64,000 bases of DNA. Origin: Naegleria gruberi. Its lineage: Eukaryota. Below are positions 1 to 64,000 of the stretch, one piece after another (the first letter of the stretch is position 1; every line of letters begins with the position of its first letter). The notes under the pieces are model-generated. The model saw only the letters and a list, made by a program, of their open reading frames with translations, was not told the origin of the DNA and did not search any database. The DNA lies in the NCBI GenBank assembly GCA_000004985.1, contig GG738899.1. One strand, 5' to 3'. Position numbers and translations under genes: made by a program.

Positions 1-3000
1 GACTGTTATTTCAGGAAAAGTATTTGGTTCATCATCTGGCACTGATGGACCTGCGTTGGATACCGTAATTTCGCCGAAAGGTCTTTCGTTTCTTCCAGAC
101 GATTCGATTCTGACATTGGATCATGAATATTTCAAGATTATTAATCAGACAGATGGAATGTTGAGAACACTATTTAAATTAGAAAGTTTCAAGCCAAGTA
201 CAAGTTCTTTCGTTTTTGGGAATTATTTGATTGGAAATGAAAACAAAATTCTAAAGATTGATTGGTTGGCTGGAAGAGTTTCATTAATTTTGAAAGGAGG
301 AATAGGTGCTTTTGGAGATGGAGTTAATTTAAAGAATAGATATTTCAAATCAATTTCTGCAATTGCATTTAATGAGTCGAGTGGTGAATTATTTGTTGCC
401 GATTCATCATCTGAAAATACTTTGGAAAAAATTAACATTTCAAATGGAACGTTGCAAAGCATTTCTCTAACATTTTCGAATGTTTCATGTTGGAATTCAT
501 CAATAGAGACGAGGAGTGTTATTTCATATAATCCAGTTTCATTGCAAATCAAGGATTCGAATTTGTTTTTGGCAAATACTGGAAGCCAAAGTTCAATTCA
601 AAAATTTGATCTAGCTCAGAAAGGTGGATCGAGTTGTTTTTATGCAGGTTCAATCAGTAGTGATAGATTATTATCTAGATCTGGACCTCTTTCAGTGATA
701 ATGAATAATCCAAATGGAATTCATTGTTCACAAGTTTATGATGAAATTTATATTGCAGGTTTGTTTCGCATATTTTGGAAAATCAAATAACTTTCAATAA
801 TAGATACTGATAATCATCGAATTTTGAAAAGTAGAAGAGGAACAGTGGAAGTTATTGCTGGAAATGGTATTCAAGGTTATTCAGGTAAGTTGCCATTTCT
901 AATAATTTTATAAATTATAATAAATTTTAAGGTGATGGAGGTTTGGCTATTAATGCTCAGTTAGATAGACCTCATTCAGTTTATTATGAAGGTAGCACAA
1001 GAACTCTGTACATAGCAGACTCTGGTAATCATCGAGTGAGATCTGTACAAATGGATACTGGAATAATTTCAACAATTCTTGGAACTGGAAATTCTGGTTT
1101 CAATGGAGATGATATGAATCCGTTAGAAATTCAACTAAATTTCCCAAAATACGTTGTCCACTCACCAGGATGGGGTCTATTCATTTCAGATAGCAATAAC
1201 CACAGAGTGAGATGGTTAAACAATTCGGTTGTGACTACCATTTTAGGAAGTGGAAATTCTGGTTCAAAAATTGTGACTAACAATCCGACTCTGACTGAGC
1301 TTACTTCACCATTTGGATTATTTTTTGAAGCCTTGGCAAGTACTCTCTACGTTGCAGGTATGTTTCATATGAATTAATTTCAGTGTTTGACAAATTCGTC
1401 TAGATTCGTTCAATCACAGAATTTTATCTGTCTCCCTATTCGATGCAAGATCTGTTTCCATAATAGCAGGAACTAATTCACCTGGTTACAATGGAGATGG
1501 TATGAATCCAACACAAGCCAAGTTATTTCTTCCTAGTTCTGTTTTCATGTTATCTAAATATGAAATTTACATTGCTGATTCGTATAATAATAGAATTAGA
1601 AAGATTAGTAATGGAATTATTTCAACATATGCAATGGCTTCTCAAAAGACAGATCTCAATATACCAATTGGAATGTGTGGATATGGAAATGACCTCTTTA
1701 TTTCAACCGAGAATGAAATAATAGAATTAGTTGGAAGTTATATTTATAAGAAAGTGGGAGGATTAGGAGATGGATTGAACGTCTTCTATGCTCACGTCAA
1801 TCCAACAAAGATTCTCTTCTATCCAGACAATAGAATGTTAATTTCAGAATCAAGTACGAATAGAATTCGATTGGTGAATGAAAATGGAACGATTTCAACA
1901 ATTGCTGGAACTGGTAAATTTGGATATGGAGGAGATACAAGTGAGGCCAATGTTGCCATACTTGCTTCACCGACTGGTCTGTCATTTAGCCCTAATCATT
2001 CCACAGTTTACTTTGCCGATTCCTCCAATAATCGTATCAGAAAATTGGTTTCGGATTTGGTTTTCCTTGTTGCTGGCACAGGGGATGCTGGAAAATCCTC
2101 ATCAACCGATCCTTTTCAATCCAAATTCAATAATCCTAGACTAATTGCCACTCTCACCAATGGAGACGTTGTAATTGGAGATACTCTGTCCAATGAAATT
2201 CGAATTATTTCCAATAAGGAAGGAACAATTCGAACAATTGCTGATATCACAGCAGCCACCGACATGATTTCCACACAAAACAATACTCTCTACATCTCCA
2301 CCAATGAACAGATCATCAAGGCAACTCCACGCTGTGAAACAGGATTCCAATTAGTGAAACAAAACACTGAATGTGTTCCAATTTGTTATGGAATGTTTGA
2401 GAGTGGAATGGTTTGTTCAAGTCGTGGTGAATGCACTTCTCCAGATAATTGCAAATGTTGGAATGGATTATACACGGGAAAGGAATGTGAAATTCCAATT
2501 TGTTTTGGGATCTCTGCAAATGATCCTAATGTATGCTCGTATGGAAATGGAACTTGCATGATCAATAACAAGTGTCAATGTTTGGATGGATTTTATGGAG
2601 AAACTTGTCAATTTCCAATTTGTTTTTCTAAAATAATTGGAGAATCATGTGGTGGACCAAGCAGAGGAGCTTGCACCAATAAGGATGTTTGTAAATGTGG
2701 TCAATTTTACACTGGCGAACAATGCCAATACCGAATGTGTCAAGGAAAGAGTGAAATAGACAAATCTGTATGTAGTGGACATGGAAAATGCCAAGCTAAT
2801 GGAAGATGTGAATGTGACACTCTTTATATTGGAGATGATTGTTCCAATATGTCACAAATTTATGGATTGAGCATTGCTTCTGCACTCATTATTGTTATCC
2901 TCACTACAATGTTGGTAGTTTCTCTCATTTTGGGAGTAATCGTCTATAGGAAGAATAGGCGAGAGAAGAAAATAATCGAAACTGAACTCTCACTTGATGA

Positions 3001-4099
3001 AAGATTATTATCCTCAACTGATATATATGAAATGTCTCTATCTCACGGTTCATTAGCATCGCATGCTACTGTATCAACTGAAGATGCTTCTTCCTTCGTG
3101 ATTCCACTTCACAAGATTGGAATGGATAAACCAATTAAGGTTAGTTTCAAATTAATTATTCTATTAACAATTGAATCTTGATAAATTAATTTAACACAGA
3201 GACTTGGAGAAGGTGGAATGGGAAGTGTTTTTATGACCAAATTTAATGGAATGACAGTTGCTGTCAAGGTCTTTGATTTGAATAACTTGAATATTTCAGA
3301 GGAGGATTTCAAGAATGAAGCAATAGTATTAAGCAAACTTCGTCATCCAAATATTATTAACTTTTATGGAATTTCTACATCACCAACTAAACGATACATT
3401 ATCATGGAATGTTTGGATCAGAGCTTGGAGAAGGTAATTGCCAAATTGGAAATGAAACAATTATCTTTCACACTCGAACAAAAATTGAGAATGTTGCTGA
3501 ATATTGCTAATGGAATTGAATATTTGCATTTTTTGAAACCGAGGAGGATTATTCATCGCGATTTGAAAACAGCTAATATTCTACTAGACTCGAATGGAAA
3601 CTGCAAGGTTTGTGACTTTGGGTTGAGTAAATCCATTTCACAAGCAACTGTTTCCGCACTTACTAATCAATTGGGTACACATTTTTATATGGCTCCAGAA
3701 TTATTCGATATCAAACCGATTGATCCGACCTATGCCACATCAGTTGATATCTACAGTTTTTCTATTATCATGTGGCAATTACTATTCGAAATTAAGGATC
3801 CCTATCTCAGTAAATCTCCAGAAATATTGAGAAAGCTTGGAACTACCTCAATTCTTGAACAAGTAACTTCCTACCAATTGACCAAAATGATTTGTGAGAA
3901 CAACCACAGACCAAGCATTCCTTTCAATTCCATTGAATCATGCCATGAATGGTGTTTCGAATACATGCCTTCCTCCCAAGACGAATCTCCTCAAATCTTT
4001 GCACTTTCCCAATTAATCCAAGAATGTTGGCAAACTGATCCAAAACTCCGACCAAACATTGAACAAGTTATCCAACACCTTCAATCCCTACTCACCTAA
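1..4099 (+). CDS. Receptor-type protein kinase (multiple NHL repeats, tenascin-type EGF-like modules, single transmembrane segment, TKL-like kinase domain). 5' partial, starts upstream of the window. Exons ~1-758, 804-884, 932-1357, 1470-3139, 3200-4099.
   Basis: Track ORFs 56-790, 943-1377, 1502-3181 and 3218-4099 are all on + and are joined by short introns with GTTTGT/GTAAGT/GTATGT/GTTAGT donors and AG acceptors that preserve NHL and kinase motifs across junctions (e.g. ...DKPIK|RLGEGGMGSV, a Gly-loop). Repeated NHL-like motifs (AGxGxxGxxGDG, NNHRVR, YIADSxNNRIRK). EGF modules CxCxxGxxGxxCxxPICFG. Hydrophobic transmembrane segment LSIASALIIVILTTMLVVSLILGVIVY followed by KNRREKK. Kinase motifs VAVK, HRDLKTANILLD, DFGLSK, CWQTDPKLRP. 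Position 2 onward is in frame with NHL-like sequence, so the gene is 5' truncated by the window edge. Confidence 0.8.
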
Positions 4100-4387
4100 G
4101 GAGAAGGTAAAAACCCATATCACATCATCCTACTATCTTCTTTCTCTAATTTTTTGTAAACTCTCTTCCAATTCCTCAATAAATCCACACGAAAAAATTT
4201 GGCAATGAAAATTTTCAAGTCCATTTTTGAGCAGCTGATGATAAAAATTCTTTTTGAAAAAAATTCAAATATTCGTTTCGCTAGGAAGGTGCTGTTTAGA
4301 GTTTCATCATCCCGCGTTTTTTATTTACCGTTACGAACATTATAAAACCATCATACCAATATATATATAAATTTATTAAATACAAAG

Positions 4388-6146
4388 ATGATGATGATGA
4401 ATCAAAAGAGAATATCTGCCGTTAGATCATTGATGAAGAATGTTAATGGCAAGAATTCCATCATCATGATGAATAAGTGTTCCAATATGATGTTGATGAA
4501 GAATAATTATCACTCGAGTTTGTATCAATCGATGAAGGTTGTTCATCCGGTTGAGATTGCTGCTACACCAGAGAATAAGGATACTTCACTTCCAACTGCT
4601 GAGGAAATTCAATTTGTTGCTCCTATTGAAGATGGTGGTTTGTCGTCGACTGCTCATGTTTCCTTCTATGATATTGAAGAAGCCTTTGCAAGAATTAGTA
4701 AGTTTTGTATATATTGTTCATCAATTCTCATCATATCATGTAATTTATACATTGTTTATACTTCTTTCCATCATCATGTTGCTAATTTAAATCTTCTTCA
4801 TCATCTTTCATTTATAGAACCACTTTTACCTCCAACCCCACTGCAAGAATCAGCTGTTTTAACACAAGAAATATTCGGACAACAAAAGAACGTTTTGCAT
4901 CCTAGAAAGGTCTTTTTGAAATATGAAAATAAGCACATGACTGGAAGTTTTAAGGAAAGAGGAGCTATTAACAAGTTAGCTGCTTTGGATACAGAACAAA
5001 GAAAGAGAGGTGTTGTTGCCTCATCTGCTGGTAACCAGTAAGTATATTATCTAAATTCATTTTAGTTAAATTTCAATAGTGCTCAAGGTATGTTGAAAAT
5101 GCATTTTGTGGAGTTTTTAACTGTTTTTTAACTGTTTGATCAATATTTGGAATACAGCTGTTGCTTATCATGCTATGAGACTTGGAATTAAGGCTACTAT
5201 TTGTATGCCTGTGAATAGTCCACTTTCTAAAGTGGCCGGAACAAAGAGATATGGAGCTGAAGTAGTATTATTCGGAGAAAGTGTCGATGATGCCTATCAA
5301 GAAGCTTTGAGAATTAAGGAGGCAGAAAATAGAGTTCTCGTCCATCCATTCAACGATGACGCCATTATTGCTGGCCAAGGAACATTAGGTTTGGAACTTT
5401 TGGAACAATCACCATATATTGACACAATCGTGTGTCCAATTGGTGGAGGTGGTCTTATCAGTGGTGTTGCCATTGCTTGTAAGACTGTTAATCCAAAGAT
5501 TAAGGTTTATGGTGTTCAAACTGAAAATGTTCCTTCCATGGTTACTGCCAAAAAGAATAGAAAATCCACAACTGTTCCTTTCCATGCTACCATTGCTGAT
5601 GGTATTGCTGTTAGAAGAATTGGTGATTTGACATTCCCAATTATTGATCAATTTGTCGATGATATTGTTACTGTCACGGAAAGTGAAATTGCTCACGCTG
5701 TTCTCGTCCTTTTGGAAAGAGAAAAGACTCTCGTAGAAGGAGCTGGTGCTACTCCAGTTGCTGCCCTTTTGAGTGGAAAGTTAGAGGAAGTGACAAAGAC
5801 AAGCAGTGGTTCTCATCGTGTCTGTTGTATACTTTCTGGAGGTAATATGGATGTTGGTACTGTTAGAGATATTATCGATAGAGGTTTGGCACAAAGTGGT
5901 CGTTTAGTTCGTTTGAGAACTGTCGTTCCTGACGTTCCAGGTCAATTAGCTAAGGTTTTGACACTTTTGGGAGAACTTAAAGTCAACATTAGAGAAGTTG
6001 ACCACGAAAGAAATTACAATGTTCCTGTTGGTTATACTGGTACTGTTATTACATGCCAAACAAGAGGTTTTGAACACATTGAAAATGTCAAGAATAGTCT
6101 CATTCAACACGGTTTCAGTTTTGAAATGATTCAGTGTCATGATTAA
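4388..6146 (+). CDS. PLP-dependent threonine/serine dehydratase (threonine deaminase-like, with C-terminal ACT-like regulatory domain). Exons ~4388-4697, ~4818-5037, putative 8-nt micro-exon ~5080-5087, ~5158-6146.
   Basis: PLP-lysine motif KHMTGSFKERGAINKL (S-F-K-x-R-G). GGGGLISG glycine-rich loop. Across the proposed micro-exon the conserved SAGNHAQ(G/A)VA motif is restored (SSAGN|HAQ|AVAYHAMRLGIKATICMP). The C-terminal ~80 aa (LVRLRTVVPDVPGQL...VNIREVDHER) resembles the ACT-like regulatory domain of biosynthetic threonine deaminases. The N-terminus MMMMNQKRISAVRSLMK is presequence-like. Intron 1 has donor GTAAGT and acceptor TTTATAG. Confidence 0.75.
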
Positions 6147-6179
6147 ATTCTTTTCAACATTACTATCATTTAAAAGATA

Positions 6180-6258
6180 TTGGAAATATCGGACTTGAAC
6201 CGATGACCTACTATTGTAATTGCCAATAGCTTGCTCTCCCAAACTAAGCTAATTTCCA
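6180..6258 (-). tRNA. tRNA-like gene (79 nt, no encoded CCA) with canonical A-box/D-arm and B-box/T-arm but an atypical anticodon arm. Isotype uncertain (possibly Ile, anticodon AAU, if a 7-bp anticodon stem is accepted). Could be a tRNA pseudogene.
   Basis: Minus-strand sequence TGGAAAT-TA-GCTT-AGTTTGGGA-GAGC-AA-GCTATTG-GCAATTA-CAATAGT-AGGTC-ATCGG-TTCAAGT-CCGAT-ATTTCCA-A. 7-bp acceptor stem, perfect 5-bp T-stem with GGTTCAAGTCC B-box, D-arm TAGCTTAGTTTGGGAGAGC (A-box-like), 5-nt variable loop AGGTC. The anticodon stem is 7 bp (outer G-U) with loop GCAATTA (C33 instead of the usual U33) and two nt between the D and anticodon stems. It lies in the 3' intergenic space between convergent genes. 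Confidence 0.5.
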
Positions 6259-6358
6259 AATATCACTTCTTAATCCCTCAATGGTCTGGAGTAATTAATA
6301 TTTTAAAATAAGGTAATTTATGGTATGGAGCAATTCATATTTTCATTGGACATCAGTT

Positions 6359-9300
6359 TTATTTTTCTGTATTGTGATAAATACCATTCCAATCTCTTGG
6401 TGGATGAACAGCGTACTCTCTACATCTTTCTCTCAATGTTCTCGAAGGGCCATCTTCTGGTCGAATCTTTAGACATTCCTCAAAGAATAGTAAAGCTTGA
6501 GCAAAATCTCCAGATGCATACATTTCCAACGCTCTTTCGTATATTTGTCTGAGTCTCATTATTTCATCGTTTGGAGTTGGGAGAGGTCTACTACTCTTTG
6601 TATCTTTTGAGGGTTCTTTAATTGAATTGTTGGTTCTTCTTCCAAGCAACTCATATATAACACAACCAACACTCTTACCCTTCACACTGATTTGGTCAAT
6701 CTTTCTCACCTCCAATTGTTCGGCAACATAAGGTTGGAGGAATGTATCTTCAGACAACAGAATGCTGGTTCCATAAAACTTGTTTGTTCCTTCCAAACGA
6801 GAAGCCAAATTTACAGAATCACCAATAATGGTAAAGTTTAGTCTCCAAATACTTCCAATATTACCAACAACACAGGACCCACTATGTAACCCAATACGAC
6901 ACCTAAACAGTGGCTTTGCTTCCCTTTGCCATTTTCTTCTAAGGTCAGACATTCTTTGTTGACATCTCAAGGCAGCTCTACATCCTCTTAAACCAGAAAT
7001 TGCTGATGTGTCAGGAGCTCCCCAGAAGGCCATTACTATTTCAAAATTTTTGTTACATCCTGAAATCGTTAAACTTACCTGAATCACCAATATACTTATC
7101 CAAAGTTCCATTCTCGTAAATAATTTCTTCTGTCAACACATGAAAATATTCAGAAACATGTTGAATCAACATTTCAGGATCCAATTCTTCACTAATTGTT
7201 GTAAAATTTTCAATATCTGAGAAAAATATTGTCAAGTTACCAACAAGCCTACCACCCAAAGTAATTTCATTACCATTCTTCAACATGTCTCTCAGTAGTT
7301 CATTTGGAACAAACTTTTTAAATGATCGAACAGTTGTTTTCATCTTATCAAAGGCAATAGAAAGTTCATGAATTTCAGTTGTGGTGTTGTAAACTTTTGA
7401 AGTTTTTGGAGCTTCTAAATTTGAGAGAGCCTTACTTTCTCTTGAGAAGAATCTCAATGGTTTGGACACAGCTTGAGAGAATATGCAACTAAAAAGTACA
7501 CCAAAAGCAAGGCACACAAATGCGATACCAATTGTTAGTCCCAACATGAGCATAACATTACTGACAAAGTCACCATCTGGAGCAACTACGACAACAATCC
7601 AATGCATGTTCAAATCGACTGTTCTTTTTACTACTCCATGGGCAACAACATAGTCTTCACCACTAAAGGAAAAGGAATTCAAATGTGGATTATACTCAGC
7701 TGTGGACTTATTCTTATAGCCAGAGTAATCACTTGGTAAGATGTTGAGTAATACGTGTTTCAGTAAAGGATCTGAAACTTCGTGTGCTTCAGCAATTCTG
7801 ATATCGAAAGTGGAACTTTCATCAAAAACTGCTATTGCTGATGAATTCTTGAACCCAAGAACACGCTTATGGAGAACGGGTGCACCGCTATTGCTCTCTC
7901 TAGTGAAAAATTCAACAATAGCTACAAAAGAATTTGGAGAAACATAGAACGATCTAACAAAATCTGACAAGTATTTGATGTTAACATTGATACTGGTCAT
8001 TCCTAGAAAAGTTGAATCATATGGAGAATAAACGTTAGATTGGTAGCAGGTATAGATTCTTTCCTCAATTGACGATCCCTGCCATTGAACATCCATTGGA
8101 ACGAGGGCCTCTTTGTGTTTGAGAGCTAATTTGTAGAACTCTCCTTGAGTTGGGTCCCATTTATCCATTAATTCTGAATCAGTGACAGTTCTCAATTTTC
8201 CATATTTCGAAAAGTAGTAAAACGACTGAAATGTTTCATCATTTGCCTGCTTCATCAGAAAAACTCTTTGCATATTGTCGAATTGCCCCTCATCTTCGTT
8301 TGAAACTGGAAGTACTAGTTCATAACTTTCATCAACATACAAATAATCTGTATTTGGGCAAGTAAAATCCACCAAGAATATCTTTCCTATATATTGATGA
8401 TGGCTTACAGCTAGTAACCTTAAAATATTTACATAATTTTCATAAGAGTAAAAGTTACTAGTTGAAGAATTAGTATTAAGGCCACCCTCATTCATAAAAT
8501 AACTCCTATAGATGGCATGTCTCTGTTGTCTTGTTGCCTCCATACATATCCACAAAAAGTCGGAAACATAAGACTCTGCTCTGAAATATGACTGTGCCAT
8601 TACTTGATTTTTAACATCATTGGAAGCAAGAATTGAAAATCCAATAGAAATTCCTATTAATGAAAGAACTGGTATCACTAACATTACTAGCATCATGGTG
8701 ATCAATAAACATCTGAATGAGCAAATATAAAAATGTGGCCTCAATTCAACAGAAGTTGGTCTCTTCTCCTCTCCGGTAATACTTTGTGGCGTAACTATAG
8801 AATCGTTATCAAAAAGCTTTTTTGTACTAGTTTTAAAGCTTGATGCCAACGACTCTTGCTCTGCCAAATTGTGGAAGGAAATTTCTCGAGAAGGAGCAAC
8901 ATAATAAAGTGAGTTGGAACGAGCAAGTTTTTCTTGAGGTTGAATTTGGAGCATACTATTTCTCCTAGAATTTGGATTGGATGATAACTTAGAATTTGGG
9001 GATTTGGTGGAGGACATTGTGTTTGTACTTTTAACATTTGGAATAAAAACACTGGAAGAAGGTGGAGCTTGTACTTGTTGAACTGGAGTTGAATTTGGTA
9101 TACTAGTGATGGACTCTAAACTTTGTTCATTGTTGGCCGTCTTGGTCATCACATAAGTATTTAAATTATGAACTGTGGTTGGGACAGACTCTTGGTCCGA
9201 CAAATCACGAAAGAAGAATTCCTTCACTGGTGGAGCATAATAGATGGGATTATTGGCGTAAACTGGTGTTCTATCAGGAAGAGAGGGTGGGATTTGCATA

Positions 9301-9422
9301 ATACTATTCCTTCTCGAACTTGGGTTCGATACAGGATATTTAGAAATAAGATTGGGTAGTGATTCATTACTACAAGATTCAATGAGTGGTGTTACTTTGT
9401 TGCTGTGCATTGGATTCGTCAT
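6359..9422 (-). CDS. Receptor-type class III nucleotidyl (adenylyl/guanylyl) cyclase: short S-rich cytoplasmic N-terminus, transmembrane segment 1, ~330-aa extracytoplasmic Cache-like sensor domain, transmembrane segment 2, cyclase catalytic domain, C-terminal TPR-like tail. One intron (~7036-7079) inside the catalytic domain.
   Basis: Track ORFs 7053-9422(-) and 6359-7111(-) join through a 44-nt intron (GTAAGT...GAAATAG) giving ...LDKYIGDS|VMAFWGAPD, matching the class III cyclase consensus K-x-IGD-x-YMAVSG. Downstream motifs RIGLHSGSCVVGNIGS...RLNFTIIGDSVNLASRLEG...YGTSILLSEDTF. Two hydrophobic segments (LLITMMLVMLVIPVLSLIGISIGFSILA and VMLMLGLTIGIAFVCLAFGVLFSCIF) flank a domain with Cache-like features. 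Confidence 0.8.
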
Positions 9423-9732
9423 TTAAGGTTGCGCTTAATGTTGTTGAAGTATGTTGGTAGTAATTAATAGCCAATGATGAAGATGATGATGAACAGCGTT
9501 ATCAATAATTATTAAGGAAAAAAAATGAAGAGAATGGCCTTATCCAACTGCGCTTATTTTTTTTAAAGTACGTTAAATAACCAACAAACGCGTTAATGCA
9601 TCAGATATAGCTCGAGCCTTTTCAGGCGATTAAGTCCCGAAATTGAATCTATAAGTTGGCTTTAAAGTGAGTTTGTTTTTTAAACCTCAATACCTTAATA
9701 CAAACTCTAATTATGATTTTCATCAATATCAA

Positions 9733-11895
9733 TTACTTTTTACTTGAATTCAAAAATTCTGAATACCATGATCGATTTGGATAGGTTTTCATGTTTTCTC
9801 GAAGTGTTTTGAAGAGATGAAAGTCATCCTTATTCTCTACTCGATAGAGAGAATCCACAAATGCATCCACTGAATCGTAATTAGATACCTCGGGTTTGTC
9901 CTGTTTTTGTCTCAACTCCATTGCTTGACAGTGAGAATGCCACTCCTTCTCATAGAGAGGCAAATTCTTCTGAAGGGCTTCCCTTAATTCCTTTCCTCTC
10001 GATTTGGTCAATAATTTAAAATACAAATCACCTTGGAAGGGAAGTCTAAGATCTGCATAGGTGAGAGTGACAAGGCGTGTTGTCGTATCTGAGGTTTTGT
10101 AAAAGTAGTGAATGGTCAATCCATCAGCACTGATTGGTTCCTTTCCATCTGTTGTTCCATTCACTTCATTAGATACAGATGAATCACTATTCTCGTAGGT
10201 TTTATGATACATTATGAAGCAATCAAGCCCAGCATCATAAATCAAGCTACACAGATAATGGAACACTCTCTGACTGAATCCCAATCCAATTGTGAAAGGA
10301 ACATCTAATGTGGTAAAGGCAAGATGCGCTTCTTTTGAACACCTTGGGGAAATAGGTGGAGAACCCGATAAACAAGAGCAGGATTTTGAGTTTCTCAGAA
10401 TGGTTCTTGGTACTTCATCCTCTGGAACAGTACATTTGAACTGTGTAGTATCAAAGATTCGATTTGAAGAGTTTTCTTTCTGTGCAAGAGGTGATACTTG
10501 TTGGGAACCTGTTGTATCATTGCTCATACTAGTTCTGGTGCCTCTTGGTGATTGAGTTGTTTGGGGTGGATTCAATGCTGAACTTGTTGAACTTGTTGAA
10601 GATGATTGAGGGAATATTGAGGCAGTGGAAGAATTTCCTCCAGAATAGGTGATATTCTTGAAATCCACAACCCAAGGGTCCAACTTTTTACGGACCTCTT
10701 TACTGGACGCATAAATTGCCAGCACGTAATCTCTTGGGTAGGGTAATTGATAGACATACTTGATACACTTGAGTCCTTTCAAATTCTTTCCAATCATGAA
10801 ATTGGTCGAGGAAATGTAGCGAGCTGTTGACATTGGTTTCTCCTTCTCATAGACACAATTCCAATAGGGTGAGTCTTCAATGAGAGCAAAACTATTCGTA
10901 ATGTGATGATCTGACAATGTCTTGTGAATGAAATCCTCAGTCTTGAATCGACAATCTCTTCCCTTGGTTGTGTCCAATGCAATGGCTCTGGTAAATTCCT
11001 CTCCATTCTTTAAGAGAAAGTTTTTCAAAAAGTCACTCCTTGAATATCGTGGAAATTGGTCCAATTTCATGTCAGTGAGTACAGCCAAGTAGACAGTGCT
11101 GAATAGATTCTCAGGCGATAGTAACTCAACCATTGTAATGAAATGATAAGCCTCCTCTGGCCATTGATTGGCTTCATAGACATTTTGTAAAGTTTCCCAA
11201 TTATTTTTCACCTTCTTATTTATGATATTTGGTAAATTCAACCCACCAATAATATACTTCTCCATAATTACAGAAGCCAATGCATAACAAATCTTGATGG
11301 CATTCACATAGGGTTCTGCCACTGATGAGCTAGCAACGACCCCCGAAAAGATGTCATTCACAAAATTCAAACTACGCACAGATTTTGTATCCAATGTTTG
11401 TGGTGTATTGCCACCAGTTTTTCTCCTTCCAAATAGTGAAGTTCCAGTACTATTTCTTGGAGTACTTGTTGTTGAGGATGATGAGGTGGTAAAGGATGAA
11501 TTCGGTAACAATCGGTTGCCAAATCTGAGAAAGTAAGCATTCTTGTACTCTTCAAAATCTCTCAAAAAGTGAACAGTTTCATTACAGAGGGCAATATTGG
11601 TGAGATAGTCATAGAAATGATTTCTTGCAGCTTCCACTTCCATAACTTCAGTAAATTGGACAGCATACTTGGAAATATCAAAAGAACCAGAATTATTATT
11701 GGAAAATGCTGAACAATTATTAGAAAGATGTCCACCGTTAGGAGAGGTTTCATTCAATGAAGAAGAATTTGATGATGAACTTGCCGAGGAACTATTCGAA
11801 TTGTTAGAATTATTGAAGAGGAGTGGAAACAGAGAACGAGACGATCTCTTACTCGGTGTAGAAGGAGAATTGACCATCATGAAGGAGATGACCAA
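9733..11895 (-). CDS. RGS-like domain protein with internal START-like (lipid-binding) domain and long S/T/N-rich linkers. Paralogous to 53301-54779.
   Basis: Single 720-aa minus-strand ORF. N-terminal block VQFTEVMEVEAARNHFYDYLTNIALCNETVHFLRDFEEYKN fits the RGS pattern F..(F/Y)L..E.S.EN..F...E.YK. Central block ...YWNCVYEKEKP...YQLPYPRDYVLAIYASS...WVVDFKN resembles START-domain signatures (W.VV.E...; s.RDFV...). Extensive poly-S/T/N low complexity. Confidence 0.5.
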   Translation of the reverse strand: MVISFMMVNSPSTPSKRSSRSLFPLLFNNSNNSNSSSASSSSNSSSLNETSPNGGHLSNNCSAFSNNNSGSFDISKYAVQFTEVMEVEAARNHFYDYLTNIALCNETVHFLRDFEEYKNAYFLRFGNRLLPNSSFTTSSSSTTSTPRNSTGTSLFGRRKTGGNTPQTLDTKSVRSLNFVNDIFSGVVASSSVAEPYVNAIKICYALASVIMEKYIIGGLNLPNIINKKVKNNWETLQNVYEANQWPEEAYHFITMVELLSPENLFSTVYLAVLTDMKLDQFPRYSRSDFLKNFLLKNGEEFTRAIALDTTKGRDCRFKTEDFIHKTLSDHHITNSFALIEDSPYWNCVYEKEKPMSTARYISSTNFMIGKNLKGLKCIKYVYQLPYPRDYVLAIYASSKEVRKKLDPWVVDFKNITYSGGNSSTASIFPQSSSTSSTSSALNPPQTTQSPRGTRTSMSNDTTGSQQVSPLAQKENSSNRIFDTTQFKCTVPEDEVPRTILRNSKSCSCLSGSPPISPRCSKEAHLAFTTLDVPFTIGLGFSQRVFHYLCSLIYDAGLDCFIMYHKTYENSDSSVSNEVNGTTDGKEPISADGLTIHYFYKTSDTTTRLVTLTYADLRLPFQGDLYFKLLTKSRGKELREALQKNLPLYEKEWHSHCQAMELRQKQDKPEVSNYDSVDAFVDSLYRVENKDDFHLFKTLRENMKTYPNRSWYSEFLNSSKK

Positions 11896-12209
11896 TTTTC
11901 AAAATGTATTTTGTTTTACTTGTTTTTTTACCTTTTTGAGGAGAATTTGAAAGGTGACTAGTCTCTCAGGTATGGTTAATTTATGAAGGTTGATGAAGGA
12001 GATGAAAAATCCTGAAACCAAGTACGAACCAGGTCCAGCACCACCTGTTGATATCTCATTGGAATTAATCGGGCAACTTGAGAATGAATTAAGGTACTTT
12101 CGAAAATGTTACAAAAAAAAACTGTAAAACAAGTTGGACAGAGATTGTAACCGGATAACCATGATAAGAACCTTGCTTCCTCATTTTATTCTTTATTCGA
12201 ATCCTGAAA

Positions 12210-13209
12210 CTAGTCTTCAGCAATTTGTTCAAAGTAAATTCCATCTCCTCGTCTAGTAATCATTAAGAAATACATTGACCAAAATGTGCCAATACCACTC
12301 CCATAATATTCTGCAATAATTGGACATTCTCTCTCAAGATACAATCTCAATCCATTCAAATCTTCAGAAATTCCATCACTCTCTCCACCAATCATGGTTT
12401 TCATCAATTCAATTAATTCCAAATCACGATCTGCTTTATCTTGTTCATAAGTTTTGTCATCCTCAGACCAATGTCCTGATTCTAATACTTTCTCTGTATT
12501 GATTCGATATGTTTCAATGAAATATGTAGAGTTGGAAATCCTTTCTTCCATGTATTGAAAATAAGGACTATTCCAATAAATTTTAAAAAATGATTTCATG
12601 AACTTGAAGAATTGATTTCTAATTTGCTCATCATGACTGATCATTCTTTTCAATATTACCAATCCAAAAGTGGAATTCATTTTGAATTTTCTTATGGATC
12701 CTTCAGAACCATAATTAATTCCGCCTAATCCTTCAAATTCAACTTTGTAAACTTTGGAAAGGTCATTTGGCAAGTAATTTGGTGAAATTAATCTCCTCAT
12801 GTCTATCAATTGTCAATTCCGTTGCAGAATTGTCATTAGGGGAAATGATAATAGAATTTCTATTGGCCAACAACTTCCAAATATTAGGAGAAGTGTCGGT
12901 GGTGTTGATTTTCCAATGTAATAATTGATGCCATTCCTTGCAAACAAGAGATGCAGCATAAAGAGTATGGAGTTGCCATTCATCATTAAAACCTTCCAAG
13001 AGTGTTGTCAAAATCTCAAGCCACAAGTCTCTGCTCAGTAATTGCATTTTGTTTTTACAAAACATGTGAACAAACTTCACCACAGAAGTTCCTACAGTAA
13101 ACCGCATATTGTTACCGTTAAAAAATTCAAAAAAAAAACCAACACTTCTTTGCATGTGTTCACCATCTTGATAGGTTTTGTTTTGGAGGTTAGTGGTTTT
13201 TGGCATCAA
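12210..13209 (-). CDS. F-box domain protein. Two adjacent minus-strand ORFs in different frames (12763-13209 with the F-box, 12210-12809 C-terminal domain) that probably belong to one gene; junction unresolved (undetected intron, assembly frameshift or pseudogene).
   Basis: F-box-like motif DLWLEILTTLLEGFNDEWQLHTLYAASLVCKEWHQLL in ORF 12763-13209. ORF 12210-12809 starts 46 nt before the first ORF's stop, in a different frame. No canonical GT...AG pair was found that joins the frames. Confidence 0.35.
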
Positions 13210-13664
13210 CTACTTCACCAGAATTAGCACTTCCTTCAATCCGTGTAGTGAAATAATAATATCATATTACTATCATCTACAAGAGGTTAAGATGTAGAGT
13301 AAGAAAATTTATCAATATTCTGTATTGACCAATTCCTCAACAACAATAAACCTCCACTACTGAATCAACACCAACATGTTCTTCAGCCTTCATTAATCCA
13401 AGTTCCATGTCATCCTCGATAAGCCACTCCTCCAAAGGAATGAAAGCCATCAATTTTCATCACAGAATCGCAAAAAAACACAACCAAATCCTCCCCAAAC
13501 TACAAAGATCAAAGGCTTTGTTTTTAATTTAGCCTGGCAAAATATAGAGTAAAACACAATTTTGGCGTTTTTGTGTTCAGTCAATTATTGATTTTTGTTG
13601 TATTTTGAATCATTGACAATCGTAATAGTTACATAATTATTTAAAATTTATATATATTTAAAGA

Positions 13665-16139
13665 ATGTTAACTTCTAGTTCGAATAATAACAATACTACC
13701 TCTAGTACGAATGGTAGTACTAATAATAATTCATCATCATCAATAACGTCATCAGCAAGTACATCTATTTCTAATACAACAACGACATCTTCAATAATAA
13801 CTTCAAATAATAATAACAACAATGGAAGTACAACAACTGGTGGTAATAACGTTGGATCATCATCATTAGGAACTTTGAATAGTAGTTCTAATAATGCAAA
13901 TAACAATAATAATAATGGAGGATCATTGTTGACAACACCTACAATTGCAACTCCTGGTATGAATAACAATTTAATGTTGAATTCTGGAGGAGTTTCATTG
14001 TTAAGTATGGCTCAATCTCCACCTTCGAATAATTCTATTCTAAACTCTGGACTTCATTCGTCAAGTTTGTATGGCATTCAGAAAAATGCAACTGAAAACG
14101 TTCCTACTAATAGTACAGTAACAACAAGAGATGAAAATTCAGTGTATGGAAACTATTCGAAAATTGTTGAAAAATCAGAAACCTTTAGAACAGTGACATA
14201 TGCAAACGTTTCACGTTTGGCAACAGATTTTGGATTTTTAATTGATAACGAGGAGTTGAGTGACGTACAACTAAGAATTGGAAGTGGGAAGAATCAAAGA
14301 ACATTCCATTGTCATAAGGTTATATTATGTCAGAGATCTGAATATTTCAGAAATATGTTCCTTGTGAGTAGGGGAATGTTTTTAGAATCTGGAACACCTC
14401 TTTCAACAGGTACAAGTTTACCATTCTCTGGTAATTCAGAGGTGTTGACTAATTCGTTCGGCACTAGAATTTCAATTGTAGAAAAACCAAATATTACACC
14501 TATTGTTTTTGAAAAGGTATTACAATATATTTATACTGGAAGAGTTACGTTTACCACACAACTCAAACATAAGAAAATCAAGGATAAAACAGTGCATGTC
14601 ACTCACATGATTAGCACAGATGATATTGATAATGTCATTTCAATGTGTATGCATGTATTGGCAGCTGCTGATGAATTGATTTTGTTGGAACTCAAGAATT
14701 TCTGTGTTGACTATGTAAAGCAATACATTGATTCGGAGTCGGCCATTGTTCTATTGGACTTGGCATCAAAGTATGGTTCTGAGGATTTAATTGAAAATTG
14801 CTTTGACTTTATCAAGCATAATGCTAGAGAAGTGATTGCAAGTGAATCGTTACCTTTTGTATCCAAGCTCACTATGAAGACTTTCCTTGAGAGTGAATAT
14901 CTCGCTGTGGATGAAATTGAACTGTTTCGTGCCTTGTTGAGATGGGGTTTGTCACAAATTGAACACTGTCAAGATGAAGATGCTGTAGAGACCTACATTG
15001 CCAATGCAGATGATGAGGAACTTTCTGATGAAGAAGAGGAAATTGCTCTCGGCAGCAATGGTCTATCACCAGAGGATATTTCACACATTAAGGAGATACT
15101 ATCACAACCTCCAGAAGAGGAAGAGTTAATCTTCCGTAAAAAGCATATAGCCATGTTCAGAAAGAAACAATTACTGAATGATTACGAGAGCCCAAATGAT
15201 GGAGATGACACTGAGACAATTCCATTTGCTGTTGTCAAAAATCCACTGAGGGATGACATTAGTTTGCACACAAGACTCTCATTAGATCCTGTACCTCAAA
15301 ATAGACATCATACCGATTTGATTCAACTTGCAAATAGATTGAGGGATGAGGATAAACAACTATTAAGAGATGCTTGCATGGATTTAATTTCTTGCATTCG
15401 TTTCCCTCTCATGACAGCTCATCAATTGACAGATGTTGTGGAAATATTTAATATTGTGGAGGATTCACTATTGTTGGAAGCTTACAGGCATGTATGTGCA
15501 CCAGATAGAACACCACTTGTGAATTGCAAAAGAGCCCAGAAGAGAAAGGGAGCCACTGAAGGAGAGAATACTCACTTTGGAATTTCCACCATTTTGAAGA
15601 GTAAAAACAGGCAGGAACTTATCAAAATGGCTGGAGAAACCTCTATTACAAAAGGAAAAATTTGGACCTTGGCTTTCAAAGCTACAAAGGATGGATTTGA
15701 CAGTAATGTATTCCACAAAATGTGTGACCAGAAGGGACCCTCCATTCTTGTTTGCAGAACTACTGAGGGTTACATATTCGGTGGATACAATTCAGTGGAG
15801 TGGAATTCAAGTAATCAATGGCTTAAGGCAAATGATACTTTCCTCTTTAGTTTGATCAATCCATACAATGATGGTCCAAGAAAACTCAAAGTTAAGAATA
15901 CACAGAGAGCTGTCTATTGTCATGCAAGTTCAGGTCCATCATTTGGTGGAGGTACAAATCTCGTATTCGATCCCTATGATTTATATCTCGATTCCACCCT
16001 TAAACGAGGCCATACCAATGTTGGAGGTGCTTATTCAACATTCAGAGGAGGATTCAGAAGTGATGAAGCTCAAAAGAGTTTAGCAGGAAGCTTGAATGCA
16101 TGGATTTTAAACGAAGTTGAAGTTTATCTTCTCCAATAA
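13665..16139 (+). CDS. BTB/POZ-BACK-TLDc domain protein with N-terminal poly-N/S/T region.
   Basis: Single 824-aa ORF. BTB core DVQLRIGSGKNQRTFHCHKVILCQRSEYFRNMF...FEKVLQYIYTGRV. Acidic stretch DDEELSDEEEE. C-terminal TLDc-like block GKIWTLAFKATKDGFDSNVFHKMCDQKGPSILVCRTTEGYIFGGYNSVEWNSSNQWLKANDTFLFSL...GGGTNLVFD. Confidence 0.7.
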   Translation: MLTSSSNNNNTTSSTNGSTNNNSSSSITSSASTSISNTTTTSSIITSNNNNNNGSTTTGGNNVGSSSLGTLNSSSNNANNNNNNGGSLLTTPTIATPGMNNNLMLNSGGVSLLSMAQSPPSNNSILNSGLHSSSLYGIQKNATENVPTNSTVTTRDENSVYGNYSKIVEKSETFRTVTYANVSRLATDFGFLIDNEELSDVQLRIGSGKNQRTFHCHKVILCQRSEYFRNMFLVSRGMFLESGTPLSTGTSLPFSGNSEVLTNSFGTRISIVEKPNITPIVFEKVLQYIYTGRVTFTTQLKHKKIKDKTVHVTHMISTDDIDNVISMCMHVLAAADELILLELKNFCVDYVKQYIDSESAIVLLDLASKYGSEDLIENCFDFIKHNAREVIASESLPFVSKLTMKTFLESEYLAVDEIELFRALLRWGLSQIEHCQDEDAVETYIANADDEELSDEEEEIALGSNGLSPEDISHIKEILSQPPEEEELIFRKKHIAMFRKKQLLNDYESPNDGDDTETIPFAVVKNPLRDDISLHTRLSLDPVPQNRHHTDLIQLANRLRDEDKQLLRDACMDLISCIRFPLMTAHQLTDVVEIFNIVEDSLLLEAYRHVCAPDRTPLVNCKRAQKRKGATEGENTHFGISTILKSKNRQELIKMAGETSITKGKIWTLAFKATKDGFDSNVFHKMCDQKGPSILVCRTTEGYIFGGYNSVEWNSSNQWLKANDTFLFSLINPYNDGPRKLKVKNTQRAVYCHASSGPSFGGGTNLVFDPYDLYLDSTLKRGHTNVGGAYSTFRGGFRSDEAQKSLAGSLNAWILNEVEVYLLQ

Positions 16140-16285
16140 ACTTCACAATCACCACAAGTTCATTTTAATGTTTTACGTAAAACAAGTGGACTCGTCATCT
16201 GGTTATATTCTCCGATTTTCTTCCTGTCCCTCATATCCATAGAAGAGTTCGGAAATTTCTTTGCACAAGAAACACAAAGAAAAAA

Positions 16286-18016
16286 ATGTCTGCAGGATCT
16301 TCATCGTTATTGGGACAACAGTTACCACGTAAACGTGTTTGTATTGTAGGTGCTGGGTGTAGTGGTTTGTGTGCCATTAAAGAATTGGCAGCATCCAATG
16401 ATCAAGTTTATGAAAATCAAGAATTTGCCATCAAATATCAAATTCCACTCTTTGATATTGCTTGCTATGAGGCTTCTAATGATATTGGAGGATTGTGGAG
16501 GTATTCAGAGAAGGAAACTGATTTCTCATCGGTTTATAAATCAACAGTGATCAATACAAGTAAGGAGTTGATGAGTTATTCGGATTTTCCAATTCCTGAT
16601 GAATTTCCAACTTTTCTTCCTCATGAAAAGGTTGTAGAATATTTGAAATTATATGCTGCCAAGTTTGAATTGGAACAATATATTGAATTTAATACTCGTG
16701 TGGAGAATATTGATCTTGTCAATTCTGGATCAACTGACAAGTATAAGGTTATTATTAGAAAGGGTGATCAGTTGAGTGAAGAAACTTTTGATCATATTAT
16801 GGTTTGTACGGGACATCACTCAACACCAAATATTGCAACATTTGAGGGATTGAAGGAAAATTTCAAAGGAAATGTCATTCACTCACATTCTTATAAGAAT
16901 CCATTCGATTCTGACATGTTCATGAATAAGAATGTGCTTGTAGTTGGAATTGGTAACAGTGGTGGTGATATTGCTGCAGAATTGGCTAAAAATGTGGCCA
17001 AACAAGTGATCTTATCAACCAGAAGAGGATCCTGGATTATACCAAGAGAACTACTTGGTGATCCACTTGATCATGTTCCAAGATTTGCATGGATGTTACC
17101 ACGTAGAGTTATTCAATATGCCAACGAGTTCTTATTAACTCTTGTGAATGGAGATTTGAAAAAATTCTCTAAATACTTGGCTCCTCGTCATCGATTCTTT
17201 GGTAGCCACCCAACTGTAAATAGTGAACTCATTTCCAAGATTAATAATGGTGTAGTTCGTGTAGTTCCAAATATTGTGAGATTTTCCAGAGATGGCCACA
17301 CTTGTAGATTTGAAAATGATGAAAATGCTTCGAATATTGATACAGTAGTTATTTGTACAGGATATAGAATTTCATTCCCATTCTTTAAGGATGGTTTCTT
17401 TGAGGATTGTTTCGATGAGAATAACAAGGTTTCACTATACAAGTACGTTTTTCATCCAAAACATGGAACTGGTATTGCATTCATTGGACTCATTCAACCA
17501 TTTGGTGCCATCATTCCAATATCTGAATTACAATCAAGAGTTGCTGTGAGAATGTTCAGAGGAGATTACAAACTTCCATCCGAATCCGAAATGAAACAAG
17601 ATGTCGAACAAAAACGTGAAGCAATGGCCTCGAGATATACTGAATCAAAGAGACACACTGTTCAAGTTGACTATCCACATTACACAGACGAATTGGCCGA
17701 CATTATTGGTGTGAAACCTCAATTTACAAAACATTTAATCAAAGACCCTCAATTAGGATCCTTACTTTTATCATCACCTGCCTATCCATGTACATACAGA
17801 ATTGAGAAGGAGACGAGTTTAATTACAAGTGAAAGTCATCAAAAGAAGGAACGAGAACAGGCCATCAATCTCATCAAACACTATAGAAAGCAAACGAGTA
17901 AGGATGAAACAAGTACTTTTGGAAAGATTTTGGCAATTATCAAGGCAGTTTTCTTCCTCTTATTCTTATTTGTGAAGGTAATCTTGTCTAAATTCATAGA
18001 TTGGGAGAAGGTGTAA
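16286..18016 (+). CDS. Flavin-containing monooxygenase (FMO), with C-terminal hydrophobic membrane anchor.
   Basis: FAD-binding VCIVGAGCSGL. FMO-identifying motif FKGNVIHSHSYKN (FxGxxxHxxxY). NADPH-binding VLVVGIGNSGGDIAAEL. C-terminal transmembrane segment ILAIIKAVFFLLFLFVKVIL. Single uninterrupted ORF. Confidence 0.85.
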   Translation: MSAGSSSLLGQQLPRKRVCIVGAGCSGLCAIKELAASNDQVYENQEFAIKYQIPLFDIACYEASNDIGGLWRYSEKETDFSSVYKSTVINTSKELMSYSDFPIPDEFPTFLPHEKVVEYLKLYAAKFELEQYIEFNTRVENIDLVNSGSTDKYKVIIRKGDQLSEETFDHIMVCTGHHSTPNIATFEGLKENFKGNVIHSHSYKNPFDSDMFMNKNVLVVGIGNSGGDIAAELAKNVAKQVILSTRRGSWIIPRELLGDPLDHVPRFAWMLPRRVIQYANEFLLTLVNGDLKKFSKYLAPRHRFFGSHPTVNSELISKINNGVVRVVPNIVRFSRDGHTCRFENDENASNIDTVVICTGYRISFPFFKDGFFEDCFDENNKVSLYKYVFHPKHGTGIAFIGLIQPFGAIIPISELQSRVAVRMFRGDYKLPSESEMKQDVEQKREAMASRYTESKRHTVQVDYPHYTDELADIIGVKPQFTKHLIKDPQLGSLLLSSPAYPCTYRIEKETSLITSESHQKKEREQAINLIKHYRKQTSKDETSTFGKILAIIKAVFFLLFLFVKVILSKFIDWEKV

Positions 18017-18116
18017 ACTGGTCTGGTCGAGTTTCGTCTTGGCAATTCTCTGTCCAATTATTAATAAAACAATAAATTATTAAAACGAAATGGCCATAAT
18101 CATTTGGAAAATTCGT

Positions 18117-18635
18117 CTATCCAGCCATTGCTGAAGATACATTGCTAAGGGTAATGATGGGCAAAGCTACGGCCACAATGGACATCAAAACGAGTAGTAA
18201 TATGGTAAGGAAGAAAAGAGCTAGACTAATCCTAGCACAGATTCTTGCTCTAAGGTTTTGTGAGTTTCGAAACTGAAAAATTGAAAACATTCGAATGTGA
18301 AATTGTGAAATAATTTAACATACCATGACATAGTTGGCGATCCAAACGACCAGAAAGAAGAAACCGATAATTAACAAGACGATTGCAGTGGAAGCTTCTT
18401 CACTGATTAATTCATCATCTACAAGCCATCGCAAATCTCCTTGTTGGTAGTAGAAATCTTCCGAAACTTTATCTTTCGAATAATTATTTTCATCAATTGG
18501 TGATTTATGATTTTGTTTAATTCTTGAATTATCATCGTAAAGACAAGACGCTGATGAAGACAATGATGAAGCAATATATTCTTGTTTACCCATTCCGCAA
18601 GGTTTCCAATCTTTTTTTCTGTGTTTCCATTCCAT
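18117..18635 (-). CDS. Small putative two-pass membrane protein (speculative two-exon model: 18635-~18318 and ~18267-18117).
   Basis: ORF 18315-18635(-) ends ...AIVLLIIGFFFLVVWIANYVM followed by GTATGT. A downstream TTTTCAG acceptor opens a frame encoding a second hydrophobic helix ISLALFFLTILLLVLMSIVAVALPIIT, then a stop. No recognisable family. Confidence 0.3.
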
Positions 18636-20559
18636 TCAATGTTTCTTTAATGTATCTTATTTTACTTTTCTCAACATTTCAGTGTTACTTTTCCGAATCA
18701 TGAAATGTTAAAAAAGGAAAGCAAGGTGCCTCGTGATTTTTGCCTACTAATCATGAAAAGGTTTCGTTTAGTTTACAATAAATAATGGGTGGACAAGGTA
18801 TTGAAATGGGTGTTTCTCTAATGTTTCGTGATAGTATCCTTTCAGACTTTTCATTCTTCGCACATAATTTATGATCAAAACGGACATTAGTTGAAACATG
18901 TTAAGAAAGATTTTTCTGTCCACTCTCCTAATACCCAAAAAGTTGCAAGAGCAAGATCAAGGGTAAAACTGCATAATCACTGTGGAAATTACAACAAATA
19001 ATGTTTTGTGTAATCGTATCATGACTGTCTCCAACCTTAGAAATTCTATTATTGAAATCCAATTTTATCAACTAAGTTGGGCCAAATAGCTAATGACTAC
19101 AACCGCATAATTACACTCTCTTTTTGGAGAAACTCTCTCTTGTCCTAATACCAGCAAAGACTCCTCCACTTTAATCTCCACCACAACTTTACTAAGTTAA
19201 CGACATTATTTGTGACCTCCTGATATCTCGGATTCCTCTTAGCTTAGGATAGAATTTGATGGTGATGATGATAATTGTTTTCTTTCTCCATCGTTGCACT
19301 GGTAATGACTGGCTTAACAAGTCAAAGCCCAATAACATGGCCGTAGAAATTTACAAACAAGAATTCAACTGTCCCAATGCAAGGTTCACTATTACCTGGA
19401 ATACCTCTCTTCCTACCAGAGGAAGACGCAAGACTTAACATCAACTCTCAAACACAGAGTCTAAACTTAATGATTGAAGGCCTCATCTCTCAGGTCTAAA
19501 CGATTCAAGAGACGTTAACAATCAATTTTGAATTTTCTGTAATTTTTACTGTAAAACACAATGAATAAATAAAGAACTTTTAATACACTACTTGTAACAG
19601 TTCAACATAATGGAAACAGGTCAGTTAATCAATTATCATAAACATATATGGACCATTGATCAATTTGGCTGTAAATCACAATAATGAGGAAAACACTCAT
19701 CTGCACTTTGTAAAGTCCGAGTTGAAAGAAAGGATGAAGATATGATATTGCTATGAAAAGTTCCCGCTCAAATGTTCAGTTTTTAATTTTAAAAAATATC
19801 ATCACAACTAACCGCCATCATGATTCACTCTCATCCATTCCTTGGTGCAAGGGGAACATTGTTAAAAAGACACACAACAATGCAACAACAGCTGCATGAC
19901 GATTTTTCAGCTCGGAATAACAATGTCGTCATCCTCGGCCAAACCAAGGGATGTAATTATTGTTGGACAAATAGGATTCGTTGCATCACCTTCTAGCCTG
20001 GCACGAAATTAACAATCGAAGAAAATCATTACTTTTGAAGAGTGGGGAACCAATAGTAAGAGAAATGCAAAACCGTTAGTTAGATAACATGTTAGTTGAC
20101 AATCGGATTCAAATCATTCTTTTAAAGTTAAATTTTCGCATCAATGCGATGGTGAAGGACCCCAATCAAGAATAGCCTTCTCAAACAAGACATTTCAGTT
20201 GAATACTTCCTTTTATTACAACGGACTATAATTGAGTGTTCGTAATGAATAGAAAGGAAAGATACCACATTCTCGATATTACTCTCTAAAAGACCAGGTC
20301 ACCTTGTCTTTCTTCATGCAACGCACATTTCATTGAGTTTAATTTTTGGACCGAGTAAGGGTGAAAGGCACATCTTGGAACGTTAAGCTCGTCAGCATTT
20401 CATTCGGTTAGGTGTTTAATAGCGCGATAATTGTGTCTTACTATTTGAATTGGTGCTGCTGCATATTTTTCGATTTCAATCGTCGACAGACTTTCTCTTC
20501 CTCACATTAATAGCACAACACGAAAAAAAGACTCAGTTCAGTATTACGTCTGCACTCCA

Positions 20560-23500
20560 ATGGCACTGGTAAGTTTTATATGCGTTTAATGCGTGATTCA
20601 ATTTTGATAGAGAAACATTTCGAATGCAACAATAGTTAAATCAATTGTTGTTGCAGCAGTTGTTTTGGGTACTTTGATAGGTGCCCTAGTGATTACACTC
20701 GCTGTTACTCTAACAATCAAGTCTGATTTGAATGGCCAATTCACAGATTATGTTAAAGGATACAAGAATAGTGATATTGTAGTCCAACCAACAATTTCAA
20801 CAACATCTTCCAGTTCTCCTGCTCAATTAGACATTTCACAACAAGGATTAGAAAAGCCATATCATGGCTCCCTCAGACTAGGTTCAAACAATACCATCAT
20901 CTACCACTCTGAGAAGTATTTCTCAGGTAATGATACTTTTGAATATTATGTTACCTATGGCGAAAGCTCTTCTCTAAAAGTAAAGAACAGAGTATCCATT
21001 CTAGTTATGAATAGAGATCCAAAAGCTGTACCACTCACATTCGAAATACCAAAGAATTCTCATGATAACATCATTGATATCTTTGAAAAGAATGATAAGT
21101 TTGGAATGAAGGTTACTGATGACGATGATGATATTCTCGAGTTGGTTTCAGTATCCACTCCAAAATTGTCTGGCTCTGTTGTCTCCTCCAATAGTAAGCA
21201 AATTATCTACACTCCATGCACTAATTGTATTGGTGTAGATTCTTTTACATATACTGTTACTGATTTCAATTCAACAGTCTCCTCCACAATTACTATCAAC
21301 TTGGTCAATACTCCACCAAATGCTGTTAGAGATGATTTTACCATTAGCAAGAACAAGTTGGCAACTCTCAATGTCCTCTCCAATGATATTGATGAGAATC
21401 TTGACGAGTTGTACATCATCTCTGCTGGAACTGGTGAAGGTTCTATTGGTAGCGTTGTTGTTTCAACAGACAGAAAGTCATTGATCTATTATCCTAAAGC
21501 TGATACTAAGCCATACCTTGACGTTTTTAGTTATGTCATTACAGATGACTTGAATAATCCAAATTCAACCTCTACAGGTTCTATCCATGTTACAGTTACC
21601 AATTCACCACCTAATGCTCCTGAAACCAAACAAGTTTCAGTTTCCAAGAATTCAGCCAACTCTACCATTGATCTAACCTTTACTGATAATGATATTCTTG
21701 ATACTGTGAATGTTGAAATATTATCAACACCAAAGAGAGGTTACTTTTCTTTTGTTCAACAAAAGTATATTGATTCTGTTGATTATTTGGGTCAAATCTA
21801 TGTAGATGTTCTCAAGTTAAGATATCAATTATTGTACTCTCCAGAGAAAGGTGTTTCCTATTCTGAGAGTTTCAATGTAAAGGTAACAGATGGCTACTCA
21901 AGTTTGATTACAAGTATTATTATCAATGTGGTCAACACTCCTCCTATTTCTGTTAATGATACCATTACATGTACAAAGAATAATGAAGTAGTTGTTGACG
22001 TAATCTCCAATGACTATGATGTTGATGGTGATTCTATCAAGTTGTCTACCACCGATTGGGAGCCAAATAGTTTCAATGGTGGAGAAGTTTTCAGAACTGA
22101 TGACAGGTCAATAACATACAAAGCTCCTCAAGGGTTTGTTGGTATTGATACTGTAAGATATTACATTACTGATGGTGAATCAATTTCATATGGATTCTTG
22201 ACTGTCAATGTTCAAAGTGTAAAGCCGATTGCGGTGAATGATGTATTCTTTGTTCCAAAGGGACTCAAGACGTTCTTGAATGTATTGAACAATGACTACA
22301 GTCCAAGTAAGGATGAAATTTTGTTATCCTTTGCTACCATTAGAAGTGTTGAAGAATCCAATGTAGTACGTAGTCTCAGAAATAACGTCTATGGTTACGA
22401 ATACTCTGCCTCAGATGTGGAATATGTCGATACATTCAATTACAAGGTTGTTGATGTTTTTGGATTGACTTCCGACTCTGCAGTAGTAACTGTTAAGGTT
22501 GTAAACACTCCTCCAAAAGCTGTTGATGATGTCATTTCAGTTTCTTGGAATAGAGATGCTGTTTTGAATGTTCTCGAAAATGACTATGATGAAAATCCAA
22601 GTGATAATCAATTACTTGTTGTTAAGAGAACTATTCACGGAGAAAATCAAACAGTTCCTACTCCAGTCATCTTTGAATCAGGAAAGAAGTTACTCCTTTC
22701 CCCACCAAATGGCTTCACTGGTACTTTTGAATTTTTCTATGTTATTTCTGATACTTTTGATGAATCTAATGTGGCTAAAGTTACCGTTTCTATTGTAAAT
22801 CACCAACCAATTGCTAATGATGATCATGTTAGTGTTCATTGGAGAGATGGAATTTCTGTTATTAATGTTTTGCAAAATGATAGTGATGAAGATGGTGATA
22901 TCCTATTAATCAAGTCTTTCACTCAACCATCCAAAGGATTTGTGGTCAAGAAAGCACTCCCTGATGGAACTGAAGTATTTGAGTACTCTATTCTTGCTTC
23001 TGTAAAATTTGTCGGTATTGATAGTTTCCAATATGAAATTACAGATAATGGCAAGTCCTCAACAGCCACAGTCTATGTCAATGTTACCAACTTTTCTCCT
23101 GTAGCTAATGAAGATTCCTACAATGTACATTGGAACGCAGAGCAACAAGAGTATGAGATTCTCTCTAATGACTTTGATGGCGATTCTGATCCATTGAAAA
23201 TTGTTCCAAACTCTCTCATAATACCAAGTCAATTCAGAGGTCAAACTGAAATCAATGCTGATGGAACTGCAATCAAATTCAAACCTTCAGTTTCAGGTGT
23301 ATTTACTCTCACTTACAGAATTAGTGACACAGTAAGCCAATCATTGGACACTAAAGTTACTTTTAATGTGACCAACTTGGACAAACCGCTCCTGAGAACA
23401 ATCGAAAAGAACATCCATTGGACTATGAACCAACCAATTTCTATTCCTATCACAACTTTCACAAGAGATTCTGATGGTGATTTGCTTGTCATTTCTTCAG

Positions 23501-26500
23501 AGTTTGTGAAACAACCAACTAATGGTAGTATTGAGAGTGTTAATTATGGAGATGCAAATACAGTACCATCTCTTGTTTATAAGAAGAATCCAGGTTTCTT
23601 TGGTTCTGATATCATTCAAGTTTTATTGACTGATGGTTTAGACTCTGCCATTATTACTATCAAAGTCAATTCTATCAATCAAATTCCTCTTTGTCAAAGC
23701 ACTATAAAGGAATCAGTATTTTGGAAGGATTTACCATACGTTAGAAATAGTTTACTTATTGCAGGTGCACTCGATCAAGATAGCGAAGATATTGTCTATT
23801 TGAAGAGCGTTGCCAACAGCTTTAATGATATTTCTGTTAATGGTGATGAAATAACATTCTCTCCATTGAAGGGATTTGTTGAGGAAAGAAATGCTCAATT
23901 GATATTCTCTGACGGATTGGACATTTGTACAAGTATTTTGAAAATCAAGGTAAATGATTCAAAGCCTCAAGCAACCCCTACTATCAGTATGATTCACTGG
24001 TCTAAATCATCTTCCCTAATTGATGTCTTGTCTACTATTGTAGACGCTGATGGTGATTCATGTGATTTCAGTATCAAGTCACAATCTGACTACTCAATTG
24101 GAAGTGCCAGTATTGAATTGAATGCAAATACTAAATTTGTAAAGTGGACTGTATCTAATGATAAGAACTTAGGAGAATCCACTTTTGATATTGAATTCAC
24201 AGATGGTTATTTAACAGATACAGCAACTTATAGAGTCCAAGTTTACAACAATATTCCAATTGTTCCTCAAAAAACCATTGAAGTCCATTGGTCCAAATAT
24301 TTGAATGGTATCTCTATCAATTTGTTACAAGATATTATTGATAATGACGAACAAGATACTGTTTCAATCCCATTAAATTCTTGGGTAACAAGCAAGGTTG
24401 GAACTATCACAATGACTTCCGACAAGATTGCTCTCTATAAACCAAAGCAATCTTATTTGGGAGATGATGAAATTAATTTCACAGTAACTGATGGTTTGGC
24501 CATTGTCAATGTTACTTACAATATTAAGGTCATTAACAGAAAACCTGTTGCTGTTGATGATAATATTTCAGTTCACTGGAATGATACTAGTGTCGATATT
24601 AATGTTTTAGCCAATGACTATGATCCAGATCAAGAAGATACCATCTACATTGCTGCTTTACTCACAGAACCAAGTTCTGGAAGAGTAGAAAAGATTTCAA
24701 CCACAACTGTAAGATATTACTTACCTGAAGATCACTCTGTTTTGGGTGATTTTACTTTCCGTTACTCAGTCACTGATGGTACTGAGATTGCTGAAGCTAA
24801 TGTTACTGTAGATATTGTAAATAGAGATTATCCAATAGATGCCTCTATTTCAAGATCTATCCATTGGAGAGAAGCTGTTTCTGGACTTGCAATCAACATT
24901 GTTCCTTCCAAGAATGATCAAGATGGTGATTTAATAATTTTAAATATTGTTGAATCAAACAATCCTGGCATATTTAGCATTTCCAATGATGTTAACTTGC
25001 TCGTAAAGAGTGAAGAACCTCTCAAGGGAGACTTTAACGCCTCAGTTTCTATCTTTGATGGTATCTCTGTTGCTAATGCACATATTCAAACCTCAATTTA
25101 CAATCATGCTCCAACATCAAGGGATTTGTATTTCAACTTCCACTGGAGTACAATTAGTAGAGGAGTCTATATTGATCTAGTTCAACGATCAAATGATATT
25201 GACTTGCAAGATAAATCAAAGTTGAATATCAAGCATGCTCAAGTTATTGCTGGACCAGATGCTAATGCCGTAACCATTGTAAACAATACTCTTTACTTCA
25301 AGCCAAGCATTCTTGAAATTGGCAACACAACAATTGAGTTTATTATTAGTGATGGATTTGAAGATTCTGATTTACATACCATGATTATTGAAAGTAGAAG
25401 TGTTGTTGCTCAGAAAGCAGATCAATACTTTGATGCTCATTGGCGTTCGTTTGCTTTTGGTAATATCTATGGTCTCGATGAATCATTCAGTAATGAAGAA
25501 ATGATTACCTTATTGGATGTCATTCAACTTCCTGATCATGGAGGACAAGTATCCATTAGTACTATTAGAAACGTTACTTACTATCCTAAAGAAAACTTTG
25601 TTGGTACTGAAGTTTTTGCTGTTTCCTACACAACAGGCATTACCTCATCAAATATTACTGTTCATGTTAATGTCTATAACAATAATCCACAAGGTGCTCC
25701 AAAAGATTATGAAACTCACTGGAGAAATCCTGTTTTGATGAATATTCTTAATGGTGCCTTTGATGAAGATGAATACGATAGATTCTACTTGTTCCCAGAG
25801 TTGCTTGAAGAGTCAACAACAGGAACTTTGTCACAAATTGCTCCTGATGGTTCTGTAACCTTTACTCCAAATGTTACTTCTGGTTTTATTGGAACAACTA
25901 CCTTCTATTACAGAATCAATGATGGAAATAAGGTCTCTTTACCAACTCCTGTAACAATTACCATCAATAACAATCCACCAACATCACACACTAAAGTATT
26001 GAATATAATGTGGAAGAATTTCCTTGATGGTGTTGATTTTGACATTATTTCAACAAATCCAACAGACACTGATTCTGACTCTTTAGATATTCCATTCTTA
26101 TTTGTAAAGAGTTTCAATCAACCATTGCCTTTTGGAGAAGTTTCTCGTTTATCTTCATCCAGAGTCAAGGTTCAAGGTAGTTCATCGTTCCTAGGCTCAA
26201 CTTCATTCTCTTATGTTTTATCAGATGGTGCCATGAATGGTGATTCTACTGGTATTGTGGCCATTAACGTTTACAATAACAAACCAAACTTGACCCAAGA
26301 TACAATTACCACACACTGGAATGTCGACTTTATTGATATTGATGTTTTGTCCAACGATTTTGATATTGATAATAATCCTCTCTTGATTACAACTCTTAAG
26401 AATTATGCCTCACCTGACTCACAAATCATTTTGAATAATAAGGTGAGATATTATCCAAGAACTTGTTCTTCCTCTTCAGATAAATTTAACTATGTAGTTT

Positions 26501-29500
26501 CTGATGGCATTGAATCATCAGAGAGTGAAGTTAATGTAATCATTCTCAATAACAAACCAATTAGCAAGAATTATAATACCACCCATGTATGGCACAATGC
26601 TATTGGAGGTGTAGTTTTCGATATTGTCTCTGAATCAGTGGATGTCGATGGAGATTCTATCAGTATTGTTAAATTCAGCTCTATTCCTTCAGAACAAGGT
26701 ACATTAGAATTGACCAACAATAATAAGAGTCTAATCTATACTCCAAGACTTGGTTTTATTGGTAGTGTTGAAACAATTTCCTATGTAATTACCGATGGAA
26801 GAGATGAAGCTGTTGGTACTATTGATATTGAAATTACTAATAATTTCCCATCTTTGGGTGTTTCTGCAGTTTCTTCTCATTGGAGAAGTGCATTGGAAGG
26901 AACTTTATTCGATTTGAGCTCGAAGTTTATTGATACAGATGGCGATAATGTAATCTTGAAGGCTGTCATTCACCAAGCAGCTAAGGGAACTGTATCAATC
27001 ATTGATTCCAAGACAATCAAATATCAAAGCTCATTTTCTTTCAAGGGTAGTGATTCTTTCACTTTACAATTATCAGACGGATACAACCTTGTTACTGTTG
27101 ATTTGGAAATTGATGTTACTAACAATTTACCAACCTTGAGTGATATTTCTATCCAAACTCTTCACAGATTATCTGGAAATGTAATTATTCCATTGATTAA
27201 CAGAACCGATTCGTTGAAACCAAAAGATTTGGATATTCTCGACAATGACAAGCTTACCATTTCTGCTTTCACTCAACCAGGTATTGGAAGTGTTGTTTTT
27301 TCTGATGCTACACAACTTTCATTCACCTTCTCCAATGTTTTGGGTAATCTTTTGGAACAAACCTTCTCTTACACTGTGTCAGATGGATTGGAAAGTGCAT
27401 CTGCATCTATTACCATTCAAATTCTTAACAATCCTCCAGTTTTGGTTGATGCTGCAAAGAGTTTCCACTGGAGATCTATCTATGAAGAAGGTGGTTCAAT
27501 TGCTCTTGATATTTTGAAGGAATCTAATGCTTTAGATGCTGATGGCGACAATTTGTTCGTAAAGAGCTTTACTCAACCAAGTGTTGGTTCTGTATCTTCC
27601 TTGAATACTTCTCATGTCACATTTAGTCCTGTTGCATTTAAGGCATTTACAACAAGCTTCAAGTTTACTGTTTCAGATGGTGCTCAACAAGTTGAGAAAC
27701 AATTTGACATTTCTATTACAAACACCAATCCAAAGGCAGTTGATGACAGCTTGAACAAATTGTGGAGCAACAAGGTGTTCACTTTCTCTCCATTGGTTAA
27801 TGATTATGATGATAATAATGATCAAATCACTATCGTCCCAGAGTTGACTGAAAAAGTTTCAAGATTGCGATCAGCCTCAATTACTGTAAACAGTGACTTG
27901 AAAACTATTACCTATTCTGATACAGGTTCACTCACTACAGGATCTGATTCCTTCTCCTATACTATAACAGATGGTGTAGCAACAAGTTCTGCTATTGTTT
28001 CTATCACTTTTACTAATACCGAACCTTCAGTTGAATCATTTGAAGTTTCTGTCAAGTGGGATCAATCTATTACTTTTGATAATCTCCTTGGTAGATGTAA
28101 AGATCTTGATGGTGATGCATTGTCATTTGCTGGTATTACTCAAGGGATGTTAGGAACTACTCAATTGATTGACTCTCAAATCGGAACTTCTAAATATACA
28201 CCAAATCGTGCCTTGACCTATACCAACAAACCATCGACTGGTAATTGGACAGTTGTTGATACTATCCAATACTCATGCACAGATAGTGTTGTTCAAAAGG
28301 CAGGTACCATTTCAATCACAATTTACAATGAACCACCAAAAGGAAACGATATTTCCATCTCTCAAGTTAGAAATTACAATAATCCTCAAATTTCAATTGA
28401 TGGATATTCAATTTTATCTCAATCTAGTGATTCCAATGGAGATTCTATTACAATTACCAAAGTCAAACTCTATGATAACCAAAATATTGAAACTTCTGTT
28501 GTTTTACAAGCTGACAGTTCCATCAAATTCAAATATGGCAAGTCTTTCATTGGAATTCAAAAATTCTACTATACTATTTCAGATGGACAACTTGAAAACA
28601 CATACACATATTCTGTTGAAATATTGGGAAGCCCATCTTTGTGCGTCGATTATACCATTTCTACATTCAAAGACGCTTTGTCAACAGCATTCGGATCTGA
28701 CTTGAATTCCAAGTTGAATTTGGCATTTGATGGCGAGCCAATCTCTGTAACAGTTTCTGGAACCTCAACCTTGAGCTCTGTTGGTACTATTAGCACTGTT
28801 GATAATACCCTCACATATACTCCAAATAAGAGAAGATCCTGTATTAACAATGCTTGTTATGCCACCTACACAGCAATCAATGCTGCTGGTCAATCAGCCA
28901 CTTGTAAGATTATTGTCAATCAATCTAACCAAGCTCCAAATAATCCAAGCTATACCTACAAGTATTCTGCCAGAAGAGATGGAAACAACTTGATGATCTT
29001 TGATTATCTTGTTGATGCAGCTGTAACCGATCCTGATAGTACAGACAGCGTTTCTATTCAATCAATCTCAAGTCTTGGATCATGTTCTGATAAGGCCACT
29101 ATTTCTGTTAGTAATGGAAAGATTTCATTCACTAGACAAGCCACCTTCCTTGCTTCCACTTGTACATTCAACATTAAATTACAAGATGATGATGAATTAA
29201 CACCTGCTACAAGCATTGCCTCTATTACAGTTAATCCAACTATTTCTCCACCGTTGGCAGTTTCTGATAACATTATGGCCACTTTCAATTCCAACAGAGA
29301 TATTGATGTTTCTGTTTTGCTTCAAAATGATATTGATTTATTGGGAGGTAGCTTTACATTTGATGGTTTATTCTGCCCAGACGCAACTTACTGCAAGAAT
29401 GGTCTTCCAACCTTGTTGAATGCCAACACTGTTAGAATTCCTTTCAAGACTGGAAGTTGTGAAGCTGAAAAGGTTCAATACAGAATCAAGTCAACCCAAG

Positions 29501-32500
29501 ATGGATCTGTATCATATGCCAATATTATTATCAGATATGCTGGTTGTGTTTGCGAAAATATTTTCGACGTTGTTTTCATTGTTGATGGTTCTTATTCTAT
29601 TTCAGATGCCAATTGGGTCAGTTTGAAATCATTCTTCTCCAATATTACCCAAAGCTTGAACGTTGGTCCTTCTGCAACTAGAATTGGTATTGTTCAATAC
29701 AGTTCTGATGCAACTGTTGAATTAGATCTGAATAGTGGAACTTCGTCTAATGCTATTGTCAATCGTATTAGTAATATTGCTCAAAAGAAATCAGCAACTG
29801 CTTCAATTTATGGTATTGATAAGGCTGTTGAATTGATGGTCTCTCAAGGAAGAAGTGATGTTCCAAACAAGCTCTTTATTCACGTAACTGATGGTCAAAG
29901 TAATATGCCTTGCTCATGTGGTGAATGTAAGAATTATTATGGAACATTTGAAGGATGTAACTCTGTCTTATATCCTGGTAAATCGTGTGACTATTGCTCA
30001 TGGAATGATCCTCAAAGTCGTTGTGCACCTTGTTCAGATTACACAGAAAAATGTCAAAGAATTAACAAGTGGAGAAGTGGTAATAATGATAATCCTGAAC
30101 CATCTAAGAATTGGAATTATAGAATGATGGCTATTGGTATTGGATCTGGTGTCAATAATCCGTACGGTCTAGTTCAATTAGAAAAATCAAACTATGACCC
30201 ATCCCTCTTCCATTTATTCGATTGGAATGATTTGAATTATAAGATGATTGTTGATGAATCATGTGCTGCTTCTTATAACATTTATGGTGAAACTGCTCTC
30301 CAAAATACTACTTACGCTGATTCTCAAATTACAGTTCAATATTCTGGTAGAAGTGTTGTCAATCAATCAAATATTGCTAGTACAACATTTACCTATGTCT
30401 TGACAGCACCAACAAGCACAAAGCAAAAGAGTATCAAGAAATTCGTACTTTCCAATTCAATTTCTGATCCAGAATCATATGTTTCATACAACCCAACATT
30501 CCCTGTATTTGTTGGAACTGAATCCTTGACAAGCTTATTTGGATTTGTGTGGGACTCTGTTCCTTCCTCATCACTTGTTCCAATGGGATCATCTAAAACT
30601 GTTACCATTACTGTATGCGGTGATGTTCCTGAAAGTATGGTTTCTTTTGGTGTTGTTAGTGAATCCTTCATTACCTATTCAACAATTAAGGGACCAGCTA
30701 CTTCACTCTGTGTTGATAAGCCAGTTATTGATCCTAATACTCAATGTTTTGCTAAATCTGGAGCTTCATCATGTAGTGGACATGGTTTGTGTGTTCAACC
30801 TGATCTATGTCAATGTAATTCTGGATACACTGGAACTGAGTGTGAAACTCCTATTTGTTTCGATTTGACTGGTAACTTTGCATGCTCTGGTACTTCTAAG
30901 GGTACTTGTACTGGACCTAATACTTGCCAATGTCAAACTGGTTGGACTGGTACTGATTGTTCTATTCCAATTTGTTATGGTCTTGCAGCAAATAATGCTG
31001 GTTCTTGTAGTGGTTCCTCAAAAGGTACATGTATTTCTAAAGACACATGTCAATGCCAAACTGGATGGACTGGATCTGACTGTTCAGTTCCTATTTGTTA
31101 TTCACAGACTGGATCATCTGCCTGCTCAGGACCATCTCAAGGAAGTTGCATTTCTAAAGATACTTGCCAATGTCAAACTGGTTGGACTGGACCTGAATGC
31201 TCAATTCCAATCTGTTATGGATTAGCAGCAAATAATGCTGGTTCTTGTAGTGGTTCATCAAAGGGTACTTGTATTTCTAAGGATACATGCCAATGTCAAG
31301 ATGGTTGGACAGGATCAGATTGCTCAATTCCTATTTGCTTTGGTCGTCCACAAACTGATACATTATCTTGCTCTGGTTCCTCCAAGGGTACTTGTGTTTC
31401 AAAGAGCAGTTGTTCATGTCAAACTGGTTGGACAGGTTTCGATTGTTCCATTCCAATTTGTTATGGTGTGAATAGTACATCTACATCTGTTTGTGGTGGC
31501 TCCTCAAGAGGTTCCTGTACATCTAAGGATACCTGTCAATGCCAAACTGGATGGACTGGTTCTGATTGTACCGCTCCTGTCTGTTATGGAGCTTCTGGCA
31601 GTAGTGCTTGTGGTGGATCCACTAAGGGAACATGTACTGCACCTAATTCTTGCTCCTGTAAGACTGGTTGGACTGGTTCTGATTGTACAACTCCAATTTG
31701 TTTCTCAAATACTGGAACATCTGCTTGTGGTGGTTCCTCTAAGGGAACATGTACTGGTCCAGACACATGCCAATGCCAAACTGGTTGGACAGGATCAGAT
31801 TGCACAACCCCAATTTGTTATTCACAAACAGGATCTTCAGCTTGTGGTGGTTCAACTAAAGGTACTTGTACAGCTCCAAATACTTGTTCATGTCAATCAG
31901 GATGGTCTGGAAGTGACTGTACAACTCCTGTATGTCCAGGAAATTGTAATGGTAGAGGTTCATGTTCTGCACCAAATTCATGCAGTTGTAATAGTGGATG
32001 GACTGGTTCTGATTGTTCCATTCCTATCTGTTATTCACAAACAGGATCTTCAGCTTGTGGTGGTTCAACTAAGGGTACTTGTACAGCTCCAAACTCTTGC
32101 TCCTGTAATTCTGGTTGGTCTGGTTCTGATTGTACAACTCCAATTTGTTCAGGTGGTTGTGGTAATGGCGTTTGTAGTTCACCTGGTTCTTGTTCCTGTA
32201 ATTCTGGTTGGAGTGGTGCCACTTGTACAACTCCNNNNNNNNNNNNNNNNNNNNNNNNNNNNNNNNNNNNNNNNNNNNNNNNNNCAGTGGATGGAGTGGA
32301 TCTGATTGTAGTGTTCCAATTTGTTCAAGTGGTTGTGGAAATGGATATGCCAGTTCACCTGGTTCTTGTTCCTGTAATTCAGGTTGGAGTGGTGCTACTT
32401 GTACAACTCCTGTTTGCTCTGGTGGTTGTGGTAATGGTTATTGTAGCTCACCAGGATCCTGCTCATGTAATTCTGGATGGTCTGGTGCCTCTTGTACTAC

Positions 32501-33218
32501 TCCTGTGTGTTCAGGTGGTTGTGGAAATGGTTATTGTAGCTCACCAGGTACTTGTTCCTGTAATTCTGGATGGTCTGGCACAACATGTTCAACACCTGTC
32601 TGCTCTGGTGGCTGTGGTAATGGTTTTTGCAGTGCTCCTGGAAAATGTACTTGTAATTCTGGATGGTCTGGCACAACTTGCACAACTCCAGTTTGTTCAA
32701 GTGGTTGTGGTAATGGCGTTTGTAGTTCACCTGGTTCTTGTTCCTGTAATTCAGGTTGGAGTGGTGCTACTTGTACAACTCCTGTTTGTTCAACATGTAA
32801 TGGTAGAGGTTCATGTGTTGGTCCAGAAAGTTGTTCATGTAACAGTGGATGGTCTGGAAATCTCTGTCAAACACCTGTCTGCTCAACCTGCAATGGACGT
32901 GGTACTTGTGTTGGTCCAGAAAGCTGTTCTTGCAGTAGTGGATGGACTGGAAACTTGTGTCAAACACCTTCATGCACCAATAATTGTAATGGACACGGAA
33001 CCTGCACTGGGCCAAATACCTGTTCCTGTAATTCTGGTTGGAGTGGAGCTGCCTGTGAAACTTGTAGTAATTGTTGTTATGGTATTCCAGCTTCTGATCC
33101 AAGTGTTTGTTCCTGGGGTCAAGGTAGATGTGTGAGTGGTGCTTGTGTCTGTATTGGTCCTTACTATTGTGGTGCACAATGTCAACAATGTGGTTGTAAC
33201 AAATATATGTGTCCTTAA
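20560..33218 (+). CDS. Giant adhesin-like type II membrane protein (>4,500 aa): 3-codon first exon (20560-20568), 42-nt intron (20569-20610), N-terminal signal-anchor transmembrane segment, ~28 tandem ~100-aa cadherin/VCBS-like repeats, Cys-rich linker, VWA domain, then at least 22 tenascin-type EGF-like repeats. The CDS is interrupted by a 51-N assembly gap (~32234-32284) inside the EGF array. Stop at 33216-33218.
   Basis: ATG GCA CTG|GTAAGT...GATAG|AGA joins in frame to track ORF 20665-33135, giving MALRNISNATIVKSIVVAAVVLGTLIGALVITLAVTLTIKS (hydrophobic anchor). Repeats carry the recurring signature V(N/Y)(N/T)xPxAxxDxxxVxWNxxxxxIxVLxNDxDxDGD, about every 100 aa from ~20980 to ~29300. VWA/MIDAS-like DVVFIVDGSYSIS...RIGIVQYSSDATVELDLN at ~29560-30200. 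EGF modules C.G.G.C.....C.C..GW(T/S)G.DC..P(I/V)C recur every ~31 aa from ~30760. Track ORF 32208-33218 continues the same EGF repeats after the gap in the correct frame and ends ...CQQCGCNKYMCP*. Confidence 0.8.
20980..29300 (+). repeat. Coding tandem array of ~28 divergent ~300-nt (100-aa) cadherin/VCBS-like repeat units within the giant gene.
   Basis: Periodic protein motif (VNTPPxAVxDxISVxWNxxAxLNVLxNDYDxDxD and variants such as IHW/THW/FHW + ...ND.D.DGD) counted about 27-29 times in the translation of 20665-33135. Confidence 0.7.
30760..33120 (+). repeat. Coding tandem array of ~93-nt EGF-like repeat units, highly similar at the nucleotide level, containing the assembly gap. The true copy number is unknown.
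   Basis: Recurring ...tgt caa tgt caa act ggt tgg act gg(a/t) tct gat tg(t/c) tc(a/c) att cc(a/t) att tgt tat... units. A run of 51 N at ~32234-32284 lies in the middle of the array. Alternate reading frames stay open across the array (track ORFs 30878-32305 +), typical of a low-complexity repeat. Confidence 0.75.
32234..32284. other. Assembly gap (51 N) inside the EGF-repeat array of the giant gene.
   Basis: Literal run of n in the sequence. Flanking sequence on both sides is the same EGF repeat unit. Confidence 0.95.
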
Positions 33219-33430
33219 TTAACCAAATAAATAATTTTATCTAAAGGTCTAAGAACAATAATATATGCGTTGTAAAAAAGATATTGTGTTGAGCAAAAGG
33301 TAAACCATCCAACTTCAAAACCATCCCACAAGTTTTAAATCGTGTTGATCTAATGAAAATTACATTTATTGTAAACAAATAACCAAACTTGAAATGTCAA
33401 TTTGAAAGAAAAAACCTCATCAAAAAAAAA

Positions 33431-35380
33431 ATGGTTTACATCCATGATGATTGTCTCTTTCACATTCTCACCTTTGTTCCATCGTTGGATTTGTTGAAAA
33501 ATTGTTTACTAGTTTCGAAACAATTTCAAGAGAATGCCAGAAGAGTTTCATTCACATTGGATTTTTCTGCCAATCTCCGAATGAGGAATTATGGAATTTC
33601 TCTCAAGGATGATTCTGAGAAAAAGGCAGATAATAATTGTTTGATCCGATTTAATGTTGAAGATTTGTTGAGTTGCCAATATTTGGAGAGATTGGAGAGT
33701 TTGAATTTGTCTTTTAATAATTTCGGAAGTTATGGAGCCAAATTAATTGCAGAAAGTAAATATTTAATGAATTTGAGAGAATTGATATTGAATGGATGTA
33801 CTATTCATGGAGAGGGGCTCGATTACTTGTTGAATAATGTTGAATTGGTGTCCAAATTGACTGGATTGGGATTAGCGAGATGTTGTCTTACAGATAAAGC
33901 TATTCAAAAGTTGGCAAACAACAAATCCAACCTAGAAAATTTGAAATATTTGGATTTAGAATATAATCATATTGAAATGATTGAATTTACTAATCTTATC
34001 CGTAATTTACCATGTAATTTGAAAGAGTTGAATGTATCACATTGTGGTCTTAATTGTGATCAATATATCCTTCAAGGGGATTCAATTCCAGAGCTCAGCT
34101 TGGAGGCTTTAAATTTATCATTTACGGCCATATTGGACGAACATTTAGAAGTATTGTGTAACAAATTGAAAAAATTGAAAACACTCCATCTAGTAAGAGT
34201 ATCAGTGGATGGAAGTTTTAAAAAGATTGTTTTGGACAAGTTACCCCAATTGACCTATCTTGATATTTCAAATGTTAATGCAACAAGCATTCTTTCAGAC
34301 CTGCGATCATGCGAAAAGTTGAAAACCTTGATTATGGATCGATGTCGGCTCAAGACTTTTGACCAGTTCCAGGATAGTAATTACTTGTCAGGAATTGAAA
34401 CTCTATCACTAATGGATAATGTATTTAATGAGAGTGTTGTTCTCACTATTGCACAAACTGCCAAGAAGAGAGGAATTAATTTGAACATTGATGTTTCCAT
34501 AAGTTCTGGACATCGAAAGAATTACAGAAAGATATTGACAAACTTGGTTGATAACAAAGTTTCCAAAATCAACCCAAAATTTGAAATAGAGGATGGCTTG
34601 TCTGATATTTTGAGCAAATTTGAATCTATAACATTTAAAAGCCGTGTTCCATCCTTAATTAATTCATGTGAATATTTACGAAATGTAACCATCATTGATC
34701 TTTACGACAATGAACTTGGAGATGAAGGTTTCAGAAACCTTTTCACAAATAATGTCATGCACAATTTAAGAAAATTGCTGCTTGGCTACAATGCTATCAA
34801 AGAAATACCATCACCAGAAGAATGTCATTCCAATTTGAAAAGCTTAACTCATTTGGATTTGAAATATAACTTGCTTGGAGATAATGGACTTATTCAACTT
34901 GTTAAAAATCCTCACTTGTCAAATTTGAGAATATTAGATCTTGAAATTAATGGAATAACTAAGGAAGGAATCAAATATCTTGTTGAAAGTCCCCACATGT
35001 CCAACTTGAATAGTTTAAATTTGGATGGTGCTGGTGGAGGCGACAGCAAAAACCATGGAATTCAACAGAATAAGATTGGAGATGAAGGATTTGAAATGCT
35101 CCTCAATTCAAATCTCAATAACTTGTTAGATTTGTGTGTTAGTTACAATGAGTTAGGAAATGAATCAGCCAAAGTTCTGGCTAACCACAAAGGAGCAAAG
35201 AATCTTGTTGAGATAATCATGTTCGAGAATACTTTCAATGATGAAGCCATTCCATACTTGACAAGTCCAGCCATTTTTAAACTTCACACCTTGAGAGTTT
35301 TATATAGTGAAATTTCCCCTGAAGGAATTCTTCAAGTTTTAGCCAGTCCTGCCTTCTCTGGTCTAAGTTATTCCATCTAA
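33431..35380 (+). CDS. F-box/LRR-repeat protein (RNI-type leucine-rich repeats).
   Basis: First ATG at 33431 (the track's 33389 start is a TTG). N-terminal F-box-like MVYIHDDCLFHILTFVPSLDLLKNCLLVSKQFQENARRV. Then ~20 LxxLxLxxNxI/LxxxG-type repeats (LESLNLSFNNFGSYGAKLIAES, LRELILNGCTIHGEG, LKYLDLEYNHIEMIEF, LRILDLEINGITKEGIKYL...). Single ORF. Confidence 0.7.
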   Translation: MVYIHDDCLFHILTFVPSLDLLKNCLLVSKQFQENARRVSFTLDFSANLRMRNYGISLKDDSEKKADNNCLIRFNVEDLLSCQYLERLESLNLSFNNFGSYGAKLIAESKYLMNLRELILNGCTIHGEGLDYLLNNVELVSKLTGLGLARCCLTDKAIQKLANNKSNLENLKYLDLEYNHIEMIEFTNLIRNLPCNLKELNVSHCGLNCDQYILQGDSIPELSLEALNLSFTAILDEHLEVLCNKLKKLKTLHLVRVSVDGSFKKIVLDKLPQLTYLDISNVNATSILSDLRSCEKLKTLIMDRCRLKTFDQFQDSNYLSGIETLSLMDNVFNESVVLTIAQTAKKRGINLNIDVSISSGHRKNYRKILTNLVDNKVSKINPKFEIEDGLSDILSKFESITFKSRVPSLINSCEYLRNVTIIDLYDNELGDEGFRNLFTNNVMHNLRKLLLGYNAIKEIPSPEECHSNLKSLTHLDLKYNLLGDNGLIQLVKNPHLSNLRILDLEINGITKEGIKYLVESPHMSNLNSLNLDGAGGGDSKNHGIQQNKIGDEGFEMLLNSNLNNLLDLCVSYNELGNESAKVLANHKGAKNLVEIIMFENTFNDEAIPYLTSPAIFKLHTLRVLYSEISPEGILQVLASPAFSGLSYSI

Positions 35381-35438
35381 TCACTTTCCATTATTTATTA
35401 TTATTATTTAAAATCAAATTTCATTTCTGAAAATAAAT

Positions 35439-36368
35439 TTGAAAATATTTTTCGTAACGGTCATAAAAAAAATGGAAAACTTGTCGAGAGCTTCCTTGCC
35501 ACTAATTCTTTCTTCTTTTGCTGTGGGTGTTTTATCGGTCAAGTTTTGTGAGTGGTTATTATTGAAGAGGAAGGATGAGGAGAAGATTGTTTCCACTTCA
35601 ACGCCATCTAATGTAGAACCTGTAACCACTACCACCACAACAACAACAACTCCAGAAGCATCATCAACAACAACAATAGAAAAGAAGGAAGAAAATGATG
35701 ATGAGGATTGGGAAGATGAAGGTGATGATGATGATGAATTTGATGAAGAGGAATCGGGTGAAGACTACTCTGACGAAGAGGATGACGATCCTAAAAAGTT
35801 ATTACTATTGGTGAGAACAGATGTAAATATGCAAAAAGGAAAGATGTGTGCTCAATGTGGACATGCTAGGTTTGTAATATTATAATAATTTAAATTAATA
35901 ATATTAATTCATCTACAATACTCTCATCTTCATATTAATGGATGAATTTGGAATTATATATTTGTGGATGTTNNNNNNNNNNNNNNNNNNNNNNNNNNNN
36001 NNNNNNNNNNNNNNNNNNNNNNTGGTTACACAAATGGATCATTATGGTGCTGCAAGATTGCTGTAAAGGTTGATAAGATCAAATGGATTTCTTCCAAACT
36101 GAAGCTAAGAAGAGAGGCCTCCCAACATACCGAGTGATTGATGCAGGAAGAACACAAATTGAAAGAGGAACAGCAACAGTTCTTGGTAAGTTTTCCTTCA
36201 TCATTTTGGAAATTAATTCAAATTTCATCAATTTATGTTACCATCTAACTATTAATGTTTTTAATATATTTGTCTAATTATTATTGCCATCTAACTATTA
36301 ACAACAGCTATTGGACCATGTCCTAATAGATTATTGGACTTTACCAAGGAATTGAAATTATTGTAATT
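35439..36368 (+). CDS. Peptidyl-tRNA hydrolase, PTH2 family, with N-terminal transmembrane anchor and acidic linker. Multi-exon; the gene spans a 60-N assembly gap (~35963-36022), and the sequence just 3' of the gap has at least 2 apparent -1 frameshifts.
   Basis: Exon 1 (35439-~35869) has transmembrane segment LPLILSSFAVGVLSV, D/E-rich EDWEDEGDDDDEFDEEE, and catalytic-domain start KKLLLLVRTDVNMQKGKMCAQCGHA followed by GTTTGT. After the gap three frames together spell QMDHYGAA/KIAVKVDKIK/DFFQTEAKKRGLPTYRVIDAGRTQIERGTATVLG|GTAAGT (PTH2 core, cf. ...DAGRTQI..G..TVLG). Last exon ~36307-36368 encodes AIGPCPNRLLDFTKELKLL*. Confidence 0.65.
35963..36022. other. Assembly gap (60 N) within the PTH2 gene.
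   Basis: Literal run of n. Confidence 0.95.
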
Positions 36369-36470
36369 AAGATCTATTGGGTGTGGAATTTGTGGAGAAT
36401 AGATTTTGAGGAATGATAAATTTTGTCTTGACACTAGTCAATTAATTATCTATTTATTATTTAGTGTTTT

Positions 36471-38894
36471 TTACATTTTAATTGGAGAATTAATGATGGA
36501 AACAGCATCTCCAGCACTATAGAGGGCAACAGCAAAGTAAAAGATATCATCTTCGCCATTCAATCGTTTAACAATTTCTTGGAAAGCAATTCCTAAAGGT
36601 TGACTATTCTTTACAAATGAGAGAGTGCCATTGGTTCTCAAATCAACTTGGACTTTGAAGGTATCTCCCGTTCCACCTCCACCGAAATTATCATCATAGT
36701 GGAGTGAGTGGAAATTGTGACAAGTATGACCATTGTACAGGTAATAACACCAACCATTTTCATAATTGAGATTTCCGTTCAAATTCACATCAGCTTTGCA
36801 AATACCAATGTTGATAATGCCCTGGGCGGTCTTGTTAACTTTGAGATTGAATTCTTTACGTTGTCCAAATCTGATTGGCTCGACACACAAATTTACAGAC
36901 CATCCATCAATGTTAATCTTGGTAAGGGTTTTGCCTTCGTTGGAAACTTGTAAATCTTTACCAGTCATGAGGAGATCAAATCCACTGACAATTCCACTCA
37001 CGTGGTGTCGAGGCTTTGTTGTGAAAAAGTCGTCATCGCTAGATACTCCAATTACTTCAGAGCTATCAAAGATCGAGGTTGGACTCAGTACAGAAATCTG
37101 TTCTACATGCATCACTGGAGCAGAAAGTAAATTGCTGGTACTAATATTGGCAATTCCAGCAAGTTGTTGAGTGGTTGTCTTTTGGAGAGCCAATTGTTGA
37201 TTGGCCTTATCTACCTTGTGTACTATTGTATTGAGTTGACAGCTCATTGCCTTGGCAATCTTCTTTAAAAGCTTGACTTGCAGTTCCAGATCTGCCACGT
37301 ACTTTTCAGGGATGGAAATCAAATAGTGCAAACATTCAGGAGACAAGTATTGGAGACGAATATGATTTAACAGAGTTGGGAAGTATTTCTTTCTCACTTG
37401 GAAATCGTATTCTACCCACAGAAGAGCAGCATTTAAAATATCGTCCTCAGTTCTCACATTCAAGTCATCTCTCGAAATAATGTTCAGCACTGTTTCAACA
37501 TCTCCAATTAAATTCAATTGACCATTCTTGCATATGATAAAGAATTTCTGGGCTATGAATTGGCTGGCCTTTGTTTTGAGAGATTGATATTTGGAATTTT
37601 CCAAGAAAATACACGAAAGCACATTAAATTCGTTCAAATTCTTCTCCAGATATGCCTCGCAAATCGATGCCAAATCCACAAACATGTACTTATCAGCAAT
37701 CTCCAACAGTGGAGCAGAATCGCACTCCAAACAATCCACTTCCAAAGTATACATTGTCTTGATCATTATACAGAAAATTCGCACATCCTCATATCCTATA
37801 TCGTTCTCCTGATCTTGATTATTATGAAAATCAGGACACTCCATCACTGAATGATCCATTATTTCAATAAAATCACATTTCGTTTTCATCTTTCCAAACA
37901 TCATTTCTTTAAAAAATGGACTATACAGTGATAGAATTGCCTTATTAACATAGAGTGTTGTTGAGGTCAGTTGAGGAATATCATTCGTCTTGATTGTCAA
38001 ATTGTCCTGCAACGAATCCACTTCTGTTGCATTGGTATGTAAACAATTTGGTAGTGTTGATGAACTGTCTTCCTTGTCTGATGAATTTTCACAACACGAC
38101 AATACATTCCCCAAATTCAACTTGTTCGAATGTTTCATCACAATCCTAAAATCAGCCAACTCCTCATTATTAAACAAACTCGGTACATTACTCTCAAAAC
38201 TCTTCCCAAATGTAATTTTCGCCTTTTGCAATCTCACATTATTCTCAGAGAGAACAAATCCTCTCAGTGAACTATTCAATATCGTGTTGGTCATGCTCAA
38301 ATTCCTCGTGTGATGTCTCTGTGGAGGTGTTTGTCCCCCCATCATGATTGGTGAACTAGGTGGAGGTGGTGGATTAAAATTGATAGATTGTAAAATTGAG
38401 GGTGATTGCTGATTGGTTAGGGATGAACTGTTACTTCCTTCACTTGTGGTGGTGCTAGTGGTGCTGTTAGAAATGGCGATGGGTGAAGATTTTGTTTGAT
38501 TGTTATCGGTTGTTGATGTTGCGATTATTGATGATGAAGTGTTTAATGAAGTGGGAGAATTATTCGAAAGTAAAGTTTCTTTGGAATCTTGTTCGGTTGC
38601 TTGGAGAATATTTAGTGGATTTGATGAGGGAGAAACATTTTGGACTGCAAGAACCATTCCTGAAAGTGTTTCCGATGATGAATTTGTTATTGTTGTATTA
38701 ATTTCTTGATTATCCGAAGATGTTGTATTATTCGAAATGTCATTCGAAACATTTAAAACTAATTGCGTCGGTGAAGAGGAAAATTGTTTAGTGTTGNCGG
38801 ATCCACCAACACTTGTTTCGAATATTGTTCTTGGTGAAGAAGAAGATGATGCATTCGATGATGATGACGAATTATTCGAATACCTCTTTGACAT
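36471..38894 (-). CDS. BTB/POZ-BACK protein with C-terminal SPRY/PHR-like beta-sandwich domain and N-terminal S/T/N-rich region.
   Basis: Single 807-aa ORF (one ambiguous base at ~38797). BTB-like FNNEELADFRIVMKHSN...TLYVNKAILSLYSPFFKEMMFGKM...DVRIFCIMIKTMYTLEVD. BACK-like LEIADKYMFVDLASICEAYL...LLNHIRLQYLSPECL. C-terminal ~180 aa (...TLTKINIDGWSVNLCVEPIRFGQRKEFNLKVNKTAQGIINIGICKADVNLNG...GWCYYLYNGHTCH...GDTFKVQVDLRTNGTLSFVKNSQPLGIAFQ) resembles a SPRY/PHR fold. Confidence 0.6.
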   Translation of the reverse strand: MSKRYSNNSSSSSNASSSSSPRTIFETSVGGSXNTKQFSSSPTQLVLNVSNDISNNTTSSDNQEINTTITNSSSETLSGMVLAVQNVSPSSNPLNILQATEQDSKETLLSNNSPTSLNTSSSIIATSTTDNNQTKSSPIAISNSTTSTTTSEGSNSSSLTNQQSPSILQSINFNPPPPPSSPIMMGGQTPPQRHHTRNLSMTNTILNSSLRGFVLSENNVRLQKAKITFGKSFESNVPSLFNNEELADFRIVMKHSNKLNLGNVLSCCENSSDKEDSSSTLPNCLHTNATEVDSLQDNLTIKTNDIPQLTSTTLYVNKAILSLYSPFFKEMMFGKMKTKCDFIEIMDHSVMECPDFHNNQDQENDIGYEDVRIFCIMIKTMYTLEVDCLECDSAPLLEIADKYMFVDLASICEAYLEKNLNEFNVLSCIFLENSKYQSLKTKASQFIAQKFFIICKNGQLNLIGDVETVLNIISRDDLNVRTEDDILNAALLWVEYDFQVRKKYFPTLLNHIRLQYLSPECLHYLISIPEKYVADLELQVKLLKKIAKAMSCQLNTIVHKVDKANQQLALQKTTTQQLAGIANISTSNLLSAPVMHVEQISVLSPTSIFDSSEVIGVSSDDDFFTTKPRHHVSGIVSGFDLLMTGKDLQVSNEGKTLTKINIDGWSVNLCVEPIRFGQRKEFNLKVNKTAQGIINIGICKADVNLNGNLNYENGWCYYLYNGHTCHNFHSLHYDDNFGGGGTGDTFKVQVDLRTNGTLSFVKNSQPLGIAFQEIVKRLNGEDDIFYFAVALYSAGDAVSIINSPIKM

Positions 38895-40029
38895 TTTTTT
38901 TCCGACGGATTTAGTATTAACTCTATTGTAAACCCGTTCCAGTACATTTTGATTTTACAAAATACTGATAACATCTAGAAACAAGTCGATTGGAAAAATT
39001 GAAACTGTTATTCATTAGCAGCAACGAAATTGGAGCGGAAGGAATTAAATCGAAAGATCTCCACATGTTGTTGAGGTCTAACTATGTACATGTTGTGAAA
39101 TTGTAATTTCCTTCATCATGATCCTCAGCATGGAAACTGAGAATGGAAATGGATTCCATCGATTCAATAACGACATAATCAATACGCACGCATCGTTCCT
39201 TCACAAACCAAATAATGAGAGCCACTAAAACAACTTAAAACAATTCTTTCATTCCTAAACTCTTAAACTGGATCAAAAGAAACCCAAACAATTAATTGTT
39301 AACTTTTCACAAGATCATGACCAAGATTAATACCATTTTAATTTCAACCTCAATCATTTCCGTTGGGTTGATAATTGGCCTACTCATCATTTTATCCAAT
39401 TAAAAAAAAAAGCAATCATGAAGAATTTATTTGCCACCAATTTCAAGTCAAATAATGCTGCCGAAACCAAAACCAAAGATGCAACTGCCAATTTCTGGTC
39501 CTTTGTAGAACATTGACTGGAATGTAATACAGTTTTTATTGCTTATAACTACTATATATCTGTTGATTCTTCCAAATGATAAATGTCAGAAATCTTTCCA
39601 TTATCAACCGTGTGAATATCAATGGTCATAATACTGAATGCCTTAGTTCCATCTCAATTCGCTCCCAAAAAAATCACCAACCGATATTACCAGTGCAAAT
39701 TGATCTTACCATTACTCTAATTGTCAACTTGCAAAAATTCTTGAACGTCCCATTTGAGATTTGGTTCTTGTTGACAATCCATGCAATTTGTATCTCTTTT
39801 TTATAACATTGAATTCATGATTTTTGTTTTAAGTTTTTAACGGTAACAAAAGGCGCTTATTCACCAACATGCAAGCTAGACAAATGAATTCTATCGAAAG
39901 GAATATCAAATATTGCGTCCTCTCTATCTAGACAAGATATTCTCTTCATCAACTTTCTTGCGTTCATCTTATTGAAGATCACACAATATTTAAACACGAT
40001 TGATCATATAATGAAAACAAAAAGAAAAA

Positions 40030-40853
40030 AATGTCCAAGCCAATACTCACTTATTTCAGCTCGAGAGGGAAATCAGAGTTGATTAGAATTATTCTTGCTG
40101 ATTGTGGTAAGTGTGGATGATGATCATTATTACAATTTTAATATTATTTAATATTATTTAATATTTATTTAATATTAATTAAAATTGTAAATAATTTGAT
40201 GAGTAGGAGTTGATTATGATGAAGTCAATGTTGGAGTTTGGCATCCAACTGAAAAATCCGATGCTTTTAAACAACTTGTAGAAAGTAAAACTCTTGCTTT
40301 TGACTCACTTCCAAGTTATCAAGATGATCAAATCTTACTTGTCCAATCATCTTCAATTGTTAGATATTTGGGTAAGAAATTTGGATTGGCTGGTAAAGAT
40401 CTCGTTGAGGAAAGTCTCATTGATCAATATTATGAAGGAATTTTGGATTTGAATGTTTTATTGAGATCGGCCTTTACTGCCTCATATCCAGTTTCTTCTG
40501 AAATCACCAATGAAAGTATCGAGCAAAAGATTCAAATCATTTTGAAGGAGAAATTACCAAAATTATTGCAATTCTTTGAAAGAGCATTGGAAGGTGGAAA
40601 GGAATATCTTGTTGGTGGTAAAATTTCATATGCAGATATTGCATTATTCTATGCTTTGGATACTTATACAGAAGTTTTGGGAAGCTACTTTGAAAATCAA
40701 TTGAATAGTGGTGAGGAATTGAAGAATTTGAAACAATTACATGCAAGAGTTAAGGCAAGAGAAGGTATTCAAAAGCATTTGAACAATCCTAATAGATTCC
40801 CTAAACAATCACTTCCAGGTTATGAAAAGATAGCTCAACAATTACAACAATAA
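40030..40853 (+). CDS. Glutathione S-transferase, sigma-class-like (prostaglandin-D-synthase-type GST). Two exons: 40030-40105 and 40207-40853.
   Basis: Exon 1 MSKPILTYFSSRGKSELIRIILADC|G with GTAAGT donor. Exon 2 after the GAGTAG acceptor continues VDYDEVNVGVWHPTEKSDAFKQLVESKTLAFDSLPSYQDDQILLVQSSSIVRYLGKKFGLAG... (classic GST N-domain: Y-F-x-x-RG-x-x-E, QxPxL-like, SxAIxRYL). C-terminal helical domain in track ORF 40368-40853. Confidence 0.85.
40131..40200. repeat. AT-rich simple repeat (TTTAATATTA-like units) inside the GST intron.
   Basis: taatattatttaatattatttaatatttatttaatattaattaaaattgtaaataatttg, read directly. Confidence 0.6.
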
Positions 40854-41070
40854 ATCAATCACCACCATATATGGCACTTTATTGTAATCCAATTCAATAT
40901 CCATGACATGTGTGTCCACAGCAAATAAGCACAAACTGTAGTTATATGTATGGATGATTTTGATTCTGTTTAACCGTAAGTTCTCAAGTTCATCAAGAAA
41001 AAAATACCTCAATAAGAACCTTCTGGTTTTTCAAATCCATCATCAGTTAATTTCTATTACATTATAACTA

Positions 41071-42945
41071 TTGAAAATGTGTCATGGTTGTTATGCTCCA
41101 CCATTGTTTTTGTTACCGGTTTTGTTGGTAGTAGAGGCTTTTAGAGGGATCGGGAAAGGAATACAAAGTGTTGATCAAGCAATTCGGGCCAACAATTTAA
41201 AGATGATAGAATTATTCAAGCAAAAGAAACATGATTTGGATTTATCTGCTTCTAATCAGCTGTTGGATAAGTCGAGTGTTTCCATTCAGGAAATTAAAAA
41301 ACATGTTGATGAGTTGAATGATAATGATAGGGAACAATTAGCCAAATTGTTGATTCAGAGATGTATTGCCCGATTGGAACAACCTGATTATGGATTGGCT
41401 AAGGATGATATGCTTGAGGCATTGTCATTGATGAATGCAACTGGTGAATCGGGTAATGATGGTTCTTCTTCTTTTGGTTCATTCTGTAGGAATTTCTATT
41501 TGGCTGAATACTTGTTGGGAATGTGTTATCACGGAAATGGTGATTTTAAGGAGGCTGCTATTCATTTCCAAAAATCTATTGAACACAGATCTTATGTAGA
41601 ATCTCAATTGATCGATCATCAAGACAATGAGAAGGAACTTATTGCAATGGAAGAACAATTCTTTTCCATGCAATTAGAAGCAAAGAAGCCAGTGGAAAAG
41701 GTTGCTGCTTCTTGGACTAAAAATTGGAGCTATTATGCCAATAGTGTTACTAATTTTACAAATAAGGCCAAGAATTTCTATAACCACAATTTAATGCTAG
41801 GCTCAGATAAGCCAGTCCTCAAGACCAAACCAAATACCTACATTACCTTGGAATTGTTGTACATTAGAGCAGGTGTCTCCTATTATTCTGGCACCTATTA
41901 TGCAAATGGCGTTGAATATTTCAATAGAGCTATAGAATTGGGAGAGAGCTATCAATCAGAATATTTGGAGTCATCCTATTATAATAGAGGATTGTGTTAT
42001 TATTATTTAGGAGAATTGGAAACAGCTATTGAAGATTTTACCAAATCCATTTCTTTAATGCCTCTCCTAAAACAAAGAGATGCTGTCTATTTAATGAGAG
42101 CTGCCACATATGGAAGATTGGGTATGATCAAAGAGAAGGAGCAGGACGAATATAAGGCTCGTCTCATAAATCCATTCGGAAAACCTCTTCCATTATTTCA
42201 CCTTAGATTATTAGATGATGATACACTTTGTCATATTATGAGCTTCCTTCAAACCAGACAAGTATTGGTAATGTCATCTCTGAACAAGTACTCAAGAAAT
42301 CTTGTAAAGAGCTACCTACAACAATATGATATTGAAATTAGTTATTCTGCTCTGGTTGTTACTGAAAAGAAACCAGCATCTTTGGGACAAACTTGGTTCC
42401 TGCCAAAGGAAAGTTTACCAGGAAAAGCTGAGATGGTCAATCACGTACTCCAACATTCTCTGCTTAAGCATGTAAGAAATATGAGATTGTTAGCTTGTTC
42501 GTCTCATTTTTTTACTGAAATACACTTTGAAGAACAAGTCCTATCTAAAACTAAGAATTTGAAGAGATTGGCATTGTATGAGTATACACCTGTACAATCA
42601 ATACTCCCAGTTCACTCTCCTGATCTCGAATACTTGGAAATTGGTTCGAGTATTTACAATGACTACCATTTCCGTCCATTCATCTCCAAGTTTACTAATT
42701 TGAAGCATTTAAAACTTGGAGTTGCTTTCTTCCCTTCTTTGAATCCATTCTCTGATAATCCTAATCTTCAAATTGTAGAATATTTACCAATCACTGATCA
42801 AGACACGGAATACTATGTGAATTATACTGGCTCCAAGCCAGTTGGAAATACTTGGGAAGAATTGAAATCTTTGAATCCTCACATTGTTTTTAAAGAGTAC
42901 CAAGCAAGTACCAGCAGTTGTCTCTATGATTTTACTTCTTACTAA
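41071..42945 (+). CDS. TPR-repeat / F-box-like / LRR-like protein.
   Basis: Single 624-aa ORF. TPR-like helices (GNGDFKEAAIHFQKSIEH, YFNRAIELGESYQSEY, TAIEDFTKSISLMP). F-box-like LPLFHLRLLDDDTLCHIMSFLQTRQVLVMSSLNKYSRNLV. C-terminal LRR-like NLKRLALYEY...LEYLEIGSS...NLKHLKLGVAFFPSL. Confidence 0.5.
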   Translation: MKMCHGCYAPPLFLLPVLLVVEAFRGIGKGIQSVDQAIRANNLKMIELFKQKKHDLDLSASNQLLDKSSVSIQEIKKHVDELNDNDREQLAKLLIQRCIARLEQPDYGLAKDDMLEALSLMNATGESGNDGSSSFGSFCRNFYLAEYLLGMCYHGNGDFKEAAIHFQKSIEHRSYVESQLIDHQDNEKELIAMEEQFFSMQLEAKKPVEKVAASWTKNWSYYANSVTNFTNKAKNFYNHNLMLGSDKPVLKTKPNTYITLELLYIRAGVSYYSGTYYANGVEYFNRAIELGESYQSEYLESSYYNRGLCYYYLGELETAIEDFTKSISLMPLLKQRDAVYLMRAATYGRLGMIKEKEQDEYKARLINPFGKPLPLFHLRLLDDDTLCHIMSFLQTRQVLVMSSLNKYSRNLVKSYLQQYDIEISYSALVVTEKKPASLGQTWFLPKESLPGKAEMVNHVLQHSLLKHVRNMRLLACSSHFFTEIHFEEQVLSKTKNLKRLALYEYTPVQSILPVHSPDLEYLEIGSSIYNDYHFRPFISKFTNLKHLKLGVAFFPSLNPFSDNPNLQIVEYLPITDQDTEYYVNYTGSKPVGNTWEELKSLNPHIVFKEYQASTSSCLYDFTSY

Positions 42946-43208
42946 AAATGGAGTCCTTAATAAAGCTGATGATGATTTTAATAATTAATTAACTGATAAA
43001 TGGATCTTGATATCTTTGAGTTCTCTTTCTTTTGCAGTATGAACAAAATATTAACACAAATCATAATAAATATTGATGTGTTTTTGAATTTTTTTAACAT
43101 TCACTGAAATGTTTTATTATTGGAAATATATTTGGCCTCAACCCATCATCATTTGCACTTGTCATCACACGGAAAGTTGACAGAAATTAAAAATCAATTT
43201 AAAAAAAA

Positions 43209-44070
43209 ATGTCAGAAACCATCCACTTTGAATTTATCAACATTCCTGCCTCCGAAAAGGACCCATTCGTCATCAAAATTGGTGGAAATGAAGTTTATTC
43301 GTAAGTTTCCACCACTTTCTTCTAACATTTCCAATAGAGCTACCGAAACCTTGAAGGACACTAAATTTTCCCTCAAAATCTCACCATCCGGTCTATCTGC
43401 CATCCATCGTGAATTTATCAACTTTATAATTCCACAAGCAGACATTGATGAATTAAATCAATATGATTTAACTAATAAGGGATATTATCTGAAAGTTCGT
43501 GTAAAGAATTTGGGAGAATTATCAGTAACTCAGGGAGTGAATGCTGCTATGGATGAAGCTAATGTCATTGTTGATGATCAACGTAAATTCTATGTTGATG
43601 AAAAGACTGGAGAATATACCTAGTAAGTTTAGTTTTATTTCGGATAAAAATAATTTAACACTGGATTAATTACTTGATGATTTTGAAAAATTAGTAAATA
43701 TAACAAACCAGCCTATCTTGCAGATGATTATGAGAAAAGTCCAAAGAATAAGCTTACAAAGGCAGTTCACAATTCAGCAGACTTTGGAACTGATTCCACA
43801 CGTATCTGGCTTCACTTGTCAGGAATTGATGCCTCAGAAGAAGATCCTTTTGAAATCTTGGATGCTGATCAAAATGATAAGAGAATCATGCATACCACTA
43901 AACCAATCTTTAGAAAGAAGGAAATGATGATCTATGTCAAGAAGAATGATCCTCAAGCTAAAACACACATTGCTAATTTGCATATCAAGATTCCAAGTGT
44001 TGGTGTTGATACAGTTAGTGATTTTGATTTGACTACTTTGGGTACCCATATTTTGATTGCTGTTTTGTAA
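43209..44070 (+). CDS. Hypothetical protein made of two copies of a ~95-aa domain I do not recognise. Three exons ~43209-43301, ~43350-43620, ~43691-44070.
   Basis: ATG at 43209 (MSETIHFEFINIPASEKDPFVIKIGGNEVYS|GTAAGT). Second exon ATETLKD...EKTGEYT ends ..acc ta|GTAAGT. Acceptor AAATTAG|T restores the frame into the C-terminal copy ...IWLHLSGIDASEEDPFEILDADQND...HILIAVL* (track ORF 43816-44070). The two halves share the I(N/D)(I/A)xASE(K/E)DPF(V/E)I motif. Confidence 0.5.
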
Positions 44071-44187
44071 GTATTTAAATTACCATATTTGTTAATATTT
44101 ACAATATATATATGAACAAATACAAATATAAATGAAAAATATAGAAATGAAGGATCCAATGTTGAAATTCAACAAAGAACAAACAAA

Positions 44188-45261
44188 ATGTTCGATGAAA
44201 AATACTTTAATCCAGTTCACTATGCAAATGCTGAACAAGAATACAAACAAAAAAATAGAGAAAAGTCACTTGTAAAATATGATGATGATTCCAATTCTGG
44301 ACCAGTTACTGAAACTCAAATGAGAGCAGGCGATTCTGATTCATTAGATGAAGTGACTCTTTCTTTATATGTTAATAATATTCCAGCTTCCAAAAAGGAA
44401 CCATTTACCATTTATATCAATGGTGATGAATTTTTCAAGAGTGAAGAAGAAATTCCACTCACAAGAACTACTGTATTGAGAGCTTCATTTGAAAAACCAC
44501 CACGTGGTGAGGAATTGGTCATTGAAGCTCGTTTCAATATTGAAGCTCGTGATGTTGACACCAAGCAACAATTTAACATTACCAAAAATGGTACATTCAT
44601 GTTCTTTGGTATCGAAAAAGTTGGAGACAGTGAACGTATCCAAATGAAACAACAACATAATGATACTTTTGGACCAAAATCTGGAGAAACTATGACTAAA
44701 TCAAGTGGTGCTTCTGCTAGCTCAAAGAGTTCAACTGAACAAATTCCAGTTTACTTCCATTTGGCTGGTATTAATGCTACTGAACAAAAACCATTCGAAA
44801 TTTATGTTAATGGTCAACAAATTTACAAGCAAACTCAAGATCTTGGAGATAGAATGGCCATTGTAACTGGAAGATTGCCAAATGTTGATGATTTGAGAGT
44901 TACTGTTAAGGCAGTTTCTCTCCTCGATGGTTTGGAAGAAGAATCTGAAGTTAACGTCTCCAAGTATGGTAATTACATCAAGTTGGAAGTTAGCAGTGAT
45001 CGTTCTGTTATTGACATTACTCAATCAAAGAATGCTGAATTTGACAATGCCACCATTGTTGATTCAAAGAAGATGCCAAAATCCATTCCAAAAGTTACTC
45101 CTTCCACTACCTCAACAACTACAACTGCAAAGCCAGCAGCATCAACAGGAGGAAGTGAAGATTATTTGGATGTTTTGAAAAAGTTGGGTGAATTGAGAAA
45201 GGCAGGTATTTTGACTGAAGAAGAATTCCAAGCAAAGAAGAAACAAGTTCTTGGTTTGTAA
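44188..45261 (+). CDS. Hypothetical protein with two more copies of the same ~95-aa domain, an S/T-rich linker and a SHOCT-like C-terminal tail.
   Basis: Single 357-aa ORF. Repeats LSLYVNNIPASKKEPFTIYINGDEFFK... and YFHLAGINATEQKPFEIYVNGQQIYK... C-terminus EDYLDVLKKLGELRKAGILTEEEFQAKKKQVLGL matches the SHOCT-type pattern (L..L..L...G.IT.EEF...K..LL). Confidence 0.55.
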   Translation: MFDEKYFNPVHYANAEQEYKQKNREKSLVKYDDDSNSGPVTETQMRAGDSDSLDEVTLSLYVNNIPASKKEPFTIYINGDEFFKSEEEIPLTRTTVLRASFEKPPRGEELVIEARFNIEARDVDTKQQFNITKNGTFMFFGIEKVGDSERIQMKQQHNDTFGPKSGETMTKSSGASASSKSSTEQIPVYFHLAGINATEQKPFEIYVNGQQIYKQTQDLGDRMAIVTGRLPNVDDLRVTVKAVSLLDGLEEESEVNVSKYGNYIKLEVSSDRSVIDITQSKNAEFDNATIVDSKKMPKSIPKVTPSTTSTTTTAKPAASTGGSEDYLDVLKKLGELRKAGILTEEEFQAKKKQVLGL

Positions 45262-47266
45262 ATAAAGTAGAACCACATTCTTTGGATTTATTTTGCTTTG
45301 CAAATCGACTTGGCAGCTTGTCTGGTAAGGATAACAAGGATGGACACGAGAGAGCTTGTTTGACTTGTGGATCTTCCCTCAAGTGTTTTGGTGCATACAA
45401 GTAGGCAATTGGGGAGTAACTTTCCATACATTTCAATAAGAGATCCTTGTCAGATCTAACTCTTTCCGAAGCATAAATGTAAATGCTACTTTCTGAATTT
45501 TCAATCGCTGTCTTATCATCTCTCATCTTTGATGTAAATAAACGTGGATCAATATTACTCAAATCTGAAGGATATTCTTCTCTCAAAATATCAATTGGTA
45601 CCACTCCATAGTTCAACAAATCTGGATTCGATTTCAAAGCCGTAATCCAGAAAGTATTATCCTTACGAAGCTTACTACTCACTAGAACGCTTGTATATGC
45701 TGATATTTCAAGCAAATGCAACATAAACTCATCATCTTTCAAGTATTCTGCTGGGATGAAATTTTGTACTGCATTGTAATTCATAGCATAGTCAATATCA
45801 TCGTCTTCCATATTTCTCAGTATTTCCAAGATTTGATCCATTGTTAAGTTTAGTCCACTGACATATGCCAAAGCTTTTGGATTTGCTAATATTTTGACAT
45901 CATTCTTGAGAGAATCACCAATAAAAAGAGCACAATTTACATTGATATCAATGCATTCTAACATGAATTCCCTATTATTTCTCAATTCAGGAGAAGCAAT
46001 ACTTAAGAAAATTACATTTCTACGTGAGATTTCCTCAAGAATTACATCTCTATCCTCCAAATATTCATTAGTCTTGTAATTTCTATGGAAGTGTTCATTG
46101 ATAACTTCAACCATGAGTGTTAAATTGTTCAACAATTCTGGCTCTACTGATTCAATATCCAATGTAACCTGTAAGAACCTTAAAATGTCTTCCTTTGTCT
46201 TAATTTTGAAGCCAATTTCACCCAAACCTATAGTATAGACCCAGTGTTTAGCCACTTCTGGATCATTGATGAATTCTGTTTGAACACGATATGGATATAC
46301 TAAATAAGGGTAATGCTTCATTAATTTGATTGTAAACTCTTTATCCTTTCTTAAACTATGATGTAAGAAAAGGTGAGAACTATTGATATTGAACAAATTA
46401 AAGTAAGCATCCTTATCCTTTCTGATTTCTGTAGGAAAAAATGCTGGAATACGTTGAATAAAAGAATCTGGATCAGTTTCGAATAATTGTTTGACTGCTC
46501 CCAATATTTCTGGATCTCTTCTCAATTCAACACTGAGATATGGATAGAAATTAGCATGCACTTTCAAAAACTCGACAAGATCCTTCTTATCTCCTTCTTG
46601 CATAATTTTCACATACTTTTTCATGTTATCTATCATTTCTTCTTCTGGATAAACTTCATTACCAAGTAATGAAATTGGTTTGATTACATGAATTGGAATA
46701 CTCTCAATCCAATCTTTGATATGTCCAATGCATTTCAATGATGGGAACATTGTAGTACCTGTCTTTAAATAAAAGAAACCATTTCTCTTATCTAAAAGTG
46801 TCACTACTGTAGAGTACAAATGTCCTGTCTGAACCATTATCAAATTCTCTTGCCATTGATTTTCACCAAATTCACTGTCCAATAGCAAGGGAAAGGTTGA
46901 ACGTTCAGAGATTGGTGTTTCTACAACAAATTCCCAATCATCAACCGGGGCAATGGTAATTAAATTAGAGAAATGATATCTGCCACTTGCACAATTAGTC
47001 AACCAAACCTTCAAGTGAAATTGCATATTGGTAAAACCAAATTGATTAATTAAATTGGCTAATTGTTCATTGCTGAGTGCAGGAGAATCGTAATCATGGG
47101 CAAGTTCTTGGCAATATTTATGCCATTTGTCAATCAAGTCATTCTTCTCTTCTGTGTGATAAATTGCATCAAAGGTTGTGTTTATCAATCTGCTGTGTGC
47201 TCTGTCTATTGTTGAAAGGAATGGGAAAATCCTAACAACAACTTCTGGGATGTGGAAGATATTCAT
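45119..47266 (-). CDS. F-box-like / DUF4116-type repeat protein. The 3' end is uncertain because the ORF tail overlaps the convergent gene's 3' end.
   Basis: 715-aa ORF. N-terminal F-box-like IPEVVVRIFPFLSTIDRAHSRLINTTF. At least 7 repeats of the form (S/P)xELRxDKEFxLxxxK / LRKDNTFWITALKSNPDLL / VRSDKDLLLKCMESY / LREDPQVKQAL, reminiscent of DUF4116 repeats. The last ~47 codons (45119-45261) overlap the 3' end of + gene 44188-45261. Confidence 0.55.
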   Translation of the reverse strand: MNIFHIPEVVVRIFPFLSTIDRAHSRLINTTFDAIYHTEEKNDLIDKWHKYCQELAHDYDSPALSNEQLANLINQFGFTNMQFHLKVWLTNCASGRYHFSNLITIAPVDDWEFVVETPISERSTFPLLLDSEFGENQWQENLIMVQTGHLYSTVVTLLDKRNGFFYLKTGTTMFPSLKCIGHIKDWIESIPIHVIKPISLLGNEVYPEEEMIDNMKKYVKIMQEGDKKDLVEFLKVHANFYPYLSVELRRDPEILGAVKQLFETDPDSFIQRIPAFFPTEIRKDKDAYFNLFNINSSHLFLHHSLRKDKEFTIKLMKHYPYLVYPYRVQTEFINDPEVAKHWVYTIGLGEIGFKIKTKEDILRFLQVTLDIESVEPELLNNLTLMVEVINEHFHRNYKTNEYLEDRDVILEEISRRNVIFLSIASPELRNNREFMLECIDINVNCALFIGDSLKNDVKILANPKALAYVSGLNLTMDQILEILRNMEDDDIDYAMNYNAVQNFIPAEYLKDDEFMLHLLEISAYTSVLVSSKLRKDNTFWITALKSNPDLLNYGVVPIDILREEYPSDLSNIDPRLFTSKMRDDKTAIENSESSIYIYASERVRSDKDLLLKCMESYSPIAYLYAPKHLREDPQVKQALSCPSLLSLPDKLPSRFAKQNKSKECGSTLFTNQELVSSLLGILLQSKYLPFSIHPTFSKHPNNLHFLLLMLLALQL

Positions 47267-47459
47267 TTTTTTTCATGAGATGATTATCCCAACAGCAGTC
47301 AAGTTTAAAACCATTTAAATTGTGTAAATTTAATAGGTTACACTTGTCTATTCAAGGTTTCATATGATCTGTTTCTAATTTAGCAATTTACTTGCCATGC
47401 ATGGTCACATCTTATCATCAAATGTAAAAAGCAGTAATTCATGTAGAAATTTAACATTT

Positions 47460-50400
47460 TCAAATTCTCTCCACAATATTCTCAAGCAATTCATAAATCT
47501 TATTGAAAGAAGGCCTCTCTGAAGGATTGTGTTTCCAACATTCTGTCATTAAATTGATGAATAATTGCACGCATTCAATTGTATCATCATTAGTAAAGAG
47601 TTGAGTATTGGTAGTAATCCATTGATTAATCTCATCTCTATTCGAAACATCAAAGGGAAGGAGAGGTCTTTGGCCATTAATAACAAGTGGTGGAACTTTA
47701 AATGTGTTTTTCACATGTTGGAATGGAGTGGCTCTGAAAAACATTTCCCACATAATTATAGCAAATGAATAAACATCAATTTTGCTGGCTTCCTTATTCT
47801 CTATTTGTGTATCAGAAACAAATGTCTCAGGGCTGTAATTAATTGTTACATTATACTAAACTAACACGAAACTTACCTGCAGTATAAGATGGTACCTATT
47901 TGTTTAGTCATATTTGTTTGAACAGTGTTGCTAACGAGTTTCACAAGACCAAAATCTGAAACCTTTGCCTGATTCTTATCGTTTAGCAATACATTGCCAG
48001 GTTTCTAATAAAAAGATGAATAATACTTATAAATTGGAAAACCTACCAAATCTCTGTGAATAATCGCTGGTTTCAGTGAATGTAAATAAATCATGCCATT
48101 AGATATGTGAAGTAAAATTTTTAACACATTTTGGAAGTGTTGGTTTGTGAAATTGGAATATTTCGAATTGGAAATAAATCGATCCAATGCACCATTTTCC
48201 ATGTACTCTGTAACAATATACTTGCTCTTCTCAGTCATACATACTCCGTAAAATATTAACACGTTGGGATGTCTCAATCGACTCAAAACTGCAGCCTCCT
48301 TTTCAAACTCTTCATTGTTAATTGAACCTTCTGAGAAATCATACTTGAGGGATTTGATAGCAACATTAATATTTGACCATGAGCCGAGGAAAACATTAGC
48401 TGAACCACCTTCTCCTATCCTCTTTTCAATAGTGATTTCTTCGATTGGAATAATGAAGGAGTCGTCCTTTTGATATTTGGATGTTTTAGAGTTGCTTTTC
48501 ACTAATGATTGGGAAAGCTCTGTATCGTTAGTGAGAGATCTATACTTGGTACTACCTCCACTCGAACCATTGTCAATACTGGAAGCTTTATCATAGTATT
48601 GCTGTTCTTCTTCAGTAAATTCAAATAGCATTCTCTTGTCAATGAGTTTGTTTTCAATAGCTTGCTCTGCTCTTTCTTTTTTCTTCAATCTGTTTAATTT
48701 TTTGATGATCGTTACCATACAATACATTCCCAATCCAAGTAAAATACCCAGAATGAATAAAAAAAGAGAGGTTCCAATAATAATTGCAACGTATGTTTCT
48801 ACTGGAAATTCAGGAATTTTCTTACATTCAAAATTGAAAACATTAGCCTCTTGGGTCAGTGATTTATCTAATGCTGTTCCACTCTTACAATTTCCTATTT
48901 GAATTGGTAGTTCGATTGTGCTAAATCTATTTTCAATTATGATTCTTGTAGGTACTTTGAAATACTCATCCAAGGTTTCATTTCCAAAAACATTAATAGT
49001 GAATGTAATGTAATTCATATTGTTAGGCTGCTTGTTTGACAGTTTGATATAGGATGAAGATGAATAAAAATCAAAAATCTCATCAGAGAATGGTGCTATA
49101 GTTCCATCCTTGGTTGTTTTTACAATAAATGAAATATTGTATCTCTCTCCAATTAATAATTCATAATTTCCATTCACAATTTTTGGAGTTATTCCAGTGA
49201 ATTCTGCTGAGGATAATCGTAGAGGAATAGTATTATCCATTCCCATTACTGCTACATTTCCATTTAATGTACATCCACTTAAAGTTGGAAGGGTTGCCTG
49301 ATTGAAAAACATTGCCCCTCCACTCAGTCTTGCTGTATTATTTACAAACTGTGAATATTGGAAATTTAATTGATATGAACCAGTTGGAAAATAGATGGCA
49401 CCACCACGATCTGCATAATTTCCAATGAAATTTACGCCATTAAATTCGTATGGAGGAGTAAATTTGGCATCATTTACTGCGGACTCTATTGAAATGGCAC
49501 CACCTCCACAAAAAGCTCCATACCTAGACATTGGATACAAATTACAAGTAACTCTATTATTAATAAACTTGCTTCCCCTGATGAACAAATTAGCTGCCAA
49601 ATATTTCACACGAACAGCTGCTCCACTGAAAGTGGCTAGATTATTATAAAATTCGCAATAATCAATGAACAATCTTTGTACAGACTGAATCGTCACTGCT
49701 GAATCATATGAATTATAAAATTTTGAGTTTGAAAATAAAACTTGAGATCTGTAGCCATTGCCAGAAATGTCGTAAATGTCAAATTGTCTCCTCTGTGAAA
49801 ATTCACAATTTACAACAGAAAGCACCGAGTACGATTCCACGCGTACGTGAGCGAATCTATTATCAAGTTTGATATTTCTCAGTGTGGTATAAACAATTTC
49901 TTTAAAGATTAGAAACGCGCTCACAAGATCTTGAGATGGAATTGCGTTTCCTGTCATTGTAATATTCTCAAATATTGCATTTTGGAAAGAGGTAACAGAG
50001 GAAAATAACTTTCCTGAATAGACTCTAATATCCTTCACTATGATACTAGTTCCAGATTGTGCTAAAATGCTTAAAATAATACCTCCAAACTTTTGCAAAA
50101 CACCTTTGAGCTTAGTACTCTGGTTAATATCAGATGTCTCACAATTAGTAAATGTAACATAATTACAAGCAAATGTATGAACAACACTAAATATAGTTCT
50201 CTCCACATGAACTATACTCGATTCCTGAATATTGACCAGTGTTTTTGCAATACTATCCAAGATTATTACTTCGTCACATAAATAGAAAACAGAGACTAGA
50301 TCCAAGGTTGACCTATTAACTACTACCTTGTTTCTATAATTGACAACAATTGTTTCTGAAAAAAATGAATTTTCTACAATGAAATATCTAGATTTCAAAT

Positions 50401-51172
50401 TGGATTCCACTTGTCCAGGGGTATTGTTATCCATAATTCCTGAACCATTAAAATAACAATTCTCCACCAACACTGAAATGAATAAATCGAAAATAATAAT
50501 ATCATTCAGTACCAAATCGTGTAAATATAATGCTTCAAATCCATATGGAATTAGTAACCCTTTCGAAAATAATGGTAACGTCTGAACACATGTCAGAACA
50601 CTCGAACGTCCATCCAAGTGAGTGATTTCCATGAAGAATCTCACTAGTTCAAATTCTTCCATTTGATACCACTCTAGCCCACATAAAAAGGGTTCATTTC
50701 CAATAACAATAACTTTTAAAAGTACATTTCTCTCCACTGATTTCATATTTAAAAAATCGGAATAATCTCTATATAATGTCTCATTCAATGAATAGAAGAG
50801 TTGAGTAAATGCTACACATGGATTTTCCATAGAATGTCCACAATTCACATTTGTTGAAGAATTACCATTAATACCTCCCAAGTACAAGGTAATATTTACG
50901 GTCATTTCCATGGAAGAATTATTCGTTATCAATGACCAAAAGGCCTCCTTCGGCCTCTCCACAACCAAGGTTGGTTCACCATTACTTGTTGATGAAGAGG
51001 TGGTTGCTGTTGTTGTTGTTTGTATCATCATTGGTTCGTCCATATTCATATTCATATCAAGAGCATGTGAATTTATTGGTGTTGACAGCTGTATCAACAC
51101 CATCATAGCCAAAAGTAAGAGAAGTAATGAAGACCTTTCCAGAGAAGGAAAACGTAAGGGTTGTTCCTGCAT
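47460..51172 (-). CDS. Receptor-type protein kinase: signal peptide, large ectodomain of parallel beta-helix / Pmp-like (GGA[IM]) repeats, transmembrane segment, TKL-like kinase domain. Exons (minus strand) 51172-~48044, ~48000-~47882, ~47837-47460.
   Basis: N-terminal SSLLLLLLAMMVLIQLSTPINS. Repeats GGGAISIESAVN, RGGAIYFP, LSGGAMFFN, NGNVAVMG. Transmembrane segment YVAIIIGTSLFLFILGILLGLGMYCMVTII. Kinase GEGGSANVF...VAIK...HPNV...YLHSLKPAIIHRDL|GTAGGT..TTATTAG|KPGNVLLNDKNQAKVSDFGLVK...ILYC|GTAAGT..TTACAG|SPETFV...DVYSFAIIMWEMF...CWKHNPSERPSF (track ORF 47460-47753). Confidence 0.8.
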
Positions 51173-51954
51173 TTTTTTGTCGATTGTAGAGCTTTGAAAT
51201 AATAGGAGTGTTGATGACTCCGTTTTAATATGCGGATTACATTACACCAGTTTAGATTAGCAAAGGTTTCCCTCAATCGATACTTTAAAATCGAGAAACA
51301 TTCTAAAACTCTGCTAGCTGCTACTTTTGGAGTTCCGACATTTTTTCATTTTAAAAAAATAAATTTTAATATTTTAATTGATGAACACGAATTACACGCA
51401 TGTAATATGCTCTCATGATATCACAATACACGACAAACAAATTTATCAGTAACAAAGCACATTCTATTGAATCATCGATGATTCCATTACAAAACCAACT
51501 CTTCAACATCTTTCCCTCTAGAAAAGAACTCGATGAACTTCAAACAATGCAAAATTAGCACTCAAGCCTTTCAAAATTTCTCTTCAAAAAAAGAACACCA
51601 ACAAGTGTTGCATCATAATCACCACGTGTTCATCTGTAGCATCATCACCATTGAAAAGCAACCATCAATTTTATTATTGAGGACGAATAGATTTGATCAA
51701 ATATATACATCACGTTATTGTTGTTGTTGATGATTAAAAAAAGGCATTAAGAGTAGTTTTAATAATTATAATAGTAATAATAATAATGGTTATTGATAAG
51801 ATTCCTTGTTTGTATGCATTAAGTAGTGGTTTAACTATTACTCCTTCTTCGGATCAAGATAATTTCATCACCATCATCAAATGGTTCTCTGAGACAAATT
51901 CCACCAGCTAAATTTCCTCTCATCTCAACCTCAGAGGCTGACCAGATTTTACAT

Positions 51955-53258
51955 TTGGCTGAACGATGTAATTTTGCAGTCTTTTCAGGTAACCTTCCTC
52001 GAAATAGCTCCCCTCCAAAGAATATATTTGTCTATGATTTGAACAAGTATGATATTTGTGATATTGTTGCTGGTGAGGATTTTGCAATCTTTGTTAATAG
52101 AGCTGGAAATTGTTATTTATTGGCTGATGGAATAGAGGACAAATCTAAAAAGTGGAAGGTTTGGATGGGATTGGAAGATGTTGAATTGAATGGGAAAGAT
52201 GCTGTTTTGATACCATTTACTGTGGAAGATCCTATTGAGATGGTATTTGCTCATTCGTTTTGTGTACTTGTAAATAGACATGGTCAGGTTTATTACTTTC
52301 CAGAATATGATAATAATAACACCATAGGTAGCCAACCAACTCTTCTTTCAAAATTGAGTATGGATTTGTTTGGAGGAGAGAGGATTGTACATTGTGGACT
52401 TGGAAATGAACATGCCTTGTTTTTGACTGAAAGTGGAAAGGTGTTTGGAAGTGGAGCTAATTGTAAGTAGTTTAAATTTGATTTGATATATTGATTGTGT
52501 TAAAAGCTAGCGGACAATTGGCCAATGCAAAGTGGTATTCTGATCAAAAGTTTGTTCAATTACCAACTGACCATATTCCAGACAAGATTGTAAAGGTTTT
52601 TGCTACTTATAACACCTCATTTGTGCTTACAGAAAATAATGAAGTTTGGAGTTGTGGAGATACTACTTATAATGCCTCTGGTCACAAGGCCAACCAAAAT
52701 AACAAAACAACTGAGCTTGTGAAAATTCCAATAGATGAGAAAATCGTAGATATAGAGCCAGGTCTATTTTTCGTGGCCTTTAAAACAATAGGTGACAAGT
52801 ATCTTGTTTTTGGTTATAACAACTTTTCACAATTTGGAAGATCGGAAACCTTGGCTGAGAGAATTGATGGTCCTCATCCATTAGATACCTTCCCTAATGA
52901 AAATATTCAAAAAATAGTATGTGGAGGTTACAATTCAATAATTATTTCTCAAGATAGAAAATATTATTCAGCTGGATGGACCATCGATGCCCCTTTCTAT
53001 CCATCAAAAGAAAATTTTTACAATCTTATTGACATGCAAAGGTTTTTAGGAATTAGAAGACCATTCACAGATTCATCAGTAGAATTGTGTGCAACTATGG
53101 GACGATACTTCTCAATCTTTTTTTCCAGGGATAGTGCAAGAAGACCTCTCAATTTCAAGAAATCTTTCAAAATTTGTGATATTCTCATCAAGACACAAAA
53201 TGGTGGAGATGTAGTTGGACAAGAAGAATATTCAAACTTTATGTATTCAAGTGATTAA
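51955..53258 (+). CDS. RCC1 (regulator of chromosome condensation)-like repeat protein. The 5' end is uncertain; at least one intron (~52468-52506).
   Basis: Track ORFs 51955-52470 and 52491-53258 join via GTAAGT...TTAAAAG, restoring the RCC1 signature GSGANSSGQLAN. Other repeat signatures HCGLGNEHALFLTESGKVFGSG, WSCGDTTYNASGH, VFGYNNFSQFGR, IVCGGYNSIIISQD. The 51955 start is a TTG in the ORF track, so the true initiator exon probably lies upstream. Confidence 0.55.
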
Positions 53259-53300
53259 TTGTATTTTATGGAACCACTATTACATTGTATTGATAAAGAT

Positions 53301-54779
53301 TTATTCTTCCAATTGGGAAGAATTATATTTGGATTGAGATTCTTTCCACTCCATAAACCAAGATCTATTTGGAAAAGATTTCATGTTATCATTTACAATA
53401 CGTTGAGAAACACCTCTATCATCATTGTTAGAAGTATCTACTGGATGTTTACCTCCATCAGTCAACTTATCCAAGATGAAATTCAATCCCTTGGCCATTG
53501 TTTTACCTCTCATTTTACAAAACTGCCCCACAGTCAAATTTTGTAAAGGTAATTGAAAGTCAGTGTACATGATATTCATGAAACGAGTGGTATTGTCGTT
53601 AACTCTCATCATTATATAATAACACAAGCCATCAATTATTAATGAATTAGGAGGAGGACTCGTAACACCCTTTGGAAATTGAGCACTATGTAGCAATATC
53701 ATATACATGTCAAAACCAGCATCCTTAATGCAAGTGACAGATGATTCAACAAATCTCTTTTTCAATAGTGGAATTTTAGTATCAAAGGTGGTGGTCATAA
53801 TCTTAATTCCATATGGACACGTCATTCCATGGAAATCTTGATTAGGTTCAATATAATCAAGATATTTGAGAGCATTACAAAACATGGGTTCGAAATGTTG
53901 GTGATTGACTGGATTTGTCCACATTCCCCAAACATCTTCTAAATTGTAAGGTAGATCAATAGCTAATTTACAAAGTTTGAATCCTTTCAATTGGTCAGAA
54001 TTGAAAACATAACCAGTTCTTGACGTAGTAACTGTCAAATTATTTTTTTCGTACACAACCTTCCAATCTGGAGTATCCTGAGCAAGTGTGATCCCAAAAT
54101 AAATGTGGTCATCTGTAACGATTGGGGATTTCAAATCGTGAGGTTTGAATCTGAGATCGACTTTGTAACCTTTCGAAATATCAATTCCAATCTTTCTGGT
54201 ATATTCGATTCCCATCTTGTGGAGGAAATAATGAAATTGATCTGAACGAGAGAATTTGGTAAAGTGTCCCATTCCCAAATCCACCAGAATTACCAGAATG
54301 ATTGATCCTAAAAGCTTTCCAGGATGTAGCTCATCCAATATTTCCTGAGAATCGAAACTAAATGTTTCATTGTTAAGCTTCTCACTAGTTTCTTTCCATA
54401 GCTTGAGAGAGGATCGTTGATGAGGGCCAATATTTAATTCTTGTTCTCCTCCAACTTGAAGAAAAGTCTTTACTATTGCATTCATCTTTTCCTGCAGAGA
54501 ATCCAAGTTTCGTCTAACAATCTTTTGTACACTAACTCTACGAGCTACATCAGTTTCCAATTGTTGAGTTTCCTTCAACATCATTAAAGAGAAGTTATCA
54601 GCTGAAATTCCTGCAATCTTCTTATACTCTTCAGTGTATTCAATCACCTTGTTGATGAATAGAATACTTTCCTGGTTGTGATGTTTCTCTAGGAATTGTT
54701 GAAACACTCTTCGAAACTGAGAACATTTGATGGCTTCTTCGAATACAATCTGATAATTTCGAGGATCAAAAGCGTTCAT
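53301..54779 (-). CDS. RGS-like domain + START-like domain protein (paralog of 9733-11895).
   Basis: Single 492-aa ORF. N-terminal FRRVFQQFLEKHHNQESILFINKVIEYTEEYKK (RGS-like pattern). C-terminal START-like signatures DWKVVYEKNNLTVTT...KKRFVESSVTCIKDAGFDMYMILLHSAQFP...LIIDGLCYYIMMRVNDNTTRFMNIMYTDFQLP. Conserved blocks are shared with 9733-11895 (YWNCVYEKEKP vs DWKVVYEKNNL; PRDYVLAIY vs KKRFVESSV). Confidence 0.5.
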   Translation of the reverse strand: MNAFDPRNYQIVFEEAIKCSQFRRVFQQFLEKHHNQESILFINKVIEYTEEYKKIAGISADNFSLMMLKETQQLETDVARRVSVQKIVRRNLDSLQEKMNAIVKTFLQVGGEQELNIGPHQRSSLKLWKETSEKLNNETFSFDSQEILDELHPGKLLGSIILVILVDLGMGHFTKFSRSDQFHYFLHKMGIEYTRKIGIDISKGYKVDLRFKPHDLKSPIVTDDHIYFGITLAQDTPDWKVVYEKNNLTVTTSRTGYVFNSDQLKGFKLCKLAIDLPYNLEDVWGMWTNPVNHQHFEPMFCNALKYLDYIEPNQDFHGMTCPYGIKIMTTTFDTKIPLLKKRFVESSVTCIKDAGFDMYMILLHSAQFPKGVTSPPPNSLIIDGLCYYIMMRVNDNTTRFMNIMYTDFQLPLQNLTVGQFCKMRGKTMAKGLNFILDKLTDGGKHPVDTSNNDDRGVSQRIVNDNMKSFPNRSWFMEWKESQSKYNSSQLEE

Positions 54780-55202
54780 AGGTGTTTGTTAGTTTTTTTG
54801 TTGGCTTGAAATACATCTGATTGTCCCAATCATACTAATTTGTTAAGAAATATTAGTTTTGGTCATTCGAAATATGTTCAAATTCACCTATTTACCTTCT
54901 TCTCTCCAATCACTAGAAATAAGAACCTTTCGAACAATGAAAAGTTGACATGTTGCAACTGATAATTAATTATCAATTGCCAAACAGACAACTTATTATT
55001 TTCTGACAATTGATACGTTGTTCATTTTGTATTTTTGCATAATTAATTGTTTGATTTCATTTGGATAATCTTGATTACAGTTCTATCTTTTGCCTATTAT
55101 TAATAGTAAATAAGCATTTAAGGAAATAGATATTATTTAGGAGATATATTATCAAGAAGCTCGGTGAAAGGTTAGATTTAAATTTGTGTCTTATTTGGCT
55201 TC

Positions 55203-56499
55203 TTAATAGTTTAAATTCTTCCATTTTTTAAAGGAACTCAACATGTTACACCCCTTTTCTTCAACAGGATTTTCATTAATAAAAATGGAAGTGAGGTTTG
55301 GCATGTTTTCACAAATTATTTTGACACCTGCGTCTGTGATATCATTCCATGATGCATCAAGATAAGTCAAATTTTGCATTCCACTAATCAGTTTGATTCC
55401 TTTATCATCAATGAAGTTCCCAGAAATATCAAGTTGCGTAAGATTATCCATTTGGCTAAATATTTTAGCGGCTTCCCCTAATTCAATATCACGAAATTTG
55501 AGAATTCGTAATTGTTTCATTCCACTAATGCTTATGGCGCCTTCTTCACCTATTTCACGATTATCAGAAATATCCAGATCGGTCAATTGTACCAGCTCAC
55601 TGATTGATTCTACATCAAATGGTGAAAGTCTATTTTCACTAACATCCAATACTGTTAAATTTTTCATTTTGGAAAATAAGTATGATAAATCATCTAGAGA
55701 ATTATTAGAAATGTCAAGATCTGTCAAATTAACCAATTTAGAAAGAAGTTTTGCACCCTTATTGGATAGATTGTTACGGGAAATATTGAGCTTGACTAAA
55801 TTCTGCAATTTAACAATAGGTTGAGTGTCATCACAACCCTTAATACCATTCCAGCTCACATTGAGTTCAGTCAAATTGTCCATTCCGCCAATATCACCAA
55901 AGTATCCCAATCCATGAGTTACAGACAGCTTTCTCACTTGCTTTAGTTTACTAATTTTTGCCATCAGCTCCAAAGGTAAATCAAAACGCCAATGCAAATC
56001 AAGTTCAACTAAATTATTCATCATTTCAAGAGCACAAACAAACTTTGTACAGGCAAAATGCAAGCAACTATCAAATCTAATTTTTTGTATATTTTCCAAA
56101 AACTGACTTTTCATCAATGATTCACTCCATGCCTCATCGATTTTAAAGTATCGAAATGGTCCTCCTCTAATCAACAAATTAAGTTTAGAATATTGTCGAA
56201 CTAAATCAAACCATTGTTTCGATATCTGTGCACAACTTCTCACAATAAACATTGAATCATCAGCAAGATAGGATAAAATTTCCAAACAAACATCATCAGA
56301 AAATATTTCTTTATGATCAGAATATTAGTAATAATATATTGATCAATTCAATTTTCTAATCAATTCTAATCGCAATAATATATAACAAACCTTCGGAAGG
56401 TCTCTTTTCTAATGTACAATAAATAATATTCTCTTCAGTAGATTTTTTCCCCTTTGTAAACAAAAGAGAGAAGACTTCCTCTGGTCTTGCTCGTTTCAT
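55203..56499 (-). CDS. F-box/LRR-repeat protein. Two exons: 56499-~56391 and ~56298-55203.
   Basis: ATG at 56499-56497 (minus): MKRARPEEVFSLLFTKGKKSTEENIIYCTLEKRPSE|GTTTGT...ATAAAG|EIFSDDVCLEILSYLADDSMFIVRSCAQISKQWFDLV (F-box). Then LRRs (LTELNVSWNGIKG, LVKLNISRNNLSNKGAKLLSKLVNLTDLDISNNSL, LTVLDVSENRL, LTQLDISGNFIDDKGIKLISGMQNLTYLDASWNDITDAGV). Confidence 0.7.
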
Positions 56500-56605
56500 C
56501 ACGATCTGTTTTAAATGCTATTTTTTTTTGATCATAAATCTTCCAGTTGTTTGGGGATATTTAGTCTTTCCGCCAAAATAACCCGTTAAAACAAAAAATT
56601 TAAAA

Positions 56606-57901
56606 ATGCCACAACATTCTCCCTTCATCACCTCACATCTGGTTGATCTGCTTCCAAGTTGCAACAATGAAACTTTAACAACAACACTCATGATGGCAAA
56701 GGAGAACAAATTGATAGTACTATACATTGTCGATAAGTATTTGCATTTCCATACTATTTGTGGTAGGACGATCGGAACAAGAAATGATGAGTGTAAGAAA
56801 GCCTTTGAACCGATTTGCCTTGAATCGTCCACAGAACCCATTGATAATTATTATTTTGATAATATAAAGATGGTAGAAGTGAGGGATAAAGTTTATTTAC
56901 TTTCTACCTTCCAGAATCTTGATAAAAACCTCCTTGAGGAGAGAATTGATAGAATTATATTTGATGAAAATAATCAAGTGGTTAAATTGGAATGTATTTA
57001 TCATGTCAAAAATGATTTTATTAGAAATTGTACACCACCTATTGCAGATTCTAAAAGGAATTGTATTTACATTGTTGGAGGCATTAGTGATAGTGGTGCA
57101 AGTCAGTATGCCAAAGATGTCGTAAAGATTAGTTTGGAAACATTCGTATGGGAAGTGATTGGATCAATTAACATTTATCCAGCAATGTATTGCCAATCTT
57201 CTTTACTTTGGAAGGAAAAGTTCATTATTGTGTTTGGTGGTTACAATACGTCATGTAGCGCTACTAGTGATATTCTTGCTTTCAATGTTGATTCAAAGGA
57301 ATGGTCAACTCTGTATTCCTATGATCGTTATGATAGGCCTGAAATATATCCTATTATTTATCTCTTGGTTGAAGCTGGAATGCAACTCGTAACAAACAAA
57401 TGGGCATCTCAATTTGATAAGTCCATTCCAAGTAACACGCAAGAGAATACACTTATTATTTATGGTGGAAATATCGATTGCTTTGTGGAGAAAACTCAAA
57501 TTAACAGACCTACTCACCAAGTTTTTCTATTCCATTTGGACGAATCTGAGTGGAACTCAACAGACATTAGCAAGACGAGAATTCCATTCAATTTGACTGA
57601 CTATTGTACACCTGACGATAGAAAGCTTCCTCCAATACATCAACGGAAGCAAAAGAATCCAGTTACAAACTCAAGAGGAATTCTTTTGGAAGATGGTGAT
57701 GATAATGAAGAGTATAAACTTCTTCCAGCAATGGAAAATGTAACAATGCACAAAATCAACAACACTCAATTGTTGGTTATTGGTAATACTCTCGACTGCT
57801 ATTTGTTATCCCTTAATGAACAATCAATATTCACAAAATTTCATTCAAACAATAAGCTTTCTCAATTATCAGATATTTCAACAATAACACAAACATTCTA
57901 G
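56606..57901 (+). CDS. Kelch-repeat (beta-propeller) protein.
   Basis: Single 431-aa ORF starting at ATG 56606. Kelch-like blades (KVYLLSTF, CIYIVGGISDSGASQYAKDV, FIIVFGGYNTSCSATSDILAFNVDSKEWS, TLIIYGGNIDCF, LLVIGNT). Confidence 0.55.
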   Translation: MPQHSPFITSHLVDLLPSCNNETLTTTLMMAKENKLIVLYIVDKYLHFHTICGRTIGTRNDECKKAFEPICLESSTEPIDNYYFDNIKMVEVRDKVYLLSTFQNLDKNLLEERIDRIIFDENNQVVKLECIYHVKNDFIRNCTPPIADSKRNCIYIVGGISDSGASQYAKDVVKISLETFVWEVIGSINIYPAMYCQSSLLWKEKFIIVFGGYNTSCSATSDILAFNVDSKEWSTLYSYDRYDRPEIYPIIYLLVEAGMQLVTNKWASQFDKSIPSNTQENTLIIYGGNIDCFVEKTQINRPTHQVFLFHLDESEWNSTDISKTRIPFNLTDYCTPDDRKLPPIHQRKQKNPVTNSRGILLEDGDDNEEYKLLPAMENVTMHKINNTQLLVIGNTLDCYLLSLNEQSIFTKFHSNNKLSQLSDISTITQTF

Positions 57902-58087
57902 AATTGAAAAAGTCCATGTACTGACCACGATAATTAATAATATCTGATTTGAGTGTTACTTTACCTCAATTCTTCCTAAATTAACATACCACTACAAGGT
58001 TCACCACTCTCTTTCCTTATTTAACATGCTTTTCCCCGAGATTATCAAAAATCTCAAAACATTAAAAAAATAACTCAAGATAACAAT

Positions 58088-61000
58088 ATGACAGAAAAGT
58101 GTAAAACCTATGAGAGAGATGGTCAATGTAATAACGAAAATTGTACACTGATTCATCAGACGTGTCCAAAATTTAGATCACGAGAAGGATGCTCCGAAGG
58201 TTCTTCCTGTCCATTGATTCACAATAGAAAGGTCTTTCAGAAAGATTGCCCTCGTGGTGAGTCATGTAATCAAGGATTGGCATGTAAATATTTCCATCGG
58301 AGAAGTGTTAATTTCACACAACAACAACAAAAACCTCCACTGCAACAACAACATTCTAATCATCAATTTAGGGAGAGAACCAAAGCAAATGAAAGTTCAT
58401 CAAATTTCAATGAAAAGAGAAAGTTTGAAAGAGATTATGATAGACGATCAAATAGAAAATTGGATCAAGTAGAAATTACCAGTAGCAGTAGTAATAGTAG
58501 TAATAGTACTAATTTCGGAAACGTTGATACAGAGGGAGATTATATTATGAAAGAAAATTCCTCTACATCTTTTAATGTGGAAGAAGAAATTGAAATTGTG
58601 GAGGATGTGAAGAAAATTGATTTGCTTCCGAACTCTACTACTAATAACCTATTTGTGTTGAAGGTGGATAAAAGAGATATTTCCGATGAATCTGCAAAGC
58701 TGCTAGGAGATGAAAAATCCATGATACTAATGGTGGAACAAGTAAATGCAGAGTTTGATAAAAAGAAGGAAGAATTGACAAGAAAATTATTAGATATGGT
58801 TGATGATAGAGAAGAACTTGCCACAGAAGGACCAATTATTAGAAATGAACGTAAACTATTGGAGAAACAACAAGCAAATTTCCAGAGACAAGTTCAGCAA
58901 ATTTTTTCACTCAAAGACCAGTATCCACTCTCTACAATTTTACATGCACTCTATAGAGAATGCTGCCGAGGAATGAAGAGCCTTCCTTTGTATGCATTTA
59001 GATCTGATATTATTGCAAGTTTACAAAATAATAATGTCATTATTTGTATTGGTGAAACAGGCTCTGGTAAATCTACACAAATTCCTCAATACATTCTCGA
59101 GGAAGGATATGGAAGATTTGGTAAAGTAGTGTGTACAGAACCTAGAGCAGTTGCTGCAATGTCTCTTACAAAGAGAATTTCTCAGGAAATGTCCATTAAG
59201 GAAAATAGTCTAGTGAGCCATAATTTATATGGAAAGGTTAATAACTGGTCCGATTTACTATTCATGACTGATAGAAAGTTATTGAATGAATTTCAAAATG
59301 ATGCTCTACTCTCAAAATATTCAGTTATCATTGTCGATGAAGCTCACGAAAGAAATCTATGTTCCGACATTCTAATTTCACTATTGAAGGAATGTGTAAT
59401 CAAGAGAAGTCAATCAACAACTCTAAATCCACTCAAATTAATTATAACTTCAGCAACTATTGATGAAAATCTATTTTCAACATTCTTTAATAATTGTCCA
59501 GTTATTAAAGCTCCTGGAAGAATGTATCCAGTGGATGTTTATTGGACTAAACAAAGAAAAGAAGATTACGAACAAGCAGCTGTTCAAAAAGTGTTAGAGA
59601 TTATTTCAAACAACAAATTGGAAGGTGACATTTTGGTATTTCTAAGCTCACCAGACGAAATTGATAGATGTATTAAGAAATTAGAATTTCACTCAAGGGA
59701 AAACAGAGCTCTTTCTCGCTGTTTGATTCTTCCACTCCATGGAGCACTCACGCCTGAAGAACAAGAAAGAGTATTCGAAAGAGTAAATTCTAGAAGAATA
59801 ATCTTTTCAACACGTATTGCTGAAAACTCTGTCACTATTGATGGTGTGAAAATCATTGTGGACACTGGTGTTTCACGAGAAAAATTCTACGATCAACAGA
59901 GAAACATGTCTATTCTCAAAGTGAATAATATTAGTCAAAGTTCTGCCATTCAGAGAAAGGGAAGAGCTGGTAGAACTTCATCAGGTGTATGTTTCAGATT
60001 ATTTTCCGAACAAGACTTCTCCTCAATGAGTGTAAATCCAACTCCAGAAATTTTGAATTCTAATTTAGGATTGACTTTATTGAGATTATTTTCAGCTGGT
60101 GTGAAAAATGTATTGGAATTTGATCTAATTGAAAAACCTAATCTGGAGGATATGAAGAAATCTCTCAAGAATTTAACCGACTTGCAATTTGTGGATGAGA
60201 AGCAAAACATTACACAAATGGGTAAGCAAGCTTCCAAGATGGAAATTGAACCTTCTCTTGCAAGAATGATAATTGAGGGAATTAATTTAGGAATTGGAGA
60301 TGAAATTATTCAACTAGTGTCCATTATGTCATTCTCCAACATGATCTATGCAAAATCTAAGTCTACAGATTATTTAGAAAAAGATATTATGAAAGTCTCA
60401 ACTTCAAAGGAAGGTGGTGATCTGATAACACTTCTTCACATCTTCCAAGGATTTCTTCAAGCAAAAGATAAGCGAAGATATGCAAAAGATGGAAATTTCA
60501 GTCTGAAAACATTGATCCAAGCAGAAGAAACCATGACAGATATTAGGAAGAGATTGAATTTTGAAAGATCTAGCAATAGTGAATCAAAAACAGTTGAATC
60601 CATTCAAGAAATAATTACCAGATGTGTTTGTTGTAGCATGTTTGATAATTTTGCCTATTTTCATGGCATTATTAATGGAAAGAGAGTTTACAAAATTCTC
60701 TCATCAAATATGGAAGCTTTTATTCATGGTTCATCATTTTCTAATTATTCAAGCGAGCCAATTGACTATGTAATATATGGAGAATTAGTCAAGACGGAGA
60801 AACTATTTATGAAAAATGTAACTCCTATTTCTTTAGAGTCAATCAAACCATTCATTACTTTCAATCAATCTCTAAATGTTGTAAAGAAGAAAGTGATATA
60901 TCCACTCACCAGAGGAATATTCGATTGTTTAAATGCCAATAACGGAGCATTGTTAGAATATTTAAGATTGAATATTGGATCAATTGTTGAAATGGACCCA

Positions 61001-63100
61001 GATAGAAACGAACTCGTTGTATATTTATCTGAAGGAGATCAAGTCGAAACAATCCTCAAATATGTTTATGATACAGCTGTTCAAAGATCAAATAATGAAT
61101 TCCTCGAACATCAAGTTGATTCAAAAGTAAGAGCCCTGATTGGAAGAGGAATGCAAGTTGTCAAATTACTTTTTCCAGGAGAGTTTGTAAAATGCAATAT
61201 TCTTAATATCCCAAATATGGATTATAATCACATGAGGGAAGTATTCGAGATGCATAATCTTCCAATACTCGATTGCAAACTATTCTTTGAATTGCCATCC
61301 AATAGGTATGGGACTGTAATTTTTGATTCTCCACAAACATCCAAGAAAGCTCGTGAATTATTTTCTGATTGTCAAGAGTTTCGTATAACCACAAGTGATT
61401 CAACAATAGTTCCAGAAGAAAAAGAAATGAAAAACTATCCACTCAACATTTATTTCTACTCTGAGCACGATGGTAAATGTTTCATCTATTCAGATAACGC
61501 CAATGCCCTAAACATTATTCAATCTCAGTACCTTTATGGTCAAAAGATGTTCCGTAATATTGAAAAGAAAAACCTAAAAATTGCAAACTTATCCTTCACA
61601 CTTGATGAGCACAGAATTAGAGATTTCATTCCAAGAGAACTTCATAACGATATCAGGATAGTTATGAATAGAGATAGACTTGGTAAGGAACAAGAAAATC
61701 AATTTGTTAAAAAGATGGTCAACACTATTAGACCAATGATGGAACTTTTTGGAGAATTGGAAATGTTTGAGTATGTTCCAACCAAAGACCTTGTAGGACA
61801 GTACAAGATATTGGCCAAGTTTACCAACTTGGAAAGTACAATGACAGCAATGAAAAGTTTAAATGGAGCTAGCGTCGGTGACAAGTTTATTTGGGTGGAA
61901 CCTGAATTTACGGACATCATACCATTCCCACTTGATTTGGACACTGATAATTTATTTAGAGAAGAGTTAAGGAAAATGATGAAGGAAATTTTTTCTGTTT
62001 ATGGATGCAGGTCTGGAATGTTTGAAATGAAGAATGGAAGACAAAAGGCTTTGAAAGTTAGAGCAAATTCAGAAGAAGGACTTACTAGAGCAATGGCTAT
62101 CGCTCACAAATATCTAAAGCCATATGTTCTAAAATTGGGAGTATTCGATTTCTCTATTGCATTCAAGAAAAAGTTTAGAATTCTTGAATTGACCAAAAAC
62201 TTCAAAGCTTATATTGACTTTGATATTAAGAATAATAATGTCAATATTTATCAACTCGGAATTAATCAAATGAAAGATATTGTCACTACTATTCTACAAG
62301 AAATTAGAAATTCCAATAAGGACATTATCAAGTTAACTCAATTGAAACCAATTATTGGAAATCAAGGAAAAGTTTTAAAATCTCTGCAAGAAAAATATGG
62401 AGGAAGAATTGATTTTGATTACAAACAAAAAATTATTTCTATTAACAGTTCAGATCAAGAGGAAATCAATAATTTTAAACAGGAAATTAGAAATATATTA
62501 GAAAGCCACCAAACTACCAACGAAGAAATATCTCCAGAAGACTGTCCAATCTGTTATGGACCAAAAGAGAATCCAGTTCTCTTATCGTGTGGCCATTCAC
62601 TTTGTAGAGATTGTTTTATATGTCAACTTGATCAAATGACATTTAATTGTTGTGAATGTGACAGTTTGCTAACCATTCCAGAAATCAATCTTTCTCAGGA
62701 TTTGAATTTAATTGAAAAACAAGCTCAGTATGCCGTTGAAAAATATCTTGAAAGACATCCAAATGATTTTAAACACTGTTCATCAGCTCATTGTTCTGGA
62801 ATTGTCTGCATTGATCAAAGTCAAGTAGCTCACTGTCAATCCTGTAACAAAACTTATTGTATCAAGTGTAATGAACCTCCACACCCTGGATTGGATTGTT
62901 CTAATGAGGAAGAAGCTCTAATCATTGAGTGGAAGAAGGCCAACACAAAACCATGTCCAAAATGTAAAAATAATATTGAGAAGAATGGAGGATGCAATCA
63001 CATAACTTGCTATTATTGTGGAGCTCACTTTTGTTGGTTGTGTGGATTTTTGGCCAATGGGGCTGTTGGTGTTTATACACATTTACAAACGTGTAGATAA
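58088..63100 (+). CDS. Multidomain protein: N-terminal CCCH-type zinc fingers, DEAH-box RNA helicase core with helicase-associated C-terminal region, then a C-terminal RBR (RING1-IBR-RING2) E3 ubiquitin-ligase module.
   Basis: Single 1670-aa ORF. CCCH fingers CKTYERDGQCNNENCTLIH and CPRGESCNQGLACKYFH (C-x8-C-x5-C-x3-H). Helicase motifs GETGSGKSTQIPQ (I), IIVDEAHER (II), TSATID (III), STRIAENSVTIDGV (V), QRKGRAGR (VI). RBR: RING1 CPICYGPKENPVLLSCGHSLCRDCFICQ, IBR CSSAHCSGIVCIDQSQVAHCQSCNKTYCIKCNEPPHPGLDC, RING2 KPCPKCKNNIEKNGGCNHITCYYCGAHFCWLCG. Confidence 0.8.
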   Translation: MTEKCKTYERDGQCNNENCTLIHQTCPKFRSREGCSEGSSCPLIHNRKVFQKDCPRGESCNQGLACKYFHRRSVNFTQQQQKPPLQQQHSNHQFRERTKANESSSNFNEKRKFERDYDRRSNRKLDQVEITSSSSNSSNSTNFGNVDTEGDYIMKENSSTSFNVEEEIEIVEDVKKIDLLPNSTTNNLFVLKVDKRDISDESAKLLGDEKSMILMVEQVNAEFDKKKEELTRKLLDMVDDREELATEGPIIRNERKLLEKQQANFQRQVQQIFSLKDQYPLSTILHALYRECCRGMKSLPLYAFRSDIIASLQNNNVIICIGETGSGKSTQIPQYILEEGYGRFGKVVCTEPRAVAAMSLTKRISQEMSIKENSLVSHNLYGKVNNWSDLLFMTDRKLLNEFQNDALLSKYSVIIVDEAHERNLCSDILISLLKECVIKRSQSTTLNPLKLIITSATIDENLFSTFFNNCPVIKAPGRMYPVDVYWTKQRKEDYEQAAVQKVLEIISNNKLEGDILVFLSSPDEIDRCIKKLEFHSRENRALSRCLILPLHGALTPEEQERVFERVNSRRIIFSTRIAENSVTIDGVKIIVDTGVSREKFYDQQRNMSILKVNNISQSSAIQRKGRAGRTSSGVCFRLFSEQDFSSMSVNPTPEILNSNLGLTLLRLFSAGVKNVLEFDLIEKPNLEDMKKSLKNLTDLQFVDEKQNITQMGKQASKMEIEPSLARMIIEGINLGIGDEIIQLVSIMSFSNMIYAKSKSTDYLEKDIMKVSTSKEGGDLITLLHIFQGFLQAKDKRRYAKDGNFSLKTLIQAEETMTDIRKRLNFERSSNSESKTVESIQEIITRCVCCSMFDNFAYFHGIINGKRVYKILSSNMEAFIHGSSFSNYSSEPIDYVIYGELVKTEKLFMKNVTPISLESIKPFITFNQSLNVVKKKVIYPLTRGIFDCLNANNGALLEYLRLNIGSIVEMDPDRNELVVYLSEGDQVETILKYVYDTAVQRSNNEFLEHQVDSKVRALIGRGMQVVKLLFPGEFVKCNILNIPNMDYNHMREVFEMHNLPILDCKLFFELPSNRYGTVIFDSPQTSKKARELFSDCQEFRITTSDSTIVPEEKEMKNYPLNIYFYSEHDGKCFIYSDNANALNIIQSQYLYGQKMFRNIEKKNLKIANLSFTLDEHRIRDFIPRELHNDIRIVMNRDRLGKEQENQFVKKMVNTIRPMMELFGELEMFEYVPTKDLVGQYKILAKFTNLESTMTAMKSLNGASVGDKFIWVEPEFTDIIPFPLDLDTDNLFREELRKMMKEIFSVYGCRSGMFEMKNGRQKALKVRANSEEGLTRAMAIAHKYLKPYVLKLGVFDFSIAFKKKFRILELTKNFKAYIDFDIKNNNVNIYQLGINQMKDIVTTILQEIRNSNKDIIKLTQLKPIIGNQGKVLKSLQEKYGGRIDFDYKQKIISINSSDQEEINNFKQEIRNILESHQTTNEEISPEDCPICYGPKENPVLLSCGHSLCRDCFICQLDQMTFNCCECDSLLTIPEINLSQDLNLIEKQAQYAVEKYLERHPNDFKHCSSAHCSGIVCIDQSQVAHCQSCNKTYCIKCNEPPHPGLDCSNEEEALIIEWKKANTKPCPKCKNNIEKNGGCNHITCYYCGAHFCWLCGFLANGAVGVYTHLQTCR

Positions 63101-63154
63101 CCATATTTGCCAAATAGATCAAGTAGTAGAATTGAATAGTACTTAGAATAAAAC

Positions 63155-64000
63155 TTATTGATTGTTTAATAATGGGATGTGAAAAACTAAATCTTTCGAA
63201 TAAGGAATTACAGTGTCCTCCTTCTTGATGATATAACCTAATTGATTGGAGACCAGAACTGTTTTTCCATCTGTAACTCGAGGGTTGTCCAAATATAAAA
63301 AGGAATTTCGGTGAGTGTGTCCAAAACCCCAGAACGAAATATTTGAATGTTGTTTGATTATGTGATCCAAGTTTGTAGCCATACCACTTGCAAGAAACAT
63401 TTCATCTTCAAGAACAGTTCCATTAATGAATGGAGAATGATGTGTAAGAACAGCAATAGTTTCTTCTGGATGTTTTTCACATTCCTTTCTAATATATTCA
63501 ACCAACCTTTCGTGCATTTCAATGGTTTCGGATATTGTTACACATTTCTCAGAGTTGGTTTTAATTCTTCTATAATCATTCATTGAGTATTCGACTTTCG
63601 ATCTTTCTTTCAATGGTACATTTGTCCATAATGTCCCACCAACAAATCTAATTCGTTTCCCACTTTCATTTTCATATACGAAACTACTCTTGTTCAAAAA
63701 CACAAGATTATCCTTCTTTTTACAAATATCCATAATCCTCTGATCAGTTTCCGATATAATATTCCTATAATATTCATGATTTCCAGTAACAATAAACACA
63801 ATCTTGAATTTTTCAGCTTGCTCCATCACGAATTGTTCATATTCCAAACTAAACGGATCACCAATATCACCCAATAACCCTAAAACCTCACCTTTTGCTT
63901 CTATGATATTCGTTTCTCGACTAATTTTTCCATCCTCCTCTGCAACATTACTGATTAAAGCCTTTACTTGAGGAAATTCTAAATGAACATCGGAAGCAAG
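63155..64000 (-). CDS. Calcineurin-like metallophosphoesterase, 5' partial (N-terminus lies beyond the window end).
   Basis: ORF 63155-63874(-) contains IVFIVTGNHEY and GFGHTHRNSF (GNHE/GHxH metallophosphoesterase motifs). The minus-strand frame stays open to position 64000, reading ...LASDVHLEFPQVKAL...GDIGDP (SDxHLE motif), so the CDS continues upstream of the window. Confidence 0.7.
   Translation of the reverse strand, partial: LASDVHLEFPQVKALISNVAEEDGKISRETNIIEAKGEVLGLLGDIGDPFSLEYEQFVMEQAEKFKIVFIVTGNHEYYRNIISETDQRIMDICKKKDNLVFLNKSSFVYENESGKRIRFVGGTLWTNVPLKERSKVEYSMNDYRRIKTNSEKCVTISETIEMHERLVEYIRKECEKHPEETIAVLTHHSPFINGTVLEDEMFLASGMATNLDHIIKQHSNISFWGFGHTHRNSFLYLDNPRVTDGKTVLVSNQLGYIIKKEDTVIPYSKDLVFHIPLLNNQ

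What the first reader, a model, noticed from the sequence alone, without database searches (positions are those of the whole stretch)
58088..63100. Unusual fusion: CCCH zinc fingers + DEAH-box helicase + C-terminal RBR E3 ubiquitin ligase in one ORF
All helicase motifs I-VI of a DHX-type RNA helicase are present in order. The same uninterrupted ORF ends in a complete RING1-IBR-RING2 cassette, including a RING2 with the Cys-containing CNHITCYYCGAHFCWLC block typical of RBR ligases such as parkin/ariadne. An RNA helicase covalently fused to an RBR ligase, with RNA-binding CCCH fingers in front, suggests an RNA-sensing or RNP-remodelling enzyme that ubiquitinates its targets. I do not recognise this as a described family.
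Basis: partly seen in the sequence, partly recalled or inferred. Interest (0 to 1): 0.65.

Follow-up and report, generated by a model that had tools for sequence, protein, structure and literature searches.

The report
Known helicase–RBR ubiquitin ligase, Naegleria member
The ORF is real and intact, but it is a divergent Naegleria gruberi member of an RNA-helicase-plus-RBR-ubiquitin-ligase family described long ago (plant DEAH11/DEAH12); the only modest novelty is three extra CCCH zinc fingers at the front, which its closest amoeboflagellate relatives also have.

Summary
Observation confirmed. Window 58088-63100 (+) is one uninterrupted 1670-codon ORF. Cys1636 aligns with the catalytic Cys310 of ARIH2.

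The claim that this is not a described family is wrong. It is the "Helicase / Plant I" RBR subfamily (Marín 2010), annotated in plants as DEAH11/DEAH12, and Pfam holds DEAH11-specific domain models. Named plant, mollusc and echinoderm proteins align collinearly over 83-91% of the ORF.

The window is Naegleria gruberi (Heterolobosea, Discoba), not Amoebozoa. The closest relatives (30-34% identity) are an N. fowleri protein, a Willaertia magna protein and an unnamed assembly protein. The N. fowleri and the unnamed protein also carry N-terminal CCCH fingers, so the triple architecture is a clade feature already present in public data.

The mechanism is inferred: RNA/RNP targeting by the fingers, RRM/KH modules and DEAH motor, then E2-to-Cys1636-to-substrate ubiquitin transfer. 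The one studied member, Arabidopsis DEAH11/DCS4, associates with the spliceosome.

Verdict: new, unusually divergent member of a known kind. Low interest.

The parts
58088..63100 (+). Complete gene: 1670-aa CCCH-DEAH helicase-RRM/KH-RBR protein, one intron-free ORF
   Evidence: ORF. (1691-codon stop-free run, chance about 1e-54). (22 synonymous against 13 nonsynonymous codon differences from a 99%-identical metagenome copy). (end-to-end alignment, aa 1-1669, with P0243).
58100..58156 (+). CCCH-type finger 1, C-x8-C-x4-C-x3-H (aa 5-23)
   Evidence: Sub-threshold Pfam zf-CCCH. Aligns with the CPSF30 finger array, E=0.0044.
58163..58222 (+). CCCH-type finger 2, canonical C-x8-C-x5-C-x3-H (aa 26-45)
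58247..58297 (+). CCCH-type finger 3, C-x5-C-x5-C-x3-H (aa 54-70)
   Evidence: ZC3H12A finger hit at aa 52-71.
58298..58975 (+). Low-complexity, helix-rich linker (aa 71-296), ending in the family-conserved segment before RecA1 (YRECCRGMKSLPLYAFR)
   Evidence: Sequence. Family consensus FxRECxRLxxxLPxYAxR. The in-frame 3- and 9-nt indels relative to L001 lie here.
58976..60853 (+). DEAH/RHA helicase core (aa 297-922): RecA1, RecA2, winged helix, ratchet (HA2), OB fold; motifs I-VI intact
   Evidence: Pfam; Prp22/Prp43/DHX8, E about 1e-114 to 1e-107; motifs; substitutions in motifs Ia and V.
60854..62512 (+). RRM-like and KH-like linker (aa 923-1475), corresponding to RBD_DEAH11, RRM_DEAH11 and three KH_DEAH11 modules of the plant proteins
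62318..62512 (+). Last KH-like module (aa 1411-1475) with a GXXG loop (G1424-N-Q-G1427)
   Evidence: Pfam KH_1 E=1.4e-5 and 8e-5. Type I KH topology in the model. GXXG located.
62543..62659 (+). RING1 (aa 1486-1524), C3HC4, presumed E2-binding module
   Evidence: Ligand columns invariant or nearly so in 60 homologues.
62777..62899 (+). IBR / BRcat (aa 1564-1604), C6HC
   Evidence: Pfam IBR E=4.3e-12..
62954..63094 (+). RING2 / Rcat (aa 1623-1669). Second zinc site uses C1649, C1652, H1665, C1669, instead of the C-Y-x-H arrangement usual in the family
   Evidence: Pfam IBR_1/IBR_2.. V1662 replaces the family's Cys. The H-x3-C tail is shared with N. fowleri and P0243.
62993..62995 (+). Codon of Cys1636, predicted ubiquitin-thioester (catalytic) cysteine in GGCNHITC
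   Evidence: Aligned with ARIH2 Cys310 and with the HHARI RING2 GGCNHMVC. Invariant in 20 of 20 and 36 of 36 aligned homologues.

Best explanation
This is a functional Naegleria gruberi gene for a divergent member of the ancient 'Helicase (Plant I)' subfamily of RBR ubiquitin ligases, the family that plant genome annotations call DEAH11/DEAH12.

Shown here:
- One selected, intron-free ORF.
- An intact DEAH/RHA helicase most similar to the spliceosomal Prp22/Prp43/DHX8 group.
- A linker of RRM-like and KH-like modules.
- A complete RING1-IBR-RING2 cassette with the catalytic cysteine (C1636).
- An N-terminal array of three CCCH-type fingers, also present in an N. fowleri protein and in an unnamed assembly protein.

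Inferred mechanism:
1. The CCCH fingers and RRM/KH modules select an RNA or RNP.
2. The DEAH motor binds and translocates on single-stranded RNA using ATP.
3. RING1 recruits a ubiquitin-charged E2.
4. Ubiquitin passes to C1636 as a thioester and then to a lysine of a protein on that RNP. This is the RING/HECT-hybrid mechanism established for HHARI and parkin.

The RNP is most probably nuclear and splicing-related. The basis for that is the helicase's nearest solved relatives and the only studied member, Arabidopsis DEAH11/DCS4, which co-purifies with Prp8. Whether RNA binding or ATP hydrolysis gates the ligase is unknown.
For: Gene reality: ORF statistics; 0.74% nucleotide divergence from an independent metagenome copy, 22 synonymous against 13 nonsynonymous codon changes, indels of 3 and 9 nt in frame.

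Helicase.

RBR and catalytic Cys; Foldseek of the AF2 model hits ARIH2, HHARI, HOIP, parkin and HOIL-1.

Family membership: named DEAH11/DEAH12 proteins at 25-27% identity over 83-91% of the query, same Pfam architecture; DEAH11-specific Pfam domains in the homologues; those domains map collinearly onto aa 1006-1473; (literature on the Helicase RBR subfamily).

Middle modules.

CCCH array. Conserved in register in P0243 and present in N. fowleri FDP41_008854.

Organism.

RBR mechanism: PMC3305615.

Spliceosome link of AtDEAH11/DCS4: PMC11180117.
Against: - No biochemical or expression evidence for this protein, and no E3 assay found for any family member in the searched literature.
- It is the most divergent of 60 aligned members, differing at 37 of 181 family-conserved positions. 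These include RNA-contacting parts of motif Ia (Q351E, K354A) and motif V (N576R, T580N), so helicase activity could be altered.
- The DEAH11-specific Pfam models do not reach significance on it (KH_DEAH11 E=0.24).
- zf-CCCH is below Pfam's cut-off.
- The spliceosome link rests on one plant study that did not address the RBR part. Transfer to a protist at about 25% identity is weak.
Confidence: 0.8

Rival explanations
1. A new, undescribed protein family or a lineage-specific novel fusion.
For: No Naegleria-named protein appeared among the top 120 hits of the word-indexed search. The exact product is not on record. No paper found describes CCCH+DEAH+RBR together.
Against: - Full-length collinear homologues occur in plants, molluscs, echinoderms, cnidarians and nemerteans.
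- The subfamily is described in the literature.
- Pfam has DEAH11 domain families.
- The same CCCH+helicase+RBR layout exists in public N. fowleri XP_044557319.1 and in P0243 and P0307.
Confidence: 0.02
2. Artefactual fusion: two adjacent genes (helicase and RBR ligase) joined by an assembly error, a lost stop codon or read-through.
For: Introns and split ORFs occur elsewhere in the window, so ORF-level reading can mislead in this genome.
Against: - The same continuous ORF is present in an independent metagenome contig at 99% identity.
- The 550-aa linker is itself homologous to the linker of DEAH11/12 proteins.
- The architecture is conserved across eukaryotic supergroups.
Confidence: 0.02
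3. A decaying or neo-functionalised paralogue in which the helicase (or the ligase) no longer works enzymatically and serves only as an RNA-binding or scaffold module.
For: - Highest divergence in the family: 37 of 181 conserved positions changed, including motif Ia and V residues.
- N. gruberi has a second family member, NAEGRDRAFT_68960.
- Identity to N. fowleri is only about 32%.
Against: - Walker A lysine, DEAH, SAT, motif VI arginines, all 24 zinc ligands and C1636 are retained.
- The codon differences from the metagenome copy run 22 synonymous to 13 nonsynonymous, as expected under purifying selection.
- There is no stop or frameshift in 5 kb of AT-rich DNA.
Confidence: 0.1
4. A cytoplasmic RNA-surveillance or antiviral sensor-effector, not a spliceosome-associated factor. 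It would ubiquitinate proteins on aberrant or foreign RNA or on stalled ribosomes.
For: - CCCH fingers, KH and RRM modules and a processive helicase suit mRNA surveillance.
- From my own knowledge, other E3s with RNA-binding or ATPase modules act there (ZNF598, RNF14, ZNFX1, RNF213).
- Patchy, often-lost distribution and lineage expansions in invertebrates resemble fast-evolving defence genes.
- High divergence between Naegleria species.
Against: - No localisation data.
- The nearest solved helicases are spliceosomal.
- The only functional study places AtDEAH11 with Prp8.
- The finger array is most like nuclear CPSF30 (marginal E-value).
Confidence: 0.2

Closest known systems
Arabidopsis DEAH11 (AT4G01020, DCS4) and DEAH12 (AT5G10370); 'Helicase / Plant I' RBR subfamily (Marín 2010, PMC2904391)
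   Same: N-terminal DEAH helicase with HA2 and OB. Long linker with RBD/RRM/KH modules. C-terminal RING1-IBR-RING2 with catalytic Cys. Similar length (about 1700 aa). Collinear alignment over 83-91% of the query.
   Different: Only 25-27% identity. Plant proteins have no N-terminal CCCH fingers. The DEAH11-specific Pfam models do not score significantly on the Naegleria protein. The RING2 second zinc site uses H-x3-C instead of C-Y-x-H.
Naegleria fowleri FDP41_008854 (XP_044557319.1), Willaertia magna KAL9658444.1 and unnamed protein P0243 (closest clade; the first two are Heterolobosea, P0243's organism is unknown)
   Same: Closest relatives, at 30-34% identity over 1515-1789 aligned columns. 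N. fowleri has four CCCH-type fingers and P0243 at least three, ahead of the helicase. They share the RING2 H-x3-C tail.
   Different: Finger number and spacing differ (N. fowleri C-x5-C-x4/5-C-x3-H). The Willaertia model shows no fingers. Their motifs Ia and V keep the family consensus, whereas the window protein has TEPRAVAA and TRIAENS.
Ariadne-type RBR ligases (ARIH2/TRIAD1, HHARI/ARIH1), parkin, HOIP, HOIL-1
   Same: Full RBR cassette by sequence (ARIH2 E=1.4e-16) and by fold. Catalytic Cys position identical.
   Different: No Ariadne, UBL or other autoinhibitory domains recognisable. The accessory domains here are a helicase and RNA-binding modules.
Spliceosomal DEAH helicases Prp22/DHX8, Prp43/DHX15, Prp16/DHX38, Prp2/DHX16
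   Same: Best solved-structure matches over the whole helicase core, aa 297-916 (E about 1e-114 to 1e-102). Same RecA1-RecA2-WH-ratchet-OB layout.
   Different: Those helicases end after the OB fold and carry no ligase. The window protein has substitutions in motifs Ia and V.
CPSF30/CPSF4-Yth1 tandem CCCH array; other CCCH+DEAH proteins such as human DHX57 and Arabidopsis AT2G47680 (the last two from my own knowledge, not tested)
   Same: Three consecutive CCCH fingers align in register with CPSF30 ZF3-ZF5. CCCH fingers in front of a DEAH helicase recur in other families.
   Different: The E-value is marginal (0.0044). DHX57 and AT2G47680 have no RBR.
Basidiomycete CCCH + KH + RBR proteins (e.g. 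Moniliophthora roreri V2XBW0 'RBR-type E3 ubiquitin transferase')
   Same: Share the KH-RBR C-terminal module (match to query aa about 1420-1667) and several CCCH fingers.
   Different: No helicase domain.

Membership tests
RBR (RING-between-RING) E3 ubiquitin ligases | RING1 with eight C3HC4 zinc ligands | tested here: met
   C1486, C1489, C1501, H1503, C1506, C1509, C1521, C1524. These columns are invariant or nearly so in homologues. Aligned with ARIH2 RING1.
RBR (RING-between-RING) E3 ubiquitin ligases | IBR (C6HC) between the two RINGs | tested here: met
   Pfam IBR E=4.3e-12, 46.4 bits against a cut-off of 24.3. Ligands C1564, C1569, C1583, C1586, C1591, C1594, H1599, C1604.
RBR (RING-between-RING) E3 ubiquitin ligases | RING2/Rcat with a conserved non-ligand catalytic cysteine | tested here: met
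   C1636 in GGCNHITC aligns with ARIH2 Cys310 and the HHARI RING2. Invariant in alignments A2 and A3. Pfam IBR_1 38.5 bits and IBR_2 35.8 bits, both against a cut-off of 27.
RBR (RING-between-RING) E3 ubiquitin ligases | Forms an E3~ubiquitin thioester and transfers ubiquitin to a substrate | not testable with these tools
   Needs an in vitro ubiquitination assay with wild type and C1636A/S.
DEAH/RHA (SF2) RNA helicases | Motifs I, Ia, Ib, II (DEAH), III, IV, V, VI in order | tested here: met
   Deviations from the family consensus in motifs Ia and V are noted.
DEAH/RHA (SF2) RNA helicases | C-terminal winged-helix, ratchet (HA2) and OB-fold domains | tested here: met
   HA2_C 27.6 bits against a cut-off of 21.3, OB_NTP_bind 44.5 against 29.5, HA2_N weak at 17.3 against 21. 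Alignment to Prp22/Prp43 runs through aa 916.
DEAH/RHA (SF2) RNA helicases | RNA-dependent NTPase and unwinding activity | not testable with these tools
   Biochemical assay needed.
Helicase (Plant I) RBR subfamily = DEAH11/DEAH12-like | DEAH helicase and RBR in one polypeptide, helicase first, separated by a long linker (about 750 aa in soybean) | tested here: met
   Helicase aa 297-922, RBR aa 1486-1669, linker about 560 aa. Family description in PMC3904995 and PMC2904391.
Helicase (Plant I) RBR subfamily = DEAH11/DEAH12-like | Full-length collinear homology to named members | tested here: met
   25-27% identity over 83-91% of the query with proteins named DEAH11/DEAH12. The exhaustive search with the C-terminal half alone finds full-length family members.
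Helicase (Plant I) RBR subfamily = DEAH11/DEAH12-like | Family-specific linker domains (Pfam RBD_DEAH11, RRM_DEAH11, KH_DEAH11_1st, KH_DEAH11_2nd, KH_DEAH11) | tested here: inconclusive
   By HMM only KH_DEAH11 appears, at E=0.24; KH_1 is significant at 1.4e-5. However, the plant domains map collinearly to aa 1006-1473, and the AF2 model shows matching RRM-like and KH-like units.
Helicase (Plant I) RBR subfamily = DEAH11/DEAH12-like | RBR domain groups with the Helicase subfamily in a phylogeny of RBR domains (Marín's criterion) | not tested
   No tree was built. With the C-terminal half as query, the 13 hits at E<=1e-30 include the heterolobosean full-length helicase+RBR proteins, and further family members follow. 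The best PDB hits are Ariadne, because no family member has been solved.
CCCH (C3H1) zinc fingers | C-x4-15-C-x4-6-C-x3-H ligand pattern | tested here: met
   Three tandem matches at aa 5-23, 26-45 and 54-70. None of 200,000 shuffles gives three. There are no other matches in 22,212 aa of window ORFs.
CCCH (C3H1) zinc fingers | Significant match to a curated CCCH profile | tested here: inconclusive
   PF00642 scores 18.4 bits against a cut-off of 20.5 (E=0.002); several other CCCH models are weaker. PDB hits are all CCCH proteins but marginal (CPSF30 E=0.0044).
Spliceosome-associated factors (as reported for AtDEAH11/DCS4) | Physical association with spliceosomal components | not testable with these tools
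   Only the plant report exists. Needs IP-MS in Naegleria.

The most novel reading that the evidence does not exclude
In this CCCH-bearing clade (Naegleria species and relatives) the helicase and ligase may be mechanically coupled. RNA engagement by the CCCH/KH/RRM modules and ATP-driven movement of the DEAH motor would release an autoinhibited RBR. Ubiquitin would then be written only onto proteins (or even onto the nucleic acid itself) at the RNA site where the motor stalls. That would be an RNA-gated RBR ligase, a regulatory principle not yet shown for any RBR. Nothing here excludes it, and nothing here supports it beyond the covalent linkage and its conservation across eukaryotes.
Probability: 0.07. 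Interest if true: 0.75.

Novelty: new member of a known kind. Interest (0 to 1): 0.22.

Why it matters
Little for discovery. The fusion has been catalogued for years as the Helicase RBR subfamily, and the same CCCH-bearing layout is already in public Naegleria fowleri data.

It has some value as a reminder that this ancient and widespread helicase-ligase family still has no biochemical characterisation. Only one genetic and co-IP study (Arabidopsis DCS4) and one cotton study were found.

The Naegleria version is intron-free, carries extra CCCH fingers and keeps a GXXG-bearing KH module, so it could be a convenient construct for asking whether RNA binding or ATP hydrolysis controls an RBR ligase.

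No identical or near-identical annotated N. gruberi protein surfaced in the protein collections searched, so the reference annotation may lack this gene.

Tried and rejected
1. From the word-indexed search I first inferred that N. fowleri and N. lovaniensis lack a homologue. The exhaustive HMMER search and the cluster look-up showed this was wrong: N. fowleri FDP41_008854 and Willaertia KAL9658444.1 exist. The prefilter had missed them.

2. Pfam on the full protein gave no zf-CCCH hit at E<=0.1. Scanning the N-terminal 79 aa alone gave only sub-threshold hits.

3. DEAH11-specific Pfam models on the linker were not significant. I used alignment mapping and a structure model instead.

4. The look-up of encoding contigs for the exact product found nothing on record.

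6. Literature searches for 'helicase RBR' variants, for CCCH+IBR+DEAH and for Naegleria+RBR found only Marín 2010 and derivative plant surveys. Most DEAH11/DEAH12 hits were gene-list mentions.

7. One paper reading failed on term length.

8. P0002, the second-best hit, is a 956-aa helicase+RRM product on a 4.2-kb contig with no RBR in the called gene. It was not informative.

9. I considered a giant-virus origin because of the dense long ORFs and F-box/LRR/BTB genes. I rejected it because of the 100% N. gruberi match and the intron-split genes.

10. I did not use the third homology search or the second structure job, because the answers would not have changed the verdict.
Full report

Yes. The ORF listing gives a single ORF at 58088..63100 on the + strand, 1670 aa with an ATG start. 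The upstream Kelch-type gene ends at 57901 and the next gene, on the opposite strand, starts at 63155, so the ORF fills its intergenic frame. The stop-free run in this frame is 1691 codons, against a mean of 16 over all six frames of the window. At 34.7% GC, the chance of 1670 consecutive sense codons is about 1e-54.

An independent metagenome contig (L001, ENA ERZ929261) carries the same ORF. It differs at 37 of 4997 nucleotides, giving 22 synonymous and 13 nonsynonymous codon changes, and has two in-frame indels of 3 and 9 nt in the low-complexity N-terminal region. That pattern fits purifying selection.

**2. Anatomy**

- **aa 5-70, CCCH fingers.** There are three CCCH patterns: C-x8-C-x4-C-x3-H, C-x8-C-x5-C-x3-H and C-x5-C-x5-C-x3-H. 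They use every Cys (9) and His (3) of the first 75 residues. None of 200,000 shuffles reproduces three matches, and the pattern occurs nowhere else in 22,212 aa of window ORFs. Curated profiles only approach threshold: PF00642 scores 18.4 bits against 20.5. All weak PDB matches are CCCH proteins, the best being the CPSF30 finger array aligned in register at E=0.0044.
- **aa 71-296, linker.** A low-complexity, helical stretch ending in the family-conserved segment before RecA1.
- **aa 297-922, helicase.** A complete DEAH/RHA helicase with motifs I-VI in order and Pfam DEAD, Helicase_C, HA2_N, HA2_C and OB_NTP_bind. The best solved relatives are Prp22, Prp43 and DHX8 (E about 1e-114 to 1e-107), followed by DHX16/Prp2 and Prp16. 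HrpA, DHX36, DHX37 and DHX9 are more distant.
- **aa 923-1475, RRM/KH linker.**
  - An AlphaFold2 model of aa 920-1670, built on 36 homologues, has pLDDT 78.3 and pTM 0.56.
  - It shows several beta-alpha-beta-beta-alpha-beta (RRM-like) units and three beta-alpha-alpha-beta-beta-alpha (type I KH-like) units.
  - Pfam gives weak RRM_1 (E=0.01) and significant KH_1 (E=1.4e-5) hits.
  - The last KH-like unit keeps a GXXG loop at G1424-G1427.
  - Through the family alignment, the plant Pfam domains RBD_DEAH11, RRM_DEAH11, KH_DEAH11_1st, KH_DEAH11_2nd and KH_DEAH11 map collinearly to aa 1006-1473.
- **aa 1486-1669, RBR.** RING1 is C3HC4, IBR is C6HC, and RING2 has all ligands plus the free Cys1636. 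The cassette aligns with ARIH2 across all three parts (E=1.4e-16). C1636 falls on ARIH2 Cys310, in the same GGCNH motif as in the HHARI RING2. All ligand columns and C1636 are invariant or nearly so in the alignments.

**3. What organism**

The flavin monooxygenase ORF at 16286..18016 is 100% identical to a predicted protein of Naegleria gruberi on a 331-kb scaffold. N. fowleri and N. lovaniensis are only about 50% identical. Naegleria belongs to Heterolobosea in Discoba, not Amoebozoa.

The rest of the window fits an intron-poor protist. It has BTB/BACK, LRR, kinase, RGS and cyclase genes, and a few short introns splitting ORFs.

**4. Is it a known family?**

Yes.
- The top named hits are plant 'ATP-dependent RNA helicase DEAH11/DEAH12, chloroplastic' and 'DEAH12-like' proteins of molluscs, echinoderms and others. 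They have the same Pfam architecture and 25-27% identity over 83-91% of the query.
- The soybean survey (PMC3904995) describes proteins of more than 1700 aa with DEAD, Helicase_C and HA2 domains about 750 aa upstream of the RBR.
- Pfam now has five DEAH11-specific domain families.

An exhaustive HMMER search with the C-terminal half alone found 1373 cluster representatives at E<=1e-10 and 13 at E<=1e-30. The RBR part also matches other RBR ligases, so the looser count overstates the family.

**5. The closest relatives and the CCCH fingers**

None of 58 plant, animal or metagenome homologues from the first search has N-terminal CCCH fingers. The exhaustive search, however, uncovered a closest clade:

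| Protein | Length | Identity to window protein | N-terminal CCCH fingers |
|---|---|---|---|
| N. fowleri FDP41_008854 / XP_044557319.1 | 1834 aa | 31.6% over 1582 columns | four |
| Willaertia magna KAL9658444.1 | 1592 aa | 33.5% over 1515 columns | none in the model |
| P0243, unnamed Logan-assembly protein (organism unknown) | 1699 aa | about 30% end to end (aa 1-1669) | three fingers in register |

- N. gruberi also has a paralogue, NAEGRDRAFT_68960 / D2VJ97.
- A further unnamed helicase+RBR protein, P0307, has two CCCH fingers. Basidiomycetes have CCCH+KH+RBR proteins without a helicase.
- The triple architecture is therefore a clade feature that already exists in public, uncharacterised entries. 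No paper describing it was found.
- My earlier inference that N. fowleri lacks a homologue was wrong. The word-index prefilter had missed these proteins.

**6. How divergent is it?**

It is the most divergent of 60 aligned members, differing at 37 of 181 positions that are at least 90% conserved in the others; typical members differ at 4-9%.

- Changes include motif Ia (Q351E, K354A) and motif V (N576R, T580N), which contact RNA in DEAH helicases (my own knowledge).
- The usual RING2 Cys at position 1662 is replaced by Val. An H1665-x3-C1669 arrangement, shared with N. fowleri and P0243, can supply the ligands.
- The ATPase essentials are all retained: K328, D417, E418, S455/T457, and Q622, R623, R626 and R629.

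**7. How it most likely works**

Shown: the parts list above.

Established for the families:
- DEAH/RHA helicases are RNA-dependent NTPases that translocate 3' to 5' on single-stranded RNA (my own knowledge).
- RBR ligases bind E2~Ub through RING1, take ubiquitin onto the RING2 cysteine as a thioester, and then modify the substrate (PMC3305615).

Inferred: the fingers, RRM/KH modules and motor bring the ligase to a specific RNA or RNP, where C1636 ubiquitinates a nearby protein.

The only functional data found for the family are these:
- Arabidopsis DCS4 = AT4G01020 = AtDEAH11. Mutations suppress cop1-6, and the protein co-immunoprecipitates with Prp8 and is treated as a spliceosome component. 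The RBR part is not discussed (PMC11180117).
- Cotton GbDEAH12, which interacts with and restrains a NAC transcription factor (PMC13407882).

Together with the helicase's similarity to Prp22/Prp43/DHX8, this makes a nuclear, splicing-linked RNP the best guess. A cytoplasmic surveillance role is a live alternative. Whether helicase and ligase are allosterically coupled is unknown.

**8. Verdict**

- The gene is a new, unusually divergent member of a known kind, with a clade-specific CCCH array.
- No identical or near-identical annotated N. gruberi protein surfaced, so the reference annotation may lack it. This could not be settled with the tools available.
- Interest is low. The residual value is that the family as a whole remains biochemically unstudied.

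Noticed in passing
window 20665-33135 (+): A 4156-aa uninterrupted ORF encoding a giant repeat protein: 17 Big_9 'bacterial Ig' stretches, cadherin-like domains, a VWA domain and many teneurin-type EGF repeats. Probably a surface adhesion protein built largely from bacterial-type Ig and cadherin modules.
   Followed up: no
window 4388-5041 and 5136-6146 (+); 9422-7053 and 7111-6359 (-); 48005-51172 (-): Genes split by short introns. A PALP+ACT (threonine-dehydratase-like) enzyme is divided between two ORFs about 95 bp apart. An adenylate/guanylate cyclase catalytic domain is divided between two overlapping-frame ORFs. A kinase ORF contains only the first half of the kinase domain. This shows the genome has introns even though the helicase-RBR gene has none.
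   Followed up: partly
P0245 = N. gruberi NAEGRDRAFT_68960 / UniProt D2VJ97 (another scaffold, 396 kb): N. gruberi has a second family member. Its public 1145-aa model starts inside the OB-fold region (no helicase core) and breaks off within RING2 (GCNHMRFATGQ..., then a proline/glutamine-rich tail). The gene model looks mis-spliced or truncated, or the paralogue is degenerating.
   Followed up: partly
window 58088-63100 against public protein collections: No identical or near-identical protein labelled N. gruberi turned up. The only 99% match is an unnamed ENA metagenome protein. The gene may be missing from the reference N. gruberi annotation.
   Followed up: partly
L001 about 7330-7361 (P0001 C-terminus): The metagenome copy has a 1-nt indel near the 3' end. 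It replaces the last 11 residues (…GAVGVYTHLQTCR becomes …GGCWCLYTFTNV) and removes the conserved Y-x-H and the final Cys of RING2. This is probably an assembly error.
   Followed up: partly
L001 (ENA ERZ929261, run ERR1078381, PRJEB11402): An environmental metagenome contains a Naegleria gruberi-like genome fragment about 99% identical to the window over 7.4 kb, including the upstream Kelch gene.
   Followed up: no
window 44188-45261 (+) and 45119-47266 (-): An ORF ending in a SHOCT domain (a short domain mostly seen in bacteria), and a convergent ORF with three DUF4116 repeats. The two mechanical ORFs overlap by about 140 bp.
   Followed up: no
method note: The word-indexed homology search ranked plant and mollusc proteins first and missed the N. 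fowleri and Willaertia relatives, which score higher in direct BLASTP (657-748 bits). Absence from that list is not evidence of absence.
   Followed up: yes
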